A stretch of 64,000 bases of DNA from Bacteroidota bacterium (GTDB taxonomy: Bacteria > Bacteroidota > Bacteroidia > B-17B0 > Aurantibacillaceae). Location of the stretch: contig JAFDXR010000028.1 of NCBI GenBank assembly GCA_018267825.1, positions 1 through 64,000 on the forward strand, written 5' to 3'. The first letter of the stretch is position 1; every line of letters starts with the position of its first letter. Positions 1 to 64,000 of the stretch are shown one piece after another. The notes beneath the pieces are model-generated. The model saw only the letters and a list, made by a program, of their open reading frames with translations. It had not been told where the DNA came from and ran no database searches. The position numbers and the translations under genes were made by a program.

Positions 1-148
1 TTTAAACTTAAAGAACGGACGTTTGTAGGGCATGTTACCGTTTTATAAAACTTAGTAAGACTCTTATTTCATTGAGTTAAATATTTCATTACAAGGCGGT
101 TGTATGGTTACTTTGTGTTAACACACAAAACAAACACTACAAACCACT

Positions 149-3100
149 ATGAGACTTACCATTATTCTCAGCATTTTCTTACTTTTTCTCAAAACAACTT
201 CGGCCCAGATGGGTGTTACGGTCAATTCCAATGCCATGCAACTGGCGCAGGTTATTGCCGGATTCGGCGTTACTGTCAGCAATGCATCTATCAGTTGCAG
301 CAGTACGGGGGCAGGAACATTTACATACACGGGCACACACCTTGGATTAACAGGTGGTGTATTGCTTACAACGGGCGATGCCACCACTGCAGCTCAGGCT
401 CAAACCGTTTTTTCCAGTACATCCTCCGGTAATATCATAACTGACCCCCAACTGACCGCTATTGATGCTTCTGCCACCAATGATGTCTGTAAACTGGAAT
501 TTGATTTTGTGCCGATCTGCCCGACAATCAGTATCAAGTATGTGTTCGGCTCCGAAGAGTATCCTACATTCGTGGGATCCATTAACGATGCTTTCGGTAT
601 ATTTCTGACGGGTCCGAATCCAGCAGGTGGTAGTTTCAATAACCAGAACATAGCATTATTACCTAACGGACAACCGGTTTCAATTAATAACGTCAACTCT
701 TCATCCAATTCACCCTCGTTTGTAGCGAACTATAACCTGAGTTATGGTGATATAGTGTATGATGGTTACACAGTTCCTATTACATCCAGCGCCACAGTGA
801 CGCCTTGTCAGAGTTATCATATTAAGTTTGCCATCGCTGATGCTTCCGATGAAGCGTATGATTCCGGAGTATTTCTTCAGTACGATGGTTTAAGTTGTGC
901 CAATACCCCGACGATTACGCCGAGTTCAACCGCGAGCTCATGTACGGGTAATACAGGTTCTGCATCTGTTGCAGTAACGGGGGCCACGCCAACTGCCTAT
1001 TCGTGGCAACCCGGAGGGCAAACCACCAGCAGCATTACATCACAAGCTCCGGGTACATATACCTGCGTACTCACATTCTCGGCAGCCTGTACAACGTACA
1101 CCCAATCGCAGGTTGTGACTATTGCCGGTACGGGTGTTACACCCACTGTGGCCGTGAGCAGTAATACGCCCTGTACAGGTGGCAACCTTTCATTAACCGC
1201 CAATTCAAATGGTACCGGTTTCACATGGACAGGCCCGAACAGTTTTTCTTCAACCACGCAAAACCCAACTGTTACAGGTGTTTCAGCGGCCGGGGCCGGT
1301 GTATATACCCTTGTGGTGACCAGTGCCGGTGGTTGTTCACAAACCACTACACTGAATATCACCTTATCACCGAGTCCGACAGTAACCGTTAACTCGCCCA
1401 TTGTTTGCGCAGGCAGCACCGCTACCCTCAACGCATCCGGTGCCAGTACATATGCCTGGACTGCAGGATTGAGTGGTTCAACAGGAAGCAGTGTTACAGG
1501 AAGTCCTGCAGCAACAACGGTGTATACAGTTACCGGAACGTCTGCAGCGGGTTGTACGGGAACAGCCACATCTACCATTACAGTAGTTTCAAACCCATCG
1601 ATTACGGTTACCAATGCGACGGTATGTGCCGGTGGTTCAGCTACATTGACGGCGAGCGGCGCATCAACTTATAACTGGAGCCCAGCAACCGGACTCAGTA
1701 CGACAACAGGAAGTGTCGTAACCGCCAACCCTTCAGCAACAACGGTTTATACGGTTTCGGGCAGTGTAGGTACCTGTACGGCTGCTCCAGGAACAGGAAC
1801 ACTGACGGCATCGCCAAACCCAACGGTGACGGCCTCTGCCAATACACCGATCTGTGCGCCATCCACCCTGAGCTTAACGGCCAATGGTGGTACAAGCTAT
1901 AACTGGAGCGGTCCCGGAGGTTTCAGTTCAACCTTGCAAAACCCCACGATAGCATCAACCAGTTCGGTAAATACCGGCGTATATACCGTAACCGCTACAG
2001 CATTGGGCTGTAATGCCAGCACCACAGTGAGTGTTACCATCCTGGGAAGTTCTGTCATGGCCTTGCCAACGATTCCGGCGGCCTGTCTCAACAGTAATGT
2101 AAGTCTGAATGCGCCTGCAGGTGGCACGGCATACATCTGGTCGGGTCCGAATGGATTTACATCGACCCAGCAAAGCCCGGTTATCAATGGCGTTACGATC
2201 GTGAACACAGGTGTTTATACGGTATCTGTAACCGTTGGTGCTTGTGTAAATACCGGAACAGTCAATGTCAGTACGATCCCGGCCATCAGCTTCCTGACGA
2301 TTCCGGCTGACGCTGTGATCTGTGCGCAACGTTCTGCTACATTGAGCTCACAGGCACAGGGAGGAAGCGGAACTTATGGATATTCGTGGAGCCCTGCAAC
2401 GGGGCTAGATAACCCATCTGCAGCCATTGTTGTGGCAAGTCCTTCGGCTACGCAGGCATATACGGTAACAGCAACTGATGCCAATTGCCCTTCTGCGCCA
2501 ACGGTTACAGCCGTTGCCACTGTCACCGTGAATCCGTTACCGGTTGTAACATTCTCGGCACTGGCTACTTCGGGCTGTGAACCTTTCTGTACCGATTTCG
2601 CTTCACAGAGCACGCCTACAGCTCTCAATTCACTGTGGATGTTCAGTACCGGTCAGAGTGTGTCCGGAAATGTACTGACACCATTCTGTTTCAACGGACA
2701 TGGTACTTACGATGTTAAATTGATCGTAACAGATATTAATGGCTGTGTGGATAGTCTTATAAAACCGTCGTACATAACGGTGTATCCTAAACCAATTGCC
2801 GATTTCAGCTGGTACCCGCTCACACCTACCATTATATCAAGTAAAGTAGACTTTACAGACCAGTCGACGGTAGGCGCACCTATGACCAACTGGAGCTGGA
2901 ATTTCGGCGATTTTTATTCACCGCTTTCATCGGATACATCCAGCTTACAGAATCCATCACACGTGTATCCGAATATCGATTCTTATTCGGTAACGCTCGC
3001 TGTTACCAATCAATATGGATGTAAGGATACCGTGACCAAGGTGTTGGTTGTGGAAGATGAATTTGCCTTTTATATCCCGAATGCCTTTACGCCATGGGTG

Positions 3101-3343
3101 CCCGATAACCGGAATGATGTTTTTTCTGTAGCAGGTACAGGCTTTAAATCCGAAGATTTTAAAATGTACATTTTCGACCGTTGGGGTGAAATGATCTTCT
3201 ATTCCGAAGATCCTTACAAGGGCTGGGATGGTCATGTAAAAGGCGGTAAAATGGCCAAACAGGATGTGTATGTATACAAGATTATCCTGAAAGACTTTAA
3301 AGACAAGAAACATGAATATGTGGGTCATGTAACGGTTTTATAA
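149..3343 (+). CDS. Large secreted adhesin-like protein with a T9SS type-B (gliding-motility-associated) C-terminal sorting domain. It has a signal peptide, an N-terminal choice-of-anchor-like domain, about seven SprB/Ig-like repeats and a PKD domain
   Basis: N-terminus MRLTIILSIFLLFLKTTSAQ is a signal peptide. The C-terminal ~90 aa (FYIPNAFTPWVPDNRNDVF...DRWGEMIF...YKGWDG...YVYKI) match the CHU_C/T9SS type-B CTD pattern. WNFGD is a PKD-like motif. Repeated ~75-aa units contain YTVTxT..GC motifs. Confidence 0.8.
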   Translation: MRLTIILSIFLLFLKTTSAQMGVTVNSNAMQLAQVIAGFGVTVSNASISCSSTGAGTFTYTGTHLGLTGGVLLTTGDATTAAQAQTVFSSTSSGNIITDPQLTAIDASATNDVCKLEFDFVPICPTISIKYVFGSEEYPTFVGSINDAFGIFLTGPNPAGGSFNNQNIALLPNGQPVSINNVNSSSNSPSFVANYNLSYGDIVYDGYTVPITSSATVTPCQSYHIKFAIADASDEAYDSGVFLQYDGLSCANTPTITPSSTASSCTGNTGSASVAVTGATPTAYSWQPGGQTTSSITSQAPGTYTCVLTFSAACTTYTQSQVVTIAGTGVTPTVAVSSNTPCTGGNLSLTANSNGTGFTWTGPNSFSSTTQNPTVTGVSAAGAGVYTLVVTSAGGCSQTTTLNITLSPSPTVTVNSPIVCAGSTATLNASGASTYAWTAGLSGSTGSSVTGSPAATTVYTVTGTSAAGCTGTATSTITVVSNPSITVTNATVCAGGSATLTASGASTYNWSPATGLSTTTGSVVTANPSATTVYTVSGSVGTCTAAPGTGTLTASPNPTVTASANTPICAPSTLSLTANGGTSYNWSGPGGFSSTLQNPTIASTSSVNTGVYTVTATALGCNASTTVSVTILGSSVMALPTIPAACLNSNVSLNAPAGGTAYIWSGPNGFTSTQQSPVINGVTIVNTGVYTVSVTVGACVNTGTVNVSTIPAISFLTIPADAVICAQRSATLSSQAQGGSGTYGYSWSPATGLDNPSAAIVVASPSATQAYTVTATDANCPSAPTVTAVATVTVNPLPVVTFSALATSGCEPFCTDFASQSTPTALNSLWMFSTGQSVSGNVLTPFCFNGHGTYDVKLIVTDINGCVDSLIKPSYITVYPKPIADFSWYPLTPTIISSKVDFTDQSTVGAPMTNWSWNFGDFYSPLSSDTSSLQNPSHVYPNIDSYSVTLAVTNQYGCKDTVTKVLVVEDEFAFYIPNAFTPWVPDNRNDVFSVAGTGFKSEDFKMYIFDRWGEMIFYSEDPYKGWDGHVKGGKMAKQDVYVYKIILKDFKDKKHEYVGHVTVL
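899..2549 (+). repeat. Protein-level tandem array of about seven SprB/Ig-like ~75-residue repeats inside the T9SS cargo gene
   Basis: Recurring block Px(V/I)TVxxxxxxxCxGxxxxLxAxGxxxYxWxxxxGxxxxxxxVxxxPxxTTVYTVTxTxxxGC seen seven times in the translation. The DNA is diverged, so these are not identical DNA repeats. Confidence 0.5.
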
Positions 3344-3370
3344 GCCCCGGTTTATGCATAACTTTTTATA

Positions 3371-3407
3371 AATCCCTGTATAAAAACATACAGGGATTTT
3401 TTATTTT
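3371..3407 (+). terminator. Rho-independent terminator downstream of the T9SS cargo gene
   Basis: Perfect 11-bp stem AATCCCTGTAT/ATACAGGGATT with loop AAAAAC, followed by TTTTTTATTTT. Confidence 0.75.
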
Positions 3408-3433
3408 CATGGTATCATATTTCACATCATTTC

Positions 3434-4228
3434 ATGCAACAGTATCACGATCTCATGCGCCATGTTCTGGCGCACGGTGTAAAGAAAGAAGACAGAACGG
3501 GAACAGGAACCATCAGTGTATTTGGTTACCAGATGCGTTACAACCTGGAAGAAGGCTTCCCTTTGCTCACAACAAAAAAAGTACATACCAAATCCATTAT
3601 ACATGAGTTGCTCTGGTTCTTAAAGGGCGATACCAATATTAAATACCTGAAAGAGAATGGGGTTAGTATTTGGGACGAATGGGCCGATGAAAACGGGAAC
3701 CTGGGGCCAGTATACGGTTATCAGTGGCGCAGCTGGCCAACAGCCGACGGAAGACATATCGATCAGATTACGCAGGTGATAGACATGATTAAAAAGAATC
3801 CGGATTCACGCAGGCTTATTGTGAGTGCATGGAATGTGGCCGACATTAACCAGATGAAACTACCGCCATGCCATGCCTTTTTCCAGTTCTATGTAGCCGA
3901 TGGAAAACTCAGCTGCCAGCTTTATCAGCGCAGTGCCGATATATTCCTCGGTGTGCCGTTTAACATTGCTTCCTACGCGCTGCTGATGATGATGGTGGCG
4001 CAGGTTTGCGGCTTGAAACCGGGCGATTTTGTACACACCCTTGGCGACGCACATTTATATACCAATCATATAGAGCAGGCTCAGCTACAGCTTACACGCG
4101 ATTTCCGCAAGCTGCCTGTCATGACCCTGAACCCGGAAGTGAAGTCTATTTTTGATTTCACATACGAGGATTTTAAACTCGAGAATTATGACCCGCATCC
4201 GCATATTAAGGCCCCGGTAGCGGTATAA
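3434..4228 (+). CDS. thyA: Thymidylate synthase
   Basis: 264 aa. Full-length ThyA signature, including the active-site region [12 protein letters not shown] and RRLIVSAWN. The 3409 alternative start overlaps the terminator, so the 3434 start is preferred. Confidence 0.95.
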
Positions 4229-4273
4229 CATGTCTAAAAAATAAGTATCTTCATCCCCACAGAAAATTAAATT

Positions 4274-4834
4274 ATGAGCGACGTAAATAGTGTTATAGAC
4301 CAGGCGAAATCATTGATGGAAAAATCCATTGCTCACCTGGAAGTTGAATTAAGTAAAGTAAGAGCCGGTAAGGCAAATCCTGCCATGCTGGAACCTGTTC
4401 AGGTTGATTATTATGGCTCACGTGTACCATTAAGCCAGGTAGCCAACGTAAACACACAGGATGCCCGTACGATTGTGATTCAGCCATGGGAAAAAAGCAT
4501 GCTGACCCCTATCGAAAAAGCAATCCAGGCTGCTAATCTCGGATTTAACCCGCAAAATGACGGTGTCATCATCCGTATTATTGTACCGCCACTGACCGAA
4601 GAGCGCCGTAAAGACCTGGTGAAAACAGCCAAGTCGGTAGGCGAAGATGCTAAAGTGGGAATCCGCAACATTCGTAAAGAAGCCATGGAGAAAGTAAAAG
4701 GCCTTCAGAAAACAGGCTTGCCTGAAGATGAAGCCAAATCAGCTGAAACCAAGATTCAGCAGCTTACAGATGGCTTTGTTCAGAAATGCGACAAACACCT
4801 CGAACAAAAAGAAAAGGAAATCCTTACCGTATAA
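4274..4834 (+). CDS. frr: Ribosome recycling factor
   Basis: 186 aa, typical Frr length and sequence (VRAGKANPAMLEPVQVDYYG...RNIRKEA). Confidence 0.95.
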   Translation: MSDVNSVIDQAKSLMEKSIAHLEVELSKVRAGKANPAMLEPVQVDYYGSRVPLSQVANVNTQDARTIVIQPWEKSMLTPIEKAIQAANLGFNPQNDGVIIRIIVPPLTEERRKDLVKTAKSVGEDAKVGIRNIRKEAMEKVKGLQKTGLPEDEAKSAETKIQQLTDGFVQKCDKHLEQKEKEILTV

Positions 4835-4855
4835 AAATCCTGTTTTGAAAATGAA

Positions 4856-4888
4856 AAGTCCTCTGAAAAGGGGACTTTTTTTATTTAA
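4856..4888 (+). terminator. Rho-independent terminator after frr. It lies between convergent genes and is partly bidirectional
   Basis: Stem AAGTCCTCT/AGGGGACTT (one G-U wobble) with a GAAA tetraloop, followed by TTTTTTTATTT. The stop codon of the minus-strand gene sits at 4881..4883. Confidence 0.75.
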
Positions 4889-5462
4889 AGAATTTATTGA
4901 AAAGCCAGTAGAACAGAATAATTCCGCCCAGCGAACAAAGCAGTGTGATAATAAACTGCAGTTTGGTAGGGAGCTGATTGCGGTTTTCCACACGGTTTAC
5001 ATCTTCCTTGAGCAGCTTATGGAGTCCCAGTTTTTCCTGAAGAAAGCGGGCTTCATCATCGTAAGAGACATTGGTAGTCGGGTAAAAAAAATCTTCCCGG
5101 ATGTTTTTGAAAAACTTGCGGCTCCGGCTGCAAAAATCAAGCTTTGCATTGTCGATCTGGTAGTAGTTGGTATATATGATCCATTCATCGCCGCTTCGCA
5201 TATCCAGTTTACAAGGGTCTTCATCATTGAAAAATACTTTGAAACGTGCCGTTGTATTTCCTTTATAAAGATCAATGATGCTGAACAGAGCCTCACTACG
5301 ACTGCCTTTCAGGCTGATGCTTTCAATACGGCCCTTGAAAATGAGATCGTATTTATTGCATTCGTCCATCGACAGCGAAGTTACCGGGCACTGGCAGGCT
5401 TCCATTGCAGGGGCACGTAACAGAAATACCAGCACCGGTAAAATATAAAACAGGCGGCGCAT
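4881..5462 (-). CDS. Hypothetical exported protein with a C-terminal membrane anchor
   Basis: 193 aa. N-terminal signal peptide MRRLFYILPVLVFLLRAPA and a C-terminal hydrophobic helix IITLLCSLGGIILFYWLF. Preferred over the overlapping antisense ORF 4728..5420 because it is co-directional and tightly spaced with hutH and hisS. Confidence 0.5.
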   Translation of the reverse strand: MRRLFYILPVLVFLLRAPAMEACQCPVTSLSMDECNKYDLIFKGRIESISLKGSRSEALFSIIDLYKGNTTARFKVFFNDEDPCKLDMRSGDEWIIYTNYYQIDNAKLDFCSRSRKFFKNIREDFFYPTTNVSYDDEARFLQEKLGLHKLLKEDVNRVENRNQLPTKLQFIITLLCSLGGIILFYWLFNKFFK

Positions 5463-5463
5463 C

Positions 5464-6963
5464 TTAAAGCGTGTCGATATTGAGTTGTTTTACAAATTGA
5501 AGCGTGGCTTCCAGCTCGCGATACATGATCTTATCTTCTTCAATGAAAGGAATTGTTTTGCGAAGATCGGCAATTAGCTTTTCGATTTTTGCCGATGATT
5601 TTAAGGGCCTTCTGAACTCCAGGGCCTGTGCGGCATTGAGAAGCTCAATCGACAGGATACGCTCCACGTTTTCAATAACCTTGTAGCATTTTGTAGCAGC
5701 GTTGGCACCCATACTCACATGGTCTTCCTGTCCGTTGGACGATACAATACTGTCGGCGCTGGCAGGGCTGCACAGTTGTTTGTTCTGGCTGGCAATACTG
5801 GCTGCCGTGTACTGCGGAATCATAAAACCAGAGTTAAGCCCGGGTTTTGCAACCAGGAAAGCCGGTAAACTACGGATGCCCGAAATAAGCTGGTAGGTGC
5901 GGCGCTCTGAAATATTGCCGAGTTCTGAAATGGCAATGGCCAGGAAATCAAGGGCCAGAGCCAATGGCTGTCCGTGAAAGTTACCACCACTGATAATTTC
6001 ATCATCTTCCGGAAATACGGTTGGATTATCGGTTACAGCATTTACCTCTGTTTCAAAAACAGAATTGACATACGCCGTGGTATCTTTGGTGGCTCCATGA
6101 ACCTGTGGAATACAGCGGAACGAATACGGATCCTGCACCTGCACTTTTGTTTGTGCCAGGATCGCGCTGCCTTCGAGCAGGGCCCGGAAATAGCGGGCTG
6201 TCTGCAATTGCCCTTTGTGCGGGCGAATGAGGTGAATATTATCTTTAAACGGATCAATCCGTCCATCGAAGGCATCCAGTGAAATGGCCCCGATGGTATC
6301 GGCCAGTTTATTGAGCCGGTCCGATTTCAGCAGGCACCATACGCCGTAGGCACTCATAAACTGTGTGCCATTGAGCAGGGCCAGGCCTTCTTTCGATTTG
6401 AGGGCAATAGGACTTAAACCCAGTTGTTTGAATACTTCAGCCGTTTCATAACGGTTGCCACGGTAATTTACTTCGCCGAGTCCCAGTAAGGGTAGGCACA
6501 AATGGGCGAGGGGCGCTAAATCGCCGGAGGCACCCAGGGAGCCCTGCTGGTATACAATGGGGTAAATGTGGTGATTGTACAAATCCACCAAGCGTTCCAC
6601 GGTTTGCAATTGCACGGCACTCTTGCCGTACGACAAGGCCTGTATTTTCAATAGAAGCATAAGTCGCACAATTTCGAGAGGTGCTTCATCGCCCATACCA
6701 CAAGCATGACTCATAACAAGGTTAGCCTGTAACTGTTCAATTTCAGTATCGGGAATAATTACATTGCAAAGCGAGCCAAAACCTGTATTGATGCCATATA
6801 CAGGCTCCTTCTGCGATTTCATTTTTTTATCGAGGTAATCGCGGCAGGCGGTAATGTTTTTTTTGGCAACATCAGACAGGGCCAGTGCAGCGCCCGATTC
6901 GGTAATGTGCTTAATGTCTTTAATAGAAAAAGGTTTGCTGGGGTCTATGGTAAATGTTTTCAT
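5464..6963 (-). CDS. hutH: Histidine ammonia-lyase (aromatic amino acid lyase family, MIO cofactor)
   Basis: 499 aa. ASG triad in GSLGASGDLAPLAHL (the MIO-forming motif) and overall HAL/PAL family architecture. Confidence 0.85.
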   Translation of the reverse strand: MKTFTIDPSKPFSIKDIKHITESGAALALSDVAKKNITACRDYLDKKMKSQKEPVYGINTGFGSLCNVIIPDTEIEQLQANLVMSHACGMGDEAPLEIVRLMLLLKIQALSYGKSAVQLQTVERLVDLYNHHIYPIVYQQGSLGASGDLAPLAHLCLPLLGLGEVNYRGNRYETAEVFKQLGLSPIALKSKEGLALLNGTQFMSAYGVWCLLKSDRLNKLADTIGAISLDAFDGRIDPFKDNIHLIRPHKGQLQTARYFRALLEGSAILAQTKVQVQDPYSFRCIPQVHGATKDTTAYVNSVFETEVNAVTDNPTVFPEDDEIISGGNFHGQPLALALDFLAIAISELGNISERRTYQLISGIRSLPAFLVAKPGLNSGFMIPQYTAASIASQNKQLCSPASADSIVSSNGQEDHVSMGANAATKCYKVIENVERILSIELLNAAQALEFRRPLKSSAKIEKLIADLRKTIPFIEEDKIMYRELEATLQFVKQLNIDTL

Positions 6964-7001
6964 TGATAATGATATGAAATGAAAAATACTTCTGACTTTA
7001 T

Positions 7002-8546
7002 TTACTTTGCAGAATGGTATTTCTTAATCTCTCTAATGATTTGGCTGATAGTTAATGGATTTTCTGACTGAGTTGAAGTTTCTAAGTTTTTAAGTGGATA
7101 TTTTTTTAAGGACATTTCGTCTGAACCCACAGTGCAAACAAAAGGGATTTGTTTTTTGTTAGCATATTCAAATTGCTTACCAATTTTAGATTCGTTTGAA
7201 TATATCTCGACGTTAATTCCCTTTTCACGAAACCTCTTAGCCAATTTCAAACAGTGTAGTTGTTCCTTTTGACCAAATGTTGCAAAAAGAACCTGAGTAG
7301 ATGATATGCTATTTATCTTTTCTGGAAAAAGTCTTAGTTCTGTCATCACATCATAAATGCGGTCAATACCAAAGGAAATGCCGACACCCGACATGTTTTT
7401 CAGTCCGAAGATGCCTGTTAGGTCATCGTAACGGCCACCTCCCAAAATACTTGGAGTAAAAGTGCCCTCATTTGCTTTAGCTTCGAATATAGTGCCCGTG
7501 TAATAATTCAGCCCCCTTGCAAGAGAAATGTCTAATTCTATTTTTACATGTTTTAAACCTTGAGTTTTAATGTTTTTAAACAGAAATTCTAGTTCTTCAA
7601 TACCTTTTTGAAGAATGTGATTAGACCTGTAGTCCGAAACCGTCTTCAAAAAATTAAGCACCTCCTCATTTTCAATTTTTTTTGCAGGATTGTTTATTTG
7701 TCTAACGCCATCGCTTTTTATAAGAATAACTTCGAGAAGTTTATTAATTTGTTCATGAGAGAAACCCTTGCTAAATAGTTCGTTTTCTACACCAATTTGC
7801 CCTATTTTATCCATCTTATCAATGGCTATTGCAATATCCATAGCCTTGTCGGTAGCATTAATATATTGAGCAATTCCTGTTAAGAGTTTTCTATTATTAA
7901 GTTTGATTAAGACTGGAATTTTCAAATCAGAAAATGTTTTGTCCATTAAGGCGATTAACTCCAGTTCATTTATAAGAGAGTTACTGCCAATTATGTCAGC
8001 GTCACACTGATAAAACTCTCTGTAACGCCCTTTTTGAGGTCTATCCGCCCTCCAAACAGGTTGAATTTGATATCTTTTAAAGGGAAAGGTTAAACTGTGC
8101 TGGTTCATAACCACATAACGAGCAAAAGGTACTGTTAGGTCATAGCGAAGAGCTTTTTCGGAAATATTCCTTGTAAGTTCTTTTGAAGAAAATCTACTTT
8201 CAACTGTTGAAAATGAATTTCTAAATTTAAAAGGGCTATTTGAATTATTGTTACTTCTTTTATAAAAACTTCTTGCTAAGGCCTTTTTGAGAAGGTTTAG
8301 ATTTTTATCTCTAATTTCTTCTATATACTCGCCAGAATCGAGAATTTTAAATATCAGCTTATCTCCCTCATCACCATATTTACCGGTTAGAGTATCCAGA
8401 TTTTCCATTGCAGGAGTTTCAATTGGAGAAAAACCGAATAATTGGAAATTGCGTTTTACAATATCGAAAATATATTGGCGCTTGTGCATTTCGGCAGGTC
8501 CGAAATCGCGCGTGCCTCTTGGAATGGATGGTTTCATAATTGACAA
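7002..8546 (-). CDS. hisS: Histidine--tRNA ligase with markedly AT-rich composition and a low-complexity insertion
   Basis: 514 aa. Class II motifs (GTRDFGPAEM, FKRYQIQPVWRADRPQKGRYREFYQCD, GGGRYDDL). NNNSNSPFKFRNSFS insertion. Hand-counted GC is about 32-33% in three 60-nt windows, versus roughly 38-58% in flanking genes. Confidence 0.9.
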   Translation of the reverse strand: MSIMKPSIPRGTRDFGPAEMHKRQYIFDIVKRNFQLFGFSPIETPAMENLDTLTGKYGDEGDKLIFKILDSGEYIEEIRDKNLNLLKKALARSFYKRSNNNSNSPFKFRNSFSTVESRFSSKELTRNISEKALRYDLTVPFARYVVMNQHSLTFPFKRYQIQPVWRADRPQKGRYREFYQCDADIIGSNSLINELELIALMDKTFSDLKIPVLIKLNNRKLLTGIAQYINATDKAMDIAIAIDKMDKIGQIGVENELFSKGFSHEQINKLLEVILIKSDGVRQINNPAKKIENEEVLNFLKTVSDYRSNHILQKGIEELEFLFKNIKTQGLKHVKIELDISLARGLNYYTGTIFEAKANEGTFTPSILGGGRYDDLTGIFGLKNMSGVGISFGIDRIYDVMTELRLFPEKINSISSTQVLFATFGQKEQLHCLKLAKRFREKGINVEIYSNESKIGKQFEYANKKQIPFVCTVGSDEMSLKKYPLKNLETSTQSENPLTISQIIREIKKYHSAK

Positions 8547-8605
8547 TAAATTGAGCGGTAAATTTAGGAAATATGAGCCAAAGAAGCGGTAAATCCCAAA
8601 AGAAT

Positions 8606-9067
8606 CTAAGCCAGCGATGCTGCAATAGCGCGGCAGGCTTTATTAACCAGGTTGAACACTTCCTCAAAGCCCTGTTCGCCACCAAAATAGGGATCGGGAA
8701 CTTCGCGGTCCTCTCCCGGAAAAGCACTGTTGAGCAGCAGATCCACCTTGGCTTTATCTGCTTCATGGCGCGCCAGTTTCAATACATTCTGCCGGTTGCT
8801 ATGATCCATCACATATATTTTATCAAAAGCATCAAAATCGGCTGTTTTGAATTGCCTTGCACGAAGCGGCGAAAGGTCTACGCCATGCCTGGCCGCGTTG
8901 GCAGTGCTTCGTTTGTCGGGAGCTTCACCCACATGGTAGTTGGAAGTGCCGGCAGAATCTACCACCAGATCCAAGGCTTTGTCTTCAATCAGTTTCAGCA
9001 TGATGCCTTCGGCCAGTGGCGAACGGCAAATATTGCCGAGGCATACCATCAGTATTTTTGTTGGCAT
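8606..9067 (-). CDS. Low-molecular-weight protein-tyrosine phosphatase
   Basis: 153 aa. CX5R P-loop VCLGNICRSPLAEG at the N-terminus and a DPYF-type motif near the C-terminus. Confidence 0.85.
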   Translation of the reverse strand: MPTKILMVCLGNICRSPLAEGIMLKLIEDKALDLVVDSAGTSNYHVGEAPDKRSTANAARHGVDLSPLRARQFKTADFDAFDKIYVMDHSNRQNVLKLARHEADKAKVDLLLNSAFPGEDREVPDPYFGGEQGFEEVFNLVNKACRAIAASLA

Positions 9068-9079
9068 AAAGAAATAGGA

Positions 9080-9469
9080 TCAGTCGGCAGGAACAAACTC
9101 GCTTTGCTCCGCATAATATGCGGTTTTGGAAAGCAGGTTCACAATTTCTTCTTTGGTAAGTCCATTGGCTTCACGGGTATGTTTCAGGTAAACATTCCCT
9201 TCAAATACCGTATAGGTAACGGCACTCAGCTGATGGTTGCGTTCGAGCAGGAATAAATAAAATCCTTCTTTATTCTCATCGGGCAAAGTGCAAAGTGGGC
9301 AGATAACCTGGAATAAAACCTGGCCTTGTTCTTCCCACACATCGATCATGATATCGAAGCTTCCCTTTTTCAGGTTCCATTGTCCGGGCTGTTCCGCGCG
9401 GCTTTCCTCGGCACTCACACCAAGCATGGTAATAGCTTCCTCGGTGAGTTGATACGTTTGTTGTAGCAT
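9080..9469 (-). CDS. Hypothetical protein, possibly YbjN-like (putative sensory transduction regulator fold)
   Basis: 129 aa, acidic and soluble. The weak YbjN resemblance is by eye only. Confidence 0.4.
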   Translation of the reverse strand: MLQQTYQLTEEAITMLGVSAEESRAEQPGQWNLKKGSFDIMIDVWEEQGQVLFQVICPLCTLPDENKEGFYLFLLERNHQLSAVTYTVFEGNVYLKHTREANGLTKEEIVNLLSKTAYYAEQSEFVPAD

Positions 9470-9473
9470 GATT

Positions 9474-10319
9474 TTATTGACTGAGTTCGTTTAGTTTTTC
9501 GGTAAAGAAAACCGCCATGCGGTTTGTGTAGAATTTGTTTTTGAATTGCCCCACCCATTGAATCCCGTTCACGGCATTGGTCAGGAACATTTCATCGCCA
9601 TTCATAATGGTGTTTACGGTAATGGGAGTTTCAAATACCAGTATTTTGTTCTGTGCGGCCAGTTGCAGAATCTGTTTGCGCATAATGCCATCCACGCAGC
9701 CTTCCGAAAGCGGGGATGTATACATGGATCCGTTTTTCACAATGAACAGGTTGGAACTGATGGCCTCACAGATATTGCCGGTTTCATTCACAAGCAGACA
9801 GTCGTCCAGTTTCATGGAAAGTTTGCTGAGCCCGGCCATCACGTAAAGCATCGCACTGCCTGTTTTAAGACCGGATAATTTATTCAGAGGTTTACGGATT
9901 TCGGCATAGAGATCAACCCAAAGTCCTTTCTGGTTCAGCGTATAGCCTTTTGTTTCGATGCGCTCCGTTTCGATCAGAAATGATATATCGTTTACTTCGG
10001 GTGTATAAAACCCTCCGTCGTTGCGAAACACAGTGAGACGAATACGCGCATCGCCCTGGATTTTATTCTGACTGGCAAGATGCTGGGCGAGGTGATGAAT
10101 ATTTTCTGCATTGAATTCGGCGGGTACGTTCATGCGCATCACAGTCATACCAAGCTTCAGACGCTTGATGTGATCGGCAATGAACATGATTTTGCCATTC
10201 GTAAAATGCATGGATTCAAATAAGGAATCGCCATACCTGAAAGCACGGTTTGAGAAACTGACTGATGGTTCGTAAATACTTACCAAATGCCCGTTATATA
10301 TACAAAATTCCTCCTGCAT
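9474..10319 (-). CDS. Aminotransferase class IV (aminodeoxychorismate lyase / branched-chain aminotransferase family)
   Basis: 281 aa. Fold-type IV PLP enzyme pattern (FRYGDSLFE, catalytic K in LSGLKTGS). Stop/start abuts the upstream YbjN-like gene. Confidence 0.7.
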   Translation of the reverse strand: MQEEFCIYNGHLVSIYEPSVSFSNRAFRYGDSLFESMHFTNGKIMFIADHIKRLKLGMTVMRMNVPAEFNAENIHHLAQHLASQNKIQGDARIRLTVFRNDGGFYTPEVNDISFLIETERIETKGYTLNQKGLWVDLYAEIRKPLNKLSGLKTGSAMLYVMAGLSKLSMKLDDCLLVNETGNICEAISSNLFIVKNGSMYTSPLSEGCVDGIMRKQILQLAAQNKILVFETPITVNTIMNGDEMFLTNAVNGIQWVGQFKNKFYTNRMAVFFTEKLNELSQ

Positions 10320-10423
10320 AAAGCCTGAACTAAAGTATAAAATGAATATTAATTACCCGGGTTCTGTTGAAAATTGTTGAAAAACAATATTTTTACGGAA
10401 TCGTATTGCTACACGAAAAATTC

Positions 10424-11308
10424 ATGAAAATTGCTTCCAATAAAGTCATTGATTTGATCCGTTTTTATAAGGAACAATTATCCGGTATGTATGAGCCGGG
10501 CGAGTTACAATCTATTATTGATCTGGCTTTTGAGCATTATCTGGGTTTTTCACGCAATGACCTTCAGTCCAGGCAGCAGGAACCAGTCAATCAGTCGGAC
10601 CTCATAAAAATATACGATGCCTGCAAAGCACTGGCTACAGGCCAACCCCTGCAATATGTGCTCGGTGAAGCCTGGTTTTATGAACTCAGGTTCAGGGTAA
10701 ATCCTTCAGTACTGATCCCAAGACCGGAAACAGAAGAGCTGGTAGACATCGTGCTGAAAGACCTGAAACCTGTGAGCGAAGCGTTGCGTGTCATCGACAT
10801 GGGTACAGGGAGCGGCTGTATTCCGGTAACGCTTAAAAAGCACAGACCACAGGATGATGTTTACGGACTCGACGTTTCACCGGCTGCACTCGAAACGGCT
10901 GCAGCGAATGCTGCCCTGAATCATGCAGACCTTACCTGGATAAACCAGGATCTGCTCAGACTTGGCGATACAACCCTGCTGAACGGGGCTCCGTACCACG
11001 TAATCATCAGTAATCCACCCTACATCAATGTATCGGAAGCTGCCGAAATGACCACACAGGTAAAAGATCATGAACCTCATCTGGCTTTGTTTGTGGAGGG
11101 TAGCGACGATACTGTTTTTTATAAACGTATTATAGATTTATGCAGGAAGAACCTGCTGAGCGGCGGAAAACTTTATTTTGAGTTGAACCCGTTAACAGCT
11201 TCTCTTGTTCTAGCGTATGCAGAAGCAAGCGGACTCTTTAAAACGGTTGAACTGATGAAAGATATGTCGGGCAAAATGCGCTTTCTCAAAGCGGTCCGGA
11301 ATACCTGA
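10424..11308 (+). CDS. prmC: Peptide chain release factor N5-glutamine methyltransferase (HemK/PrmC)
   Basis: NPPY motif in VIISNPPYINVSEA and the SAM-binding VIDMGTGSGCI. The ORF extends back to 10367, but the internal ATG at 10424 gives a more typical ~294-aa protein and leaves room for divergent promoters. Confidence 0.8.
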   Translation: MKIASNKVIDLIRFYKEQLSGMYEPGELQSIIDLAFEHYLGFSRNDLQSRQQEPVNQSDLIKIYDACKALATGQPLQYVLGEAWFYELRFRVNPSVLIPRPETEELVDIVLKDLKPVSEALRVIDMGTGSGCIPVTLKKHRPQDDVYGLDVSPAALETAAANAALNHADLTWINQDLLRLGDTTLLNGAPYHVIISNPPYINVSEAAEMTTQVKDHEPHLALFVEGSDDTVFYKRIIDLCRKNLLSGGKLYFELNPLTASLVLAYAEASGLFKTVELMKDMSGKMRFLKAVRNT

Positions 11309-11345
11309 ATCGCGCGTCGAGTTTATAAACATTAAAAATGGACAC

Positions 11346-12140
11346 ATGAAAAAACTACTGTTTACATTATGCATGTTGAGCATGATCTCTGTGTTTTCGC
11401 AGCAGGCATTGGATCCGGGACTCGATACTCCGCCGCAGAATGTAGGTGGTAAAACGGAATTTGAACACGTGTTTCACACACAGATGCAGTATCCCGACTC
11501 CCTGCTGAAAGCGAAGATCAGCGAAGAGGTAGCTGTTTACTTTTACGTAGCAGCCGATGGCAAGGTCAGCGAGATAAGTTGTAAAAATGTGAAGTACAAA
11601 GCCTTTGAAACAGAAGCGAAACGGATCATGCGCTTTTATAAATTTGAGCCCGGCCTGAAGGATGGCGTAAAAACAGCTTCGCATGCCGTAGTGGTATTTA
11701 AGTTTGAAGCAGATGCCTATAAAAAAATATGTAAGAACAGGGGCTTTGTCGTGCCTGCTTATAGCGGTGCACAGTCCGATACCTCATACACGGTTTATGA
11801 ACGTGCCGATTCTTCGCCGGAGTATTATAAGGGCGAAGAAGCCCTTGGTGAATTTGTACTGAAGGAACTGGAATACCCGCCACTGGCTGTAAGACAGAAT
11901 ATACAGGGTACAGTTGTGATGCGTTTTATTGTAGAGCCAAATGGCTGCGTTAGCAATATCGAAGTACTCAAAGGGGTGAATGCAGGATGCTCGGAAGAAG
12001 CCATCCGTGTAATGCGCCTCACCCACTGGAAACCCGCTACCAAAGACGGCAAACTGGTTCGTTACCATGTAACGTATCCGATTGTGTTTAACCTGAACAA
12101 TGTGAATAAGGATAATTCCATGAGCGGGCAGGGGCGATAA
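11346..12140 (+). CDS. TonB C-terminal domain-containing protein (two TonB_C-like halves) with a signal peptide
   Basis: 264 aa. Signal peptide MKKLLFTLCMLSMISVFSQQ. Two segments resemble the TonB C-terminal fold (GTVVMRFIVEPNGCVSNIEVLKGV...). Confidence 0.5.
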   Translation: MKKLLFTLCMLSMISVFSQQALDPGLDTPPQNVGGKTEFEHVFHTQMQYPDSLLKAKISEEVAVYFYVAADGKVSEISCKNVKYKAFETEAKRIMRFYKFEPGLKDGVKTASHAVVVFKFEADAYKKICKNRGFVVPAYSGAQSDTSYTVYERADSSPEYYKGEEALGEFVLKELEYPPLAVRQNIQGTVVMRFIVEPNGCVSNIEVLKGVNAGCSEEAIRVMRLTHWKPATKDGKLVRYHVTYPIVFNLNNVNKDNSMSGQGR

Positions 12141-12188
12141 AACTGCTGTAACAGTTCAATACGCTTTTGATTCCCGAATGCCCCGGTA

Positions 12189-12998
12189 TTATTTTCCCAT
12201 TTTCATGCCCAGTCGGATCTGGGTAATGACTTTCTTGGTGTATAATGGGAAATCGCCCTGCATCATCCAGTTGTAATACGAAGGCTCTTTTTCAAATACT
12301 TCTCTCACCGGCTTGTCCTTGTGTTTTCCGAAATTGAAGACTTCTTCGCCTTTATCATTCAGTACAATCCGTCCTGCCAGGTCGGCATTGCGCGTGCGGG
12401 CAGTGAGCTCGCTCAGGGCCTGCATATCGTTTTTTACAGGAACCGTTTTTTTGCCGGTAGCATCTTCTATTTCCGTATTCTGATAACGCTCAAGTTGGGC
12501 TTTAAAGATCTCGTATGTAGCGAGTGTGTCGGCTTCGGCACTGTGTGCATTATGCAGGGGTTTGTCGCAATAAAATTTATAGGCAGCACTCAGGTTGCGT
12601 GGTTCCATCAAATGGAAAATATTCTGCACGTCAATCAGGCGGCGGTTCTTCAGATCAAAGTCGACATCAGCTCTTAAAAACTCTTCGACCAGTACCGGTA
12701 CATCAAATTTATTGGAGTTAAAACCTGCCAGGTCTGCATTACCTATGAACTGCGCCAGTTGTGGAGCCAGCTCTTTAAAGGTCGGGCAATCGGCTATATC
12801 CTTATCGTAAATGCCATGTATTTTTGAGGAAAATTCAGGGATCGGAATAGTCGGATTGACACGCCGAGTCAGGATTTCTGTACTATTGTCGATCTGAACC
12901 TTTACAATCGATATTTCAATAATGCGATCACTGCCAACATTGATGCCGGTTGTTTCCAGGTCAAAAAAGGCAAGTGGTCTGGTTAGGTTAAGTTGCAT
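12189..12998 (-). CDS. DEDDh 3'-5' exonuclease (DNA polymerase III epsilon-like) with a C-terminal extension
   Basis: 269 aa. Exo I motif FFDLETTG, Exo II/III region (HNAHSAEADT). Its start overlaps the ispH stop by 11 nt. Confidence 0.8.
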   Translation of the reverse strand: MQLNLTRPLAFFDLETTGINVGSDRIIEISIVKVQIDNSTEILTRRVNPTIPIPEFSSKIHGIYDKDIADCPTFKELAPQLAQFIGNADLAGFNSNKFDVPVLVEEFLRADVDFDLKNRRLIDVQNIFHLMEPRNLSAAYKFYCDKPLHNAHSAEADTLATYEIFKAQLERYQNTEIEDATGKKTVPVKNDMQALSELTARTRNADLAGRIVLNDKGEEVFNFGKHKDKPVREVFEKEPSYYNWMMQGDFPLYTKKVITQIRLGMKMGK

Positions 12999-14220
12999 GG
13001 TAGTGGGTTAAGTGATGTGTGGCATCCTCAACAGAACGTGTATTCGCGAAGAAACTGTTGATACGGTGAATCACGCCTTCAATCACAGAATCGGGGCAGG
13101 ATGCACCACTGGTGAGAATGATCTTTATGGGTTCCTTTTCCGGAAGAAAGCCGGTACTTGTCAGGTGTTTTTTATGCGGATAATCGAAATGGTGAATGGT
13201 TTTTGAATCCACAATTTCAGTAGCCGATGAAATGAAATAGGTTTTGAATTTACGTTCGCAAAGCTCCACGAGGTGCGAAGTATTACTGCTGTTGTAACCT
13301 CCTACAACAATGGCCAGGTCGGCATCCGTTTCAAGCAGGCCGTAGGTAGCATCCTGGTTTTCGTTGGTGGCATAGCATAATGTGTCGCGGGTGTCGGCAA
13401 AGTGCTGTTTAATATCAGCTTCGCCATACAGTGCCAGCATTTCCTGTTTGAAAAAATCAGCAATCTCCTGGGTTTCGGTAGCCAGCATGGTTGTTTGATT
13501 GATCACCCCGATACGTGTCAGGTCTTTTATCTGAAAGCCTTCCGAAAATTTTCCGGCAAATTCTTTTTCAAATTCTTCCTGTGTTTTTTTACCCGACAGG
13601 TATGTGGCCAGTTTACGGGCTTCCTGAAGATCTCTTACAACCACGGCCCGGCTGTGTTTAGCGCTGCGCGAAAATGTAGAACGGGTTTCTTCGTGCGTGT
13701 TTTTACCGTGTATCACAATCGAATAATCATCTTTACCGATGCTCTCCGATTTTTTCCATACACGCTCTACAAAAGGGCAGGTTGTATTATAGGTTTCCGT
13801 ACGGATATTCTTTTTTTCGAGTGTTTCAATAATGTCAAGCGGTGCGCCGAAAGCCGGGATAATGACAACATCATCCGGTGTCAGCGTCTCGAATGCGATC
13901 AGTTGTTTGCCCTCGGTATCCTGTAAAAACTTCACACCACGTTCTTCCAGGTCGCGGTTTACATCCGGATTGTGGATCATCTGGCTGAGGAGGAAAACAC
14001 GTTTGCCCGGATTTTCTTCGAGGGCTCTGAACGAAATTTCAATGGCATTTTCAACACCGTAACAAAAACCAAAATGCCTGGCAATGTAATACTGCACCGG
14101 CCCAAAATCAAGAAGAGTAGGCGTATTATCTTTCTTTCTCGGATCCTGTACTTTGCGGTACTGTTTTATTTTGGATATGATCGGGCTCCTGTAAAATTCA
14201 GGAACATTAAAGGCTTTCAT
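12988..14220 (-). CDS. ispH: 4-hydroxy-3-methylbut-2-enyl diphosphate reductase (long Bacteroidota form)
   Basis: 410 aa. LytB/IspH pattern with conserved Cys-containing segments (FGFCYGVENAI, NTTCPFV, ASCPDS). Confidence 0.9.
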   Translation of the reverse strand: MKAFNVPEFYRSPIISKIKQYRKVQDPRKKDNTPTLLDFGPVQYYIARHFGFCYGVENAIEISFRALEENPGKRVFLLSQMIHNPDVNRDLEERGVKFLQDTEGKQLIAFETLTPDDVVIIPAFGAPLDIIETLEKKNIRTETYNTTCPFVERVWKKSESIGKDDYSIVIHGKNTHEETRSTFSRSAKHSRAVVVRDLQEARKLATYLSGKKTQEEFEKEFAGKFSEGFQIKDLTRIGVINQTTMLATETQEIADFFKQEMLALYGEADIKQHFADTRDTLCYATNENQDATYGLLETDADLAIVVGGYNSSNTSHLVELCERKFKTYFISSATEIVDSKTIHHFDYPHKKHLTSTGFLPEKEPIKIILTSGASCPDSVIEGVIHRINSFFANTRSVEDATHHLTHYHAT

Positions 14221-14344
14221 TCCTGCAAAGGTAATTAAATTATTGGAGCTCTGAGGCTGTTCATTTCCTGCCGTTTCAGTTAATAATTTGTTGTCAGGCG
14301 TGATTTAAAGCTTTATACATTTACTCTCTAAAATCTTAAAAACT

Positions 14345-16291
14345 ATGAACTACATTCTGAATTATTGGTGGGTATTAATACCTGTCGTGTTACTTATTTT
14401 CTACAAATTGATCTTTCGTTTGCTCGGGATCATTATTGTTCCTGAAGACAAAATCGGGCTTGTTACCAAGAAATTTGTTTTGATGGGGGCCAATAAGGAA
14501 CTCCCTCCGGGCCGCATCATTGCTGTTGATGGTGAGGCCGGTTTCCAGGCTCAACCTTTGGCACCGGGTATTTATTTCTGGAAATGGATCTGGCAATATG
14601 AAATCACCCTGCAATCGTTCACTGTTATTCCCGAAGGAAAAATCGGGCTTATTGTGGCTAAAGATGGTAAAGAACTGGAAACAGGTTTTATCCTGGCCCG
14701 TAAAGTGAATTGCGATTCCTTTCAGGATGCGGAGGCATTTATCCGTAACGGTGGTCGTAAAGGCCGCCAGTCGGCTATTATCACGGCGGGTACTTACCGT
14801 ATAAATACCTTTTTATTTGAGGTGATGACCTACGATATGACAACGGTGAGCGAAAATATGGTGGGTATTGTAACAACCATGGACGGTATGCCCATTGAAG
14901 AAGGTAACATTGCCGGTCGCCCTGTAAGCGGGCATAACAATTTTCAGGATTGCGATGCTTTCCTGGCAGCCGGTGGTAACAAGGGGTTGCAGCCTGAGGT
15001 GATTCTGGCGGGTTCTTATTACCTGAACCCATGGTTTATTCAGGTGGAACAGATTAAAATGACAGAGATCCCGATCGGTTATGTGGGTGTGGTGATTTCT
15101 TATGTGGGCCAGGAAGGCAAGGACCTCAGCGGTATTGAATTCAAGCATGGAAATATTGTAAGCAAAGGTGAAAAAGGTGTATGGGCAGAGCCTCTTGGTC
15201 CTGGAAAATACCCTATCAATACATTTATTATGCGTGTGGAACTGGTGCCTACAACCAACCTCGTACTCAATTGGGCCAATGCCCGCAGCGAATCGCATCA
15301 GCTCGATAAAAACCTCTCCACCATTACCGTGCGTTCCAAAGACGGTTTCCCTTTCAACCTCGATGTATCGCAGATCATCCATATTCCTACCACCGAAGCG
15401 CCGAAAGTGATTGCCCGTTTCGGAAGCATGATGAACCTCGTTGGGCAGGTATTGGAACCTACTATCGGTAACTATTTCCGTAACTCGGCACAAGACAGTG
15501 ATGTTATCGCGTTCCTGAGCTCCCGTAAAGAACGCCAGGATGCCGCCAAAGCCAGGATCAGTGCCGTGCTTGAACAATATAACGTAAACGGAGTTGATAC
15601 CCTTATTGGTGACATCGTACCTCCTGAGAGTTTAATGAAAACCCTGACCGATCGTAAGATTGCTGAAGAACAAAACATTACTTACGAAACCCAGAAAAAA
15701 GCAGAGGTAACCCGCCAGACTCTGGAGAAAGAAACAGCCGTAGCCGATATGCAGAAAGAGATTGTGAAAGCTGATCAGGGTGTATTGATCTCCGAGCGTA
15801 TTGCCGATGCGGCGGTTAAAAAAGCAACCGGTGAAGCGCAGGGCGTGAAAATTTCATCGAACGCCGAAGCCGATCGACTCAAAGTTATTGCTGCTGCAGA
15901 TGCCGAAAAAACAAAAGTACTGGCCAATGCCGAAGCCGAAAAAGTAAAAGCACTGGCCAATGCGGAGGCCGAGAAAATTCAGGTAACCGGTAATGCCGAA
16001 GCACAAAGTATCCTGGCTATCGGTAAATCCAATGCCGAAAGTTACCGACTGGCTGTAGAGGCTATGGGTGGCGACAACTTCAGCCGCTTAAAAGTAACTG
16101 AAGCCATCGGTAAAGATAAGATCAAGGTGATTCCGGATGTGCTTATTGCAGGCGGAGGCGGCGATGGTGCCAATGGGCCGATCAGCGGACTTCTCGGTTT
16201 GAAATTGCTGGAAGAAGTATCGAAGAACATTGGAAAAGATACTACGGAAACTACGCCGAAAAAAGAAGAAAAGAAAGACGATAAAAAGTAA
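14345..16291 (+). CDS. Flotillin-like SPFH/band-7 family membrane protein
   Basis: 648 aa. N-terminal TM helix, then an SPFH-like region. C-terminal Ala/Glu-rich heptad repeats (AEADRLKVIAAADAEKTKVLANAEAEKVKALANAEAEKIQV) are typical of flotillin coiled-coils. Confidence 0.7.
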   Translation: MNYILNYWWVLIPVVLLIFYKLIFRLLGIIIVPEDKIGLVTKKFVLMGANKELPPGRIIAVDGEAGFQAQPLAPGIYFWKWIWQYEITLQSFTVIPEGKIGLIVAKDGKELETGFILARKVNCDSFQDAEAFIRNGGRKGRQSAIITAGTYRINTFLFEVMTYDMTTVSENMVGIVTTMDGMPIEEGNIAGRPVSGHNNFQDCDAFLAAGGNKGLQPEVILAGSYYLNPWFIQVEQIKMTEIPIGYVGVVISYVGQEGKDLSGIEFKHGNIVSKGEKGVWAEPLGPGKYPINTFIMRVELVPTTNLVLNWANARSESHQLDKNLSTITVRSKDGFPFNLDVSQIIHIPTTEAPKVIARFGSMMNLVGQVLEPTIGNYFRNSAQDSDVIAFLSSRKERQDAAKARISAVLEQYNVNGVDTLIGDIVPPESLMKTLTDRKIAEEQNITYETQKKAEVTRQTLEKETAVADMQKEIVKADQGVLISERIADAAVKKATGEAQGVKISSNAEADRLKVIAAADAEKTKVLANAEAEKVKALANAEAEKIQVTGNAEAQSILAIGKSNAESYRLAVEAMGGDNFSRLKVTEAIGKDKIKVIPDVLIAGGGGDGANGPISGLLGLKLLEEVSKNIGKDTTETTPKKEEKKDDKK

Positions 16292-16310
16292 AATACATGT
16301 CCTTTCAGAA

Positions 16311-16341
16311 AAGCGGTGCAGGAATGCACCGCTTTTTTATT
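16311..16341 (+). terminator. Rho-independent terminator after the flotillin-like gene
   Basis: Perfect 10-bp stem AAGCGGTGCA/TGCACCGCTT with loop GGAA, followed by TTTTTTATT. Confidence 0.75.
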
Positions 16342-16518
16342 GGATACAACAAAGCCCTGAATCATAAAAATCTACGTGATCTGTGTTCGGAATAGATGAG
16401 ATTCCTTCATTACGTTCGGAATAACAATACGATTGGCTCTGATCTTTTTTCATAACCTTGTTCATAAGAATTAAAACTGAACTTTCAGGGAGTCGTATTT
16501 CACCATTAATTTTATCTC

Positions 16519-17169
16519 ATGGATCCCCGGTTACAGCAATTCCACCGCAATTCGGAAGTACTCAAAAAGTACATCCCCGAACCTGCTGTGCCTGTTGTAG
16601 CGCGCTGGGTAGTAGAACTTGATTTCAAATTGAAAATCACCAAAGAACGCCAGAGTAAGCTCGGCGATTACACCCCTCCACACCAGGGCCTCAACCATAC
16701 CATTACCATCAATCATAACCTGAACCAATATGCTTTTTTCATCACCCTGGTTCATGAAATAGCCCACCTTACCACTTACAATAAATACCGGAACTCGGTG
16801 GCGCCTCATGGTGAACAATGGAAGCAGGAATTCAAAACACTCATGCAGCCTTTTCTCGATACCGCAGTGTTTCCTGTGGATGTGCTGTATGCCCTTCGAA
16901 AGTATCTGCAAAATCCTGCTGCCGCCAGTTGCAGCGATGTAACACTACTACGTACACTTAAACTATACGATGATCCGGATGAGCATAATTCCCTGGTGCT
17001 TCTGGAGCATCTGCCTTATAAAACCCATTTTCTTTACAACGGCTCCAGAATTTTCGAAAAAGGAGAACGCCTCCGCAAACGCTTTCGTTGTAAGGAGTTG
17101 GCCAGTGGTGCTATCTATCTTTTCAGTCCTATGGCTGAAGTCGAATTGTTTGAAGGGAAGACTGCCTGA
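16519..17169 (+). CDS. SprT-like zinc metalloprotease-domain protein
   Basis: 216 aa. HExxH motif (LVHEIAHLTT) in a SprT-like context. Confidence 0.5.
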   Translation: MDPRLQQFHRNSEVLKKYIPEPAVPVVARWVVELDFKLKITKERQSKLGDYTPPHQGLNHTITINHNLNQYAFFITLVHEIAHLTTYNKYRNSVAPHGEQWKQEFKTLMQPFLDTAVFPVDVLYALRKYLQNPAAASCSDVTLLRTLKLYDDPDEHNSLVLLEHLPYKTHFLYNGSRIFEKGERLRKRFRCKELASGAIYLFSPMAEVELFEGKTA

Positions 17170-17173
17170 TTGT

Positions 17174-18133
17174 TTATTCGGCGTGGATCACAATCCCCGA
17201 TGCAGGATATAATTTTCTGGAATCAAATTGCTTTTTGCCTTTGGGCTCTTTATCCTGTACATACAGGTGAATATAATACAGGCCTTTTTTCTTGAACAGA
17301 AAAGGTATTTCATACGTATTTCCAGTACGTTGTGCTTTCAATTCCCAGGGCATTAATTCATTGGTACGTTTTTTTGAGAAATCGGGGTAGGAGGTAAGCC
17401 GTTCGATCTGTTTTGGTTTCATGGGCTTCAGTGCAGTTTCGTAATAAGCCACCGAGTATACAATGTAAAGATTGTCGGGTACTGTAGCACGTATCGTTAT
17501 TTTTGTATTGATGGGGGCTGTTTCCGGAACATCTTCAAACGTGAGGTAGCGATCTACAAACTCTTCATAATAGCTGAAGCGTGTCAATGCCATGCAATAG
17601 CCAATCCCAACATAGTTGTGCGATTTCTGAATACAGTTTTGCTTATGCCCGTCGTGCGGTGCTTTTTCAGCCATAAAAGCCAGGTGCAGTTCCTTCATGA
17701 ATTTCAGGATATTGTCTTCACCCGTATCGAAAGAAGAACCTTCAATCCATTTGGCTGAGGCGTTTTCGGCCACATGATCCATGCCACCGGCAAAGGCATA
17801 GCGGTGATAGGGTTTTTCGCCGGCCATGTTCCAATGTCCCAGGTAATTGTTATCTGTCGCTTCGCGGCACATTTTATTGGCCACGCGACTGGCCAGTATA
17901 TCAAGCTGTACAGCCTGGGCACGATGCTGCTTGCGGCTTTTGTTTATAACCTGCAGCTGAATCAGTTTCAGGCGCAGCGCATCATCATTGTCTTTATAGT
18001 CCTCAAGGCGGGTTTCTGCATCATTCAGTTTTTTATAACGGTCGAATGTAGTATCGGCAACCTGTGCATGCAGCCGGCATGTGAGGCAAAGCAATAGAAT
18101 GCCCAGTAATTTAGGAATATACGAGGAGGGCAT
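17174..18133 (-). CDS. Secreted CAP (SCP/PR-1-like) domain protein
   Basis: 319 aa. Signal peptide. GHKQNCIQKSHNYVGIGYC resembles the CAP signature GHYTQVVW..VGCA. Confidence 0.45.
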   Translation of the reverse strand: MPSSYIPKLLGILLLCLTCRLHAQVADTTFDRYKKLNDAETRLEDYKDNDDALRLKLIQLQVINKSRKQHRAQAVQLDILASRVANKMCREATDNNYLGHWNMAGEKPYHRYAFAGGMDHVAENASAKWIEGSSFDTGEDNILKFMKELHLAFMAEKAPHDGHKQNCIQKSHNYVGIGYCMALTRFSYYEEFVDRYLTFEDVPETAPINTKITIRATVPDNLYIVYSVAYYETALKPMKPKQIERLTSYPDFSKKRTNELMPWELKAQRTGNTYEIPFLFKKKGLYYIHLYVQDKEPKGKKQFDSRKLYPASGIVIHAE

Positions 18134-18143
18134 GGAGAAGAAA

Positions 18144-19163
18144 TTAGTTGCGGGAGATCACCGAGGTACGCAATACCATTTTTACCGGTTCAGCACCTTC
18201 TGATTTCGAATCGATCAGTTTCAGTACAAGGTTTGCAGATTCTGTCCCGATTTTTTCAAGCGGCTGGGCCACTGAAATAATACTCGGCTTCACAAAATTA
18301 AACAGGTCGATATCGTCAAACGAAGCAACATGAATTTTGTTTTTCAGTTTATCGATGCCAAACTCATTGAATACCTCCAGGCAGGCTGTAGCCAGGTGGT
18401 TGTTAAGGGTGTAGATGGCATCTATGTTTGTATTGGTATTAAGAACCTTCACCAGTTTTTCGCGTACTTCATTCTTGATGTTGTTGAATGAAATTTCGAT
18501 CAGGTTTTCCTGCTTGAAAGGAATGTTGTATTTCTTCAACGCATCTTTAAAGCCTTTCACGCGGTCTTTCAGTGAACTGATATATGCCGGAGAAACATTG
18601 AGTGCAAGAATATTTTTACATCCTTTATGAATCAGGAGGTCTGTAATTTCGAATGAGCCCTGGTAATTATCAGCCACGACATAATTGGCTGCAAAGTCGG
18701 GCAGGTAGCGGTCGATAAAAACAATCGGGAATTTTTTCAGACGATCTGTTTTATAAATAGAGCCGTCGTTACTTGTTGTTGCAATAATAAGTCCGTCAAC
18801 AATTTGTTGTTCTGCGAGGAGTTGTACCAGTTTTTTTTCACGTTCAATATCTTCTTCGGTGCTACATACCATCAGGTTGTAACCCTTTGCTGCCAGTGCT
18901 TTTTCGGCATACTTGGCAATCTGCGAATAAAACGGGTTTGAAATATCTGCCACCAGCAAACCTACAAGGTTACTTTTACCTGTACGCAATGCACGTGCAA
19001 ATACGTTTGGTGTATATTGAAGTTCGCTGGCTTTCTCAAGTACTTTTTGTTGGGTCTTTTTGCTGATGCCATACGAATCACCCTTGCCATTTATAACCAT
19101 TGATACCAATGTTTTGGATACATTAAGTTCTTTGGCAATGTCTTCTAGTAATGTTTTTTTCAT
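18144..19163 (-). CDS. LacI-family transcriptional regulator
   Basis: 339 aa. N-terminal HTH (LEDIAKELNVSKTLVSMVINGKG) and a periplasmic-binding-protein-like effector domain. Confidence 0.85.
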   Translation of the reverse strand: MKKTLLEDIAKELNVSKTLVSMVINGKGDSYGISKKTQQKVLEKASELQYTPNVFARALRTGKSNLVGLLVADISNPFYSQIAKYAEKALAAKGYNLMVCSTEEDIEREKKLVQLLAEQQIVDGLIIATTSNDGSIYKTDRLKKFPIVFIDRYLPDFAANYVVADNYQGSFEITDLLIHKGCKNILALNVSPAYISSLKDRVKGFKDALKKYNIPFKQENLIEISFNNIKNEVREKLVKVLNTNTNIDAIYTLNNHLATACLEVFNEFGIDKLKNKIHVASFDDIDLFNFVKPSIISVAQPLEKIGTESANLVLKLIDSKSEGAEPVKMVLRTSVISRN

Positions 19164-19249
19164 AAAACAGTTTAGTTTACGGGGGTTAGAAAATTATATT
19201 AGTAGATGATTTTTCGCAATTCATAGGCTAATATAACAAATATATAGTA

Positions 19250-19266
19250 TTCTAAACGATTTAGAA
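19250..19266. promoter_or_regulatory. Inverted repeat TTCTAAAcgaTTTAGAA in the LacI / aminotransferase divergent intergenic region. Candidate LacI-family operator
   Basis: 7-bp perfect arms with a CG-containing centre, 85 bp upstream of the LacI start codon. Confidence 0.3.
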
Positions 19267-19482
19267 ATTTTTTTTAATCAGTAGGCTTACCATTTTACGA
19301 AGTATTTATGGGGCCTCAATGATCCGAAAAATTTGTATTTTTGCCTAAAACGTTTTAAATTTTCATCATGGGAATCACCTGTCCGTAAGTCTTTTCGTTC
19401 TCTTCTTTTCCGGGGTTTTCAATCGAATGCCCATAGTTTTCAACGTCGTTAATATCTTTTATTCGGCGTTATCCACATAGTT

Positions 19483-19490
19483 ATATATTT
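19483..19490 (+). promoter_or_regulatory. Candidate Bacteroidota sigma-A -7 box (TAnnTTTG) upstream of the aminotransferase gene
   Basis: TATATTTG lies 24 bp upstream of ATG 19514. No clear -33 TTG at canonical spacing. Confidence 0.3.
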
Positions 19491-19513
19491 GCCCTGAAAA
19501 ATTCTGACCATTT

Positions 19514-20797
19514 ATGAGCACTGTCCAAAAACCACTTCAGCTGAAAGTATCCAAACTAGCCGAAAACATTATCGGTTCCGAGATTATCAAACTGGCCGCC
19601 GAGGTCAATGAAAAAATAAAACAGGGAGAAAAAATCTATAACCTGACTATTGGTGATTTCAACCCTAAAGTTTTCCCGATTCCAGCTGAACTGAAACAAT
19701 ATATTGTTGACGAATATTTTGCAGATCAAACCAATTATCCGGCTGCCGACGGTATGCTCGAACTACGCCAGGCTGTTTCCAGACTTCTGAAAGAACGCGG
19801 AGAACTGGATTACAAAGCCGATGAGATATTAATTGCCGGCGGTGCCCGCCCCGTTATTTACAGTATTTTCAGAGCCCTGGTCGATGCTGATGACACCGTT
19901 ATTTTTGCAACACCAAGCTGGAATAACAATCACTATACTTACCTCAACAACGCCAAACCGGTTGTTATTGAAGCAAAGCCCGAGCATAACTTCATGCCCC
20001 GTGCCGAAGATATTAAACCATTTATTCAGCAAGCCACGCTGCTGGCACTTTGTTCACCCCAAAACCCGACCGGTACCGTTTTCAGTAAAGAAGCACTCGA
20101 AGCCATCTGCGATATGGTTCTTGCAGAAAACCTGCGCCGCGGCCCTGAACAAAAACCGCTGTATGTGATGTACGACCAGATTTACTGGGCACTCACACAT
20201 GGTAATACCAAACACTACAACCCTGTAACGCTGCGCCCTGAAATGCGTCCGTACACTGTATTTGTCGACGGTATTTCAAAATCACTGGCGGCTACCGGTG
20301 TGCGTGTAGGCTGGAGTATGGGACCAAAGGCCATCATCGATAAAATGAAAGCCATTCTCACACACGTGGGAGCATGGGCCCCGAAAGCCGAACAGATGGC
20401 AAGCGCCAAATACCTGGAAAACCTGTCGCTTTACGATGCCTTCATTGTAGAGCAGAAGAAGAAAATCAGCGACCGTCTTGACGGATTCTATAAAGGCTTT
20501 CAGCAACTTAAAAACGAAGGCTTCCGTGTGGATGCCATTGCTCCGCAGGCAGCTATTTACCTGACCATTAAATTCGATCTTCATGGCATGAAAACGGCCG
20601 GTGGTGATGTATTGGCAACAACCAAAGATGTAACCAAATACATTCTCGATGAAGCTAAAATTGCCGTGGTGCCGTTTTACGCTTTTGGTGCTTCGGATAA
20701 TTCGCCATGGTATCGCCTGTCGGTAGGAACCTGCAAGCTCGAAGATGTGGAGGCTGCCATAGAAAGTTTACGTAAGGCGCTTAAAAAACTGGCTTAA
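19514..20797 (+). CDS. PLP-dependent aminotransferase class I/II (aspartate/aromatic aminotransferase-like)
   Basis: 427 aa. PLP-lysine motif region ISKSLAATGVRVGW and class I fold pattern. Confidence 0.8.
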   Translation: MSTVQKPLQLKVSKLAENIIGSEIIKLAAEVNEKIKQGEKIYNLTIGDFNPKVFPIPAELKQYIVDEYFADQTNYPAADGMLELRQAVSRLLKERGELDYKADEILIAGGARPVIYSIFRALVDADDTVIFATPSWNNNHYTYLNNAKPVVIEAKPEHNFMPRAEDIKPFIQQATLLALCSPQNPTGTVFSKEALEAICDMVLAENLRRGPEQKPLYVMYDQIYWALTHGNTKHYNPVTLRPEMRPYTVFVDGISKSLAATGVRVGWSMGPKAIIDKMKAILTHVGAWAPKAEQMASAKYLENLSLYDAFIVEQKKKISDRLDGFYKGFQQLKNEGFRVDAIAPQAAIYLTIKFDLHGMKTAGGDVLATTKDVTKYILDEAKIAVVPFYAFGASDNSPWYRLSVGTCKLEDVEAAIESLRKALKKLA

Positions 20798-20869
20798 CAT
20801 TTCTTAATACCACTCGTACAATATTTGTAACGGTTTCATGCTATTTGTTGTATCTTAGTGCCTGCGTTT

Positions 20870-21958
20870 ATGAACAATCATTATTGCATTATAATGGCCG
20901 GTGGAGTTGGTTCGCGGTTCTGGCCAATGAGCGTTACAGCTCATCCAAAGCAATTTCTCGATATTCTTGGTACCGGGCGTACATTGATTCAGCAAACCTT
21001 CGACCGGTTTAAGGATCTTTGCCCGGCAAAAAATATTTATGTGGTCACCAGCGATATGTATGCCAACCTGGTTGCTACACAGTTACCCAATATCCCTAAG
21101 GAAAACATCCTGACAGAACCTTCCCGCAAAAACACAGCGCCTTGTATTGCCTATGCTTCTTACAAGATTCATAAACTCAATCCCAAGGCGGTGACGGTAG
21201 TGGCTCCTTCAGATCACCTGATTACCAAAGAAGACACCTTTATAAAAGCCATTCGTGCCTGCTATGCCAAGGCCGAAAGCGAAGATTGCCTTGTAACCCT
21301 TGGCATTAAACCCACCAGGCCCGATACAGGTTATGGTTATATCCAGTACAAAGAATCACCCGTAAAAGAAAAGGATAAACGCATCTATAAGGTGAAAACC
21401 TTCATGGAAAAACCTCAGCTCGAAATGGCCAAGCTCTTTATTGAGAGTGGCGATTTCCTCTGGAATTCCGGCATTTTTATCTGGACCACCGAAAATATCC
21501 TCAGTGCTTTTGAGAAAAATGACCCTGAACTGGCCAATATTTTTAAGGAAGGCTGGGCAGATTATAATACACCACGGGAAAAGGAATTTGTGAACCGGGC
21601 ATACAATACCTGTAAAAATGACTCTATCGACTATTCGGTTATGGAAAAAGCCGATAATGTTTATGTCCGTGAATCCATTATTGGATGGAGCGATTTAGGA
21701 ACCTGGGGCTCACTGTTTACACATATCCAGCACGATAAGGGTAATAATGCCGTTGTCGGGAAAAATACCATGCTTTATGACTGCAAAGACTGTATCGTTC
21801 ATGTTCCGAAGGAAAAACTGGTCGTTTTACAGGGTTTGGAGGACTATATCGTGGTAGAATCGGATGGAATCCTGATGGTTTGCAAAAAACAGGACGAACA
21901 GCAGATCCGGAACTTCGTGAACGACGTCAAAGTTCAAAAAGGCGATAAATTTGTCTGA
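20870..21958 (+). CDS. Mannose-1-phosphate guanylyltransferase
   Basis: N-terminal nucleotidyltransferase motif IIMAGGVGSRFWP. The ORF opens at 20858; the ATG at 20870 (MNNHYCII) gives a typical N-terminus. Confidence 0.8.
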   Translation: MNNHYCIIMAGGVGSRFWPMSVTAHPKQFLDILGTGRTLIQQTFDRFKDLCPAKNIYVVTSDMYANLVATQLPNIPKENILTEPSRKNTAPCIAYASYKIHKLNPKAVTVVAPSDHLITKEDTFIKAIRACYAKAESEDCLVTLGIKPTRPDTGYGYIQYKESPVKEKDKRIYKVKTFMEKPQLEMAKLFIESGDFLWNSGIFIWTTENILSAFEKNDPELANIFKEGWADYNTPREKEFVNRAYNTCKNDSIDYSVMEKADNVYVRESIIGWSDLGTWGSLFTHIQHDKGNNAVVGKNTMLYDCKDCIVHVPKEKLVVLQGLEDYIVVESDGILMVCKKQDEQQIRNFVNDVKVQKGDKFV

Positions 21959-22104
21959 AAATCCCTTCACTCCCTTCTGGTTTTGTTGAAAAAGCATTCA
22001 GTTTTTCAACATTTTAGCTCAAATTTGATTAAAAACGTCATTTTTTTACATGTTTTGTAAAAAACTCCATACTTTTGCCTCCACTAACTAAAAACAAGGA
22101 ACAC

Positions 22105-22611
22105 ATGAAATTAAACGAAATTCAGGATCTGATTAAATTTGTTTCAAAAAGCGGCGTTAATGAAGTTGAACTCGAAACAAAAGAAATTAAGATCGTTATA
22201 AAAACTGGGAAGCAAACTGCACCCGTTATTATGCAGGCTGCCCCAACACAAATGGTAGCGGCTCCCCAGGCTCAGATGGTAGCTGCACCGGTTCAGAATA
22301 CAAGCCCTGCTGCCGAAACCAAAGCCAATCCTCCGGCGGCAAATACTACAGCCACCGACGATTCAAAATACGTTACCATTAAATCCCCTATGATCGGTAC
22401 ATTCTACCGTTCAGCAGGCCCTGATAAACCACCGTTCGTAAACGTTGGCGATGATATTGCTGCCGGTAAAACGGTATGTATCATTGAGGCCATGAAATTA
22501 TTCAACGAGATTGAAAGCGATGTAAAAGGTAAAATCGTGAAAGTACTGGTAAACGATGCAACACCGGTAGAATACGATCAGCCTTTATTCCTGGTTGATC
22601 CAAACGCCTGA
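22105..22611 (+). CDS. accB: Acetyl-CoA carboxylase biotin carboxyl carrier protein
   Basis: Biotinyl-lysine motif IEAMKLFNEIE, with an Ala/Pro-rich linker. The ORF opens at 22075; MKLNEIQDLI at 22105 is the typical AccB start. Confidence 0.9.
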   Translation: MKLNEIQDLIKFVSKSGVNEVELETKEIKIVIKTGKQTAPVIMQAAPTQMVAAPQAQMVAAPVQNTSPAAETKANPPAANTTATDDSKYVTIKSPMIGTFYRSAGPDKPPFVNVGDDIAAGKTVCIIEAMKLFNEIESDVKGKIVKVLVNDATPVEYDQPLFLVDPNA

Positions 22612-22698
22612 TACAAACTCCCGGTTATCCGGTATTAAAATCCTGGAAAGGGATTGAAACGAGTCTGTAACCTATTGTTGAATTTCAAATCGAATCAC

Positions 22699-24039
22699 AT
22701 GTTTAAAAAAATATTGATTGCGAACAGGGGGGAAATTGCGCTTCGCGTAATCCGTACCTGCCGCGAAATGGGGATTAAAACGGTGGCCGTATATTCTACA
22801 GCCGACAAAGAATCACTCCATGTAAAGTTTGCCGATGAGGCCGTATGTATTGGCCCTCCTCCAAGTAAGGAGAGTTACCTGAACATGGCCAATATCATTG
22901 CAGCTGCAGAGATCACGAATGCGGATGCCATTCACCCGGGATACGGATTCCTGAGCGAAAATGCCCGTTTCTCTGAAATCTGCCGCCAGAATAAAATTAA
23001 GTTTATCGGTGCATCGCCTGAAATGATCAATGCGATGGGCGATAAGAGCAATGCCAAAGCTACCATGATCAAAAACGGGGTGCCTTGTGTACCTGGTTCC
23101 GATGGGTTGCTCGAAAGTGCCGAAGAAGGAATGCGACTGGCCAAAGGCATCGGCTATCCTGTTATCATCAAGGCTACAGCCGGTGGTGGCGGAAAAGGGA
23201 TGCGTATTATCTGGAAAGAAGAAGATTTCCAGGCTGCCTGGGATAGTGCAACACACGAAGCTTCTGCAGCATTTGGTAATGGTGCCATGTATATGGAAAA
23301 ATACATTGAGGAACCACGCCATATCGAAATTCAGATTGTGGGCGACCAGTATGGTAAAGCCTGCCACCTGAGTGAGCGCGACTGCTCCGTACAACGTCGT
23401 CACCAGAAACTGGTGGAGGAAACCCCATCACCGTTTATGACTCCCGAACTGCGTGATGCTATGGGCGATGCCGCTGTTAAAGCTGCACTGGCCATCAATT
23501 ACGAAGGGGTGGGAACAATTGAGTTTCTTGTAGACAAGCACCGCAATTTCTATTTCATGGAAATGAATACACGTATCCAGGTTGAGCACCCGATTACCGA
23601 AGAGGTGATCGATTATGACCTGATCCGTGAACAGATCCTGGTTGCTGCCGGCGTTCCTATTTCCGGTAAAAACTACTATCCGCAGCTGCATGCGATTGAG
23701 TGCCGTATCAACGCGGAAAATCCATTTATGAATTTTGCACCATCACCTGGGAAAATTACCACCCTGCACACGCCGGGAGGACATGGTGTAAGGGTTGATT
23801 CGCACGTGTACAGTGGTTATACCATTCCGCCAAACTACGATAGTATGATCGGTAAATTGATTACTGTAGCTCAGACCCGCGAAGAAGCCATTGCAAAAAT
23901 GCACCGGGCTTTAAGTGAGTATGTGATCGAGGGAATTAAAACTACCATTCCGTTCCATTTGAAACTGATGCAGAACGAGGATTTCAAAGCTGGTAATTAC
24001 ACTACCAAGTTTATGGAAACGTTCGATTTCAAGAATTGA
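22699..24039 (+). CDS. accC: Acetyl-CoA carboxylase biotin carboxylase subunit
   Basis: [27 protein letters not shown]-terminus and an ATP-grasp domain. The ORF opens at 22654. Confidence 0.95.
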
Positions 24040-24062
24040 TCGGTTGTTAAAACTGATATTAT

Positions 24063-24092
24063 AAAAGGCTACCCTCAAGGTGGCCTTTTTTT
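24063..24092 (+). terminator. Rho-independent terminator after accC
   Basis: Stem AAAGGCTACC/GGTGGCCTTT (one G-U) with loop CTCAA, followed by TTTTTTTAT. Confidence 0.6.
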
Positions 24093-24114
24093 ATGGAGTG
24101 AGCTGTAATAAGGT

Positions 24115-24151
24115 GGGTATAAAAAATAACCCGGCCATGAGCCGGGTTATT
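24115..24151 (-). terminator. Rho-independent terminator after recA (minus strand)
   Basis: Perfect 11-bp stem AATAACCCGGC/GCCGGGTTATT with loop CATGA. On the minus strand it is followed by TTTTTTATACCC. Confidence 0.7.
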
Positions 24152-24181
24152 TTAACAAAACCTCAAAACAAAAACAAAACA

Positions 24182-25234
24182 TTATTTATCGGAAGCCGCT
24201 TCCTGCATTAAAGCGTCTTTGATCTTATTCTCGATCTCCTCGGCCAGGTCAGGGTTTTCCATAAATAAATTCTTTACAGCATCGCGTCCTTGTCCTAATT
24301 TGGTGTCTTCGTAGCTGAACCAGGAACCGCTTTTCTTGATAATATTTTTTTCAACGCCGATGTCAATGATTTCGCCCACCTTGCTGATACCTTCTCCGAA
24401 GATGATATCGAATTCGGCCTGGCGGAACGGAGGCGCTACTTTATTTTTAATGACTTTAACACGTACACGGTTGCCGCTTACAACATCGCCTTCTTTTAAC
24501 TGGCTTACACGGCGGATATCGAGACGTACGGAAGCATAGAATTTAAGGGCGTTACCACCGGTTGTGGTTTCAGGGTTCCCGAACATTACACCGATTTTTT
24601 CGCGTAACTGGTTAATGAACATGCAGCAGCAGCCGGTTTTATTAATGGTACCGGTGAGCTTACGAAGGGCCTGGCTCATTAAGCGGGCCTGTAAACCCAT
24701 GCGGCTGTCGCCCATTTCGCCTTCGATCTCGGCTTTTGGAGTCAGGGCGGCAACGGAGTCAATAACCACGAGGTCTACCGCGCCTGAGCGAATCAGGTTA
24801 TCGGCAATTTCCAGGGCCTGCTCACCGTTATCCGGCTGAGAGATTAAGAGGCTTTGTGTATCTACGCCCAGTTTTTCGGCATAGAAACGGTCAAAGGCAT
24901 GTTCCGCATCAATAATGGCGGCAATGCCTCCTGCTTTTTGAATGTTGGCAATGGCATGAATGGCCAGAGTTGTTTTACCCGACGATTCAGGACCGTAGAT
25001 TTCAACTACACGTCCGCGTGGGAATCCACCGATACCAAGAGCGATATCAAGGCCGAGAGAACCGGTTGAAATAGCTTCCATGGGTTCAATGGCATTGTCG
25101 CCAAGTTTCATTATTGTACCTTTTCCGTAGGTTTTTTCAAGTTTGTCGAGAGTCAGTTGCAGGGCTTTTAATTTTTCGCTGCTAGCAGATTTTTTCTCCA
25201 TTACTTCCAGGGTGTCTTCTGATTTTTTTGCCAT
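24182..25234 (-). CDS. recA: Recombinase RecA
   Basis: 350 aa. Walker [10 protein letters not shown], loops L1/L2, and a typical acidic C-terminus. Confidence 0.95.
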
Positions 25235-25351
25235 GATATATCTATTTTTTATTTATTTCTGCGTATCCTAAATTTAAGAAATCGGTTTTTCGCATTTCAG
25301 CGGAGTTATAAACCATCAGCCTTAATTTTAAACAAAGGTACAGGAAGAACG

Positions 25352-25377
25352 TAGCAAAGCCTTGCTACAAATTGTAG
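25352..25377. promoter_or_regulatory. Two overlapping palindromes, TAGCAAagccTTGCTA and CTACAAaTTGTAG, about 120-145 bp upstream of recA
   Basis: Perfect 6-bp arms in both palindromes. The position fits an SOS-type operator, or could belong to the lipoprotein gene terminator region. Confidence 0.25.
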
Positions 25378-25382
25378 TATTT

Positions 25383-25420
25383 TGTATAAAACACAAAGCC
25401 GCCCCGGTAGGAGCGGCTTT
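25383..25420 (-). terminator. Rho-independent terminator after the lipoprotein gene (minus strand)
   Basis: 8-bp stem AAAGCCGC/GCGGCTTT with a 10-nt loop. On the minus strand it is followed by GTGTTTTATAC. Confidence 0.55.
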
Positions 25421-25443
25421 CAGAGCATGGGTAAGAAAGATGA

Positions 25444-26220
25444 TTACTGTATGCTGACTTGTGCAATGGCTGCATTTCCGGTATTCAATGCATTATAAAT
25501 GGTCAGATCCGTATTGAAATCAAGGTATGTAGAGTTGTTCTGGTAGCCAACGCCCGCAGGATAAGCCACCAGGTAAATGGTACTGCCGGAAGGCAGGTTA
25601 TCGCCGTTGAGGAAAACAGAGGTTTGTCCAACTACAGAGTTCACGGTAGTTGTATTGGCAGGTACATTGATCGTATAGTTCCAGATATAGTTTGTAGAGC
25701 TTACTCCACTGGAAGTACCAATGAATATGGCTAGTTGGCGTGCTTTGGTATCGGCAGCGGCTATATTTGCCCTGATTTTGAGGCTGTGATTTCCGCCAAC
25801 CACTGTATCTATAGCCGTGATCGTATTTACCGACCAGGTCGGAACCTGGCCCAGGCGGATATCCTTGTTGATAGTGCCATTTCCGGTGATTTCAATATTC
25901 TGTTGTTTGGTTGCTCCATAGCCGCTGCGGCCTGTAATCGAAAGGTTATAAATCCCCGTATTCAGGTCCGAAAAAGCAAATTTCCCGTTACTGTCAGAAA
26001 ATACGGAAGCGGAACTACCGTCGATTGTCACTGCAGCAGAGTCGAGTTTGAAATACTGCCGCGTGCCATATTGATCATACAGTTGAATAAAGCCTTGCAG
26101 ATTCCCTTTTAAGACAGGGCCTGCCGGGCCGGTAGCTCCGGTTGCGCCGTCTTTGGGTTTTTTGCAGGAAGTAATCAGCAGGCTCAGAGCTGCCATGGAG
26201 AGTAGGATGGTTTTTTTCAT
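25444..26220 (-). CDS. Lipoprotein with a short collagen-like triplet tract and a carboxypeptidase-regulatory-like beta-sandwich
   Basis: 258 aa. Lipobox LSLLITSC. GATGATGPAGP is a G-X-Y tract. DSNGKFAFSDLNTGIYNLSI is a CarbopepD_reg-like motif. Confidence 0.6.
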   Translation of the reverse strand: MKKTILLSMAALSLLITSCKKPKDGATGATGPAGPVLKGNLQGFIQLYDQYGTRQYFKLDSAAVTIDGSSASVFSDSNGKFAFSDLNTGIYNLSITGRSGYGATKQQNIEITGNGTINKDIRLGQVPTWSVNTITAIDTVVGGNHSLKIRANIAAADTKARQLAIFIGTSSGVSSTNYIWNYTINVPANTTTVNSVVGQTSVFLNGDNLPSGSTIYLVAYPAGVGYQNNSTYLDFNTDLTIYNALNTGNAAIAQVSIQ

Positions 26221-26368
26221 GGAATTGGTTTATTTTTTCGGGAATTTGACTACAGAGGTTAAACAAAGTTTAAAGGCTGTTGAAATACAGTTGTAAAAAT
26301 GGCCGGCTGCAAAATCTGGAGGGGGTGTTTATACGTACATTGATCTAGAATCCGATTTCAATACACCT

Positions 26369-27103
26369 ATGTATATTTTAGTTTTCTTTCTGGCCCATTG
26401 GTTCCTCTCCTTATTCTGTCAAACTTTTTTCCTGCATCGCTATGCTTCTCATAAAATGTTCATTATGAGTCCGTTCTGGGAACGTTTCTTTTATATGCTT
26501 ACATTTTTAACACAGGGTTCTTCTTTTTTAAACCCAAGGGCTTATGCTATTATGCACCGGATGCACCATGCCTACAGTGATACCGAAAAAGACCCTCATT
26601 CGCCACATTTCTTTCGGGATGTTTGGCAAATGACGATGAAAACAAAGGACATATATCTTGCATATGCCAAATACAATGTGGAGCCCGAAAGGGCGTTCCA
26701 GGGTAAATACCCGGAGTGGAAATGGCTGGATAAGTTAAGCGACAGCTGGGTGATCAGGATTCTTTTCGGTGTTCTTTATTTTTTGTTTTACCTCAAATTT
26801 GCAACAGCCTGGTGGATGTTCCTGCTGTTGCCCGTTCATTTTTTTATGGGGCCTGTACAGGGTGCTATTGTAAACTGGTGCGGACATAAATACGGTTACA
26901 GTAATTATGATAATGAAGATCATAGTAAAAACACAGTACCCATTGACCTGTTCCTGATGGGCGAACTCATGCAGAATAATCATCATAAAAGCCCCAACAG
27001 TCCCAATTTTGCCAAACGCCGGTTTGAACTCGATCCGAGTTACCCGGTCATGAAAGTGATGCACTGGCTGCGGATCATTAAATTAAGAAAACAACCCGTA
27101 TGA
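26369..27103 (+). CDS. Membrane acyl-CoA/acyl-lipid desaturase (delta-9-type His-box family)
   Basis: 244 aa. Three His boxes: [15 protein letters not shown] and NNHHKSP. Hydrophobic segments are present. Confidence 0.8.
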
Positions 27104-27429
27104 TTGTATTTCTCCGTGTTTTATTCAGTATCCTGCTTGTGTGGATGAGCTACCAGGTTATAGATACATCCCTGCGAAGTAACTTATTTGAGGAATGGGA
27201 TTTCCTGGCGGGGATTCCATGGATGAAAGCCACACTCTGGGATTTCTATACCAATGTGCTTTTTATTTTTATCTGGGTTTGCTATAAAGAAAACAACTGG
27301 GGTATGCGCATCCTGTGGCTGATCTTATTGTGCTGCCTGGGAAGTATTGCCACCTGTATATATGTGCTGATCCAGCTTTTCCGTATTCCTAAAGATGCCG
27401 CGTTAAAAACACTATTTGTTAAATCCTGA
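27100..27429 (+). CDS. Small polytopic membrane protein of unknown function within the lipid-modification operon
   Basis: 109 aa with three hydrophobic helices. ATGA start/stop overlap with the desaturase implies translational coupling. Confidence 0.5.
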
Positions 27430-28216
27430 GCTTATGAGCCCTTATATTTTTATACCTCTGGTGAGTTGGGCACTTGTTGCCCTGATCATGATCCTTGTGT
27501 GGCTTTGGGCCCTCCGTATCAAGAATAACGGCGTGGTCGATATTTTCTGGGCCTTTAATTTTCTGGTGATTGCAGTTGTGATCTGGCTGCTTGCTGAGGG
27601 AGATCATGGACGAAAATTATTGGTGTGCGGCTTAGCGGCTCTCTGGAGTTTACGTCTGGGAACTTATCTCCTTATCCGTGTGGGCAGTCATTTAAAAGAA
27701 GAAGAAGGGCGCTACAAACAGTTGCGCACGGAGTGGGGCAATGCCAGGTTTTTTGTTTTCTTCCAGATGCAGGCACTTTCCAATGTTGTTCTGGCAATTC
27801 CTTTTTTTATGATAGCGCTGAACCCCTCTGAACATATATCCGTGTTGGAATACACAGGAGCTGTTATGTGGTTTTTAAGCATTATCGGTGAGGGCATTTC
27901 AGACTGGCAGCTTCAGCGCTTCAAAAACGATCCGGCCAATAAAGGAAAGGTTTGTGAGTATGGTCTCTGGAATTATTCGCGTCATCCCAATTACTTTTTT
28001 CAGTTAATGATCTGGGTTTCTGTTTTCATTTTTGCCTTGGCAAGTCCGTATGGATGGATTTCGGCAATTTGCCCGATCAGCATCGGTTACCTGATTTTCA
28101 AAGTAACCGGTATTCCTATGACAGAGGAGCAGTCGATACGCAGCAAGGGGGACTTATACCGTGCCTATCAGAAAAGCACCAGTGTATTTGTTCCATGGTT
28201 CAAAAAAACAAACTAA
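27416..28216 (+). CDS. DUF1295 family membrane protein (steroid-5-alpha-reductase / ICMT-like fold)
   Basis: GLWNYSRHPNYFFQ matches the DUF1295 hallmark. Multi-pass membrane protein. The start could be 27434, just after the upstream stop. Confidence 0.7.
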   Translation: MLNPELMSPYIFIPLVSWALVALIMILVWLWALRIKNNGVVDIFWAFNFLVIAVVIWLLAEGDHGRKLLVCGLAALWSLRLGTYLLIRVGSHLKEEEGRYKQLRTEWGNARFFVFFQMQALSNVVLAIPFFMIALNPSEHISVLEYTGAVMWFLSIIGEGISDWQLQRFKNDPANKGKVCEYGLWNYSRHPNYFFQLMIWVSVFIFALASPYGWISAICPISIGYLIFKVTGIPMTEEQSIRSKGDLYRAYQKSTSVFVPWFKKTN

Positions 28217-28228
28217 GCGAGAAAGCCT

Positions 28229-29257
28229 ATGTGGTACGAGTCTTTATTGGAGAAGAATAAAATTCCTGACAGCCTGATCCGTATTGGAATACGAAGATTA
28301 CTGGCACAACGGCTCCGCGATGAGAAAAAAGCAGATACGGAAGCGCAGCAGGCCCATTTTATGGAGCTTGTGAATGAACTGAAACAGGCACCCATTGCCA
28401 TACATACAGCCGATGCCAACCAGCAGCATTATGAGGTGCCCACGGCATTTTATAAATATTGCCTGGGTAAACATTTAAAATACAGCAGCGGTTATTGGAA
28501 ACCGGGTGTAATTGATATTGATACTTCGGAAAAAGATATGCTGGAACTTACCTGCGAACGGGCCGGACTGGCTGACGGACAGGATGTGCTTGAACTGGGT
28601 TGTGGCTGGGGTTCCTTGTCTTTATTCATGGCTGCCAGATACCCGGGAAGCCGCTTTACGGTTGTTTCCAATTCGCGTACACAAAAGGTGTATATTGATG
28701 AACAGGCCCGGTTGCGCGGAATTAATAACCTTACGGTTATCACTGCCGACATCAATGCATTTACCATTCAGCAGACCTTTGATCGTATTGTATCCGTCGA
28801 AATGTTTGAGCACATGCGCAATTACCAGGCATTGCTGCAAAAAGTATCGTCGTTTATGAAACCCGATGCCAGATTGTTCATTCACATTTTTACGCATAAA
28901 ACCTATGCCTATAAGTTTGAAGTGATTGATGACACGGATTGGATGAGCCGTTATTTTTTTACAGGAGGCATTATGCCCAGCGACCATTTGCTGATGTATT
29001 TCGCAGATCATCTATCTGTTCAGAAACACTGGCATGTAAGCGGTACGCATTATCAGAAAACATCGGAGGCCTGGCTTCGGAACATGGACCGCCATAAAGA
29101 CCAGATTATGCCATTGTTCCGCGAAACATACGGCGCAGACCAGGCTTTGAAATGGTGGGTATACTGGCGTATATTCTTTATGGCGTGTGCCGAGCTCTGG
29201 GGCTATCATGGAGGCGAGGAGTGGATTGTAAGTCATTACCTGTTTTCAAAAAAATAG
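28229..29257 (+). CDS. Cyclopropane-fatty-acyl-phospholipid synthase-like SAM-dependent methyltransferase (short form)
   Basis: 342 aa. SAM motif I VLELGCGWGSLS and a CFAS-family C-terminal region. Confidence 0.8.
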   Translation: MWYESLLEKNKIPDSLIRIGIRRLLAQRLRDEKKADTEAQQAHFMELVNELKQAPIAIHTADANQQHYEVPTAFYKYCLGKHLKYSSGYWKPGVIDIDTSEKDMLELTCERAGLADGQDVLELGCGWGSLSLFMAARYPGSRFTVVSNSRTQKVYIDEQARLRGINNLTVITADINAFTIQQTFDRIVSVEMFEHMRNYQALLQKVSSFMKPDARLFIHIFTHKTYAYKFEVIDDTDWMSRYFFTGGIMPSDHLLMYFADHLSVQKHWHVSGTHYQKTSEAWLRNMDRHKDQIMPLFRETYGADQALKWWVYWRIFFMACAELWGYHGGEEWIVSHYLFSKK

Positions 29258-29261
29258 AAAA

Positions 29262-30524
29262 ATGGAGCGTCTGGCAATTATAGGAACAGGTATAGCAGGT
29301 ATGGGCTGTGGTCATTTACTTCAGCAACATTATGATCTGACATTGTTCGAACAAAATAATTATGTGGGTGGGCACACCAATACCATCCGGGTAGATGAGA
29401 ATGGCAGGCCTGTGTATATGGATACGGGGTTTATGGTATTCAACTACGAAACGTATCCCAATCTCTGCCGCTTATTTGAAGAGATAAAAGCACCCGTTAA
29501 AAAAACAGACATGTCTTTCAGTGTGCAGCATGTACCAAGTGGGCTCGAGTATTGTGGTTCGGGACTGAATGGTCTTTTTGCACAGCGTAAAAACATATTC
29601 GATCGGTCTTACATCCGTATGCTGGGACAGATTGCCAGGTTCAATAAGGAGAGTGTTCATATTCTTGATAATCCGAAGTACGCCGATTACTCATTGGGAA
29701 AATATATCCGGGAATGCGGTTATGGTGATGATATGCTCTGGAAATACCTCGTGCCGATGAGTTCGGCAGTATGGTCGACACCCATGGAAGAAATGCTGGA
29801 GTTTCCGGCAGTAACACTCGTGCGTTTTTTTAAGAACCATGGTTTCCTGGGTTTAAATACGCAGCATCAGTGGTATACCCTCGAAAATGGCAGTCAGTCT
29901 TATCGTGAATTGCTTATTGCACCGTTTCATAACCGGATTCATACAACCTGCGGGGCGGTGCGTGTGGAAGCCTCTGAGCACGGTGCTAAAGTATACCTTT
30001 CGGATGGACGCCAGGAGTATTTCGATAAGGTTATTATGGCTTGTCATGGAGATGAGGCACTGCGATTGCTGGCGAATCCGGATGCCCTGCAGCAACGCCT
30101 TCTTTCTGCTTTTAAATATCAATACAATAAAGCGACTGTGCATACCGATGAATCTGTGATGCCCAAAACACGGCGTACCTGGAGCAGCTGGAATTACAGA
30201 ATTGAGAAACGGGGAGAGGCGTTATTACCAACCACTATTTATTGGATGAATTCATTGCAGGGCGTTTCAAAACATAAAAATTATTTTGTCTCCATCAATG
30301 CGCTTGATCAGAGCATAGATGAAAGGAAGATCATCCGGGAAATAGATTATGAGCATCCTTTGTTTGATGTGACTGCCATTAAGGCCCAGGAAGAGTTGCA
30401 TAAGCTTAATGCTACCGGCCCCTTATATTTCTGCGGGAGTTATTTTAAATATGGGTTTCATGAGGACGCTTACGCCAGTGCTGTGAACCTCTGCAACAGG
30501 ATATTGAATCCGACAAATACATAA
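29262..30524 (+). CDS. FAD/NAD(P)-binding amine-oxidase-like oxidoreductase
   Basis: 420 aa. N-terminal Rossmann segment LAIIGTGIAGMGCG and an amine-oxidase-like C-terminus. Confidence 0.8.
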   Translation: MERLAIIGTGIAGMGCGHLLQQHYDLTLFEQNNYVGGHTNTIRVDENGRPVYMDTGFMVFNYETYPNLCRLFEEIKAPVKKTDMSFSVQHVPSGLEYCGSGLNGLFAQRKNIFDRSYIRMLGQIARFNKESVHILDNPKYADYSLGKYIRECGYGDDMLWKYLVPMSSAVWSTPMEEMLEFPAVTLVRFFKNHGFLGLNTQHQWYTLENGSQSYRELLIAPFHNRIHTTCGAVRVEASEHGAKVYLSDGRQEYFDKVIMACHGDEALRLLANPDALQQRLLSAFKYQYNKATVHTDESVMPKTRRTWSSWNYRIEKRGEALLPTTIYWMNSLQGVSKHKNYFVSINALDQSIDERKIIREIDYEHPLFDVTAIKAQEELHKLNATGPLYFCGSYFKYGFHEDAYASAVNLCNRILNPTNT

Positions 30525-30528
30525 CCCG

Positions 30529-31338
30529 ATGAACTCCTGTTTGTATAAAGCCACTGTTATGCATCATCGCACGAAACCTGTACCACACAGGTTTCACTAC
30601 AATGTATTTATGTTTTATATAGACCTGGATGAGCTGGATATGTTGACGCAGAAGTTTAAGATGATCAGCAGAAACCGGTTTAATTTTTTCAGCTTCCGCG
30701 ATTCGGAGCACCTGCAATTACCTGTAGACAGACCGGATACGACCAAAACAACCAAAGAACATATAACAGATTATATCCGGAGCTGTGGCATTACCGACGA
30801 AATTTCGAAAGTGATGCTGCTCACCAATTTAAATGTATTGGGCTATAACTTCAATCCGGTATCGTTTTACTATTGTTATAACGCGCAGAATCAACCCTTA
30901 TGTGCTATTGCTGAGGTCAGCAATACCTTCCGGGAAATGAAACCTTATTTGCTGAATGCAGATGCCTTTAACGGGGAGCAGTTTCAGCTCAACACCACGA
31001 AGTATTTTTATGTGTCACCGTTTATTGATCATGATGCCAATTTTGATTTCAGGTTGTCGGTGCCCGGTGAAAAGCTGAATATCCGCATTGATGATATAAA
31101 GGATGATGAGCGTTTTTTTATAAGCACACTTACCGGGCAGCGCCGGGCAATGACCAACCGGGCCTTATTTTCGTACAGTGTGCGTTTCCCGTTTATTACA
31201 CTTTTAATTATAACCCGTATACACTGGCATGCGCTGCGGTTGTGGCTGAAAAAGCTTCCGTTTCACCGGAAAGCGGAACACGGAGATCTGCAACGTGACG
31301 TATTCCGTAAGTATGAGAAAAATAAAGTGCCAAAGTAA
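30529..31338 (+). CDS. DUF1365 family protein
   Basis: 269 aa. N-terminus YKATVMHHRTKPVPHRFHYNVFMFYIDLDEL is characteristic of DUF1365. Confidence 0.75.
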   Translation: MNSCLYKATVMHHRTKPVPHRFHYNVFMFYIDLDELDMLTQKFKMISRNRFNFFSFRDSEHLQLPVDRPDTTKTTKEHITDYIRSCGITDEISKVMLLTNLNVLGYNFNPVSFYYCYNAQNQPLCAIAEVSNTFREMKPYLLNADAFNGEQFQLNTTKYFYVSPFIDHDANFDFRLSVPGEKLNIRIDDIKDDERFFISTLTGQRRAMTNRALFSYSVRFPFITLLIITRIHWHALRLWLKKLPFHRKAEHGDLQRDVFRKYEKNKVPK

Positions 31339-31359
31339 AAACATATTTAAAATTGATTT

Positions 31360-32598
31360 ATGGAAACAGTTCTTACACTAAATGCCAAACGTACGTTTTA
31401 TGAAAAAATCGTACTGGGCCTGCTTTCAAAAATGGACAAGGGGCGCTGTGAAATGACGATGCCATCCGGTGAACAGATCGTTCTCGGAAATAACCAGGGA
31501 CATATCCGGGCGGATATACGGATAAAAGACCAGGCTTTTTTTAAACACTGCGTATTATACGGCGATATTGGTTTTGGGGAGGCTTATGTAGAAGGGTATT
31601 GGGACACAGACAGTATTACGGATGTTATATGCTGGGTATTGCTCAATATTGAAAATGCTCCCGGGGTTTCCGGAAGTGCGGCACAATCTGTAGCACTTAA
31701 TCTGCTTAAGGTATTTAATAAAATATATCATCTCAGGCGTTCGAATAGCCTGACAGGTTCGCGTAAAAACATATCGGAACATTATGATCTCAATAATGAT
31801 TTCTTTGCCTTGTTTCTGGACCCCGGCATGACGTATTCATCGGCTTATTACCGTGAGCCGGACATGACACTTGAGCAGGCACAGTTCGAAAAGTATGACC
31901 GCCTGTGCAAACAACTGCATCTGCAGCCAACCGATCATGTGCTTGAGATTGGTAGCGGCTGGGGAGCCAATGCCATTCATATGGCCCGACATTATGGTTG
32001 CCGTGTTACGACGGTTACTATTTCAGAAGAGCAGTATAAACTGGCCCTGGAGCGGGTGAGAGCGGCCGGGCTGGAGGCACAGATTCAGGTTTTGCTTAAA
32101 GATTACAGGCATATAGAAGGGACGTATGATAAAATTGTTTCTGTTGAAATGATTGAAGCCGTGGGAGCCGAATACTACAATGACTATTTCCGGAAGTGCC
32201 ACGAGTTGTTGAATAAACAAGGGATTCTGGCTATACAGGCCATTACCTGTCCCGATTCACGATTTGAAAGCCTGCGCACAGGTGTTGACTGGATTCAGAA
32301 GCATATCTTTCCGGGTTCCCTGCTTCCTTCGGTGGCAGCCATGAATAAAGCCATTAATAATACCGGCGACATGACACTCGTAGATCTGAAGGATATAGGG
32401 TTGCATTACGCAAGGACTCTTGCAGAGTGGAGGGTACAGTTTAACCGGAATCTGGAACAGGTAAAGCAGCTGGGTTTCGATAACCGGTTTATACGTAAGT
32501 GGAACTACTACCTGAGCTATTGCGAAGCCGCATTTGCCATGCGTAATATTCATGTCATGCAGCTGGTATATACCCGGCCGAATAATATCTTGCGTTAA
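31360..32598 (+). CDS. cfa: Cyclopropane-fatty-acyl-phospholipid synthase family methyltransferase (long form)
   Basis: 412 aa. SAM motif VLEIGSGWGANAI and a full CFAS architecture. Confidence 0.85.
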   Translation: METVLTLNAKRTFYEKIVLGLLSKMDKGRCEMTMPSGEQIVLGNNQGHIRADIRIKDQAFFKHCVLYGDIGFGEAYVEGYWDTDSITDVICWVLLNIENAPGVSGSAAQSVALNLLKVFNKIYHLRRSNSLTGSRKNISEHYDLNNDFFALFLDPGMTYSSAYYREPDMTLEQAQFEKYDRLCKQLHLQPTDHVLEIGSGWGANAIHMARHYGCRVTTVTISEEQYKLALERVRAAGLEAQIQVLLKDYRHIEGTYDKIVSVEMIEAVGAEYYNDYFRKCHELLNKQGILAIQAITCPDSRFESLRTGVDWIQKHIFPGSLLPSVAAMNKAINNTGDMTLVDLKDIGLHYARTLAEWRVQFNRNLEQVKQLGFDNRFIRKWNYYLSYCEAAFAMRNIHVMQLVYTRPNNILR

Positions 32599-33941
32599 GG
32601 GTTTGTTTTTTCCTCCCTGAACTTTGTAAAGATCAGGGCTGCTACCAGGCACAACACAAATCCAAGCAAACCATTGAGGCGCACACCAAAGTCGTTTCCT
32701 GTATCTTTCCCGTAAATCAGGAACATGGCGAAAAGCCCCATACCAATGGTCTGTGCTATTTTTACAAAAAAGTAACGCACAGCAAAATAAAAAGCTTCTT
32801 TGTTCTCACCGGTTTCAGCACTGTCTTTCTCAATAATTTCAGCCAGTACCGCATTGGGCAATATGTTCAGCGAAGCCAGCGGAATAGCTGCAAATCCTAT
32901 CAACAGGTAAATCTGAATGTTGGGATCGATCGATACCTTTCCGAGAAAATAAATTCCCAGGAAAATACAGGCCAGCAATAATTGCGAAAACAAAATGATG
33001 ATTTTCTTCCCGATGCGTTTTGCCAGAAAATTGACTACGGGGTAAAAAATAAATGAGACGAGAACCATAGTGATCATGAGCCTGTTGCCTATACTTTCTT
33101 TCAGGCCGAGCAACACCGTGATGAAATACATCAGGCCGGATGTGATGATCGTTATCGAAATGAAATACGAAAAATCGGCAACAATAAACAGCAGAAAATT
33201 TTTGTTTGTCAGTGTTTGCCGAAGGGCCTGTCTCATAGGAATGGCGCTTGGTTTGCCGACACCGTATTTTTTTTCATCGATGGCAAATACGGTTATGGCC
33301 ATAAAAACAGCAGCCAGCATGGCAAAGCAAAAAATAGTAGCTTGCAGGGCATGCATTTTTGAATCCAGATGAAAACGGCTCTGAAACAGATCTGCCAGGT
33401 TGAACGCATTGGAACTGATGCCTATACCAAACACATAGCCAACAGATTGCCAGGTAGCAAGTTTTACTTTGTCGCCGGGTGTTCGGGCAAGCTCAGGTAA
33501 CAGGGCATTGTAAGGAATAATGTATGTTGTTGTAGCCATATAGAACCCGATCAGGGTAATGATCAGCCACAGGATATTGATGGTGCTTTCCTCCTGTTTT
33601 AATGGGTAAAATACAAGGCAGCAAAAAACAAGAGAAGGAATGATGGACCATTTCATGATGGGGATTCGCCGGCCTTTGGGGTTTTTGCTACGGTCGCTGA
33701 TCTGTGCAATGAAAGGATCATAAATGGCATCAGCCAACCGCCCACCGGCTGTGATAAGCGCTACGGCATTAAATAAGCCAAATACAACAACCTGGGTAAT
33801 AAGAACCGGGATACCGCTGTTTGCGGGTGGCAGATACATGTATACCAGAATCACACTGATGAGGTTGATCAGAATACTCCAACCCATCATGCCACAGGCA
33901 TAAGCCAGTTGTTTACCAAAGGGTAATGTATTTTCGTGCAT
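32595..33941 (-). CDS. MFS transporter, glycoside-pentoside-hexuronide:cation symporter-like
   Basis: 448 aa, 12 predicted TM helices, GPH/MFS-like N-terminus. Confidence 0.7.
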   Translation of the reverse strand: MHENTLPFGKQLAYACGMMGWSILINLISVILVYMYLPPANSGIPVLITQVVVFGLFNAVALITAGGRLADAIYDPFIAQISDRSKNPKGRRIPIMKWSIIPSLVFCCLVFYPLKQEESTINILWLIITLIGFYMATTTYIIPYNALLPELARTPGDKVKLATWQSVGYVFGIGISSNAFNLADLFQSRFHLDSKMHALQATIFCFAMLAAVFMAITVFAIDEKKYGVGKPSAIPMRQALRQTLTNKNFLLFIVADFSYFISITIITSGLMYFITVLLGLKESIGNRLMITMVLVSFIFYPVVNFLAKRIGKKIIILFSQLLLACIFLGIYFLGKVSIDPNIQIYLLIGFAAIPLASLNILPNAVLAEIIEKDSAETGENKEAFYFAVRYFFVKIAQTIGMGLFAMFLIYGKDTGNDFGVRLNGLLGFVLCLVAALIFTKFREEKTNP

Positions 33942-33943
33942 GT

Positions 33944-35218
33944 TTAGTTTGCAGGCAGAACCTTAGCCGCGCAATCACCAAAGCCGATCCGCACGCCATC
34001 CTTTTCGCAGTACCCGCGAATGATAACCGTATCGTGATCGTTTATGAACTTGCGCTCGGTGCCATCCTGAAGTTTCAGAGGCTTTGTACCACGCCAGGTT
34101 AGTTCCAGCATACTGCCGTATTCATGGGGCTGAGGTCCGCTGATGGTTCCACTGGCGAGCATATCGCCCACATTCATATTACAGCCGTTTACGGTGTGAT
34201 GGGCCAGTTGTTGTTCCATGGTCCAGTACATGTATTTGTAATTGGATGTACAGATCTGGTTTTCATGGCCATCTTCGGTACGTATAAACACCTGCAGATT
34301 TATATTCACATTTTTGTCGCCCTTGTACTCGAGGTAAGGCAATACTTTCGGGTCCTGTACATAACCTTTTTCGCGGAAAGGTTCCAGGGCTTCCAGGGTT
34401 ACAATCCATGGCGACACGGTAGAGGCGAAGTTTTTGGCCAGGAAAGGGCCTAATGGCACATATTCCCAGGTCTGTATATCGCGCGCGCTCCAATCGTTGA
34501 ATAAAAGCATACCGAAAATATAGTCATCGGCTTTATCGGTGCTGATGCTTTCACCCGGAGCTGTTGGTTTGCTAATAATGAAAGCCGTCTCTAATTCGAA
34601 ATCGAGAAGTTTTGTTGGGCCAAAAACCGGTAATTCGGCATCAGCAGGCTTTTGCTGCCCTTTAGGTCTGTGAAAGCTGTGACCGCTCACATGAATACTG
34701 GAGGCCCTGCCATGGTAGCCCACCGGCAAATGTTTCCAGTTTGGCAACAGGGCATTGTTAGGGTCACGGAACATGGTTCCTACATTGGTAGCATGGTCGA
34801 TGCTGCTGTAAAAATCGGTATAGTCGCCTACTTTCACAGGCATCAGCATGGTAACATCGCTTTGTTTTTTAAAGAAAACAGAAAACAGGTCTTTTTTAGA
34901 CTGTAGTTCGGTATTGTTGCTGTTGAGCAGGTCGGAAAGCTTTTCGCGTACAGCATTGGTCTTTGCTTTTCCCAGTGCTATAAAAGGGTTCAGAGAATCC
35001 TGCTGAAAGATTTCGGGAGATACCCCCAGGAACGGAAAATAGCCATGCTGTGCCAGTTCGTAAAGGTCGACGATATATTCACCGATGGCTGAACAGGCGT
35101 GGTGCTTTACATGCTTATCACTATAAATGCCAAATGGAAGATTTTGTATCGGGAAATCAGAACCGGTTTTTACGTCGATCCAGCTTTTCAATTGCGGGTC
35201 ATTGGGTTTTATGCTCAT
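33944..35218 (-). CDS. Fumarylacetoacetase
   Basis: 424 aa. FAH N-terminal domain plus a FAH-fold C-terminus. The N-terminal segment (SWIDVKTGSDFPIQNLPFGI) is typical of long-form fumarylacetoacetases. Confidence 0.85.
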   Translation of the reverse strand: MSIKPNDPQLKSWIDVKTGSDFPIQNLPFGIYSDKHVKHHACSAIGEYIVDLYELAQHGYFPFLGVSPEIFQQDSLNPFIALGKAKTNAVREKLSDLLNSNNTELQSKKDLFSVFFKKQSDVTMLMPVKVGDYTDFYSSIDHATNVGTMFRDPNNALLPNWKHLPVGYHGRASSIHVSGHSFHRPKGQQKPADAELPVFGPTKLLDFELETAFIISKPTAPGESISTDKADDYIFGMLLFNDWSARDIQTWEYVPLGPFLAKNFASTVSPWIVTLEALEPFREKGYVQDPKVLPYLEYKGDKNVNINLQVFIRTEDGHENQICTSNYKYMYWTMEQQLAHHTVNGCNMNVGDMLASGTISGPQPHEYGSMLELTWRGTKPLKLQDGTERKFINDHDTVIIRGYCEKDGVRIGFGDCAAKVLPAN

Positions 35219-35315
35219 AGTCTTGCGTTGAAATCTGCTTCCAAAGATATTATTTTAACCGGTATCCTGCTTTTTAAAGCGCTATGATAATTGTAAATTT
35301 GTATAAAATTATACT

Positions 35316-35681
35316 ATGAATTTTATCATTCGTTTACTCATTTCCACAGCGGCTGTAATGCTTACGGCATTATTGCTGCCCGGTGTACAGATTGAGGGCA
35401 ATAGTTTTTTCACGGCTCTGCTTGTGGCTATTGTCCTGGCATTTCTGAATGCCGTTGTAAAACCTGTGCTCACCATACTTTCCCTGCCCATTACATTTTT
35501 CACGCTGGGCCTGTTTTTACTGGTGATTAATGCCATTATTATTCTGCTTGCCGATAAGCTGGTCGATGGCTTTCATGTAAAGGGATTCTGGAGTGCTTTG
35601 TTTTTCAGCATCATTCTTGCCATTATCAACAGTATTCTCGATAACATGAGCGGGAATAAACGCCCCGAAGATACCTACTGA
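35316..35681 (+). CDS. Phage-holin-family (4-TMS, holin superfamily IV-like) small membrane protein
   Basis: 121 aa, four hydrophobic helices, charged C-terminal tail KRPEDTY. A stand-alone gene. Confidence 0.5.
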   Translation: MNFIIRLLISTAAVMLTALLLPGVQIEGNSFFTALLVAIVLAFLNAVVKPVLTILSLPITFFTLGLFLLVINAIIILLADKLVDGFHVKGFWSALFFSIILAIINSILDNMSGNKRPEDTY

Positions 35682-35690
35682 AACTAAAAA

Positions 35691-35716
35691 AGGCCTGATC
35701 ACCAGGCCTTTTTTTA
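35691..35716. terminator. Bidirectional rho-independent terminator between the holin-like gene and dnaB
   Basis: Stem AGGCCTG/CAGGCCT with loop ATCAC, flanked by AAAAA upstream and TTTTTTT downstream. Confidence 0.8.
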
Positions 35717-35732
35717 TATCTGTTTCTTACGA

Positions 35733-37301
35733 TCAGAACACCTCGTCGATATCGTTTCGGCGGATAATATCCTTGTTCGGCGCCTCATCCACATTATCCC
35801 AGTTTTTCGACTGAACGGTTTTGGTGGTTGGGGCACTCAGGAAATCGGTATTGTTGCTGATGCCGGCTGATGAAGAAGCGTAAAGGTCCTGTCCTTCCAT
35901 ATAATCGAGGTCCGCAAATTTCGCGTACTGACCTACGAAACGTAGTTTTACGGTCTCCAGTGAGCCATGACGGTTCTTGGCGATGATAACCTCTGCACGG
36001 CCTTTGGTAGGTTCATTGTTTTCATCGACTTCGAGCCCGTAGTATTCCGGACGGTAAATAAACATTACCATATCGGCATCCTGCTCAATGGCTCCGGATT
36101 CGCGGAGGTCACTCAGCTGCGGGCGTTTACTGCCTCCCGGGCGGTTTTCTACCTGACGGCTTAACTGTGAAAGGGCAATGATCGGGATGTTTAATTCCTT
36201 GGCCAGGCTTTTGAGTCCACGTGAAATATTGGAAATCTCCTGTTCACGGTTCCCTTTGCTGTCGGGGCCGCCGCTCATGAGCTGAAGGTAATCGATGATG
36301 ATGAGTTCAATGTTCTCGTTTTCCTTTAAACGACGGGCTTTGGCACGTAGCTCGAAAATAGAAAGAGCCGGCGTATCATCAATGAATAAAGGAGCTACCG
36401 ATAATTTTTTGATACGTTCGTTGAGCTGAACAAATTCGTGGTTGTCGAGATTCCCTTTCAGGATCTTATCCTGTGTGATTTCTGTTTCACTCGAGATCAG
36501 ACGTTTTACCAGCTGAATGGAGGACATCTCAAGCGAAAAAATGGCTACCGCTTTATTAAATTCAACGGCTGCATTTTTGGCCATGGATACAACGAAAGCC
36601 GTTTTACCCATACCCGGCCTTGCTGCCAGGATCAGGAGATCGGATTTCTGCCAGCCACCGGTAATCCGGTCGAGGGCTGTAAACCCCGAAGGAACACCAA
36701 TAAGACCATCGGTTTGCTGAGCAGCAGCTTCAATTTCTTCGATGGCTTTGGTAATGAGGTTCACCATTTTATCGCCCTGCTTACGCACGTTGGAATCGAG
36801 TACCTGGAAAATATTCTGTGTGGTCTGATCCAGCAATTCAAATACATCGGTGCTCTCTTCAAAAGCAGCTTTGATGGTATCTGTGCTGATGCGGATCAGT
36901 TCGCGCTGTAAAAATTTCTGTGCTACAATACGGGCGTGGAACTCCACGTTAGCCGATGATGCAATGCGATTGGTGAGCGATGAAATATAAAATGATCCAC
37001 CGACCATTTCAAGTTCCCCGGTACGTTTCAGCTCCTGTGTAACGGTGAGAATATCTACAGGTTCTGATTCATTGAATAGTTTACGGATTGCTGAAAAAAT
37101 GCGGCCGTTCTGTTCTTTGTAAAAACTCTCGGGACTCAGTGTGTCAATAACGAGGCTCAGCGATTCTTTTTCGAGAAGCATGGCACCGAGAACGGCTTCT
37201 TCCAGTTCAACGGCCTGCGGCTGTAGTTTACCATCAACGCTTGGTGTTGATGGCGTATATAATTTTTTGCGGGTTTTATTTTGGTTGTCGAGATTCTGCA
37301 T
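35733..37301 (-). CDS. dnaB: Replicative DNA helicase
   Basis: 522 aa. Walker A ARPGMGKTAF and the full DnaB N- and C-domain pattern. Confidence 0.95.
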   Translation of the reverse strand: MQNLDNQNKTRKKLYTPSTPSVDGKLQPQAVELEEAVLGAMLLEKESLSLVIDTLSPESFYKEQNGRIFSAIRKLFNESEPVDILTVTQELKRTGELEMVGGSFYISSLTNRIASSANVEFHARIVAQKFLQRELIRISTDTIKAAFEESTDVFELLDQTTQNIFQVLDSNVRKQGDKMVNLITKAIEEIEAAAQQTDGLIGVPSGFTALDRITGGWQKSDLLILAARPGMGKTAFVVSMAKNAAVEFNKAVAIFSLEMSSIQLVKRLISSETEITQDKILKGNLDNHEFVQLNERIKKLSVAPLFIDDTPALSIFELRAKARRLKENENIELIIIDYLQLMSGGPDSKGNREQEISNISRGLKSLAKELNIPIIALSQLSRQVENRPGGSKRPQLSDLRESGAIEQDADMVMFIYRPEYYGLEVDENNEPTKGRAEVIIAKNRHGSLETVKLRFVGQYAKFADLDYMEGQDLYASSSAGISNNTDFLSAPTTKTVQSKNWDNVDEAPNKDIIRRNDIDEVF

Positions 37302-37434
37302 AGCTAAAGTTCAGCGGGAGGGTAAAAATGCTCAATACTTTCCGATTATGGAATTTACGAAAAAAAACGCTATTCACCGGCGATTAACATCCTTTTAACA
37401 AGGCTTTTCAATCCGTTGGAAATCAGTATGCTAT

Positions 37435-37456
37435 TTGTTAATAAGGTTATTAACAA
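37435..37456. promoter_or_regulatory. Perfect 22-bp palindrome TTGTTAATAAggTTATTAACAA in the dnaB / histidine-kinase divergent intergenic region
   Basis: 10-bp perfect arms with a 2-bp spacer, 134 bp upstream of the dnaB start. Confidence 0.3.
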
Positions 37457-37613
37457 TTGCTTTTTGTGGTGATTTATGTTAGGAAACGGGCCTTGAAACT
37501 TTTTAACATGGCGTCTGATAACGTTTTGAAAACTAAAAAGACGGAAACTATTTTACATGTTAAATAGTTTAATATATAGCTTATTTTTACGGCCAGGCTA
37601 TATCCCGTAAGAT

Positions 37614-39572
37614 TTGAAAAAAGGACTGTTTATACTTCTTTTATTAGTAACAGATCTCGTTTGTATTTCGCAGACGCCTGATCCTGTTGTGAAGAAGTTT
37701 ATCAAAGTCTTTAATACAAAAAACTACTCCGACAGGATCAATATGTTTGATACACTGCCGGATGACCTGAAGCAGGCTTACTATCCGTTTTTAAAAGATT
37801 CTATTGACGCTATTCGTGTCAGGGCATTTGCCGACAACCGGGTGAATATTATCAATAAAATTGATAAGATCGATGGGATCCGTTTGTACCACGAACATAA
37901 CTACTCTTCCGCTATTCCGGTTTTATTGCGGGTAATCAATACCGACAAAACCCTGACGGATCTGGATAGTCTCAGGATTATGTCATGCCTGAAAAAATCC
38001 TATCTTAAGATCAGATCGCTTTCCAAAGCTCTTGAAATTCATAAAATGCTGACGGATATTTTTGGCAAGCGTTCCCAGAAATATGCCAAGTGGTATTTTC
38101 ATCCGCCACTGAGTTCAATATACTATGAGCTCAATATTTATGATGAAGCAATCCGCCAGCATCGCCTGGAGTTCAATGAGTCAACTGAGCGCGGGGACCG
38201 GGTGTTACTGAGCTATCACAATAATGAAGGTGTTTTCTGGAATAAACTGCATAAATCGGATAGTGCCTTGTTTCATTTCAATTATGCCAAAAAACTGGCT
38301 CACAAACTCTACGGGCAATCTGATAAGGTCGATGATAAGTTTACTATCGGGTTAATCGACGGAAACATCGGGCAGGTATACAAGGAGCAAAAGAAATTCC
38401 GTGAAGCCATTCCTTTACTTAAAGAAGATATATACTGGAGCAAAGCCGATCATGATTTCGAAAATGCAGCTATCAGCCACAATGAAATTGGCGAATGTTA
38501 TATCAATCTCTCGGAGTTTAACCTTGGGCTGAAGCACCTCGATAGTGCCCGTGTCATACTTAGGGCCATGGATGTGGTAACGCCTTATCTGACTAATATG
38601 AGGCTGTATGGCTTGTATTATGAGCGAAGCGGCAATTTCCAGGAAGCCATCCGTTTCTATAAGAGATACCTGAACTTTAATGATTCCATTAATGCAGCAG
38701 AAAAGTTTAAGGAACTCATCAGTCAGCAGGTGGCTATGCAGATGGATGAAAAAGAAAGGATCATTCGTCAGAAACAGTATATTATCGATAAAGAAGCCGT
38801 CAATAAAAAACACCAGGAAACCGTACGACGATTCATGTTTGCCGGATTACTTGTTTTACTGTTTGTACTGTTCATTGTCTTTATTATGTACAAACGGGCA
38901 CAGAAACAAAAAGAGCTTCTGGAGATCAAGAATGATGAGATTCATCAGCAGAACATGAAAATCGAAAAATCGCTCCAGGAGAAAGAATTCCTCGTGCGTG
39001 AAGTGCATCACCGGGTTAAAAACAATCTTCAGATCGTATCCAGTTTACTCAACCTGCAAATAGGCATGACCAACAGCGAGGAGATCAAAGAGGCTCTTTC
39101 AGAGGCTTATGGACGTATCGGTTCTATTGCACTTGTTCATCAGCTACTGTACCGGAATAAAGAGCTGACAAATATTTCAATTAAAGAATATTTTGAAAAT
39201 CTGCTGGTACGTATTGAGCACAGTTTTTCTTCGGAAAACTCCGGTATTGTGCTTGAAAAACATATTGCTGATGTACAACTCGATCTCGATCGCGCCATCC
39301 CCTTGGGATTAATCATCAATGAGATAGTTTCCAATGCCTACAAACATGCCTTTCCTGATAAAAAGGGGCTTATTGAAGTGAAGTTCGATAAGCATGCTGA
39401 AACCTACGAACTTATCATCAGTGATAATGGTGTTGGGTTCAAAGAGCCTTTTGAGTCGGAACATGAAGGTTCTTTTGGGATTGAAATTATTAAAATCCTT
39501 ACCGAACAGATCAATGGCCGCATTCAGGTGACCGATAAAAATGGTACCCGCTATTCCATTGTTTTTAATTAG
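37614..39572 (+). CDS. TPR-repeat sensor histidine kinase (HisKA_2/HWE-like phosphoacceptor, membrane-anchored)
   Basis: 652 aa. Signal peptide, TPR-like N-terminal half, a TM helix (FMFAGLLVLLFVLFIVFIMY), H-box HHRVKNNLQIVSSLLNLQ, and HATPase motifs (NAYKHAF, DNGVGF, GSFGIEI). Confidence 0.85.
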   Translation: MKKGLFILLLLVTDLVCISQTPDPVVKKFIKVFNTKNYSDRINMFDTLPDDLKQAYYPFLKDSIDAIRVRAFADNRVNIINKIDKIDGIRLYHEHNYSSAIPVLLRVINTDKTLTDLDSLRIMSCLKKSYLKIRSLSKALEIHKMLTDIFGKRSQKYAKWYFHPPLSSIYYELNIYDEAIRQHRLEFNESTERGDRVLLSYHNNEGVFWNKLHKSDSALFHFNYAKKLAHKLYGQSDKVDDKFTIGLIDGNIGQVYKEQKKFREAIPLLKEDIYWSKADHDFENAAISHNEIGECYINLSEFNLGLKHLDSARVILRAMDVVTPYLTNMRLYGLYYERSGNFQEAIRFYKRYLNFNDSINAAEKFKELISQQVAMQMDEKERIIRQKQYIIDKEAVNKKHQETVRRFMFAGLLVLLFVLFIVFIMYKRAQKQKELLEIKNDEIHQQNMKIEKSLQEKEFLVREVHHRVKNNLQIVSSLLNLQIGMTNSEEIKEALSEAYGRIGSIALVHQLLYRNKELTNISIKEYFENLLVRIEHSFSSENSGIVLEKHIADVQLDLDRAIPLGLIINEIVSNAYKHAFPDKKGLIEVKFDKHAETYELIISDNGVGFKEPFESEHEGSFGIEIIKILTEQINGRIQVTDKNGTRYSIVFN

Positions 39573-40611
39573 ACCTATCGCCGATTCCTTTTATAAAATC
39601 AGATATCAGGTAGGCGATGAGCTTACCGGTTTTATTATCTGCTTTAATGTGCGAGAGAATAGGAGCGCCTTCGGCTATGTGAAGGTATAACGAACTTAAG
39701 TGTTTTCCGCATTGGTAGATATACTGCCTGGCCTGAACCGGGGAGATCCCACTGCTGGTTTTGGCGCTGCTGGGCACATTGGTGATGGCGTCCAGGTCAA
39801 TCTCGACCCCGCAGGGCGAATGTTTTACAAAACCGATATTCTGCGCCAGTGCTTTGGAAAATGACAGGTTTTCACGGACAAAAATATCCTCGTATGTTGA
39901 GAAATACAGGTTTTGCGGATTCGCCATGAACTCCCGGAGCACCTGGCCCGTATTATATTGTTCATGCATGCCAAATACAGAGTAGCGGTCGAGGTACTGT
40001 TCCCGGAAAGCATAACTGAAACCATTACCGCTATGCCGGCCTTCGAGGGGGCGAAAATCGGTATGAGGGTCACAGTTTATGACATTTATTTTTTGGTTTA
40101 ATGCCCGCGAGGCCCCTTTTATATTTCCATAGGCATTGTTATGACCGCCACCAATAACAATAGGTATTTTCCCGGTTTGTATTATTTTTTCTATCACCTG
40201 GCTCACTCTTTCGTCGAGCTGTGCCACCAGTTGCCGCAGGGCATCAACATCATGCTGTGTTCTCTGGGTAAATTGCTCTGAGGTTTTCATCAGATCTTCT
40301 GTGCGTATATGCCCCAGTACTAAAATGTCAGTTCCTTTCAGAAAATGATTGCTTTGCTGATTCAGAAAACTTTCCAGGGCTGGTTTCCATGCGGTGTGCG
40401 AACCACCACGCCCGAAATTGGCCCTTACCCCGATGTCTTCAGGGATTCCAAGCAACACAAAACGGGCATCTGAAATTTTTAGTTCTTCTTCCCAATGGGT
40501 GGAATCCTTCACCAGCTGGACATCTTCACCGATTTTAGTTTCCTGGTTTCGTTTCCTGGTTGCCTGGTTCAGTTCATGCCGGGTATAGAGAATAATATTT
40601 TCCAAATTCAT
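39565..40611 (-). CDS. Arginase/ureohydrolase-family protein (formimidoylglutamase-like)
   Basis: 348 aa. Mn-binding motifs GGGHNNAYG, DPHTD and EIDLDAIT. Its 3' end overlaps the kinase gene by 8 nt, with the two genes convergent. Confidence 0.65.
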   Translation of the reverse strand: MNLENIILYTRHELNQATRKRNQETKIGEDVQLVKDSTHWEEELKISDARFVLLGIPEDIGVRANFGRGGSHTAWKPALESFLNQQSNHFLKGTDILVLGHIRTEDLMKTSEQFTQRTQHDVDALRQLVAQLDERVSQVIEKIIQTGKIPIVIGGGHNNAYGNIKGASRALNQKINVINCDPHTDFRPLEGRHSGNGFSYAFREQYLDRYSVFGMHEQYNTGQVLREFMANPQNLYFSTYEDIFVRENLSFSKALAQNIGFVKHSPCGVEIDLDAITNVPSSAKTSSGISPVQARQYIYQCGKHLSSLYLHIAEGAPILSHIKADNKTGKLIAYLISDFIKGIGDRSN

Positions 40612-40667
40612 GGATCAAAGGTAAAAAACTGTAGCTTTACTCTATATTATTTACTGTTTATTTTAGT

Positions 40668-41057
40668 ATGCAGTTCGAAACCAGAACATCTTATATTTCT
40701 GTTATTGAAGATTGTATTATTTACATCAAGGTCAGGCCCGATATGCATGTTGAAGTGAAGGATGCAGAGGAGAATGATGAGATGATTAAACGTCTGAATC
40801 CTGATGGTAAAAAAGTTGTTCTGCTTCATACGCAGGGGATCTTCACCACAGGGCCTGATGTACTGAAACGTGGAGCTTCCGAAGAAGCCTCCGGATTATA
40901 TAAAGCACTTGCCATACTGATCGATAAACACTCTCCTGGCCTGATCGGAAAATACTTTATTAAAGTAAATAAGCCGAAGCAGCCGACGCAGCTTTTTACA
41001 AAAATGGAAGAGGCATTGGCATGGTGCAGAGAACAATATGCACTTGCAAATCCCTAG
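40668..41057 (+). CDS. Hypothetical 129-aa protein, tandem paralog A (possible STAS/SpoIIAA-like fold)
   Basis: Same length and collinear similarity to the next gene. Shared C-terminal motif PTQLFTxxEEALAWCREQY. Confidence 0.55.
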   Translation: MQFETRTSYISVIEDCIIYIKVRPDMHVEVKDAEENDEMIKRLNPDGKKVVLLHTQGIFTTGPDVLKRGASEEASGLYKALAILIDKHSPGLIGKYFIKVNKPKQPTQLFTKMEEALAWCREQYALANP

Positions 41058-41156
41058 CCTGAACCGGTTCTGATTTTTTATTATTTTTATTGGAATGATT
41101 CGCTTTTGATCTCAGCCATGTAAACCGGAAGCGTATAATTATACAAGCCCCCGCTT

Positions 41157-41546
41157 ATGACTATTGAAACGAGCACAGCACATGTAAGCCTGATCGACGA
41201 TGTCGTTGCTGTTATTTCCGTGAAAGAGAATGTTGAAATTGATGTGCCGCAGACCTGGGAAAATTACCATGCGGTTATAAAATTAAATCCTGCAGGGGAC
41301 TTCCCGGTGTTGTTTGAAACAAGAGGCTTTGTCTCTATTTCAAAAGAATCGAGAGAACTTGTTGCTTCAAAAGAAATGGCCAAGGAAAGTTGCGCGACCG
41401 CACTGCTTGTTGAAAATATGGCAATGAAGATTTTTGGAAATTTTTTCATTCGTTTCGACCGGCCGCCACGACCAACAAAACTTTTTACGGATCGAGCAGA
41501 AGCCATTGCCTGGTGCAAGGAGCAATACAGGCTCATTAAACGTTAA
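41157..41546 (+). CDS. Hypothetical 129-aa protein, tandem paralog B
   Basis: Paralogous to 40668..41057 (e.g. LNPxG, PTKLFTDRAEAIAWCKEQY). The terminator follows directly. Confidence 0.55.
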   Translation: MTIETSTAHVSLIDDVVAVISVKENVEIDVPQTWENYHAVIKLNPAGDFPVLFETRGFVSISKESRELVASKEMAKESCATALLVENMAMKIFGNFFIRFDRPPRPTKLFTDRAEAIAWCKEQYRLIKR

Positions 41547-41564
41547 GCCGCTTATTCATAATAA

Positions 41565-41597
41565 AAGAAGAGCCCGGAATTCCGGGCTCTTCTTTTT
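41565..41597. terminator. Bidirectional rho-independent terminator between paralog B and lpdA
   Basis: Palindromic stem AAGAGCCCGG/CCGGGCTCTT with loop AATT, followed by CTTTTTTCT. Confidence 0.8.
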
Positions 41598-41616
41598 TCT
41601 ATAATGGTATTTTTAT

Positions 41617-43005
41617 TTACAGGTGAATCACTTCGCCATAGGCCGCTGCTGCAGCTTCCATAATAGCCTCGCTCATGGTAGGGTGAGGGTGTACGGTTTT
41701 AATCAGCTCATGACCGGTGGTTTCCAGTTTACGGATGGCAACTGTTTCAGCAACCATTTCCGTTACGTTGGCTCCGATCATGTGTGCGCCGAGAAGCTCG
41801 CCGTATTTGGCATCGAAAATAAGTTTAATGAACCCATCGCTGGCACCAGCTGCTTTGGCTTTGCCGGAAGCGGAGAACGGAAACTTACCTACTTTGATGG
41901 TGTAACCGGCTTCTTTTGCTTTCTTCTCAGTATAGCCTACAGAAGCAATTTCAGGCTGGCAATAGGTGCAACCCGGAATGTTGTTGTAGTCGATCGGATC
42001 AACATGCATGCCTTTGATTTTTTCAACGCATGTAATGCCTTCAGCACTTGCTACGTGAGCCAGAGCCTGTCCGCCAACACAATCACCGATAGCATAATAA
42101 CCGGCTACATTTGTAGCATAGAACTTATCGGTTACGATCTTGCCGTTTTCGGTTTTAATACCGGTTTCTTCGAGTCCTATACCTTCAATATTTGCCTGGA
42201 TCCCAACGGCAGATAATACAATCTCAGCATCAAGGGTTACGTTGCCGGTTTTTGTTTTGACATTCACTTTGCAGTCAGTGCCTTTTGTATCAACGCTTTC
42301 AACAGAAGCTTCGGTCATGATTTCGATACCAACCTTCTTGAATGATTTTTCAAGTTGTTTTGATACTTCTTCGTCTTCTACCGGAACAATATTTGGTAAA
42401 TATTCCACAATCGTCACTTTAGTACCCATGGTTGCATAGAAGTATGCAAATTCAACACCGATAGCGCCTGAACCAACTACCACCAGTGATTTTGGTTGTT
42501 TCGGCAAACTCATGGCTTCGCGGTACCCGATAATTTTTTTACCATCCTGGGGCAGGTTTGGTAACTGGCGTGAACGTGCGCCGGTTGCTATAATAATGTG
42601 TTTTCCTTCATAGGTTGTGGTTTTGCCGTCAGCAGCCTTTACATCTACCTTTTTCCCGGCTTTGATTTTAGCCGTTCCCATGATAACATCAATTTTATTT
42701 TTTTTCATCAGGAACTGAATGCCTTTGCTCATCCCATCAGCTACATCGCGGCTGCGTTTGATCACGGCACTGAAATCAGCTTTGATATTATCGGCACTGA
42801 TTCCATAATCTTTAGCGTGGTTCAGGTATTCAAATACCTGTGCGCTTTTCAATAAAGCTTTGGTTGGAATACAGCCCCAGTTCAGGCAAATCCCACCCAG
42901 GTTTTCTTTTTCAATAATGGCGGTTTTAAACCCCAGTTGTGAAGCGCGGATTGCAGTCACATAACCACCCGGTCCGCTTCCTATAACAATAACATCGTAG
43001 TTCAT
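41617..43005 (-). CDS. lpdA: Dihydrolipoyl dehydrogenase
   Basis: 462 aa. FAD motif VIGSGPGGY and the redox disulfide GGICLNWGCIPTK. Confidence 0.95.
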   Translation of the reverse strand: MNYDVIVIGSGPGGYVTAIRASQLGFKTAIIEKENLGGICLNWGCIPTKALLKSAQVFEYLNHAKDYGISADNIKADFSAVIKRSRDVADGMSKGIQFLMKKNKIDVIMGTAKIKAGKKVDVKAADGKTTTYEGKHIIIATGARSRQLPNLPQDGKKIIGYREAMSLPKQPKSLVVVGSGAIGVEFAYFYATMGTKVTIVEYLPNIVPVEDEEVSKQLEKSFKKVGIEIMTEASVESVDTKGTDCKVNVKTKTGNVTLDAEIVLSAVGIQANIEGIGLEETGIKTENGKIVTDKFYATNVAGYYAIGDCVGGQALAHVASAEGITCVEKIKGMHVDPIDYNNIPGCTYCQPEIASVGYTEKKAKEAGYTIKVGKFPFSASGKAKAAGASDGFIKLIFDAKYGELLGAHMIGANVTEMVAETVAIRKLETTGHELIKTVHPHPTMSEAIMEAAAAAYGEVIHL

Positions 43006-43228
43006 ACTTTTATCTTTTGTGAACGGCTAATTTAAGGTTTATACTTTAATTTTTGCAATAATTGAACTAAAATTAAGGTCCGGCCTCGGCACTTCCTAAT
43101 CCTTTACCGGCGGGCATTTCAGCGGAAATCGGAGAAACCCGGAAATTATTTTTTCAGTGCCTGGTCGATCGGGTCATCAGCAAATGGTATTTCAGGCAAT
43201 AAGCACTGCATGGGCGCTGATAAGCTCC

Positions 43229-44260
43229 TTAGATGCTGAAACGGGCGAGGGGCGTTACACTCAGATCGGTAAAATCGCTTTTGAGGTATTTATAATAGGC
43301 TGTAATACCGATCATGGCAGCGTTATCGGTACAGTATTCGAACTTAGGAATGAAACAGGTCCATCCTTCTTTTTGCGACAGGCTGCTGAGCTGTCCGCGA
43401 AGCCCCGAATTGGCTGAAACACCACCGGCAATAGCAATCTGTTTAATGCCTGTTTCACGGGCGACTGCTTTCAGATTTTTAAGCAGGTAACTTACGAGGT
43501 GATGCTGATAGGAGGCACAAATATCGTTGAGATTGTTTTCAATAAAATGGGGGTCCTGGGCAACATGATCTCTTATAAAGTACAGGAAAGCCGTTTTGAT
43601 TCCACTGAAACTATAACGTTGTCCGGGCAGGTTGGGCATGGGGAATTTAAAACGCCCGGGATTGCCCTGCCTGGCATATTTGTCGATCAGTGGCCCACCG
43701 GGATAAGGCAGTCCAATGATTTTTGCAGCCTTGTCAAATGCTTCTCCTACGGCATCATCTTCGGTTTCGGCCAGCAGCTCAAACTCCAGGTGATTGGTCA
43801 CTTTTACAATTTGCGTATGTCCGCCGCTCACCGTCAGGCACAGAAAAGGAAAGGAGGGGGAGAGATGCGGCTCCGTTTTTTCTTTGATGAAATGAGCGAG
43901 AATATGCCCCTGCATGTGATTCACCTCTATCAGTGGAATATCAAGGGCGAGTGCCATCGATTTGGCAAAAGAGGTTCCTACCAGCAGACTGCCTGAAAGG
44001 CCTGGCCCGCGTGTGAATGCAATGGCTGAGATTTGTGATAAATTAACGCCCGCTTTCTTTAAGGCTGCATCGGCTACAGGTACAATATTCTTCTGATGGT
44101 CTCGGCTCGCAAGCTCCGGAATAACACCGCCATATTGCTGATGAATAGCTTGCCCGGCTGTAACGTTCGATAATACAACATCGTTATGAAGTACGGCGCA
44201 GGACGTGTCATCACAGCTGCTTTCAATGGCCAAAATGATTATATCCTCGCTATTATTCAT
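43229..44260 (-). CDS. tsaD: tRNA N6-adenosine threonylcarbamoyltransferase
   Basis: Kae1/TsaD motifs (ILAIESSCDDTS, metal-binding HMQGHI). The ORF continues to 44377, but the internal ATG at 44258..44260 (MNNSEDIIILAIESSCDD) gives a canonical ~343-aa protein. Confidence 0.9.
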   Translation of the reverse strand: MNNSEDIIILAIESSCDDTSCAVLHNDVVLSNVTAGQAIHQQYGGVIPELASRDHQKNIVPVADAALKKAGVNLSQISAIAFTRGPGLSGSLLVGTSFAKSMALALDIPLIEVNHMQGHILAHFIKEKTEPHLSPSFPFLCLTVSGGHTQIVKVTNHLEFELLAETEDDAVGEAFDKAAKIIGLPYPGGPLIDKYARQGNPGRFKFPMPNLPGQRYSFSGIKTAFLYFIRDHVAQDPHFIENNLNDICASYQHHLVSYLLKNLKAVARETGIKQIAIAGGVSANSGLRGQLSSLSQKEGWTCFIPKFEYCTDNAAMIGITAYYKYLKSDFTDLSVTPLARFSI

Positions 44261-44270
44261 TATTTTTACG

Positions 44271-47200
44271 GTGTTGAGTAAACTGGACAAAATTACGAGA
44301 TTTCTGTGGAAAGTACTGAAGTTTTCCGTGCTTTCTGTGCTCCTTATTGTCATAGGTTTGCTTATTGCCATTAACACAGAAACCTTCCAGACTTTTGCCG
44401 CGCAAAAAGCAGCAGCTTATCTCAGCAAAGAGCTGGGGACGCGGGTAGAGGTGGAACGCCTCAAAATATCATTCATCAAAAATGTGGAACTGGAGGGCGT
44501 TTACCTCGAAGATCTTCACCACGATACGCTTCTGTATGGTGCCAGTCTTGAGGTTGGACTGAGCGGCTTTGATTACAAAAAACATAAACTGAACCTCGAC
44601 GAAGTAAGGCTCAGTGATATCAAAGTAAAACTCTTGAAGTACAAGGGGGAACCGGATTTTAATTTTCAGTTCCTGGCCGATTATTTCGCCTCATCTGATA
44701 CAACCCGCAGCGATACCTCCGGTGGGTGGACCGTAAAATATGGTGCCCTGAAACTGCATCATGTGGATTTCACGTATCACTTATTGCGCGACACAGATAA
44801 AGTGGTGAATAACATGAATTACAGAAATATTCATGTGAGTAATATCAATGGGAGTATATCGGACATCCGTTTTAAAAAGGATACGATCTTTGCTACGATT
44901 ACCGATCTGAGTGCGCGGGAGCAAAGCGGTTTCGTACTCAATAAACTCAGCACCATCGCCAAAGTGAGCCCTGCGGAGATGCGCTGCGACAGCCTCACAA
45001 TTGTTACACCCAATAGTTATATCAGTGCAGACCTTAAATTTAAATACGACACATGGTCGGACTATGAGGACTTTGTGAATAAAGTATATATCCGCGGGAA
45101 GCTGAAAACCGGCACCCAGCTTAACTTTAAAGACATTGCCTATTTTGCGGAGGAACTCAACGGGTTTAATGAAACGTTTTATCTCACCGGTAAAGTCAGA
45201 GGGTTTGTCAATGAGCTGAGCGGATCGGATCTTGATTTCAGGTATGCCGACAATACGCGTTTCAAAGGTGATTTCGGGATCACAGGCTTGCCGGATATCA
45301 ACACATCCTACATTCACTTTGACGCGAAACAAGTGTCGACCACCAAAGCCGATCTCGAAAAATTCCCGATTCCTCCCTTCAATAACCCCACGCATTTGCA
45401 GCTTCCGGTAGAAGTGGCTCACCTGGGTCTGATATCATACAAAGGGAAATTCGATGGGGGGATCAATGACTTTGTGACTTACGGGACCTTTCATACCGCC
45501 GTCGGTGTTTTGTCAACGGATCTTGCCATTCATAACGATACCATAAAGAATATTGTAGGTTATTCGGGTCTCATCAAAAGTAATGATTTCAACCTTTCCA
45601 AATTGTTTCCGAATGTCAGGCAGCTCGGGGCTGTTTCGCTCAATGCCAAAATAAAAGGAAAAGGATTTACCATCAAAACCATGGATACGGAACTAGAGGG
45701 AGATATAAATACCATTCACTTCAATGGCTATACCTATAAAAACCTCCGGATCGATGGTGCCATTAAGGATAAGGTATTTAACGGGAAACTGGTGAGTAAG
45801 GATGAGAATGCCGATTTTGATTTTGATGGCACAGTCAATTTTACAAACAAAGTACCGAAGATGGATTTTATCTCAACCGTCAATAATCTGGACCTTGAAA
45901 AAACCAATTTCTCCACATCTAAACTCAACGGACGTATGTCATCACAGATTCTCATCGATCTGAACGGTGATAATATTGATAACCTGAGCGGGCTTGTGAA
46001 CTTTGATAACACCATTTATAAAACAGCGAGCAAAACCTATAAACTCAGCAGTTTTAACCTCGAAATGGACCAGGAAACCCCGAATAAATCCATCGAGCTG
46101 ACTTCTTCTATGTTCAATGTGAATGTGAAGGGACAGTATAATCTTTCCACATTGCCCGATGCATTCATGCAATACCTCAATGCGTATTTTCCGACCTTTG
46201 TAAAAACGAATTCAAAAACCGTTTACAAAGACGAAGCGGAAATAAATATCAAAATCAAGAATTTCTCTGTGGTCAAAGAACTCCTGATCAATGATCTGAT
46301 GCTGAGTCCTAACACCCAGCTTACCGGCAAATTTGATGCATCCGGTAATTACCTGAATATGGTAGTGAGCAGCGACCTGGTAACCTATGGCAGCTTGAAA
46401 TTTCATGGCAATCACATGGAGGTAAATTCGATGCCGGATGGCGTTACACTTACCAATACCGTGAATAGCCTGAATCTTACAGACAGCCTTGCTTTTAAGA
46501 GCCTGCAGGTAAACCTCGTGGCAAACGACAGGCAGTCGCAGTATGATATTACATGGGATAATAAACTGAAACCAAATTATGCCGGTGCTATTTCAGGTAA
46601 TGCCACCTTTGGTACACAAAGCCTGAAAGTAAATATTGATAAGAGTCGCATTGTACTTACAGATAGCGTCTGGACACTTCATGAGCCGGCATTTGTAACG
46701 GTCGATTCCGGTGGAACCGTTGCCGTAAATGCATTTAAACTGTATAATAATGACCAGGCCATTGTCATGAACGGATCTCTGTCGGGCAAGGAAAGCGATC
46801 AATTCAAAATTGATATACAGTCGCTTCAGCTCAGCCAGTTCAATCCCTTATTGAAAGACAGCAAGATGAGTATCGACGGGATGGCTGAGGGAGAGACTAC
46901 CATTGGTAGTGTACAGGGCAAAATGGTGATCAACAGCAATCTCCGCTTCTCCAGCCTCAAAGTCAATAACCGTTTGATCGGGCAGGGTGAAATCACGAGT
47001 ATGTACAATGCCGACCAGGATTTTGTGGCGATCAACGGTTACTCGGCATTTGCGAACGACCTGATGACGGGGGCTCCCTTGAAGAATTTTAATTTCAATG
47101 GGTTTTACTATCCTAAGAAAACCGAAAACAGTATTGATATTGATTTTAACTGCAATCCGTTTGACCTTGTATTTCTGCAGCCCATACTCAAGGATATTGT

Positions 47201-48746
47201 CACCTTTAAAAACGGCTATGTTAATGGCTCCGGTAAGGTAAGCGGTACTCCCGATAAGCCGTTGATCAATGCCCAGCTATCTGTTGCCAAATGTGTAATG
47301 CTTGTCGATTACCTGAATGTGCAATACAGTATCGGCGGAAAAATTGACATCATGCCGGATCAGCTGAATTTCAATAACATGGAAGTGCGCGATACCAAAG
47401 GCAATGTGGGGATAGTATCGGGAAACCTGTTTCACGATAATTTCAAAAATATGCGTATTGACTTCGATATCAATACCACCCGCCTCATGGTGCTGAATAC
47501 CACGGCAGCCAATAACCCGAGTTATTACGGTACAGCCTATGCCACCGGAAATGCCGGTATATACGGATTTATCGATGATATTAAAATGGAAATAAATATG
47601 AAAACCAATGCCGGTACTCATTTTTATATTCCGCTCAGTGGTCCTGCAGAAGTCGGCGACAAGGATTTTATACGTTTTGTGTCGAAAGACACAACCAGGA
47701 AAGTAGCGAATAAAACGGCCAGCAATTTTTCACTCGATTTTAACCTGGAAGCCACACCGGATGCTGAAATCCAGTTACTGTTTGATGAGAAATCAGGCGA
47801 TCTCATCAAGGCACGCGGGAATGGGAACATCAATATGAAAATCAACTCCAAAGGGAAGTTCGATATGTTTGGTGATTATGTATTAACCACCGGCGATTAT
47901 CTCTTTACGCTCGAAACATTCATTACCAAGAAATTTGAAATCGAACGTGGCAGCTCCATCAAGTGGAGTGGTAACGTGTATAAAGCCAATATCGATATTA
48001 CCGCGAACTATAAACAGCGGGCATCCATTAAACCCCTGTTTCCGCTCGATTCTACAGGAAACTACAGCAAGCGTTACCCGGTCGATTGTAAGCTGTATAT
48101 GAAAGATAATCTCATGTCGCCCGATATTACGTTTGGTATAGATCTTCCGACCATCGATGAAACTACCCGGAGCAAGATCAAAAGTATTTTATCGGATGAA
48201 CAGGAACTGAACCGCCAGGTGTTTTCACTGTTGCTTCTCCGGAGCTTTGTGACTCCTACCTCTTTGCAGGGCAGTGGCGGTATATCGGCCGGTGGTGCTG
48301 CCGCGGCAACGGGCTCTGAGATGCTTTCCAACAAGCTGAGCCACTGGCTCAATGGTGTTACCAAGGATATTGATGTGGGGGTGAACTACAGGCCCGGCTC
48401 CACACTCAGCAGCGATGAGCTCGATCTGGCGCTGTCGAAACAATTGCTGAACAACCGTTTGAGTATCGACGGTAACTTTGGCGTGAGTAATAATAACGGC
48501 GCCAAAACCACCACCACCGGAAGTTCCAACTCCAGTAACCTTATCGGTGATGTGACTGTTGAGTATAAACTGAGCGACGATGGCCGCTACCGTGTGAAAG
48601 CCTTCAACCGGAGTAACGATAACACGCAGATTACCACGAGTGGAGGTCCGTTTACCCAGGGCGTTGGTGTGTTTTACAGGGAGGAGTTCGAAACACTCAA
48701 TGAGCTTTATAAACGCTACAGGGATAAACTCAGAAAGAAGAAGTAA
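44271..48746 (+). CDS. Translocation-and-assembly-module TamB-like (AsmA/DUF490 family) giant envelope protein
   Basis: About 1490 aa. N-terminal signal-anchor FSVLSVLLIVIGLLIAI, a long beta-rich body, and a C-terminal DUF490-like region. The ORF opens at 44205 (ATG) and would overlap tsaD divergently; the GTG at 44271 is suggested, but the start is uncertain. Confidence 0.7.
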   Translation: MLSKLDKITRFLWKVLKFSVLSVLLIVIGLLIAINTETFQTFAAQKAAAYLSKELGTRVEVERLKISFIKNVELEGVYLEDLHHDTLLYGASLEVGLSGFDYKKHKLNLDEVRLSDIKVKLLKYKGEPDFNFQFLADYFASSDTTRSDTSGGWTVKYGALKLHHVDFTYHLLRDTDKVVNNMNYRNIHVSNINGSISDIRFKKDTIFATITDLSAREQSGFVLNKLSTIAKVSPAEMRCDSLTIVTPNSYISADLKFKYDTWSDYEDFVNKVYIRGKLKTGTQLNFKDIAYFAEELNGFNETFYLTGKVRGFVNELSGSDLDFRYADNTRFKGDFGITGLPDINTSYIHFDAKQVSTTKADLEKFPIPPFNNPTHLQLPVEVAHLGLISYKGKFDGGINDFVTYGTFHTAVGVLSTDLAIHNDTIKNIVGYSGLIKSNDFNLSKLFPNVRQLGAVSLNAKIKGKGFTIKTMDTELEGDINTIHFNGYTYKNLRIDGAIKDKVFNGKLVSKDENADFDFDGTVNFTNKVPKMDFISTVNNLDLEKTNFSTSKLNGRMSSQILIDLNGDNIDNLSGLVNFDNTIYKTASKTYKLSSFNLEMDQETPNKSIELTSSMFNVNVKGQYNLSTLPDAFMQYLNAYFPTFVKTNSKTVYKDEAEINIKIKNFSVVKELLINDLMLSPNTQLTGKFDASGNYLNMVVSSDLVTYGSLKFHGNHMEVNSMPDGVTLTNTVNSLNLTDSLAFKSLQVNLVANDRQSQYDITWDNKLKPNYAGAISGNATFGTQSLKVNIDKSRIVLTDSVWTLHEPAFVTVDSGGTVAVNAFKLYNNDQAIVMNGSLSGKESDQFKIDIQSLQLSQFNPLLKDSKMSIDGMAEGETTIGSVQGKMVINSNLRFSSLKVNNRLIGQGEITSMYNADQDFVAINGYSAFANDLMTGAPLKNFNFNGFYYPKKTENSIDIDFNCNPFDLVFLQPILKDIVTFKNGYVNGSGKVSGTPDKPLINAQLSVAKCVMLVDYLNVQYSIGGKIDIMPDQLNFNNMEVRDTKGNVGIVSGNLFHDNFKNMRIDFDINTTRLMVLNTTAANNPSYYGTAYATGNAGIYGFIDDIKMEINMKTNAGTHFYIPLSGPAEVGDKDFIRFVSKDTTRKVANKTASNFSLDFNLEATPDAEIQLLFDEKSGDLIKARGNGNINMKINSKGKFDMFGDYVLTTGDYLFTLETFITKKFEIERGSSIKWSGNVYKANIDITANYKQRASIKPLFPLDSTGNYSKRYPVDCKLYMKDNLMSPDITFGIDLPTIDETTRSKIKSILSDEQELNRQVFSLLLLRSFVTPTSLQGSGGISAGGAAAATGSEMLSNKLSHWLNGVTKDIDVGVNYRPGSTLSSDELDLALSKQLLNNRLSIDGNFGVSNNNGAKTTTTGSSNSSNLIGDVTVEYKLSDDGRYRVKAFNRSNDNTQITTSGGPFTQGVGVFYREEFETLNELYKRYRDKLRKKK

Positions 48747-48753
48747 GTTCCCG

Positions 48754-51700
48754 CTATTTGTATCTTGCTACGTAGGTAATATTCGACAATAGCTTTGTAT
48801 TATCGATCACTTCTACCTCCAGGTGCGGGTATTTCGCCAATGCGTTTTTGATCAGCTGTCCGCTCACAAAATGCAGACCGCTTCCACTCGTTTTATTGAA
48901 GCCTGAATTGGTGCTGAAAAATTCGGTATACCAGGTTCCTTTCTGGCGCTTGCCAAGGTCGGCATCTGCATCACGAATCACAAGCACTCCGCCGCGGTTA
49001 AGCTTTGCCACGCAATGATCGATAACCTGTACCTGTTGTGATGCTTCGAGGTAATGAAGCACATCACTGATAATAAATCCATCGGCCTGCGGGAATTCGT
49101 AAGCTGTAACATCGCCTACAGCAAATTGCATGCGTGAGGTTTTGTGTACGCAATTATCGGCTATGGCTATTTTTTCATCGTCGTAATCTACTCCCAGGAT
49201 ATTTCGGTCTCTACCTTTATACATAAGCATATATGGCAAAAATCCATATCCACAGCCTACATCCACAATCTGCCCGGTTTTCGGCATCAGGCTTTCAAAC
49301 AGGGCGTAGTTGTTTTCCAGTTTTGTTTTGATGCGGCAATACCATTCCAACACGGGACCTTTGAAAATATAATTGCGGATCAGGCGTGGCCTGAAATAAT
49401 CAACGGTTTCAAACTGTTCGCGGAGCGCAGCATACTCCGTGCGCATATAACGGCAAATACCTTTGGTACGCTCCTGGTATGTGTTTCCGAAAGATGTATC
49501 CTGTGGGGAGATGCGCTTCAGGTACTTGACGGTAAGCGCGCCATCCTTGAAATGGAAATCGCCTTTGGTTACGGCGTCTCCGGCACCATGGATCAGTAAG
49601 GGCAGAATATCGAGTTGTAATTTTTCAGCCAGCAGGAATGCGCCTTTATGAAAACGATGAATTTCTCCGTCTACACTGCGTGTCCCTTCCGGGAATATCA
49701 GAATGGAGTAACCTTCTTTGACAAGCTTTTCAAGTTTAGGTAAACTGTTTTCATAGCCCTCTGAAGCCGGGTAATAATCGGCCATTTTTACAATGAATCC
49801 ATAAAAAGGAGAATTATATACCCAGTCGTTGGTAAACACGATTATTTTAGGATGCAACTGAAGTGTGAGGGCCAGATCAATATGTGACTGATGGTTAGCT
49901 ACAATAACGGCCGGTTTCGCAAAGGTTTCGTTCTGATCGTTGATGATGCGTTTTTTTACATTGAAGAAACAGGCCAGAATGGCGCGGAAAGTGTAGGCAA
50001 TGAGGGTGTGGAAAACCAGTTTGCGGGTTCGGATACCCGCTGGGAAGATGGAAAAGATAATAAGTCCCGAAAGTGTCAGCAACAGGGCCCCCAGCACAAA
50101 GCCCATGAACCCGATGATTGTAATGAATATATACTTGGCAGAGTAGGGCTGTAACCCGCGGTGACGGCGGTTCAGGGCCATCCAGTTAAAAATAAGTGGT
50201 TGTACTATAAATGAAATAAATACCACACAGCTCATGCCTATGATTGTGATGGCGGCAATGGATTTGAGGGCCGGATGTTTGGCAAGGATCATGGTGCCGA
50301 TGCCAATAACCGTGATGAGGGCCGACAGAAGGATGGAGGATTTGTAGGAATCCAGGTTCTTCTTACCGTACTTGAATTCATTGAGGAGCCCATCCATAAT
50401 AAAGATACTGTAATCGTCGCCGAGCCCGAAGATGAACGTGGATATAATGATATTGATGATGTTGAATTTGATTCCGAATATGCCCATGATACCAAGGATC
50501 CAGAGCCATGAAATAAACATGGGCAGGAAATTGATAATGGCGAGTTCAATACGCCCGTGCGAAAGCAGCATGAACGCAAAAACCAGGATGGATGTAATGA
50601 TCAGGATGGTGTTGAAGTCCTGCTGTATAACCTGCACAAAGCGCGATGTAAGATTCTGCTTATCAAAAACAACCACATCGGGATCGTGCTCGAATGCGGC
50701 ATAAACCTTTTCGCGGTTTTCCGCATTCGTTTTCACATGGCATACCACCGAGGTTTTTCCATTTACCTGGCCTGTAAATTCTTTAAACACGAGCTGAAGC
50801 AGGGTATCCGAATCGGCTTTAGGCAATAAACCATAATTTTTATTCAGCTGTTCGTAGAAACCGTGGAATGCATTTTCTTTGAATTTGAGCGTAGCACCCG
50901 ATGCAATGAGTTGCTTCTGCAGTGCAGCTTTACGGGCTGGTGTAAAAAAATCGTTCCAGCGTTTAATACGGCGCTCCTGTTCCTGGGCAGAGGTGAATAA
51001 GCCTGCTACAGAAGAAAACTTCTTAATATGTCCATCACTTTTCAGTGATTTGAGTTCTGCCTCCACCTGAGCATTTTTTTCGAGGGCTTCATTCAACGAA
51101 TTACCGGTAGCAAAAACGTACACCGAACGAGCAGCAAAGTTGTTGACTTCATCGAGGTGTTTCTCTGCGGCACGGGTTTCATCGGTCATGAAACTCATTT
51201 TGTTCATGTCGCTTTCAAATTCAACCCGGCTGGCAAACCATGCAAATACAACGGTTAGGAGCATGGCACCGATCACCACAAACTTATGCTTATCGGGCCT
51301 GGCTGCAGTAATACGGTCAAGCAGGTTGCCTGAGTTGTGATGCGCTTCGTCAGGTGTTTCTGTAGTGTTTTTTTGTTTTCTGAAAGCCACTTTCAACAGA
51401 TGTGGCAATACAATGATTGAGAACAGCATGGCACCGATCAGCGAAAAACCGGCGAACTGGCCGAAATCATGAAGCGCTTCGGATTTGGCAAACAGTAAAC
51501 TAAAAAAAGCGCCAACCGTGGTGGTACAGCCAATGAGCATAGGCAGAGTCAGATCGCTCAGTACGGTTTTTACATCGCGCACATGCTTGTAATGCGTGAA
51601 AAAATGAAGTGAATAGTTGATCGCAATACCAAGTACCACGGCACCGGCACCAATAGCGATGGCTGATACAATGCCCTTGGTGAGAAATAAAATGCCCAGC

Positions 51701-52623
51701 GAAAAAGCCATACCAAATGCTACCGGGAACATAATGAATACAATGAGCAAGGGATTGCGGAAGTAAAGTCCCAGGAGCAGGGCAATGAGACCCACCGCTA
51801 TAAGGCTGGTGAGCATGCTGTCTTTCCTTAACTGGCGGGCATTTCCTTCAGACACAATGGTGGCACCGAATGGTTCAATGCGAATTGCCCGGTGTTTGGA
51901 CTGCACCTTTTTGCAGGCTTCCGTCACCGTATTGACGAGGTGCTCGTTCAGTTTGGTTTCGTTAGGGGCATGGGCAGGTGTAATAAAAAACAGTACATGC
52001 AGGTGGTCTTTACTGGCGATGTAACCATTGTAGGTTTCAAAATTGGCATCCAGCTGAACCGACTGTAGTTTCTTTAAAGCCAGGGGCGTGATGTTCAGCG
52101 GATCACGCATAATGTATTTGCCAAGCACCATACCCGAAGGCGACAGCAAAGCCTGGTAATCTTTATTCAGTGTATAATCAATACTATCGGGGCGGGTAAT
52201 ATTTTCAAGCTTCCTGTAATCTTCTTCTTCCAGAAACAAAGGAATGTTCCGGTAAAAGATATCATACATCTGCTGGGTACGTTCATCCGATAGTTTGAAA
52301 CGTATGTCGTTATAGTCATGAGATGTCAGTTTACGGGTCAGTTCTGCATAAATGCTATCGGCGCATTCCGTGAGGCTGTCGATCTGTTCGGGATTGGTAC
52401 CGGTGAGGTGTATAACGAGTTTATCTTTGGATTTCAGGTTATCAAGAACAGCATTAATGGCGCTGGTATTTTTATCGGAAGGAACAAAGCGTGTAATATC
52501 TTCTTCGAGCTTGATCCGGGATGCCAGATAGCCCAGTATACCACAGCTGGCAATGATCAGGATAATAAAAAACAACTTCCTTTTCTGAAAGAAAAGGTAC
52601 ACCAAATAGGGCAGGTTTGACAT
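48754..52623 (-). CDS. Trifunctional fusion protein: MMPL/RND-type exporter, lysophospholipid (LPLAT) acyltransferase and class I SAM-dependent methyltransferase
   Basis: 1289 aa. About 12 TM segments in two MMPL-like halves. Acyltransferase motifs VANHQSHIDL and FPEGTR. Methyltransferase motif I VDVGCGYGFLP plus motif II LVIRDAD. Confidence 0.85.
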   Translation of the reverse strand: MSNLPYLVYLFFQKRKLFFIILIIASCGILGYLASRIKLEEDITRFVPSDKNTSAINAVLDNLKSKDKLVIHLTGTNPEQIDSLTECADSIYAELTRKLTSHDYNDIRFKLSDERTQQMYDIFYRNIPLFLEEEDYRKLENITRPDSIDYTLNKDYQALLSPSGMVLGKYIMRDPLNITPLALKKLQSVQLDANFETYNGYIASKDHLHVLFFITPAHAPNETKLNEHLVNTVTEACKKVQSKHRAIRIEPFGATIVSEGNARQLRKDSMLTSLIAVGLIALLLGLYFRNPLLIVFIMFPVAFGMAFSLGILFLTKGIVSAIAIGAGAVVLGIAINYSLHFFTHYKHVRDVKTVLSDLTLPMLIGCTTTVGAFFSLLFAKSEALHDFGQFAGFSLIGAMLFSIIVLPHLLKVAFRKQKNTTETPDEAHHNSGNLLDRITAARPDKHKFVVIGAMLLTVVFAWFASRVEFESDMNKMSFMTDETRAAEKHLDEVNNFAARSVYVFATGNSLNEALEKNAQVEAELKSLKSDGHIKKFSSVAGLFTSAQEQERRIKRWNDFFTPARKAALQKQLIASGATLKFKENAFHGFYEQLNKNYGLLPKADSDTLLQLVFKEFTGQVNGKTSVVCHVKTNAENREKVYAAFEHDPDVVVFDKQNLTSRFVQVIQQDFNTILIITSILVFAFMLLSHGRIELAIINFLPMFISWLWILGIMGIFGIKFNIINIIISTFIFGLGDDYSIFIMDGLLNEFKYGKKNLDSYKSSILLSALITVIGIGTMILAKHPALKSIAAITIIGMSCVVFISFIVQPLIFNWMALNRRHRGLQPYSAKYIFITIIGFMGFVLGALLLTLSGLIIFSIFPAGIRTRKLVFHTLIAYTFRAILACFFNVKKRIINDQNETFAKPAVIVANHQSHIDLALTLQLHPKIIVFTNDWVYNSPFYGFIVKMADYYPASEGYENSLPKLEKLVKEGYSILIFPEGTRSVDGEIHRFHKGAFLLAEKLQLDILPLLIHGAGDAVTKGDFHFKDGALTVKYLKRISPQDTSFGNTYQERTKGICRYMRTEYAALREQFETVDYFRPRLIRNYIFKGPVLEWYCRIKTKLENNYALFESLMPKTGQIVDVGCGYGFLPYMLMYKGRDRNILGVDYDDEKIAIADNCVHKTSRMQFAVGDVTAYEFPQADGFIISDVLHYLEASQQVQVIDHCVAKLNRGGVLVIRDADADLGKRQKGTWYTEFFSTNSGFNKTSGSGLHFVSGQLIKNALAKYPHLEVEVIDNTKLLSNITYVARYK

Positions 52624-52764
52624 AGGCGGTAAATTTACTAAAATAACTTTGTTTATAGATTCATCTGTTTATAAACAAAGACTCATGGTTTTAATCATTC
52701 GTTTTGTCTATTTTCGGAAACTTTTTGCGCTAAGTTTCGTTAAATTTAAAACGATTCAGTTTTT

Positions 52765-53607
52765 ATGTCAGTTTTAATAGCAGATAGTGGTTCTACCAAG
52801 ACAGATTGGGTATTGCTGGACCAGGGCCGTGTGGTCATGCAGAGTTCCACCATTGGATTTAATCCATATTTTCAGACTTCTGATGCTATCACCGGTGAAC
52901 TCAACGCACGCCTGATTCCCGCACTTGGCGCACATGTGAGCCAGATCACCGATGTTCGTTATTATGGTGCCGGATGTTCCAATGAAGTAAATGTAGCTTC
53001 CGTACGAAAGGGAATCCAGGCTGCACTCCCTAAAGCATCTATTGAAGTGAATCATGATTTGCTGGCGGCTGCAAGAGCTCTGTGCGGAAAGGAGCCGGGC
53101 ATAGCCTGTATTCTTGGCACAGGCAGTAACAGTTGCTTGTATGATGGAGCAACAATCCGCGAAAATGTAATTTCGGTGGGTTATCTGTTTGGTGATCATG
53201 GCAGCGGAGCCTGTATGGGCAAAAGTTTTATCCAGGATTATTTTGATGGAAAACTTCCCCTGCACCTGCAAACAGCTTTTGAACAGGCCGGCTATAACCG
53301 TGAAGAGATCCTGGACAATGTGTATAAAAAATCGATGCCAAGCCGCTACCTGGCGCAGGTATCAACATTTCTTTCGGCTCATGTTTCCGATACTTACGTG
53401 AGAGCTATTATTAAGCGTTGCTTCGTTGCCTTCTTCGATCACCAGGTTTCAAAATATACCAATTCGCGCAACCTGCCTGTTAATTGTGTGGGTTCCGTCG
53501 GATTTTATTACAAGGATATTTTACTGGAAGCAGCCCGCGAAAAAGGATTTACAATCGGCACTGTGATCAAATCGCCGATAGAAGGGCTCATCCGTTACTA
53601 CCAATAA
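52765..53607 (+). CDS. BadF/BadG/BcrA/BcrD-type ATPase (N-acetylglucosamine kinase-like)
   Basis: 280 aa. N-terminus LIADSGSTKTDWVL is characteristic of this ASKHA-family sugar kinase group. Confidence 0.7.
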   Translation: MSVLIADSGSTKTDWVLLDQGRVVMQSSTIGFNPYFQTSDAITGELNARLIPALGAHVSQITDVRYYGAGCSNEVNVASVRKGIQAALPKASIEVNHDLLAAARALCGKEPGIACILGTGSNSCLYDGATIRENVISVGYLFGDHGSGACMGKSFIQDYFDGKLPLHLQTAFEQAGYNREEILDNVYKKSMPSRYLAQVSTFLSAHVSDTYVRAIIKRCFVAFFDHQVSKYTNSRNLPVNCVGSVGFYYKDILLEAAREKGFTIGTVIKSPIEGLIRYYQ

Positions 53608-53660
53608 ATTTACCACGCTTCATCAGGTGTGTTTTACTTCGGAGAGAATTAGTACCTTAG

Positions 53661-55136
53661 TTGCACAAGCTCTTGAAGAAATCCCGTTTATATTTTTTAT
53701 CGTTTACCGAAGGCGCCGCTGTTATGGCCGCTGAGATCTGCAGTGCACGGCTTATCGCTCCTTTTTATGGAAGCAGCCTGTATGTGTGGAGTTCGGTGAT
53801 GGCTGTTACCCTGGGAGGGCTTGCCTTGGGTTATTTTATGGGAGGGCGCTTCAGTCTGCGTGAAAACCGTATGCGCGCTCTTCGTCTTGTAGTGCTGATG
53901 GCCATGTTAAGCCTGGTGATGATGCCTGTGGAATCCCGTTTGTTTTTTGTGATCGCCCTTCATGCCCCCTTAATCCCCGCGGTTATTGGCAGTGTGGTTT
54001 TATTGTTATTTCCCGTTATGTTTTTCATGGGTGCCACATCGCCTCTCATTATCTCCTGTTTAACGCAGGAAGCCGGGCGAAGCGGTGAGAACAGCGGCAG
54101 GGTTTATGCCGTATCCACATGCGGTGGTATTCTGGCAACCTTTGCCTGTGGCTTTTATACGATCCCCGAATTCGGGATTACACTTACCCTGATGGGATTT
54201 GCTATACTACTGGCTTTAGCCTGGCTTTTGAATCTCGGGCATACAGGTCGTGTAAAAAATGCAGGTTTATTGCTGTTGCCGGCCATCATTTCTGTTTATG
54301 GTTTTATAAGTGCACCAAAGCATCCCAATACCATTTATGAATCGGACGGCATTATGGGTAAACTGGAAATCCGCGACGAGCCGTCTTCTCAGGCCAATGG
54401 CGTGGTAATACGTAAACTGCTGATCAATACCATTGTGCAAACGGAAATGGACCTGGGGACCCGGCAGTCGGTTTCAGACTATGCGCATTTGTTGGCGAAG
54501 AATAATCTGTACATGCCAAAAGGCAAAGTTCTTTTGATGGGACTTGGGGGTGGGGTTATAGCGAATATGCTTCATGATGAGGGCTATGATGTAACCGCTG
54601 TTGAGTTTGATCAGCGGATCATGGATGTAGCCCGTCGTTTTTTTTACATGAACCCGGAAATACATGGTGTATGCGACGACGCAAGGCATTACCTGAATGA
54701 AGGAAACGGGTATTACAACCTCGTGATATTCGATATTTTTAAAGCAGAGGAACAACCGGCACATGTGCTCACACGCGAGGGACTGCAGCAGCTCAAAAAA
54801 CACATTGATACATCTTCGGTTGTGATTATAAATACCCACGGCTACCTGAAAGGCATTAAAGGCGCCGGTACTCAGTGCATGCTGGCCACACTCCGGGAAG
54901 CAGGCTTCGATGTAAAGATTTGCCCCACGAATGACAATGAGGATTATAGAAATGTACTGATCTATGCTTCGCTCAAAACCTTCCAGGTGAGTCTGCACAA
55001 TGAATCATATCCCATCGAAATCGAAAATGCAGCACTGATCAATACCGACGGAAAACCCGTTCTTGAAAAACTCAATGCCCCGGCAAACCAGGCCTGGCGG
55101 AGTAATTACATCCGCAATTACATCACCCGTTATTGA
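53661..55136 (+). CDS. Fused MFS-like membrane domain / spermidine-synthase-like methyltransferase-fold protein
   Basis: 491 aa. N-terminal ~7 TM helices (LYFLSFTEGAAVMAAEICSARLIAPFYGSSLYVWSSVMAVTLGG). The C-terminal half has a spermidine-synthase-like Rossmann motif LLMGLGGGVIANML...DVTAVEFD. Confidence 0.7.
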   Translation: MHKLLKKSRLYFLSFTEGAAVMAAEICSARLIAPFYGSSLYVWSSVMAVTLGGLALGYFMGGRFSLRENRMRALRLVVLMAMLSLVMMPVESRLFFVIALHAPLIPAVIGSVVLLLFPVMFFMGATSPLIISCLTQEAGRSGENSGRVYAVSTCGGILATFACGFYTIPEFGITLTLMGFAILLALAWLLNLGHTGRVKNAGLLLLPAIISVYGFISAPKHPNTIYESDGIMGKLEIRDEPSSQANGVVIRKLLINTIVQTEMDLGTRQSVSDYAHLLAKNNLYMPKGKVLLMGLGGGVIANMLHDEGYDVTAVEFDQRIMDVARRFFYMNPEIHGVCDDARHYLNEGNGYYNLVIFDIFKAEEQPAHVLTREGLQQLKKHIDTSSVVIINTHGYLKGIKGAGTQCMLATLREAGFDVKICPTNDNEDYRNVLIYASLKTFQVSLHNESYPIEIENAALINTDGKPVLEKLNAPANQAWRSNYIRNYITRY

Positions 55137-55565
55137 ATTATTTTCCGGGGAACGGTTGTTTTAGCAGGAAGAAGCCGCTCTTGCCTCAGAAAATAATTGG
55201 TTCACCTCTTTTAATAGATATCTGCCTGAACTTATTGTAAGTTTGAGCAGAGCAATTGTTTTACATGTTGGTGCAGCGTATATCGCTTTATACGATCAAA
55301 GCACACGTCACCAGTAGAATGGCTATAAGAGTTTGTCATCTTGTTTTCGTAGGGGGTTACGGGGTGTTTAACTCTTATAGCATTCAACCGGTGGCTATCC
55401 GGGATGAATTCCCGGATGCCGGTCAGGGTTTGTTTCGTTTAATAAAACAGATGAATGCACCTGGTCAATCCATTTAATTGGTGTTATCGCGGTAAATGAT
55501 CGACGCGAAAAAATAAAAATTTTTATTTCTTCTGAACAGGCGCTTTATAAGAATAGAGAAGTGGA

Positions 55566-56924
55566 TTAATTATCTCTCTCTATATCAGCGGCGTTGAATT
55601 TAACAAGCCCCTGTATTTTCTGCAGTTGTTCCTTAACAGCACTTTCATCGCCGGCAACAACAAGTTTGTAAGAATCCGGAGTGAAATATTTACGGATGGC
55701 TTTGTTTATATCTTCCAGTGTCAGTGCATTGAGGTCTGCGATGTAATTTTTACGTTTTTCGAAATTATACACCAGTGGGTTAAAGAACCCTGAAACAGCA
55801 TCAGGCATTTCAAGCCTTTTGATATTAACGGTTTCTTCGTAAATCACTTTTTTAAGTTCTTTTTCTTCAACGGTACCGGCACTGAAGTTTTTCAGTGTTT
55901 TATCAAAAAGTTCCATGGTATTATACATTTCATTGCTGCGAACCGAGCAACTTACCTGGAACAGGTTCGAAAATTGGGAATGCGCATAATTACTGCGGAT
56001 GCCATAGGTTTTTCCACCCTTTTCGCGAATTTCTTTAAACAGTACGACATTGAAGATCTTGTTGGCAATGGTAAAAGCCAGGTAGTCTTTGTCTTTTACG
56101 GATGGCGCAGTTTTACTCCATTGCAGGGCGCACTGGGTAGCACCACGGCGATTGATGAAACCGGTTTCTTTTTTCTTGATCACCGGTTGGTCCATACTCA
56201 CACCGTTTACATCGCCGTAGGTTGATTTCCATGATCCGAAATATTTTTCGATGGTGGCTTTTAAAGGGCCATCTTCAAAATTACCGCAGATTACCAGGTT
56301 ACAGTTTTTGGGTGTATAATTGAATTCATAGTATTCACGCAGTACTTCCGGGGTAATTTTCTGAAGCTGATTTTTATAGTAGTAACGTCCGAAAGGGTTG
56401 GAAATACCATAGATGAAATAATCGCTGTATACGTCTGCCAGATCTGCAATGTCCATTTTGGACGGAGAGTTGAAATCGGTGTACTGCGATTTGATCAGTT
56501 CTATTTTATCTTTTGGAAATGTAGGGCTCAGTACGACGGAGCTCAGGAGGTCAAAGCCTTCATCGAGGCTTCTGGAAAGCAGGTTCATGGTAAGAGTGGT
56601 GTTGTCTTTGCTGCTGCTGGCCGACAGATTGGCTCCCAGTCTGAACTGCATATTATTCTGTGCTTCCTGATCATATTTTTTATTTCCGAGTAACAGGGCA
56701 TTGGCTACAATTTCGCTGTATCCCTGCTGTCCGGGGTTTTCATTTTTCTCACCGGTATTCAATACCAGTTTCACATTCAGGGCAGGCAGCTTGCCGTAAT
56801 GGATCAGGTATACCCTGAGTCCGTTTTTAAGTGTATAGGTTTCATAGGTGGCGTCCTGTGCACGGGTACCAAAAGACAAGAGGCAACAGGCAAGCAGTAT
56901 GGTCAGTGTTTTTATTCTTTTCAT
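55566..56924 (-). CDS. M16-family peptidase, non-catalytic partner subunit
   Basis: 452 aa. Signal peptide. M16 fold but no HxxEH motif; GYSEIVANAL replaces the zinc-binding site. Confidence 0.75.
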   Translation of the reverse strand: MKRIKTLTILLACCLLSFGTRAQDATYETYTLKNGLRVYLIHYGKLPALNVKLVLNTGEKNENPGQQGYSEIVANALLLGNKKYDQEAQNNMQFRLGANLSASSSKDNTTLTMNLLSRSLDEGFDLLSSVVLSPTFPKDKIELIKSQYTDFNSPSKMDIADLADVYSDYFIYGISNPFGRYYYKNQLQKITPEVLREYYEFNYTPKNCNLVICGNFEDGPLKATIEKYFGSWKSTYGDVNGVSMDQPVIKKKETGFINRRGATQCALQWSKTAPSVKDKDYLAFTIANKIFNVVLFKEIREKGGKTYGIRSNYAHSQFSNLFQVSCSVRSNEMYNTMELFDKTLKNFSAGTVEEKELKKVIYEETVNIKRLEMPDAVSGFFNPLVYNFEKRKNYIADLNALTLEDINKAIRKYFTPDSYKLVVAGDESAVKEQLQKIQGLVKFNAADIERDN

Positions 56925-56938
56925 AATACAAGGTGTTA

Positions 56939-58255
56939 TTAATCCATGTTCGGTTTAATGTTAATGACTTTAAGGTTCTCCGGATCGAAATATTTTTTGG
57001 CAATGACCGAAAGATCTTCGGCTTTGATATTTCTGTATGCATCCAGAGCCGCATTATGTTTGCTGTAATCGTTGTAATAATATTCTGCAAAGCCAAGTGC
57101 CCCGGCGATGTTAGCGTTTGAGTAGTTCAGGAATATATTATTGGCTTCCAGATTTTTTATATAATCGTCGATGAGTTTTTGATCAATGCCTTCATTGATT
57201 ACATCGTATATTTCCTTACTGATGGCCTTCTTCACCTTGGCATTTCCTACCTGTGCCTGCATAATCACATCAAAGATGCTGTAGTTGTTATACATCCGGT
57301 TCGGATCGCCTCCGAATACAATCTGATAAGCCATATTGCCTTTGTCTACAATACTGGTGGTCATAATAGAGTTGGCGTTCTGAAACAGCAGATCCGACAG
57401 GAGGTTAAATGCATGATAATCGGGGCTGCTTACTTCCGGAGCAGGCACCACATAAGAGTATATCTGCACAGGGTAGTCGATTGTGAGCTCTTCCACATCC
57501 GGAGCATGGTTGAAAATATCCGGTTCCGGCTTTTTGGTGTTTGGAGGCAGTTGTTTCTTGATCGGCCCAAAGTATTTTGCTGCAAATTCAAAAACCTGTT
57601 CAGCCTTCACATCGCCAACGATTACAAGAAACGCATTGTTCGGGCTGTAAAATTTATCGTAAAACTCCTGGCATTGTTTGGTCGTAAAATTGGTGATCTC
57701 CGACAGGTTGCCTATCACATCTACTTTATAGGGATGTCCGTCGGGATACAGGTGTTTATAACGTTCAGACATCATGCGGTTGTACCAGTTATTCTGACCA
57801 AGCCGTAATTCTTCGCCTACTACTTCGCGCTCTGTGTCAAGTACTTTCTGATCCAGGATCAGGTTAGCCATGCGATCGCTTTCCATATCAAACACTTTTT
57901 CCAGATGTTCTTTCGGCACTTCCTGCCAGTATACTGTGCGGTCGTATGTGGTATACGCATTTACACTGGCACCTATGCTTCGCATTTCATCAATGTATAC
58001 ATCACCGACACCCTGAAATTTTTTTGAGCCTCTGAACATCATGTGTTCAAACATGTGAGCCATACCGCGCACCCCATCCCATTCATCTTTACTGCCTACC
58101 CTGTACCACACTTCCATCTGAACCATGGGGGTTGTGCTTTTTTCGCAAACCACTATTTTCAACCCATTGGGCAGGGTCATGGTTTTGGTGGGATACTCGA
58201 TTGCATGAGCCGCAAGGCTAAGCAAACCGGCAATTGCGAGAATTGTTTTTTTCAT
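56939..58255 (-). CDS. M16-family zinc peptidase (pitrilysin-like), catalytic subunit
   Basis: 438 aa. Signal peptide and the inverted zinc motif HMFEHMMFRGS. Confidence 0.85.
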   Translation of the reverse strand: MKKTILAIAGLLSLAAHAIEYPTKTMTLPNGLKIVVCEKSTTPMVQMEVWYRVGSKDEWDGVRGMAHMFEHMMFRGSKKFQGVGDVYIDEMRSIGASVNAYTTYDRTVYWQEVPKEHLEKVFDMESDRMANLILDQKVLDTEREVVGEELRLGQNNWYNRMMSERYKHLYPDGHPYKVDVIGNLSEITNFTTKQCQEFYDKFYSPNNAFLVIVGDVKAEQVFEFAAKYFGPIKKQLPPNTKKPEPDIFNHAPDVEELTIDYPVQIYSYVVPAPEVSSPDYHAFNLLSDLLFQNANSIMTTSIVDKGNMAYQIVFGGDPNRMYNNYSIFDVIMQAQVGNAKVKKAISKEIYDVINEGIDQKLIDDYIKNLEANNIFLNYSNANIAGALGFAEYYYNDYSKHNAALDAYRNIKAEDLSVIAKKYFDPENLKVINIKPNMD

Positions 58256-58269
58256 TGTATTCTGTTTTT

Positions 58270-60726
58270 TTAAAAGTCAAGACCAAGTCCGATTACAAAT
58301 CCCTGGTGGAATGCATTTTGCGGGCCATAGCCCAATACATAATCCACACGGATAATCTGTAAAATATGTTCGATACCGAAGTTCACTTCGTAGTACTGAT
58401 TGGCTTTATCATTAAACAGGGCATGTCCGCCAACAACTTCCTGCATGCGTGTTTTTTTGAGCAGCGGGATTTTATTAAAGATAAATCCATTGAAATGATG
58501 CTCGGCATGGGCTTCGGCATACCACTTATTGGTACTGTAGGTATAATAAGGCAGGAGTTTGAATGAATTCAGGTAATCATTATTGGCCAGGAGTGTCTGG
58601 TTACCGTTGAAATGTTTGTAGTCCATAAAGTCCATATACTTATTGCTCAGGAAATACCCTCCTTTGAGGCGATAGGCAAAAGTCCCGACCAGCCCGAGGC
58701 GGATGTTGTCTTCAATACTGATGGCCGCAAAATCATAATCGGCTTTGGTACCAAGGCCCGGAATAGCTTTTCTGTAAAGGATATTGATGATAGGGTATTT
58801 ACTGCCCACAATTACTTTTTCATGCGGACGTGTATAGTATTTTTGTTTGAAACGGATGGAAACGCCTACTTCTACCACAAAGGCATTATTCACTGTAAAC
58901 GAAGAATCGTCGGTGGCAGGGTGGAGTGGGTCGTTGCTTGTGAATAATTTATGTTTGTCGTCCACAATAAGCATGTCTGTACTGTTCCTCAGGGCCGAAC
59001 GTTCGGCATATTCGGTTTTAAACTGCCCGATAAGCCCGTTGATCAACTCTTTTCTGAACTCGAAACCTGCATAGGTTTTCTTATACAGTTTCATGAAGTT
59101 GTCGTTGTTGAATAAGGTGTAGCCTGTATTAATGGTTGGGTTGATGGGATTGCTGCTGTTGAACTGCTGTACGAGAGATCCCGCTGTGATATTAATGGAT
59201 TGAAACTTCTCGGGTTTCATGAGGTAATAAAAATTACCGGCCCCGCCCCAGAGGTAGTTCGAAAAACCATAGCGGGAATAGCCTCCAATGGTATACATTC
59301 GCTTGTCTTCGAATTCTTTACGGATATTAAGCTGAAGCGAAGCGTTAATACCCTCCACGGTGTTGTACTGAATCCCCGAATTTAAAATTCCGGAAGTGCT
59401 GAGCATGAATTTCTTTTCCGTTTTACGGTAGGTGTAGCCCGTAATGAGGTTGCTGAGTTTGAATTTATTCAGCTTATGATCCACGCTGTCTTTGTAGCGC
59501 GATGAATTCCGGATTCTGGCTATGCTGTCTTTTTTCCTGTAATCGGTTTTTTCTTCGTCGGTGAGCGGTACGGGCCGGTTCTGGGTCCAGTATGAGGAAT
59601 CTTTTTTATTGGCCTCATCTTCTACCTTTAGTACTTCATTCTTGAAGAATTTCTTCGGGAAGGTCGGGTTCAGGTCGTATTCCGAGAACACGGCATTGAA
59701 ATACCCATCGCCTTTAAAGCCCAGCACCTTAAAGTTAAAAGACAAATTCAGGCTCATCGGCATCCAGGTGCTGTCTTTCACCGGGGCATTGAGCTGTACG
59801 ATTTTAAGCGTATCCACAAAATCGATCTTGGCATCTTTGGTGAGATATACATCAGCACTGTGAATCCTCCAGGTATTTTCCTGTATATAGATAATACCGC
59901 GGAAACACGGATCGGTCTTCCGTTTGGGTGTGATCTGTATTTTATTGATCATTTTACCGTCTTCGAAGGTGGTACCAAGCAGTTTGTAACGGTACGATAA
60001 CAGGGCATTTTCATTGATGGGCGATATAAAAGGGCGGTCGCTCAATCCGTCGAGCTCAACCAGGTTTTCATAAAGGTTAAATTTCATGTCGCTTACCTGG
60101 TTAAAACTGAACGCTTTATTATCGCCACTTACCTTACTGGAAAACATGATTTCTTTTTCGTCGTTTGGTTTCCGGAAATGATATTTGGTTTCGCTTTCGC
60201 TCAGGTACACAACGCCCAGCAGGTTAGAGTCGAGGGGCTGGTCACCGGCCTGGATATTGATAAGTTTGGCCAGGTTTTTAGGATAATCTTTTAAGCGCTG
60301 AAGGCCTTTGATGTATGCTTTGCAGGTAAAGGCATTGACTTCATTGAGGTAGAATTTCCGTTTTTTAATGGCCTGCCGGATCACAGCGTAGGCGGGGTCT
60401 TCACCATCTTTTACAACTACTTCTTTAAGCTCATAGCTTTCAGATGAAAGGCTCACATTGAGGGTCTGATTGTCGTTCACCACAACGCTCTCCGTATGCT
60501 TTTTGTAACCAACGTATTGGAAAATGAGTTCACAGGGGCCGTCGGGTACGCGTAATGTATAATAACCATCGGCATTGGCATTTGTACCGATTGTTGTTCC
60601 TTTTACAATCACCGATGAAAATGGAAGCCCCTGTTTTTTTTCGTCGGTAATGCGGCCCGACACGACATGGTATTGTGCAAAGAGATTGAAAGACAGGAAG
60701 GTGAAAAGTAAAAAGAGTATCCGCAT
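58270..60726 (-). CDS. Outer-membrane protein with an N-terminal carboxypeptidase-regulatory-like domain and a large DUF5686-like beta-barrel
   Basis: 818 aa. Signal peptide. N-terminal GRITDEKKQGLPFSSVIVKGTTIGTNANADGYYTLRV, a beta-strand-rich body, and a C-terminal aromatic residue (…GLGLDF) typical of OM beta-barrels. Co-oriented and tightly spaced with the M16 pair. Confidence 0.6.
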   Translation of the reverse strand: MRILFLLFTFLSFNLFAQYHVVSGRITDEKKQGLPFSSVIVKGTTIGTNANADGYYTLRVPDGPCELIFQYVGYKKHTESVVVNDNQTLNVSLSSESYELKEVVVKDGEDPAYAVIRQAIKKRKFYLNEVNAFTCKAYIKGLQRLKDYPKNLAKLINIQAGDQPLDSNLLGVVYLSESETKYHFRKPNDEKEIMFSSKVSGDNKAFSFNQVSDMKFNLYENLVELDGLSDRPFISPINENALLSYRYKLLGTTFEDGKMINKIQITPKRKTDPCFRGIIYIQENTWRIHSADVYLTKDAKIDFVDTLKIVQLNAPVKDSTWMPMSLNLSFNFKVLGFKGDGYFNAVFSEYDLNPTFPKKFFKNEVLKVEDEANKKDSSYWTQNRPVPLTDEEKTDYRKKDSIARIRNSSRYKDSVDHKLNKFKLSNLITGYTYRKTEKKFMLSTSGILNSGIQYNTVEGINASLQLNIRKEFEDKRMYTIGGYSRYGFSNYLWGGAGNFYYLMKPEKFQSINITAGSLVQQFNSSNPINPTINTGYTLFNNDNFMKLYKKTYAGFEFRKELINGLIGQFKTEYAERSALRNSTDMLIVDDKHKLFTSNDPLHPATDDSSFTVNNAFVVEVGVSIRFKQKYYTRPHEKVIVGSKYPIINILYRKAIPGLGTKADYDFAAISIEDNIRLGLVGTFAYRLKGGYFLSNKYMDFMDYKHFNGNQTLLANNDYLNSFKLLPYYTYSTNKWYAEAHAEHHFNGFIFNKIPLLKKTRMQEVVGGHALFNDKANQYYEVNFGIEHILQIIRVDYVLGYGPQNAFHQGFVIGLGLDF

Positions 60727-60781
60727 ACAGTAAGGGTTTGTTATATGACGTTTAAAGCGTTTTAAAGTTACAGTTAAAACT

Positions 60782-60814
60782 AAAAAAGCCGCTATTTATT
60801 ATAGCGGCTTTTTA
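60782..60814 (-). terminator. Rho-independent terminator after the second T9SS cargo gene (minus strand), partly bidirectional
   Basis: Stem AAAAGCCGCTAT/ATAGCGGCTTTT with loop TTATT, U-rich on both sides. Confidence 0.7.
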
Positions 60815-60832
60815 AACAGGGTTCAAAAAAAA

Positions 60833-63679
60833 TTATTTAAATACGTTAATAGTACCCTTCAGGTCATATTTCTGGGCATCGAGGCCTGTGGCTTTTATGA
60901 CATAGAAATAGGTACCATCCGATACAGTATTTCCACCTTTGTTTTTGCCATCCCAGTTCATGTTGCCGTTTTCTGTGGCTTCAAACATCTTTAATCCCCA
61001 GCGGTCATACACAATCATGTGAATCTCACCCATATTAACGGTACCGAGTTTAAATACATCATTCACGCCATCGCCATTCGGCGTAAATACGTTTGGAATG
61101 GTGAGGAACGATACCAGGTCTACCGTAATAACCACGGTATCCATATCCACGCAGTAACCATTGGTGGCTGTAAGCACAACCGTGTAAGTGCCCTGAACCG
61201 GGTAATTGGTCGATGGATTGGTGGATGTGCTGGTTGATCCGTTATCAAAATCCCAAAGGTATGACAGCGCATTATTACTGTTGTTGATGAAGTTCACATC
61301 CAGCGGCATAAGTCCGTGCGTTGGGTTTGCGGTAAAGCTGGCCGTAATGGTTTCGTGAGAAACCGCATAGGTGGCAGTGGCTGTACAACCATTTACGGGA
61401 CTTGTACCGGTTACAGTGTAATTACCGGCCGCAGATACATTGTATGTTTGCGACGTAGGTCCGCTGGTCCAGGTATACGTTGTTCCTCCCACATTCGAAT
61501 TGCCGCTCAGGCTCAGTGAGTTGGTAGAGCATGGAATAACAGTACCGGGTGCTGTAATGGTAATAAGCGGAGCTGTGGTATTGGTTACTACTGATATTGT
61601 TGTAGTAGCCATACAACCGGTAAGTGTATTGGTAACAATGGCTGTATAGGTTCCGGCACTGGTTACAGGCAATGGATTGGTGCTGGTTGTACTGGTTGGA
61701 GTGCCTGGTATCTGCCATGTAAATATAGTATTGGACGTGGTGGATGCTGCCGTGAGCTGAACAGTGTGCGTTACACAGGTCAGTGAACTGCCTGGTGTCG
61801 CAGAAGAGCTGGCATTCGGGGCTCCCGGAGCTATTACGTTTGTTGTATAGGTTGTTTTACACCCGTTTACCGGATTGGTTACAATGAGGCTATAGGTTCC
61901 GACAGCAGGTGCCTGGGCCGGGTTACCGATCGGGTTACCTGTTGGACTTACCCATCCGAGGTAGGCATTGGCAGGAGATGTAGGCACACCGGTAAGTACA
62001 ATGGTGGATGTGTTGCATATTTTGGTGAATGTAGCCTGCGGCGCGGCGGTATCGCTTGTTATATTCAGTGTGATAGTAGCTACGCAGGTACTGATGGTAT
62101 TGGTAGCCACAAATGTGTAGGTTCCCGGGCTTGTTACGGATACCGTATTGCCCGGAATAGCTCCTGCAGGGCCTGTCCAGCTGATGGAAGTATAGGTTGA
62201 TGTCGGCGTTCCGTTCAGGGTAATGGTTTGCGTATTACAGTTCAGTAACAGGCCAGGCGAGCTGGTGATGCTGTAGTTCGGCGCATCGGTAAAGGTATTA
62301 ATGGAAAGGGTTGTGGTGGTAGAACAGCCTACATTATCTGATACGGTGACCGTATAATTGGTGCCTGGTGAAAGCCCCGAAGATACAGATCCGGTTCCGG
62401 CAGCCGGAGTCCAGGAGTAAGTGAAAGGTGGTGTACCGCTGGAGGCATTGATCGTAGCGCTTCCCACGGCATTGGTACAGGTTGGTTGTGCTGTTACATT
62501 ACTGGCGGTTGGGTTTGGTGTCACAAAGAGATTCAGGAGTTTAACAATAGGACCCAGGCAGGTTCCTGTAGGGCTCATGGTTAATGTATACTGACCCGGA
62601 GTTGTGGTTGTGATTACAGAACCTGTTGCAGCTGTAATACCGCTTCCGGCAGGGCCGTCCCAGTTGTATGGACCAACACCGTATGGCGCTGTAATGGTTG
62701 CAGACATAGCACCGCAGGTCGATACGTTAATCGGAATAAGTGGTGTGGCATCATATAAGGTACCATTAAGACCTACCTGCATTGGGTAGCAGGCACAGTC
62801 GAAATAACCGTAACCGTAGTGACCACCCTGTGTACAGTCGCCCACAGTGATCTGTATTGTAACGTAAGAGCCAATATAAGGCGACAGGTCGAGTGTTTTT
62901 ACGGTCCAGGTGTGGTAATAAACACCGGCAGAGGTGTTCTGAATCCAGCCGGCTGTAACACTGGCCGATTGCGAACATAAGCTACTAGGTGCAGCAATCG
63001 GAATATAAGGACAAGGGAGCGTATTACCTGCGCTGTCGATAACGCTTACGTTCATGTAAGGCTGATCGGTGCAGGCGTGACCGGCATCTTCCAGAATCCC
63101 GGCATAGGCAAACTGGAAAATGGCATTGGATGGCGTTACGCTGAAAGTTTGAGAAATACGTTGTACGGAGTAATCCGGGTTGTTATCGTTCAGTTGTACA
63201 ATTTTTGATCCGCCTAATGGAGAGACCAGGGAAACAGCTGAAACAAGGGGATCTGTACCGGTACCATTGATCACACTGGCAATACCGCCTGCAGTAGGGC
63301 AGCAGCCGGCCATGGTCGATGAGTTGGAGTTTGAACCACTCGTATGTGTCCAACCGAATAAAGAACCGGCTTCGAAATCGATATTGGTACAGGCAGGCTG
63401 AATCACATTCGTGGTTGTTGCCGCAGCTTTACCAAATACAGGAACATCCTGATGAGCCAGGTGGAAGCGGTGGTTGATATACTCGCGCCTGGCCTTATAC
63501 ATATATGATTTGTATTCGTTTCCGAAGAAATGATTATGCAGGGCATCATCATTGGCTCTCTTTTCATCGAAACCCGTGAGCGAGTCAGGAGAAAATACAT
63601 AATTAAGAACCGGCAACTGCGCATGAAGTGCTGAGCATATAGTGGTAGCCAGCACTGTGCTTAAGAATAGTTTTTTCAT
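60833..63679 (-). CDS. Second large T9SS type-B C-terminal-domain adhesin-like protein (SprB/Ig-like repeats plus PKD domain)
   Basis: C-terminus LTIPNVFTPNGDGVNDVFK...YDRWGLKMF...GTYFYVIKA is the gliding-motility CTD. PKD motif WDFDNGS. The ORF opens at 63733; the internal ATG at 63679 (MKKLFLSTVLATTICSALHAQ) supplies the signal peptide. Confidence 0.8.
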   Translation of the reverse strand: MKKLFLSTVLATTICSALHAQLPVLNYVFSPDSLTGFDEKRANDDALHNHFFGNEYKSYMYKARREYINHRFHLAHQDVPVFGKAAATTTNVIQPACTNIDFEAGSLFGWTHTSGSNSNSSTMAGCCPTAGGIASVINGTGTDPLVSAVSLVSPLGGSKIVQLNDNNPDYSVQRISQTFSVTPSNAIFQFAYAGILEDAGHACTDQPYMNVSVIDSAGNTLPCPYIPIAAPSSLCSQSASVTAGWIQNTSAGVYYHTWTVKTLDLSPYIGSYVTIQITVGDCTQGGHYGYGYFDCACYPMQVGLNGTLYDATPLIPINVSTCGAMSATITAPYGVGPYNWDGPAGSGITAATGSVITTTTPGQYTLTMSPTGTCLGPIVKLLNLFVTPNPTASNVTAQPTCTNAVGSATINASSGTPPFTYSWTPAAGTGSVSSGLSPGTNYTVTVSDNVGCSTTTTLSINTFTDAPNYSITSSPGLLLNCNTQTITLNGTPTSTYTSISWTGPAGAIPGNTVSVTSPGTYTFVATNTISTCVATITLNITSDTAAPQATFTKICNTSTIVLTGVPTSPANAYLGWVSPTGNPIGNPAQAPAVGTYSLIVTNPVNGCKTTYTTNVIAPGAPNASSSATPGSSLTCVTHTVQLTAASTTSNTIFTWQIPGTPTSTTSTNPLPVTSAGTYTAIVTNTLTGCMATTTISVVTNTTAPLITITAPGTVIPCSTNSLSLSGNSNVGGTTYTWTSGPTSQTYNVSAAGNYTVTGTSPVNGCTATATYAVSHETITASFTANPTHGLMPLDVNFINNSNNALSYLWDFDNGSTSTSTNPSTNYPVQGTYTVVLTATNGYCVDMDTVVITVDLVSFLTIPNVFTPNGDGVNDVFKLGTVNMGEIHMIVYDRWGLKMFEATENGNMNWDGKNKGGNTVSDGTYFYVIKATGLDAQKYDLKGTINVFK
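61330..62900 (-). repeat. Protein-level tandem SprB/Ig-like repeats inside the second T9SS cargo gene
   Basis: Recurring YTxxVTxxxxGC / TxTVNxxP units in the translation. Boundaries are approximate. Confidence 0.4.
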
Positions 63680-63763
63680 AATGGTTGAAAAATATTTTAA
63701 GAGTCCTAATTTAATCGAATTATAGTAACGCACTGGTTTTAATGAGTGAGTCTATAAAATGAA

Positions 63764-64000
63764 TTAGTGAATATTATTCGTAAAAATATAGGAAAGGATG
63801 TTTGCCCCCATGCGAAGGGCTTTTTCATGTGTTTCAGGACTGTCTTTATGAATTTCATAGCTCTCCCAGCCATCGCCCAGGTCGCATTCCACATCATAAA
63901 AACATACCAGCCGGCCATTATAAATCAGGCCAAGACCCTTTGCCGGTTTATTGTCGTGCTCATGAATTTTCGGGAGGCCTTTGTCAAAGTGAAATTTCTG
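63764..64000 (-). CDS. Partial CDS (C-terminal 78 aa; 5' end lies beyond the window), possibly a DUF4159-like protein
   Basis: The reverse-strand translation ends ...CDLGDGWESYEIHKDSPETHEKALRMGANILSYIFTNNIH*. The family call is from memory of a similar C-terminal motif and is weak. Confidence 0.4.
   Translation of the reverse strand, partial: QKFHFDKGLPKIHEHDNKPAKGLGLIYNGRLVCFYDVECDLGDGWESYEIHKDSPETHEKALRMGANILSYIFTNNIH

What the first reader, a model, noticed from the sequence alone, without database searches (positions are those of the whole stretch)
7002..8546. Housekeeping hisS is a gene-sized AT-rich island with a low-complexity insertion
Hand counts on three 60-nt windows inside hisS give about 32-33% GC. 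Adjacent hutH and the LMW-PTP gene run about 38-58% in the windows counted. The composition break coincides with the gene boundaries. The protein (514 aa) is about 60-90 aa longer than typical bacterial HisS and contains an Asn/Ser-rich segment (KRSNNNSNSPFKFRNSFSTVESRFSS). Gene-sized compositional replacement of an aminoacyl-tRNA synthetase suggests horizontal acquisition, either a xenologous displacement or a second and possibly inhibitor-resistant copy. It sits directly next to hutH, which is also histidine metabolism, and that may reflect a histidine-linked unit.
Basis: seen in the sequence. Interest (0 to 1): 0.6.

Follow-up and report, generated by a model that had tools for sequence, protein, structure and literature searches.

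The report
Imported hisS replacing the native copy
In this Bacteroidota genome the essential histidyl-tRNA synthetase gene sits in its normal place but has the base composition, codon usage and sequence of a different, AT-rich relative. It was most likely swapped in by recombination, a known way that tRNA synthetase genes evolve.

Summary
hisS (7002-8537, minus strand; the real start is the ATG at 8537, giving 511 aa) has GC 0.346 and GC3 0.293. The window's other genes average 0.449 and 0.481. The break falls within about 100 nt of the gene borders.

The gene is an intact Bacteroidota-type HisRS at a locus conserved across the phylum: hisS lies just upstream of hutH in 29 loci. In all 28 other loci compared, hisS matches the GC of its own genome. 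Six relatives form a family with the window by HutH and share its local gene order. Against the best syntenic relatives, L088 and L084, neighbour proteins are 58-89% identical. HisS is the least conserved of all, at 56-58% by tblastn. By alignment it is 62-66% identical to every family member, whereas family HisS proteins are 75-93% identical to one another.

Codon usage, GC and amino-acid composition all point to a former home genome of about 31-35% GC. The best explanation is in-place replacement of the whole gene by an allele from an unsampled low-GC Bacteroidota lineage. This is not a cross-phylum xenolog, and hutH did not come with it. A second hisS elsewhere in the genome could not be tested.

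The Asn/Ser-rich segment lies in a loop whose length varies across the phylum. This is a new example of a known phenomenon, of moderate to low interest.

The parts
7002..8537 (-). hisS coding sequence (511 aa plus stop): an intact histidine--tRNA ligase, and the AT-rich island itself
   Evidence: TIGR00442 scores 375.8 bits against a cutoff of 286.75. Pfam finds tRNA-synt_His and HGTP_anticodon. GC is 0.346 and GC3 0.293. It keeps 158 of the 161 columns that are at least 97% conserved among 144 homologs.
8538..8546 (-).
   Evidence: All homologs start MKPSIP at the ATG at 8537, and P0001 is 511 aa.
8463..8537 (-). First 25 codons of hisS, with host-like codon choice; a possible native remnant and site of the 5' crossover (hint only)
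   Evidence: GC3 is 0.48 here against 0.28 for the rest of the gene (binomial p = 0.03 uncorrected; two other blocks reach similar values). Nucleotide identity to the family relatives L088 and L084 is 0.89 and 0.87 here, against 0.64 and 0.70 in codons 26-60. However, third-position identity in blocks of 20 codons is as high as here (0.70-0.75) in some blocks of native hutH.
8538..8605 (-). LMW-PTP/hisS intergenic region (68 nt) holding the likely hisS promoter; appears native
   Evidence: It shares TTCCTAAATTTACC (8557-8570) and the TAG(A/T)TTCTTTTG stretch after the PTP stop with the family relative L088. The core TAAATTT(A/G) is present in all four family loci compared. Its match to the Bacteroidota -7 promoter consensus TAnnTTTG is from my own knowledge, not a test.
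8190..8303 (-). Site-1 loop (aa 79-116), containing most of the Asn/Ser-rich low-complexity segment (aa 93-118, 8184-8261)
   Evidence: It lies between KLIFKILDSG and EKALRYDLTVPFARY in the catalytic domain. The solved Bacteroidota HisRS 6nhi has about 5 aa here. The anchor-to-anchor length is 57 aa in the window, against a median of 30 and a range of 23-99; 6 of the 145 sequences, the window among them, are at least that long. The loop has GC 0.254, and the gene stays at 0.353 without it.
7572..7871 (-). HisRS insertion domain (aa 223-322), in its long form with about 16 extra residues (aa 274-289, 7671-7718)
   Evidence: The long form occurs in 18 of 145 sequences (window, L002, P0004, P0010, P0023, P0027 and others). 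The short form occurs in 127, including the family relatives L084, L088, L089 and L090.
7023..7307 (-). Anticodon-binding domain (aa 411-505), followed by a C-terminal tail KKYHSAK (7005-7025) that no homolog has
   Evidence: Pfam HGTP_anticodon matches aa 418-509. This domain is 51-55% identical to the family, against 67-73% within the family. The tail extends beyond all aligned homologs.
6964..7001 (-). hisS/hutH intergenic region (38 nt, AT-rich); the 3' junction lies here or in the last codons of hisS
   Evidence: hutH is host-like from its first 25-codon block (GC3 0.44), and the last hisS blocks are 0.24-0.33. There is no recognisable similarity to the relatives' spacers.
5464..6963 (-). 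hutH (histidine ammonia-lyase): the native downstream neighbour and reference gene
   Evidence: GC 0.479 and GC3 0.504. It is 83-85% identical to every family member.
8606..9067 (-). Low-molecular-weight protein tyrosine phosphatase: the native upstream neighbour
   Evidence: Pfam LMWPc, E = 3e-36. GC 0.504 and GC3 0.506. It is 74-76% identical to the relatives.

Best explanation
The native hisS of this Bacteroidota genome was replaced in place by a whole-gene allele from another Bacteroidota lineage. That lineage has not been sampled and has a genome of about 31-35% GC.

Shown:
- The gene is an intact HisRS at the ancestral hisS-hutH position.
- Its flanks are native.
- The gene itself is compositionally foreign, and every domain of the protein is more diverged than its neighbours predict.

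Inferred:
- The exchange happened by recombination within the conserved syntenic neighbourhood.
- The upstream crossover probably lies inside the nearly invariant first ~25 codons, because the promoter region and those codons look native.
- The downstream junction lies between the last codons of hisS and the start of hutH.
- The imported enzyme now serves as the cell's HisRS.
- The transfer is recent relative to the time synonymous sites need to equilibrate, because GC3 shows no drift towards the host value.
- The Asn/Ser-rich loop is a by-product of long residence in an AT-rich genome, at a surface loop that tolerates length change.
For: 1. Composition. hisS GC tracks locus GC at r = 0.99 across 26 Bacteroidota loci. 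The window's hisS lies 9.4 SD below expectation for GC and 6.5 SD for GC3, and 3.8 SD above for FYMINK (Phe, Tyr, Met, Ile, Asn, Lys) content. These three measures predict a home genome of 0.344 +/- 0.011, 0.350 +/- 0.014 and 0.314 +/- 0.036 GC.
2. Codon usage. The log-likelihood ratio is -0.098, against 0.160 +/- 0.047 for 39 window genes. That is 5.5 SD away and just inside the range of genes from a 35%-GC relative.
3. Null distribution. In 61 metagenome loci, hisS minus flank GC is never below -0.021. The window gives -0.115.
4. Locus. The gene order thyA-frr-orf193-hutH-hisS-PTP-ybjN-aminotransferase-prmC-tonB is the same as in L088 and nearly the same in L084. The shorter L090 matches over the part it covers.
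5. Divergence. Against L088 and L084, the neighbours are 58-89% identical, and HisS is the lowest at 56-58%. Family HisS identities of 0.75-0.93 track HutH at 0.81-0.97, including the low-GC member L089. The window's HisS is 0.62-0.66 identical to every family member and to the sister clade.
6. Whole-gene pattern. Every domain is more diverged than the within-family range.
7. Tree conflict. HutH gives family monophyly at 100% bootstrap. For HisS it is 8.5%.
8. Function retained. 158 of 161 conserved columns and all signature motifs are present.
9. Precedent in the same gene family. L002 against L089, and P0004 against P0045, are clear recombinant mosaics.
10. Published mechanism. aaRS homeoalleles are known to be exchanged by recombination in flanking regions with synteny kept (PMC3191353).
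Against: - No donor was found. The nearest HisS in 5.8 billion proteins and in the metagenome contigs is 61-66% identical. That is odd for a compositionally fresh import, and it requires an unsampled or fast-evolving source lineage.
- No sister species of the host is available (best HutH 85%), so the native allele that was lost cannot be shown directly and the event cannot be dated.
- The breakpoints are not resolved. The 5' signal is within the variation seen in native genes.
- The trees are neighbour-joining only, and the window's HisS is a long branch whose exact position is unstable.
- The sequence comes from a metagenome-assembled genome, and no reads could be inspected.
- Only 64 kb were available, so a second hisS cannot be excluded.
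Confidence: 0.72

Rival explanations
1. The AT-rich hisS is an extra, acquired copy that coexists with a native hisS elsewhere in the genome. In this view it landed at, or was kept at, the old locus after the native gene moved, and it may be maintained because it resists an inhibitor or toxin.
For: Close relatives by HutH (L004-L009, L086) have no hisS next to hutH, so hisS does move within this group. Only 64 kb of the genome could be examined. The compositional evidence for foreign origin fits this reading as well.
Against: No second hisS lies in the window. The gene occupies exactly the ancestral slot, with the native promoter region and native flanks. The neighbours are housekeeping genes with no biosynthetic or resistance context. 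In the published cases, usually only one homeoallele is found per genome (PMC3191353).
Confidence: 0.1
2. The gene is native and vertically inherited. It evolved fast and drifted towards AT in place, for example under relaxed constraint or because it lost some GC-favouring process.
For: In one neighbour-joining tree the window's HisS was sister to L002's at 98% bootstrap, in the same broad clade as in the HutH tree. L002 also has a long-form insertion domain. The divergence is concentrated in the loops, the insertion domain and the anticodon-binding domain.
Against: Genes 38 and 68 nt away have fully native composition. No other of 87 Bacteroidota hisS loci is more than 0.021 below its flanks or 0.076 below hutH in GC3. 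Amino-acid composition has shifted as well, to that of genomes at 31-35% GC. 158 of 161 conserved positions are kept, which argues against relaxed selection. Once L089 is added, the sister relation to L002 collapses to 22.5%, and L002's own divergence is explained by a local mosaic. No process is known that would act on a single gene.
Confidence: 0.08
3. The island is an assembly artefact. The metagenome assembler joined reads from a co-occurring low-GC relative with the same gene order into this contig.
For: The source is a MAG contig (P0001 and P0121 are named 'MAG... Bacteroidetes bacterium'). The hisS 5' end holds a stretch that is nearly identical among the relatives and could bridge two genomes. 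No independent assembly contains the junction.
Against: Two switches exactly bracketing one gene would be needed. Known low-GC relatives share only 62-73% nucleotide identity in the flanking genes, too little for shared long k-mers. No recognisable homology exists at the 3' junction. hisS is the only compositional outlier in 64 kb. No low-GC organism with this allele has ever been sampled on its own.
Confidence: 0.07

Closest known systems
aaRS 'homeoalleles' exchanged by biased gene transfer, with replacement through recombination in conserved flanking genes (TyrRS in Gamma- and Deltaproteobacteria; archaeal ThrRS and SerRS; Andam & Gogarten 2011, PMC3191353)
   Same: A divergent aaRS gene of identical function replaces the resident one among related organisms. 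The syntenic neighbourhood is kept. One form is found per locus, and different forms occur in close relatives.
   Different: The alleles here are only moderately diverged (62-66% identity, against about 29% for the ThrRS forms). The long-form sequences do not make a coherent deep clade. The case was recognised mainly by a strong compositional signature, and it concerns HisRS in Bacteroidota. I found no such report in the searchable literature.
Vertical Bacteroidota HisRS (solved example PDB 6nhi; family relatives L084, L088, L089, L090)
   Same: The same enzyme type, motifs and domain order. E = 1e-136 to 6nhi. The same chromosomal position upstream of hutH.
   Different: GC3 is 0.29 in a genome where genes average 0.48. 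It is 10-30 identity points further from its family than family members are from each other. The site-1 loop has 38 aa where 6nhi has about 5, and the insertion domain is the long form.
Acquired second-copy, inhibitor-resistant aaRS genes (for example mupirocin-resistant IleRS2; from general knowledge, not tested here)
   Same: A horizontally acquired aaRS gene whose composition is foreign to its host.
   Different: Those genes are additional copies, usually on plasmids or next to a biosynthetic cluster. This one sits in the native slot among housekeeping genes. No close homolog is on any plasmid or phage (50% identity at best), and no second copy is seen.
Classical genomic island
   Same: A sharp, localised drop in GC with foreign codon usage.
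   Different: It consists of one gene exactly. It has no integrase, no tRNA gene, no flanking direct repeats and no accessory cargo, and it replaces a core gene instead of adding to the genome.

Membership tests
Histidine--tRNA ligase (class IIa HisRS, TIGR00442) | Scores above the curated equivalog cutoff, and is not the HisZ paralog | tested here: met
   TIGR00442 scores 375.8 bits against a cutoff of 286.75. HisZ (TIGR00443) scores 146, below its cutoff of 271.65.
Histidine--tRNA ligase (class IIa HisRS, TIGR00442) | Class II motifs 1-3 and the HisRS signature segments are present | tested here: met
   FGFSPIETP, YQIQPVWRADRPQKGRYREFYQCDADIIG, LRYDLTVPFARY, SILGGGRYDDL and GVGISFGIDRIYDVM are all present. 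158 of the 161 columns that are at least 97% conserved are retained.
Histidine--tRNA ligase (class IIa HisRS, TIGR00442) | C-terminal HGTP-type anticodon-binding domain | tested here: met
   PF03129 matches aa 418-509 with E = 1.9e-14.
Histidine--tRNA ligase (class IIa HisRS, TIGR00442) | Charges tRNA-His with histidine | not testable with these tools
   This needs an aminoacylation assay or complementation. No tRNA gene lies in the window.
aaRS homeoallele / orthologous replacement in a syntenic context | Divergent alleles of the same function occupy the same syntenic position in related genomes | tested here: met
   Window, L002, L084, L088, L089 and L090 all have PTP-hisS-hutH-orf193. The HisS forms differ (511, 496 and 460-468 aa).
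aaRS homeoallele / orthologous replacement in a syntenic context | The gene tree conflicts with the reference (organismal) relationships | tested here: met
   HutH gives family monophyly at 100% bootstrap, against 8.5% for HisS. The window's HisS is equidistant (0.62-0.66) from its family and the sister clade. Caveat: the trees are neighbour-joining, the reference tree rests on a single gene (supported by identity values for 9 more neighbours), and the window is a long branch.
aaRS homeoallele / orthologous replacement in a syntenic context | Foreign compositional signature confined to the replaced gene | tested here: met
aaRS homeoallele / orthologous replacement in a syntenic context | Two well-separated allele clades, each spread across higher taxa | tested here: inconclusive
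   Long (18) and short (127) insertion-domain forms exist. The short form is coherent (0.68 mean identity), but the long form is heterogeneous (0.43-0.50). Outside that domain no split between the two forms is visible.
aaRS homeoallele / orthologous replacement in a syntenic context | Donor lineage or donor-type allele identified | tested here: not met
   The best relatives are 61-66% identical.
aaRS homeoallele / orthologous replacement in a syntenic context | Only one allele per genome | not testable with these tools
   No second hisS lies in the 64 kb. The rest of the genome is not available.
Mobile genomic island | Integrase or transposase, tRNA target, flanking direct repeats, accessory cargo | tested here: not met
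   The spacers are 38 and 68 nt with no extra ORFs. There are no tRNA genes and only chance-level short repeats.
Resistance-type second aaRS copy | Carried on a plasmid or phage, or linked to a biosynthetic or immunity cluster | tested here: not met
   The best plasmid hit is 50% identical and the best phage hit 45.5%. The neighbours are thyA, frr, hutH, LMW-PTP, ybjN, an aminotransferase and prmC.

The most novel reading that the evidence does not exclude
Bacteroidota HisRS may carry two exchangeable, fast-diversifying surface modules: the site-1 loop and the insertion domain. In this reading they are repeatedly swapped between lineages by recombination. The window shows a whole-gene swap, and L002 (against L089) and P0004 (against P0045) show cassette-sized swaps. 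The pattern would reflect diversifying or balancing selection on the enzyme's surface, for example from a toxin, phage factor or natural inhibitor that targets HisRS, with the window's allele being a selected resistant form. A linked possibility is that the widely conserved, often almost gapless hisS-hutH pair is a co-transcribed unit that couples histidine charging to histidine breakdown.
Probability: 0.12. Interest if true: 0.6.

Novelty: new member of a known kind. Interest (0 to 1): 0.33.

Why it matters
- **A clean example.** This is an unusually clear natural case of an essential translation gene replaced exactly in place. The replacement is visible because donor and recipient differ by about 10 points of GC.
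- **Binning and phylogeny.** A single-copy marker gene in a MAG can carry a foreign history while everything around it is native. That matters for marker-based phylogeny and for contamination checks: hisS would look like contamination here.
- **Recurrence in this gene family.** Together with the two mosaics found along the way, the case suggests that hisS in this part of Bacteroidota recombines with divergent alleles more than once.
- **Limits.** It does not reveal a new mechanism.

Tried and rejected
- **Exact-protein look-ups.** Look-ups of the window's HisS (514- and 511-aa versions) found no contig on record.
- **P0002.** It first looked like a closer relative (837 bits). It is in fact two HisRS units fused in tandem on a 55% GC contig, each only 47-51% identical.
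- **Window and L002 as sisters.** A first tree made them a 98% sister pair with two long branches. Adding L089 showed that L002's branch comes from a local mosaic, and the pairing fell to 22.5%. I therefore dropped the idea of a shared divergent allele in a common ancestor.
- **5' breakpoint at codon 25.** The signal did not clearly exceed the block-to-block variation in native hutH, so it is kept only as a hint.
- **Structure prediction.** The AlphaFold model was poor (mean pLDDT 62, catalytic core below 50). I did not use it and ran no fold search. The insertions were placed by sequence alignment to PDB 6nhi instead.
- **Phage and plasmid searches.** These found no vector candidate.
- **Junction scan.** A scan of metagenome contigs for the hisS/hutH junction found nothing.
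- **Donor search.** A protein-seeded scan found nothing closer than 61%.
- **Literature.** Searches for a hisS-hutH linkage and for HisRS insertion-domain recombination found nothing relevant.
- **Repeat scan.** The scan around the gene gave only short, chance-level matches.
Full report
**1. The observation**

The ORF at 7002-8546 on the minus strand exists and contains the quoted Asn/Ser-rich segment.

- All homologs begin MKPSIP. at the ATG at 8537, so the protein is 511 aa and identical to database entry P0001, a 'MAG: Bacteroidetes bacterium' histidine--tRNA ligase.
- The gene has GC 0.346 and GC3 0.293. The 42 long ORFs of the window (hisS among them) average 0.449 +/- 0.027 and 0.481 +/- 0.048. 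hisS is the lowest of them, about 3.9 SD from both means.
- The lowest 1536-nt window in the 64 kb is centred on hisS.
- hutH (0.479) and the LMW-PTP gene (0.504) are normal. The change happens within about 100 nt of each gene border.

**2. What the gene is**

- It passes the curated HisRS model (TIGR00442, 375.8 bits against a cutoff of 286.75) and fails the HisZ model.
- It has the HisRS catalytic and anticodon-binding domains and all signature motifs.
- It keeps 158 of the 161 alignment columns that are at least 97% conserved in 144 homologs.
- The closest solved structure is the Bacteroidota HisRS 6nhi (E = 1e-136), followed by a cyanobacterial enzyme and human cytoplasmic HisRS.
- All close database relatives are Bacteroidota HisRS of about 460 aa, and none exceeds 66% identity.

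It is therefore an intact Bacteroidota-type HisRS, not an enzyme from another phylum or domain.

**3. The locus is ancestral**

- A search with hutH found hisS immediately upstream of hutH in 24 of 80 GTDB loci from several Bacteroidota groups, often with almost no spacer.
- Five further relatives share the block PTP-hisS-hutH-orf193: L002, L084, L088, L089 and L090.
- L088 matches the window over the whole stretch thyA-frr-orf193-hutH-hisS-PTP-ybjN-aminotransferase-prmC-tonB.

The adjacency to hutH is thus an old arrangement, not part of a transferred unit.

**4. The composition is foreign, and the effect can be calibrated**

- Across 26 loci, hisS GC follows locus GC with r = 0.99.
- The window's hisS lies 9.4 SD (GC) and 6.5 SD (GC3) below expectation. 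Its content of the AT-coded amino acids FYMINK (Phe, Tyr, Met, Ile, Asn, Lys) lies 3.8 SD above expectation.
- Used in reverse, the three relations predict a home genome of 0.344 +/- 0.011, 0.350 +/- 0.014 and 0.314 +/- 0.036 GC.
- The hisS-hutH GC3 difference is -0.001 +/- 0.040 in the other loci and -0.211 here.
- In 61 independent metagenome loci, hisS is never more than 0.021 below its flanks. Here it is 0.115 below.
- A codon-usage likelihood ratio puts hisS 5.5 SD from the window's genes and at the edge of the range of genes from a 35%-GC relative.
- Removing the low-complexity loop changes little (GC 0.353).

**5. The protein is also out of place**

- Against the best syntenic relatives L088 and L084, the neighbours are 58-89% identical: thyA 88/89, frr 84/88, hutH 83/84, ybjN 81/78, aminotransferase 77/77, PTP 75/76, orf193 64/64, tonB 61/64 and prmC 58/63.
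- HisS is the lowest of all at 56/58.
- Within the family, HisS identities of 0.75-0.93 track HutH at 0.81-0.97. This includes the low-GC member L089, whose 460-aa HisS is 75-80% identical to those of the 49-52% GC members. A low-GC genome alone does not therefore produce the divergence.
- The window's HisS is 0.62-0.66 identical to every family member, and equally to the sister clade (L012, L026).
- It is more diverged than the within-family range in every domain, which indicates replacement of the whole gene.
- Neighbour-joining bootstrap support for family monophyly is 100% for HutH and 8.5% for HisS.

**6. The junctions**

- The PTP-hisS spacer shares a promoter-like motif and the stretch after the PTP stop codon with L088.
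- The first 25 codons of hisS have host-like GC3 (0.48 against 0.28). They are 87-89% identical in nucleotides to L084 and L088, against 64-70% in the next 35 codons.
- This fits a 5' crossover inside the nearly invariant N-terminal coding segment. However, third-position identity in blocks of 20 codons is as high as here in some blocks of native hutH, so it is only a hint.
- hutH is host-like from its first codons. The 3' junction therefore lies in the 38-nt spacer or the last codons of hisS, where the protein has a unique seven-residue tail.
- No integrase, tRNA gene or meaningful repeat flanks the gene.

**7. The insertions**

- The Asn/Ser-rich segment (aa 93-118) lies in a loop of the catalytic domain, between KLIFKILDSG and EKALRYDLTVPFARY. 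The solved enzyme 6nhi has about 5 residues there.
- The length of this loop ranges from 23 to 99 aa among 145 Bacteroidota HisRS. Six sequences, the window among them, are at least as long as the window's 57 aa.
- The sequence of the loop is unique to this gene, but the site is variable across the phylum.
- A second difference is a longer insertion domain. This form occurs in 18 of 145 sequences scattered among lineages.
- Neither insertion is in the anticodon-binding domain.

**8. Recombination in hisS recurs**

- L002 and its close sister L089 (HutH 95% identical) have HisS proteins that are 91-96% identical in the N-terminus, core and anticodon-binding domain. They are only 48-55% identical in the site-1 loop and the insertion domain.
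- At nucleotide level, identity drops from 0.83-0.93 to 0.41-0.67 over codons 233-312.
- P0004 and P0045 are 94-100% identical except in the insertion domain, where they are 45% identical.

These mosaics show that divergent hisS sequence does get recombined into resident genes in this group.

**9. Explanation and comparison**

The best reading is an in-place orthologous replacement of hisS by an allele from an unsampled low-GC Bacteroidota lineage. It corresponds to the published behaviour of aaRS 'homeoalleles', for which replacement by recombination in conserved flanks with preserved synteny has been described (PMC3191353).

- **Differences from the published cases.** The alleles are only moderately diverged, the long-form sequences are not a coherent clade, and no donor is known.
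- **Rivals.** They are an extra copy coexisting with a native hisS elsewhere (not testable here), fast evolution with AT drift in place (hard to reconcile with native genes 38-68 nt away and with retained conserved sites), and an assembly chimera (unlikely given two precise switches and low flank identity, but reads were not available).

**10. What stays unexplained**

- The gene looks compositionally fresh, yet nothing closer than 61-66% exists in very large databases.
- A fast-evolving, AT-rich source lineage would account for the long branch, the FYMINK-rich protein and the Asn-rich loop. This is inference only.

**11. Verdict**

The finding is real and well supported as a horizontally replaced core gene. 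The phenomenon is known, so novelty is 'new member of a known kind' and interest is moderate to low.

Noticed in passing
window 5464-8537; loci L002, L010-L014, L022, L026, L027, L031, L033, L035, L040, L043, L054, L057, L058, L068, L070, L074, L079, L081-L084, L088-L090: hisS lies directly upstream of hutH, on the same strand, in 24 of 80 GTDB hutH loci and in 5 further relatives. In many of them the spacer is 1-60 nt, so the two genes may be co-transcribed. I found no paper on this linkage.
   Followed up: partly
L002:8135-9625 against L089:413-1795: L002's hisS is a recombinant mosaic. Its backbone is 83-93% identical in nucleotides to that of its sister L089. Codons 233-312 (the insertion domain) are only 41-67% identical, and the site-1 loop is also replaced.
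   Followed up: yes
proteins P0004 and P0045: Two HisRS proteins are 94-100% identical in four regions but only 45% identical in the insertion domain, one with the long form and one with the short form. This is a second natural cassette swap.
   Followed up: partly
L001:2680-5142 (protein P0002): An 820-aa gene product consists of two HisRS units in tandem, 51% and 47% identical to the window's enzyme. It lies on a contig with 55% GC. It is either a fused duplicate or two genes called as one.
   Followed up: no
L004:8232-11476, L086:8274-11494 (also L005-L009): In the relatives with a 494-497-aa HutH, prmC and tonB abut hutH in inverted orientation, and the aminotransferase-ybjN-PTP-hisS block is absent from the locus. 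A rearrangement breakpoint therefore lies exactly at the hisS/hutH border in this group.
   Followed up: partly
window 8554-8563 and 8585-8594: The 10-mer ATTTACCGCT (read on the minus strand) occurs twice, 31 nt apart, in the PTP-hisS spacer and nowhere else in the window. One copy overlaps the promoter-like TTCCTAAATTTACC motif.
   Followed up: no
window 7005-7025: The HisS C-terminal tail KKYHSAK extends beyond all aligned homologs. It may be a by-product of the 3' recombination junction.
   Followed up: no
window 149-3343 (+) and 60833-63733 (-): Two large PKD and CHU_C (type IX secretion signal) proteins have second-codon-position GC higher than first-position GC (0.57 and 0.54). This is unusual among the window's genes.
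   Followed up: no
window 18144-19513 and 37614-39572: There are two milder AT-rich stretches. One covers a LacI-family regulator (GC 0.40) and its upstream spacer. The other is a TPR plus HisKA_2 histidine kinase (GC 0.40, GC2 0.26). Their codon usage stays within the host range.
   Followed up: partly
L154, L111, L168: In three metagenome loci hisS is 0.07-0.10 richer in GC than its flanks. These may be further transfers in the opposite direction, or the flanks may be AT-rich islands.
   Followed up: no
window 7002-8537 (protein): By sequence, Bacteroidota HisRS is much closer to cyanobacterial (3net) and human cytoplasmic HisRS (E about 1e-63 to 1e-71) than to the Staphylococcus aureus-type bacterial enzyme 1qe0 (E = 7.5e-23).
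   Followed up: no

Follow-up and report, generated by a model that had tools for sequence, protein, structure and literature searches.

Seven consecutive plus-strand genes at 26369..32598 of the 64,000-nucleotide stretch of DNA analysed here (the window) raise the question of whether a member of the Bacteroidota encodes a furan-fatty-acid (FuFA) pathway and, if so, whether the operon is a new kind of system or a version of a known one.

Content and conservation of the operon

All seven genes begin with ATG, and 6,189 of the 6,230 bases in the run are coding. The first junction is a 4-nt ATGA overlap at 27100, followed in order by gaps of 4, 12, 4, 4 and 21 nt, which confirms the coordinates and junctions of the original prediction. 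Pfam searches gave a family assignment for each of the seven proteins, with CMAS recovered twice (short and long methylases). The families agree with those first listed, and a protein described only as a 109-aa membrane protein proved to be DUF1475. No operon-internal sigma-70-type promoters or terminators were found beyond shuffled expectation. Other Bacteroidota genomes carry these genes arranged in this order at 51–77% protein identity, and because this order recurs amid differing flanks the cluster is beyond chance. The order is identical in the cultured Pedobacter sp. L105, and near-identical operons are present in Mucilaginibacter and many Bacteroidia MAGs. In Acinetobacter, a plasmid operon brings together a desaturase, both methylases, the oxidase, DUF1365 and DUF1295, six families of the seven; Ralstonia has five of them, all but the desaturase. 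Given these Pedobacter, Mucilaginibacter and MAG operons, and an Acinetobacter plasmid that already includes a desaturase, the proposal of a distinct architecture does not hold. One-to-one identity to proteobacterial cluster orthologs is 48–52% for the short methylase, 38–47% for the long methylase, 33–38% for the oxidase, 35–40% for DUF1295 and 27–35% for DUF1365.

The first gene (26369..27103) encodes a 244-aa membrane fatty-acid desaturase (Pfam FA_desaturase, 8e-17) with three TM-like segments beside three His boxes (HRYASH, HRMHH and QNNHH). It scored 117 bits against the NCBIfam DesA family (cutoff 400 bits) and weakly matched acyl-CoA desaturase 1 in the PDB (E = 1e-4). Identity is 71–72% to the first operon gene of Mucilaginibacter and Pedobacter and 27% to the desaturase of the Acinetobacter cluster. 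The second gene (27100..27429), whose start forms the overlap with the desaturase stop, encodes a single-unit, 109-aa DUF1475 small membrane protein (Pfam, 3e-21) that aligns with just the latter half of the 236-position profile and is modeled by AF2 as a helical bundle (pLDDT 87). At every locus seen, the DUF1475 gene lies directly 5' of a DUF1295 gene. The DUF1475 family comprises 635 clusters, and the two-unit, double-length forms among those sampled are land-plant proteins. Outside DUF1295-adjoining loci, the sampled homologs were double-length plant proteins only.

DUF1295 (27434..28216) is a polytopic membrane protein with six TM-like segments, belonging to a steroid-5-alpha-reductase/ICMT-like superfamily (Pfam DUF1295, 2e-65; Steroid_dh, 3e-8). 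Its start was set at the ATG at 27434, giving 260 aa (orthologs, 259–264 aa), and not at the TTG at 27416 of the ORF list. The short methylase gene directly follows it in the window, in related loci L001–L003, L015–L017, L020 and L021, and in Acinetobacter, Ralstonia and Shinella. A DUF1295-like fungal protein, UsgR, is an ene-reductase (PMC8597850). DUF1295 may act as an ene-reductase or as a membrane anchor, and together with DUF1475 would serve as a membrane accessory protein.

Downstream, a convergent minus-strand gene (32595..33941) encodes a 448-aa MFS_2/GPH-family transporter (Pfam MFS_2, 1e-46) with no sequence relative in the PDB, its stop overlapping that of the long methylase by 4 nt. 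A convergent MFS_2 gene also adjoins the operon in L001, L002, L003, L015, L017 and L021 and is one gene off in L016, while other flanks differ. It is thus a conserved neighbor whose membership in the system is uncertain.

Methylases, oxidase and DUF1365

The long methylase (31360..32598) is a 412-aa CFAS-family SAM methyltransferase with a Cfa-type N-terminal region (Pfam CMAS, 2e-89) and is UfaM-like. Like E. coli Cfa (PDB 6BQC), it has full-length architecture and keeps E239 and Y317, with 35.6% identity in an alignment spanning residues 34–374. In contrast to Cfa, it scored 295 bits against the NCBIfam Cfa equivalog (cutoff 400 bits), carries C139S, G236E, H240A and H266Q, and occupies a separate branch, in a clade with DUF1365-linked methylases of Acinetobacter (47%), Pseudoalteromonas and Ralstonia. 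The four substitutions are common to this entire clade, which lacks two of five Cfa bicarbonate ligands (C139S and H266Q). The original prediction hinged on the two methyltransferases not both lying inside true cyclopropane synthase clades; in our tree, neither groups with E. coli Cfa. Cluster-linked methylases of R. palustris and Halomonas produce 11-methyl-12-octadecenoate. In Halomonas, ufaM, ufaD and ufaO are consecutive, and the in-cluster methylase expressed in E. coli yields 11-methyloctadec-12-enoate (PMC12089945). In P. syringae, the protein that best matches UfaM (RSP2144) is the in-cluster PSPTO_1116 (PMC5507510). In R. sphaeroides, however, UfaM is encoded elsewhere and FuFA synthesis does not require the cluster-linked methylase RSP1089, so linkage to DUF1365 is no guarantee of UfaM activity.

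The short methylase (28229..29257) is a 342-aa, coclaurine-N-methyltransferase (CNMT)-like SAM methyltransferase and a candidate FufM-type enzyme. Its original description as a short CFAS-like methyltransferase is imprecise. Pfam assigns it to CMAS (1.5e-37), but plant N-methyltransferases are far nearer relatives of the protein than cyclopropane synthases are. The top PDB match is plant CNMT 6GKV (8.8e-86; 42.6% identity over 338 aa), compared with 30% identity over 220 aa to E. coli Cfa and 26% to the long methylase of the same operon. End-to-end alignment and a shared E-x-x-E-H active-site motif (EMFEHM; ELFEHM in CNMT) relate it to plant coclaurine, pavine and tetrahydroprotoberberine N-methyltransferases. 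The benzylisoquinoline substrates of those enzymes are implausible in bacteria, and the bacterial relative FufM acts as a FuFA C-methylase, demonstrated on 9M5-FuFA and inactive on 18:1. In the tree, the short methylase groups beside CNMT with DUF1295-linked short methylases of Acinetobacter, Ralstonia and Shinella (48–52% identity). FufM shares 37.9% identity with Arabidopsis AT4G33110/LIME1 (PMC10940516). Its C terminus, derived from a primer as RLKPA, matches a family motif seen in Shinella (...SHYRLRPA...). AT4G33110/LIME1 is itself presumably a CNMT-like family member.

Between the methylases lie a 420-aa FAD amine-oxidase-family flavoprotein (29262..30524; Pfam Amino_oxidase, 5e-20, and NAD_binding_8), predicted to be a UfaD-like acyl-chain desaturase, and a 269-aa DUF1365 protein (30529..31338; Pfam, 5e-76), predicted to be UfaO-like and to act in O2-dependent furan-ring formation. 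The top PDB match of the flavoprotein is the amine oxidase LkcE (5e-28). It shows 33–38% full-length identity to oxidases encoded directly 5' of DUF1365 in Acinetobacter, Ralstonia, Pseudoalteromonas and Paracoccus, the position also held by ufaD in R. palustris and R. sphaeroides. The DUF1365 fold is a hydrophobic-ligand barrel whose best match is a cofactor-free spirocyclase that forms O-heterocycles. The original identification of UfaO as a DUF1365 protein was correct.

Relation to known systems and regulation

UfaM, UfaD, UfaO and FufM were compared with the operon by Pfam family, synteny, published identities and proxy sequences. As originally claimed, a homolog of each characterized FuFA enzyme is present by homology and synteny, and the product is a prediction. 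In R. palustris CGA009, RPA2571-2570-2569 correspond to ufaD-ufaO-ufaM (Lemke et al. 2020, PMC7380195), the same oxidase-DUF1365-long methylase order as here. As in the operon, R. palustris encodes a second, distant methylase, FufM (about 26% identical to UfaM; PMC7380195), that shows translational coupling to the gene before it: RPA0923 overlaps fufM (RPA0924) by ATGA, and DUF1295 likewise overlaps the short methylase in Shinella. Enzymes of both systems are predicted to act on phospholipid-bound chains. Unlike R. palustris, the operon unites both modules with the FufM-type module first, adds a desaturase and DUF1475, and resides in another phylum.

Proteobacterial sigma-E/ChrR regulon clusters (R. 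sphaeroides RSP1091-1087, P. syringae PSPTO_1121-1114, Pseudoalteromonas, Ralstonia and Acinetobacter) have the same oxidase-DUF1365-long methylase core. Those of Ralstonia and Acinetobacter also have DUF1295 and the short methylase, with a desaturase in Acinetobacter as well. In the Bacteroidota operons the module order is swapped and DUF1475 is added, and the adjacent sigma/ChrR, photolyase, SDR, lipocalin, DUF2878, DUF2177 and chalcone-isomerase-like genes of proteobacteria are missing. An alpha/beta-hydrolase gene is added in many Bacteroidota relatives but is absent from the operon in the window. Plant lipid-droplet AtUFAMD1 (AT3G23510), AtUFAO1 (AT1G30130) and LIME1/AtFUFM1 (AT4G33110), together with Chlamydomonas CFA1, CFA2/CPLD27 and DUF1295, belong to the same families. 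In plants, oxidase and CFAS are fused, DUF1475 is two-unit and the genes are dispersed, in contrast to separate genes in one operon here, and plant function is inferred. By sequence comparison, then, the operon is a Bacteroidota representative of the known Ufa/Fuf pathway and not a new kind of system.

Proteobacterial clusters and Bacteroidota operons also share an upstream motif of the TGATCC-N16-CGTA type, the published sigma-E/ChrR consensus (PMC5507510). The window has a candidate ECF (sigma-E/ChrR-type) promoter, AAATCT-N16-CGTA (26312..26337, plus strand), 31 nt 5' of the first ATG, which was spotted post hoc and whose -35 hexamer agrees with the consensus at three of six positions. Like motifs lie 23–67 nt 5' of the first operon gene in L015, L001, L020 and L021, and none was found upstream in Pedobacter L105 or L017. 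A looser pattern, A[AT]C[CT]-N16-CGTA, occurs six times in 1.3 kb of upstream DNA versus once per 11.2 kb of background. A possible internal sigma-E-type promoter, AGATCT-N16-CGTA (31284..31309, plus strand), sits within the 3'-terminal part of the DUF1365 gene, 50 nt ahead of the long methylase, and recurs at the same place in L001, L002, L003 and L021, with a 3/6 match in L017. It overlaps codons for ...DLQRDVFRK..., and every locus having the motif uses the motif-keeping codons GAT/CTN/CGT (chance ~0.11 per locus), which is suggestive of a promoter within the DUF1365 gene. No sigma-E/ChrR, photolyase, lipocalin or DUF2878 genes were found in the window or within 9–10 kb of relatives' operons. 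Stress probably induces the operon through a sigma-E/ChrR-type ECF promoter that is served by a sigma factor whose gene lies elsewhere. In Chlamydomonas, the genes that singlet oxygen induces include those for CFA1, for a 'coclaurine N-methyltransferase' (CFA2/CPLD27) and for a DUF1295 protein (PMC4067076).

Predicted pathway and alternatives

We hold with moderate confidence that the operon encodes a Bacteroidota version of the Ufa/Fuf pathway that would modify acyl chains already in membrane phospholipids. By homology, the His-box desaturase would supply a cis-monounsaturated chain, and the long UfaM-like methylase would transfer a SAM methyl to the double bond, yielding a methyl-branched trans-alkene with no cyclopropane closure. 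The UfaD-like oxidase would then introduce a second, conjugated trans double bond, and the UfaO-like DUF1365 beta-barrel would bind the methylated diene and insert one oxygen from O2, forming the furan ring. Further ring methylation by the FufM-like short methylase would give a dimethyl furan fatty acid. The products are predicted to scavenge singlet oxygen and radicals in the membrane, as proposed for Rhodobacter. The literature within reach of our search held no lipid data for any Bacteroidota, nor for the source MAG. To our knowledge, the known substrate cis-vaccenate is not typically among the major fatty acids of this phylum.

The same families could act on acyl chains toward another end product: methyl-branched or conjugated-diene acids, cyclopropane or cyclopropene acids, or saturated mid-chain methyl-branched acids made by the short methylase and a DUF1295 ene-reductase in a tuberculostearic-acid-like route. 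The dispensability of DUF1365-linked RSP1089 fits this reading, as do the steroid-reductase similarity of DUF1295 and the UsgR precedent. Moreover, M. flavus retains the DUF1475-DUF1295 pair alone, suggesting a function independent of furan synthesis, and the plant proteins fusing oxidase to a CFAS domain include a Sterculia cyclopropane synthase. We nonetheless consider a different end product unlikely: the operon includes a well-conserved DUF1365, which has no known role beyond furan-ring formation; two Cfa bicarbonate ligands are missing from the long methylase clade; both cluster-linked methylases assayed give methyl-alkenes, not cyclopropanes; and FufM, the only characterized bacterial relative of the short methylase, methylates the furan ring and not 18:1.

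A substrate other than phospholipid acyl chains, such as isoprenoid quinones, carotenoid- or flexirubin-type polyenes or Sphingobacteriia sphingoid bases, is very unlikely. In its favor, the operon occurs mainly in Sphingobacteriia, the substrate of LkcE is a polyketide, and the nearest solved relatives of the short methylase methylate alkaloids, but the first gene is a fatty-acid desaturase, the long methylase retains Cfa architecture including the N-terminal region, and all bacterial experiments on these families concern phospholipid acyl chains. Weak similarity of the oxidase to phytoene and hydroxysqualene desaturases is restricted to the dinucleotide-binding N terminus and falls far under cutoffs. 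We regard as more improbable still that DUF1295 and the short methylase form a head-group or amine N-methylation module merely co-located with Ufa genes and devoid of furan chemistry. Kinship with a true N-methyltransferase (43% identity, E-x-x-E-H kept), placement of DUF1295 in a phospholipid-methyltransferase/ICMT-like superfamily with a faint ICMT match, and the Shinella pair, which lies away from the oxidase and directly after sigma/ChrR, would accord with such a module. Against it, FufM, the relative of LIME1, is a demonstrated 9M5-FuFA C-methylase, and the pair shares one operon with Ufa genes in Bacteroidota, Acinetobacter and Ralstonia. The favored reading is a Ufa/Fuf pathway acting on membrane phospholipids, and the presence of the operon in cultured soil Pedobacter and Mucilaginibacter makes the furan-fatty-acid prediction testable.

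Organization and conservation of the operon

An ORF listing of the window confirmed seven plus-strand ORFs at 26369..32598, joined as originally predicted by an ATGA stop/start overlap at 27100 and then by gaps of 4, 12, 4, 4 and 21 nt. The start codon is ATG throughout, and 6,189 of the 6,230 bases are coding. For the DUF1295 gene, the more likely start is ATG at 27434, which leaves a 4-nt gap and yields a 260-aa protein (orthologs, 259–264 aa), over the TTG at 27416 of a mechanical gene list, which overlaps the DUF1475 gene by 14 nt. Pfam assignments agreed with the families first proposed (FA_desaturase, DUF1295, a short and a long CMAS-family methylase, Amino_oxidase and DUF1365) and placed the 109-aa protein encoded by the second gene in DUF1475. 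The NCBIfam equivalog cutoff was reached by none of the seven proteins.

The operon is embedded among housekeeping genes. Upstream are accB/accC, recA and a divergent lipoprotein gene; downstream is a convergent gene for an MFS_2/GPH-family transporter (32595..33941, minus strand) that overlaps the long methylase stop by 4 nt, followed by fumarylacetoacetase and dnaB genes. A convergent MFS_2 gene occupies the equivalent position in six related operon loci (L001, L002, L003, L015, L017 and L021) despite otherwise different flanks. The next gene downstream of it in L001–L003 and L017 is a Redoxin/AhpC-PAS-SpoIIE (PP2C phosphatase) gene, or split versions thereof, encoding, near the operon, a redox-sensing signalling protein that is absent from the window. 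A PDB sequence search returned no relative for the MFS_2 transporter, the DUF1365 protein or the DUF1295 protein. Elsewhere, the window encodes two large proteins with PKD and CHU_C (type IX secretion signal) domains at its ends (149..3343 and 60833..63733) and a 121-aa holin-family membrane protein with four TMS (35316..35681). A tRNA scan and an Rfam search at the gathering threshold, both across the whole 64 kb, found nothing.

Searches with the DUF1365 protein recovered more than 120 cluster representatives at 63–70% identity, assigned where named to Bacteroidia, Bacteroidota or Sphingobacteriaceae. Pedobacter sp. L105, a cultured isolate, carries the identical seven genes in identical order. 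A Mucilaginibacter locus (L015) and a JGI metagenome contig (L021) keep the order with an alpha/beta-hydrolase gene added between the short methylase and oxidase genes, and four further genomes have the operon without the desaturase gene and with DUF1475 present or absent. Individual proteins of these relatives are 51–77% identical to those of the window, and the outer flanks are not shared. Recurrence in relatives with differing outer flanks argues that the architecture is standard in Sphingobacteriia-type Bacteroidota and not peculiar to this MAG. By these sequence comparisons, the operon is a real, conserved unit.

The added hydrolase (~376 aa; BD-FAE/Abhydrolase_3) is found at the short methylase/oxidase junction of L001, L002, L003, L015, L020 and L021; the window, Pedobacter L105 and L017 lack it. 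The public call for the L020 desaturase is too short (213 aa, start at 7347); ATG at 7257 (gene 7257..7988) restores the conserved N-terminus MIIIIVFFLCHWFLSLF... and puts a promoter-like motif 23 nt upstream. L020 has neither a DUF1365 nor a long methylase gene after the oxidase gene.

Relationship to furan-fatty-acid enzymes

In the furan-fatty-acid (FuFA) pathway characterized by Lemke et al. (2020, PMC7380195), the first step is methylation of phospholipid-bound cis-vaccenate by UfaM; the FAD/NAD-domain protein UfaD then makes a 10t,12t methylated diene, UfaO inserts O2-derived oxygen to give 9M5-FuFA, and FufM (RPA0924) methylates 9M5-FuFA to 9D5-FuFA. UfaM is a CFAS-family enzyme that forms a methyl-branched trans-alkene instead of a cyclopropane. 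UfaO is described there as a DUF1365 protein, in agreement with the original prediction. The operon DUF1365 protein matches the Pfam family over its full length (5e-76), as expected of the UfaO family. The oxidase combines Amino_oxidase and NAD_binding_8 domains, is 33–38% identical to proteobacterial oxidases in the equivalent position, and is encoded by a gene ending 4 nt before the DUF1365 start, features that assign it to the UfaD type. The first gene encodes a membrane-bound fatty-acid desaturase with TM-like segments, three His boxes (HRYASH at 23, HRMHH at 63 and QNNHH at 202) and a score of 62 bits against Pfam PF00487 (cutoff 29.7 bits).

Gene order provides further links. The ufaD, ufaO and ufaM genes of R. 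palustris (RPA2571, RPA2570 and RPA2569) are together necessary and sufficient (PMC7380195), and the window oxidase, DUF1365 and long methylase genes follow the same order with gaps of 4 and 21 nt. In Halomonas, ufaM, ufaD and ufaO are consecutive, and E. coli expressing the in-cluster methylase makes 11-methyloctadec-12-enoate (PMC12089945); UfaM finds its best P. syringae match in the in-cluster PSPTO_1116 (PMC5507510). The R. sphaeroides in-cluster methylase RSP1089, however, is dispensable, with UfaM encoded elsewhere (PMC7380195), a caution that a cluster-linked methylase such as the long methylase need not be UfaM.

Other proteobacterial clusters were compared as well. A plasmid of Acinetobacter piscicola carries co-directional, tightly spaced genes for a lipocalin, acyl-CoA desaturase, FAD oxidoreductase, DUF1365, long methylase, DUF1295 and short methylase, thereby sharing six of the seven window families as one-to-one best matches. 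Five window families occur in Ralstonia beside DUF2878, lipocalin, chalcone-isomerase-like and photolyase genes. In Shinella, sigma/ChrR genes are directly followed by DUF1295 and short methylase genes, and in Pseudoalteromonas they precede genes for photolyase, SDR, oxidase, DUF1365, long methylase and DUF2878. The original claim of a distinct single-operon architecture is thus not supported, in view of Pedobacter L105 and other Bacteroidota relatives, Acinetobacter (six of seven families) and Ralstonia (five). Compared with the proteobacterial clusters, the Bacteroidota version sets a FufM-type module ahead of the Ufa module, adds DUF1475 and lacks all of their accessory and regulatory genes, tblastn searches for sigma, ChrR, photolyase, SDR, lipocalin, DUF2878, DUF2177, CHI-like and NTF2 genes having returned nothing relevant. 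A degenerate IUPAC probe built from primers spanning the R. palustris ufaD/ufaO and RPA0923/fufM junctions gave only chance matches, none accompanied by related genes, in genome and metagenome collections.

A cyclopropane-synthase (Cfa) locus was weighed as an alternative. Annotated proteobacterial plasmid clusters, E. coli Cfa and plant coclaurine N-methyltransferase (CNMT, taken from a PDB alignment) served as proxies for characterized UfaM and FufM in a neighbor-joining tree. This proxy-based tree resolved two clean methylase clades and, on the phylogenetic question raised by the original prediction, neither window methylase grouped with E. coli Cfa. The long DUF1365-linked methylases of Bacteroidota, Acinetobacter, Pseudoalteromonas and Ralstonia form one clade beside but apart from Cfa. 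Every member of this clade differs from Cfa at bicarbonate and catalytic positions (C139S, G236E, H240A and H266Q) while retaining E239 and Y317. Bicarbonate acts in Cfa as the base for cyclopropane closure. When the bicarbonate-site residues C139, E239, H266, I268 and Y317 were scored, the long methylase showed S139 and Q266 and the short methylase S139. Scores of 295 bits (long) and 153 bits (short) fell below the Cfa equivalog cutoff of 400. A cyclopropane-synthase locus was rejected on residues, cutoff scores and tree placement. From the alignment, we infer that loss of two bicarbonate ligands, in a clade containing proven methyl-alkene-forming enzymes, fits UfaM-type chemistry for the long methylase.

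The original description of the short methylase as CFAS-like is imprecise; the protein is of a different kind and much closer to plant N-methyltransferases than to cyclopropane synthases. Among solved structures it is most similar to plant coclaurine, pavine and tetrahydroprotoberberine N-methyltransferases (8.8e-86, with 42.6% identity across 338 aa), whereas E. coli Cfa aligns at 30% over 220 aa only. Residues 7–341 align to CNMT 14–351, which places the protein in the CNMT family by sequence and does not imply N-methylation. Its EMFEHM aligns with ELFEHM of CNMT, in which we take E204/E207/H208 (CNMT numbering) to be the active-site motif. Short methylases linked to DUF1295 in Acinetobacter, Ralstonia and Shinella share 48–52% identity with it. 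LIME1 of Arabidopsis is, by annotation, presumably a CNMT-like protein. FufM (Q6NBA4) is 37.9% identical to AT4G33110/LIME1 (Omata et al. 2024, PMC10940516), and in Chlamydomonas the same family goes under two annotations, "CFA2" and "CPLD27 coclaurine N-methyltransferase" (PMC4067076). A literature search found no paper linking LIME1 to coclaurine or CNMT to furan fatty acids. The two window methylases are 26% identical to each other, and FufM and UfaM ~26% (PMC7380195). According to published cloning primers, RPA0923 overlaps fufM by ATGA, and the DUF1295 gene of Shinella overlaps its short methylase gene in like manner. The C-terminus of FufM deduced from the primers, ...RLKPA, agrees with ...SHYRLRPA... 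of Shinella and with the ending typical of the family (...SHYLFSKK in the window, ...SHVLFKK in CNMT), but not with that of Cfa-type proteins. Indirect evidence from the CNMT/LIME1 relations, the 26% figure, ATGA coupling and the C-terminal motif thus points to a FufM-type short methylase.

The DUF1475-DUF1295 pair

The DUF1295 protein has six TM segments and similarity to steroid reductases, and one DUF1295-like enzyme, from a fungus, acts as an ene-reductase (PMC8597850). In Chlamydomonas, singlet oxygen induces a DUF1295 gene together with CFA1 and the CNMT-like CFA2 (PMC4067076). An exhaustive HMMER search for DUF1475 yielded only 635 clusters, and no match was found among 72,556 plasmids. 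The family comprises ~110-aa single-unit forms and two-unit forms of ~215–310 aa, to which the profile aligns twice; the two-unit proteins sampled come from land plants (Solanum, Oryza, Elaeis, Lotus and Digitaria). All families of the operon but the generic desaturase thus have counterparts in plants or algae. Each bacterial locus examined has DUF1475 immediately ahead of DUF1295. This includes a Mucilaginibacter flavus module (L019, 7382..9126) of AhpC/Redoxin, DUF1475 and DUF1295 genes without methylase, oxidase or DUF1365, indicating that the pair can stand alone beside a peroxiredoxin. Such constant adjacency argues that DUF1475 is a partner of DUF1295 and not of the desaturase.

Candidate promoters and regulation

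A scan for sigma-70 promoters and terminators, a method not built for Bacteroidota promoters, found no more than expected from shuffled sequence. The Bacteroidota -7 box TAnnTTTG was absent upstream of the window's operon, and no shared 9-mers were found in the upstream regions of the loci. An ECF-type motif, A(A/T)C(C/T)-N16-CGTA, was first seen by eye and then counted, the pattern being chosen post hoc. It precedes the first operon gene in the window, L001, L002, L003, L015 and L020 (the last added later), with six matches in 1.3 kb of upstream DNA against a background of one per 11.2 kb of strand across these loci. The consensus of sigma-E/ChrR, the sigma/anti-sigma pair of the proteobacterial singlet-oxygen regulon, is TGATCC-N16-CGTA, and the P. 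syringae phrB-to-cfa locus, which includes DUF1365 and oxidase genes, has aGATCC-N16-CGTA (PMC5507510). Scored against this proteobacterial consensus, the window motif (AAATCT-N16-CGTA, 31 nt before the ATG) matches at 3/6 and 4/4 positions. First-half matches are 5/6 in L015 (TGAACC) and L001 (AGATCC) and 3/6 in L020 and L021; motifs in the window and these four loci lie 23–67 nt before the start codon. No consensus-type motif was found upstream of the operon in L016 (Pedobacter L105) or L017.

A candidate internal promoter, AGATCT-N16-CGTA (31284..31309, plus strand), lies within the 3'-terminal part of the DUF1365 gene, at a distance of 50 nt from the long methylase gene. Motifs of the form (A/G)GATCT-N16-CGTA occur 50–96 nt before the long methylase gene, matching at 4/6 positions in five loci and at 3/6 in L017. 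They overlap conserved codons, and the motif-keeping synonymous choices GAT, CTN and CGT are made in every carrying locus (chance ~0.11 per locus). This sigma-E-type motif, conserved as DNA sequence in five loci besides the window, may be an internal promoter. Transcription starts predicted from the upstream and internal motifs would fall near 26344 and 31316. Lemke et al. likewise assumed a promoter for RSP1089 inside RSP1090 (PMC7380195).

Genes for sigma and ChrR were sought by tblastn with Pseudoalteromonas and Shinella queries, and none was found in the 64-kb window or within 9–10 kb of six related operons. The post hoc motif is suggestive of ECF-type, stress-linked control of the operon, in which the sigma factor would be encoded elsewhere and act in trans. 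Two further sites in the window resemble the consensus. The only 6/6 TGATCC-N16-CGTA (49595..49570, minus strand) is inside a gene (48754..52623, minus strand) for a 1,289-aa fusion of an MMPL transporter region, a PlsC-type acyltransferase and a class I methyltransferase, at the acyltransferase/methyltransferase boundary. A 5/6 TGAACC-N16-CGTA (18192..18167, minus strand) lies inside the end of a LacI-family gene, 33 nt upstream of an ORF (17174..18133, minus strand) encoding 319 aa with a weak CAP (cysteine-rich secretory protein) domain. The latter motif could be a chance match, as the window has three matches of at least 5/6 versus ~3.6 expected.

Scope and significance

The operon probably encodes a complete Ufa/Fuf-type inventory, a reading we favor with some reserve. 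It is supported by the families to which the proteins belong, the conserved order of the genes, the placement of the methylases in the tree, departures from Cfa in the active site and published identities across kingdoms. The original prediction of such an inventory stands at the level of family and synteny, and for UfaO and UfaD by domain content; for UfaM and FufM it extends as far as comparison with proxies. Its statement that no Bacteroidota locus has been tied to furan fatty acids is in keeping with our literature search, which found no such paper. The pathway had been described before and similar clusters occur widely, so the gain is one of scope, not principle, with some variant features of the Bacteroidota operon in module order, the DUF1475-DUF1295 pair and predicted regulation in trans. 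A broader proposal combines several elements: that Sphingobacteriia (Pedobacter, Mucilaginibacter and relatives) are unrecognized producers of mono- and dimethyl FuFAs, that DUF1475-DUF1295 are missing pathway components invariably coupled to a FufM-type methylase, and that two promoters answer to a trans-acting sigma-E/ChrR-type ECF sigma. Taken whole, we regard this proposal as speculative and rather unlikely. Carriers such as Pedobacter sp. L105 and Mucilaginibacter can be cultured, so the prediction is quickly testable by fatty-acid analysis.

Furan fatty acids are potent scavengers of radicals and singlet oxygen, of nutritional and industrial interest, and demonstrations of their biosynthesis are, to our knowledge, confined to a few Proteobacteria. 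Other homologs of the DUF1475-DUF1295 pair were sampled only in plants and algae, so under the broader proposal the pair could also belong to the still-unsolved plant FuFA pathway; adjoining a FufM-type methylase and having plant homologs, both proteins are candidates for its missing steps. If the broader proposal were true, the singlet-oxygen regulon would extend outside Proteobacteria. If the operon works as predicted, abundant soil Bacteroidota would also make furan fatty acids.
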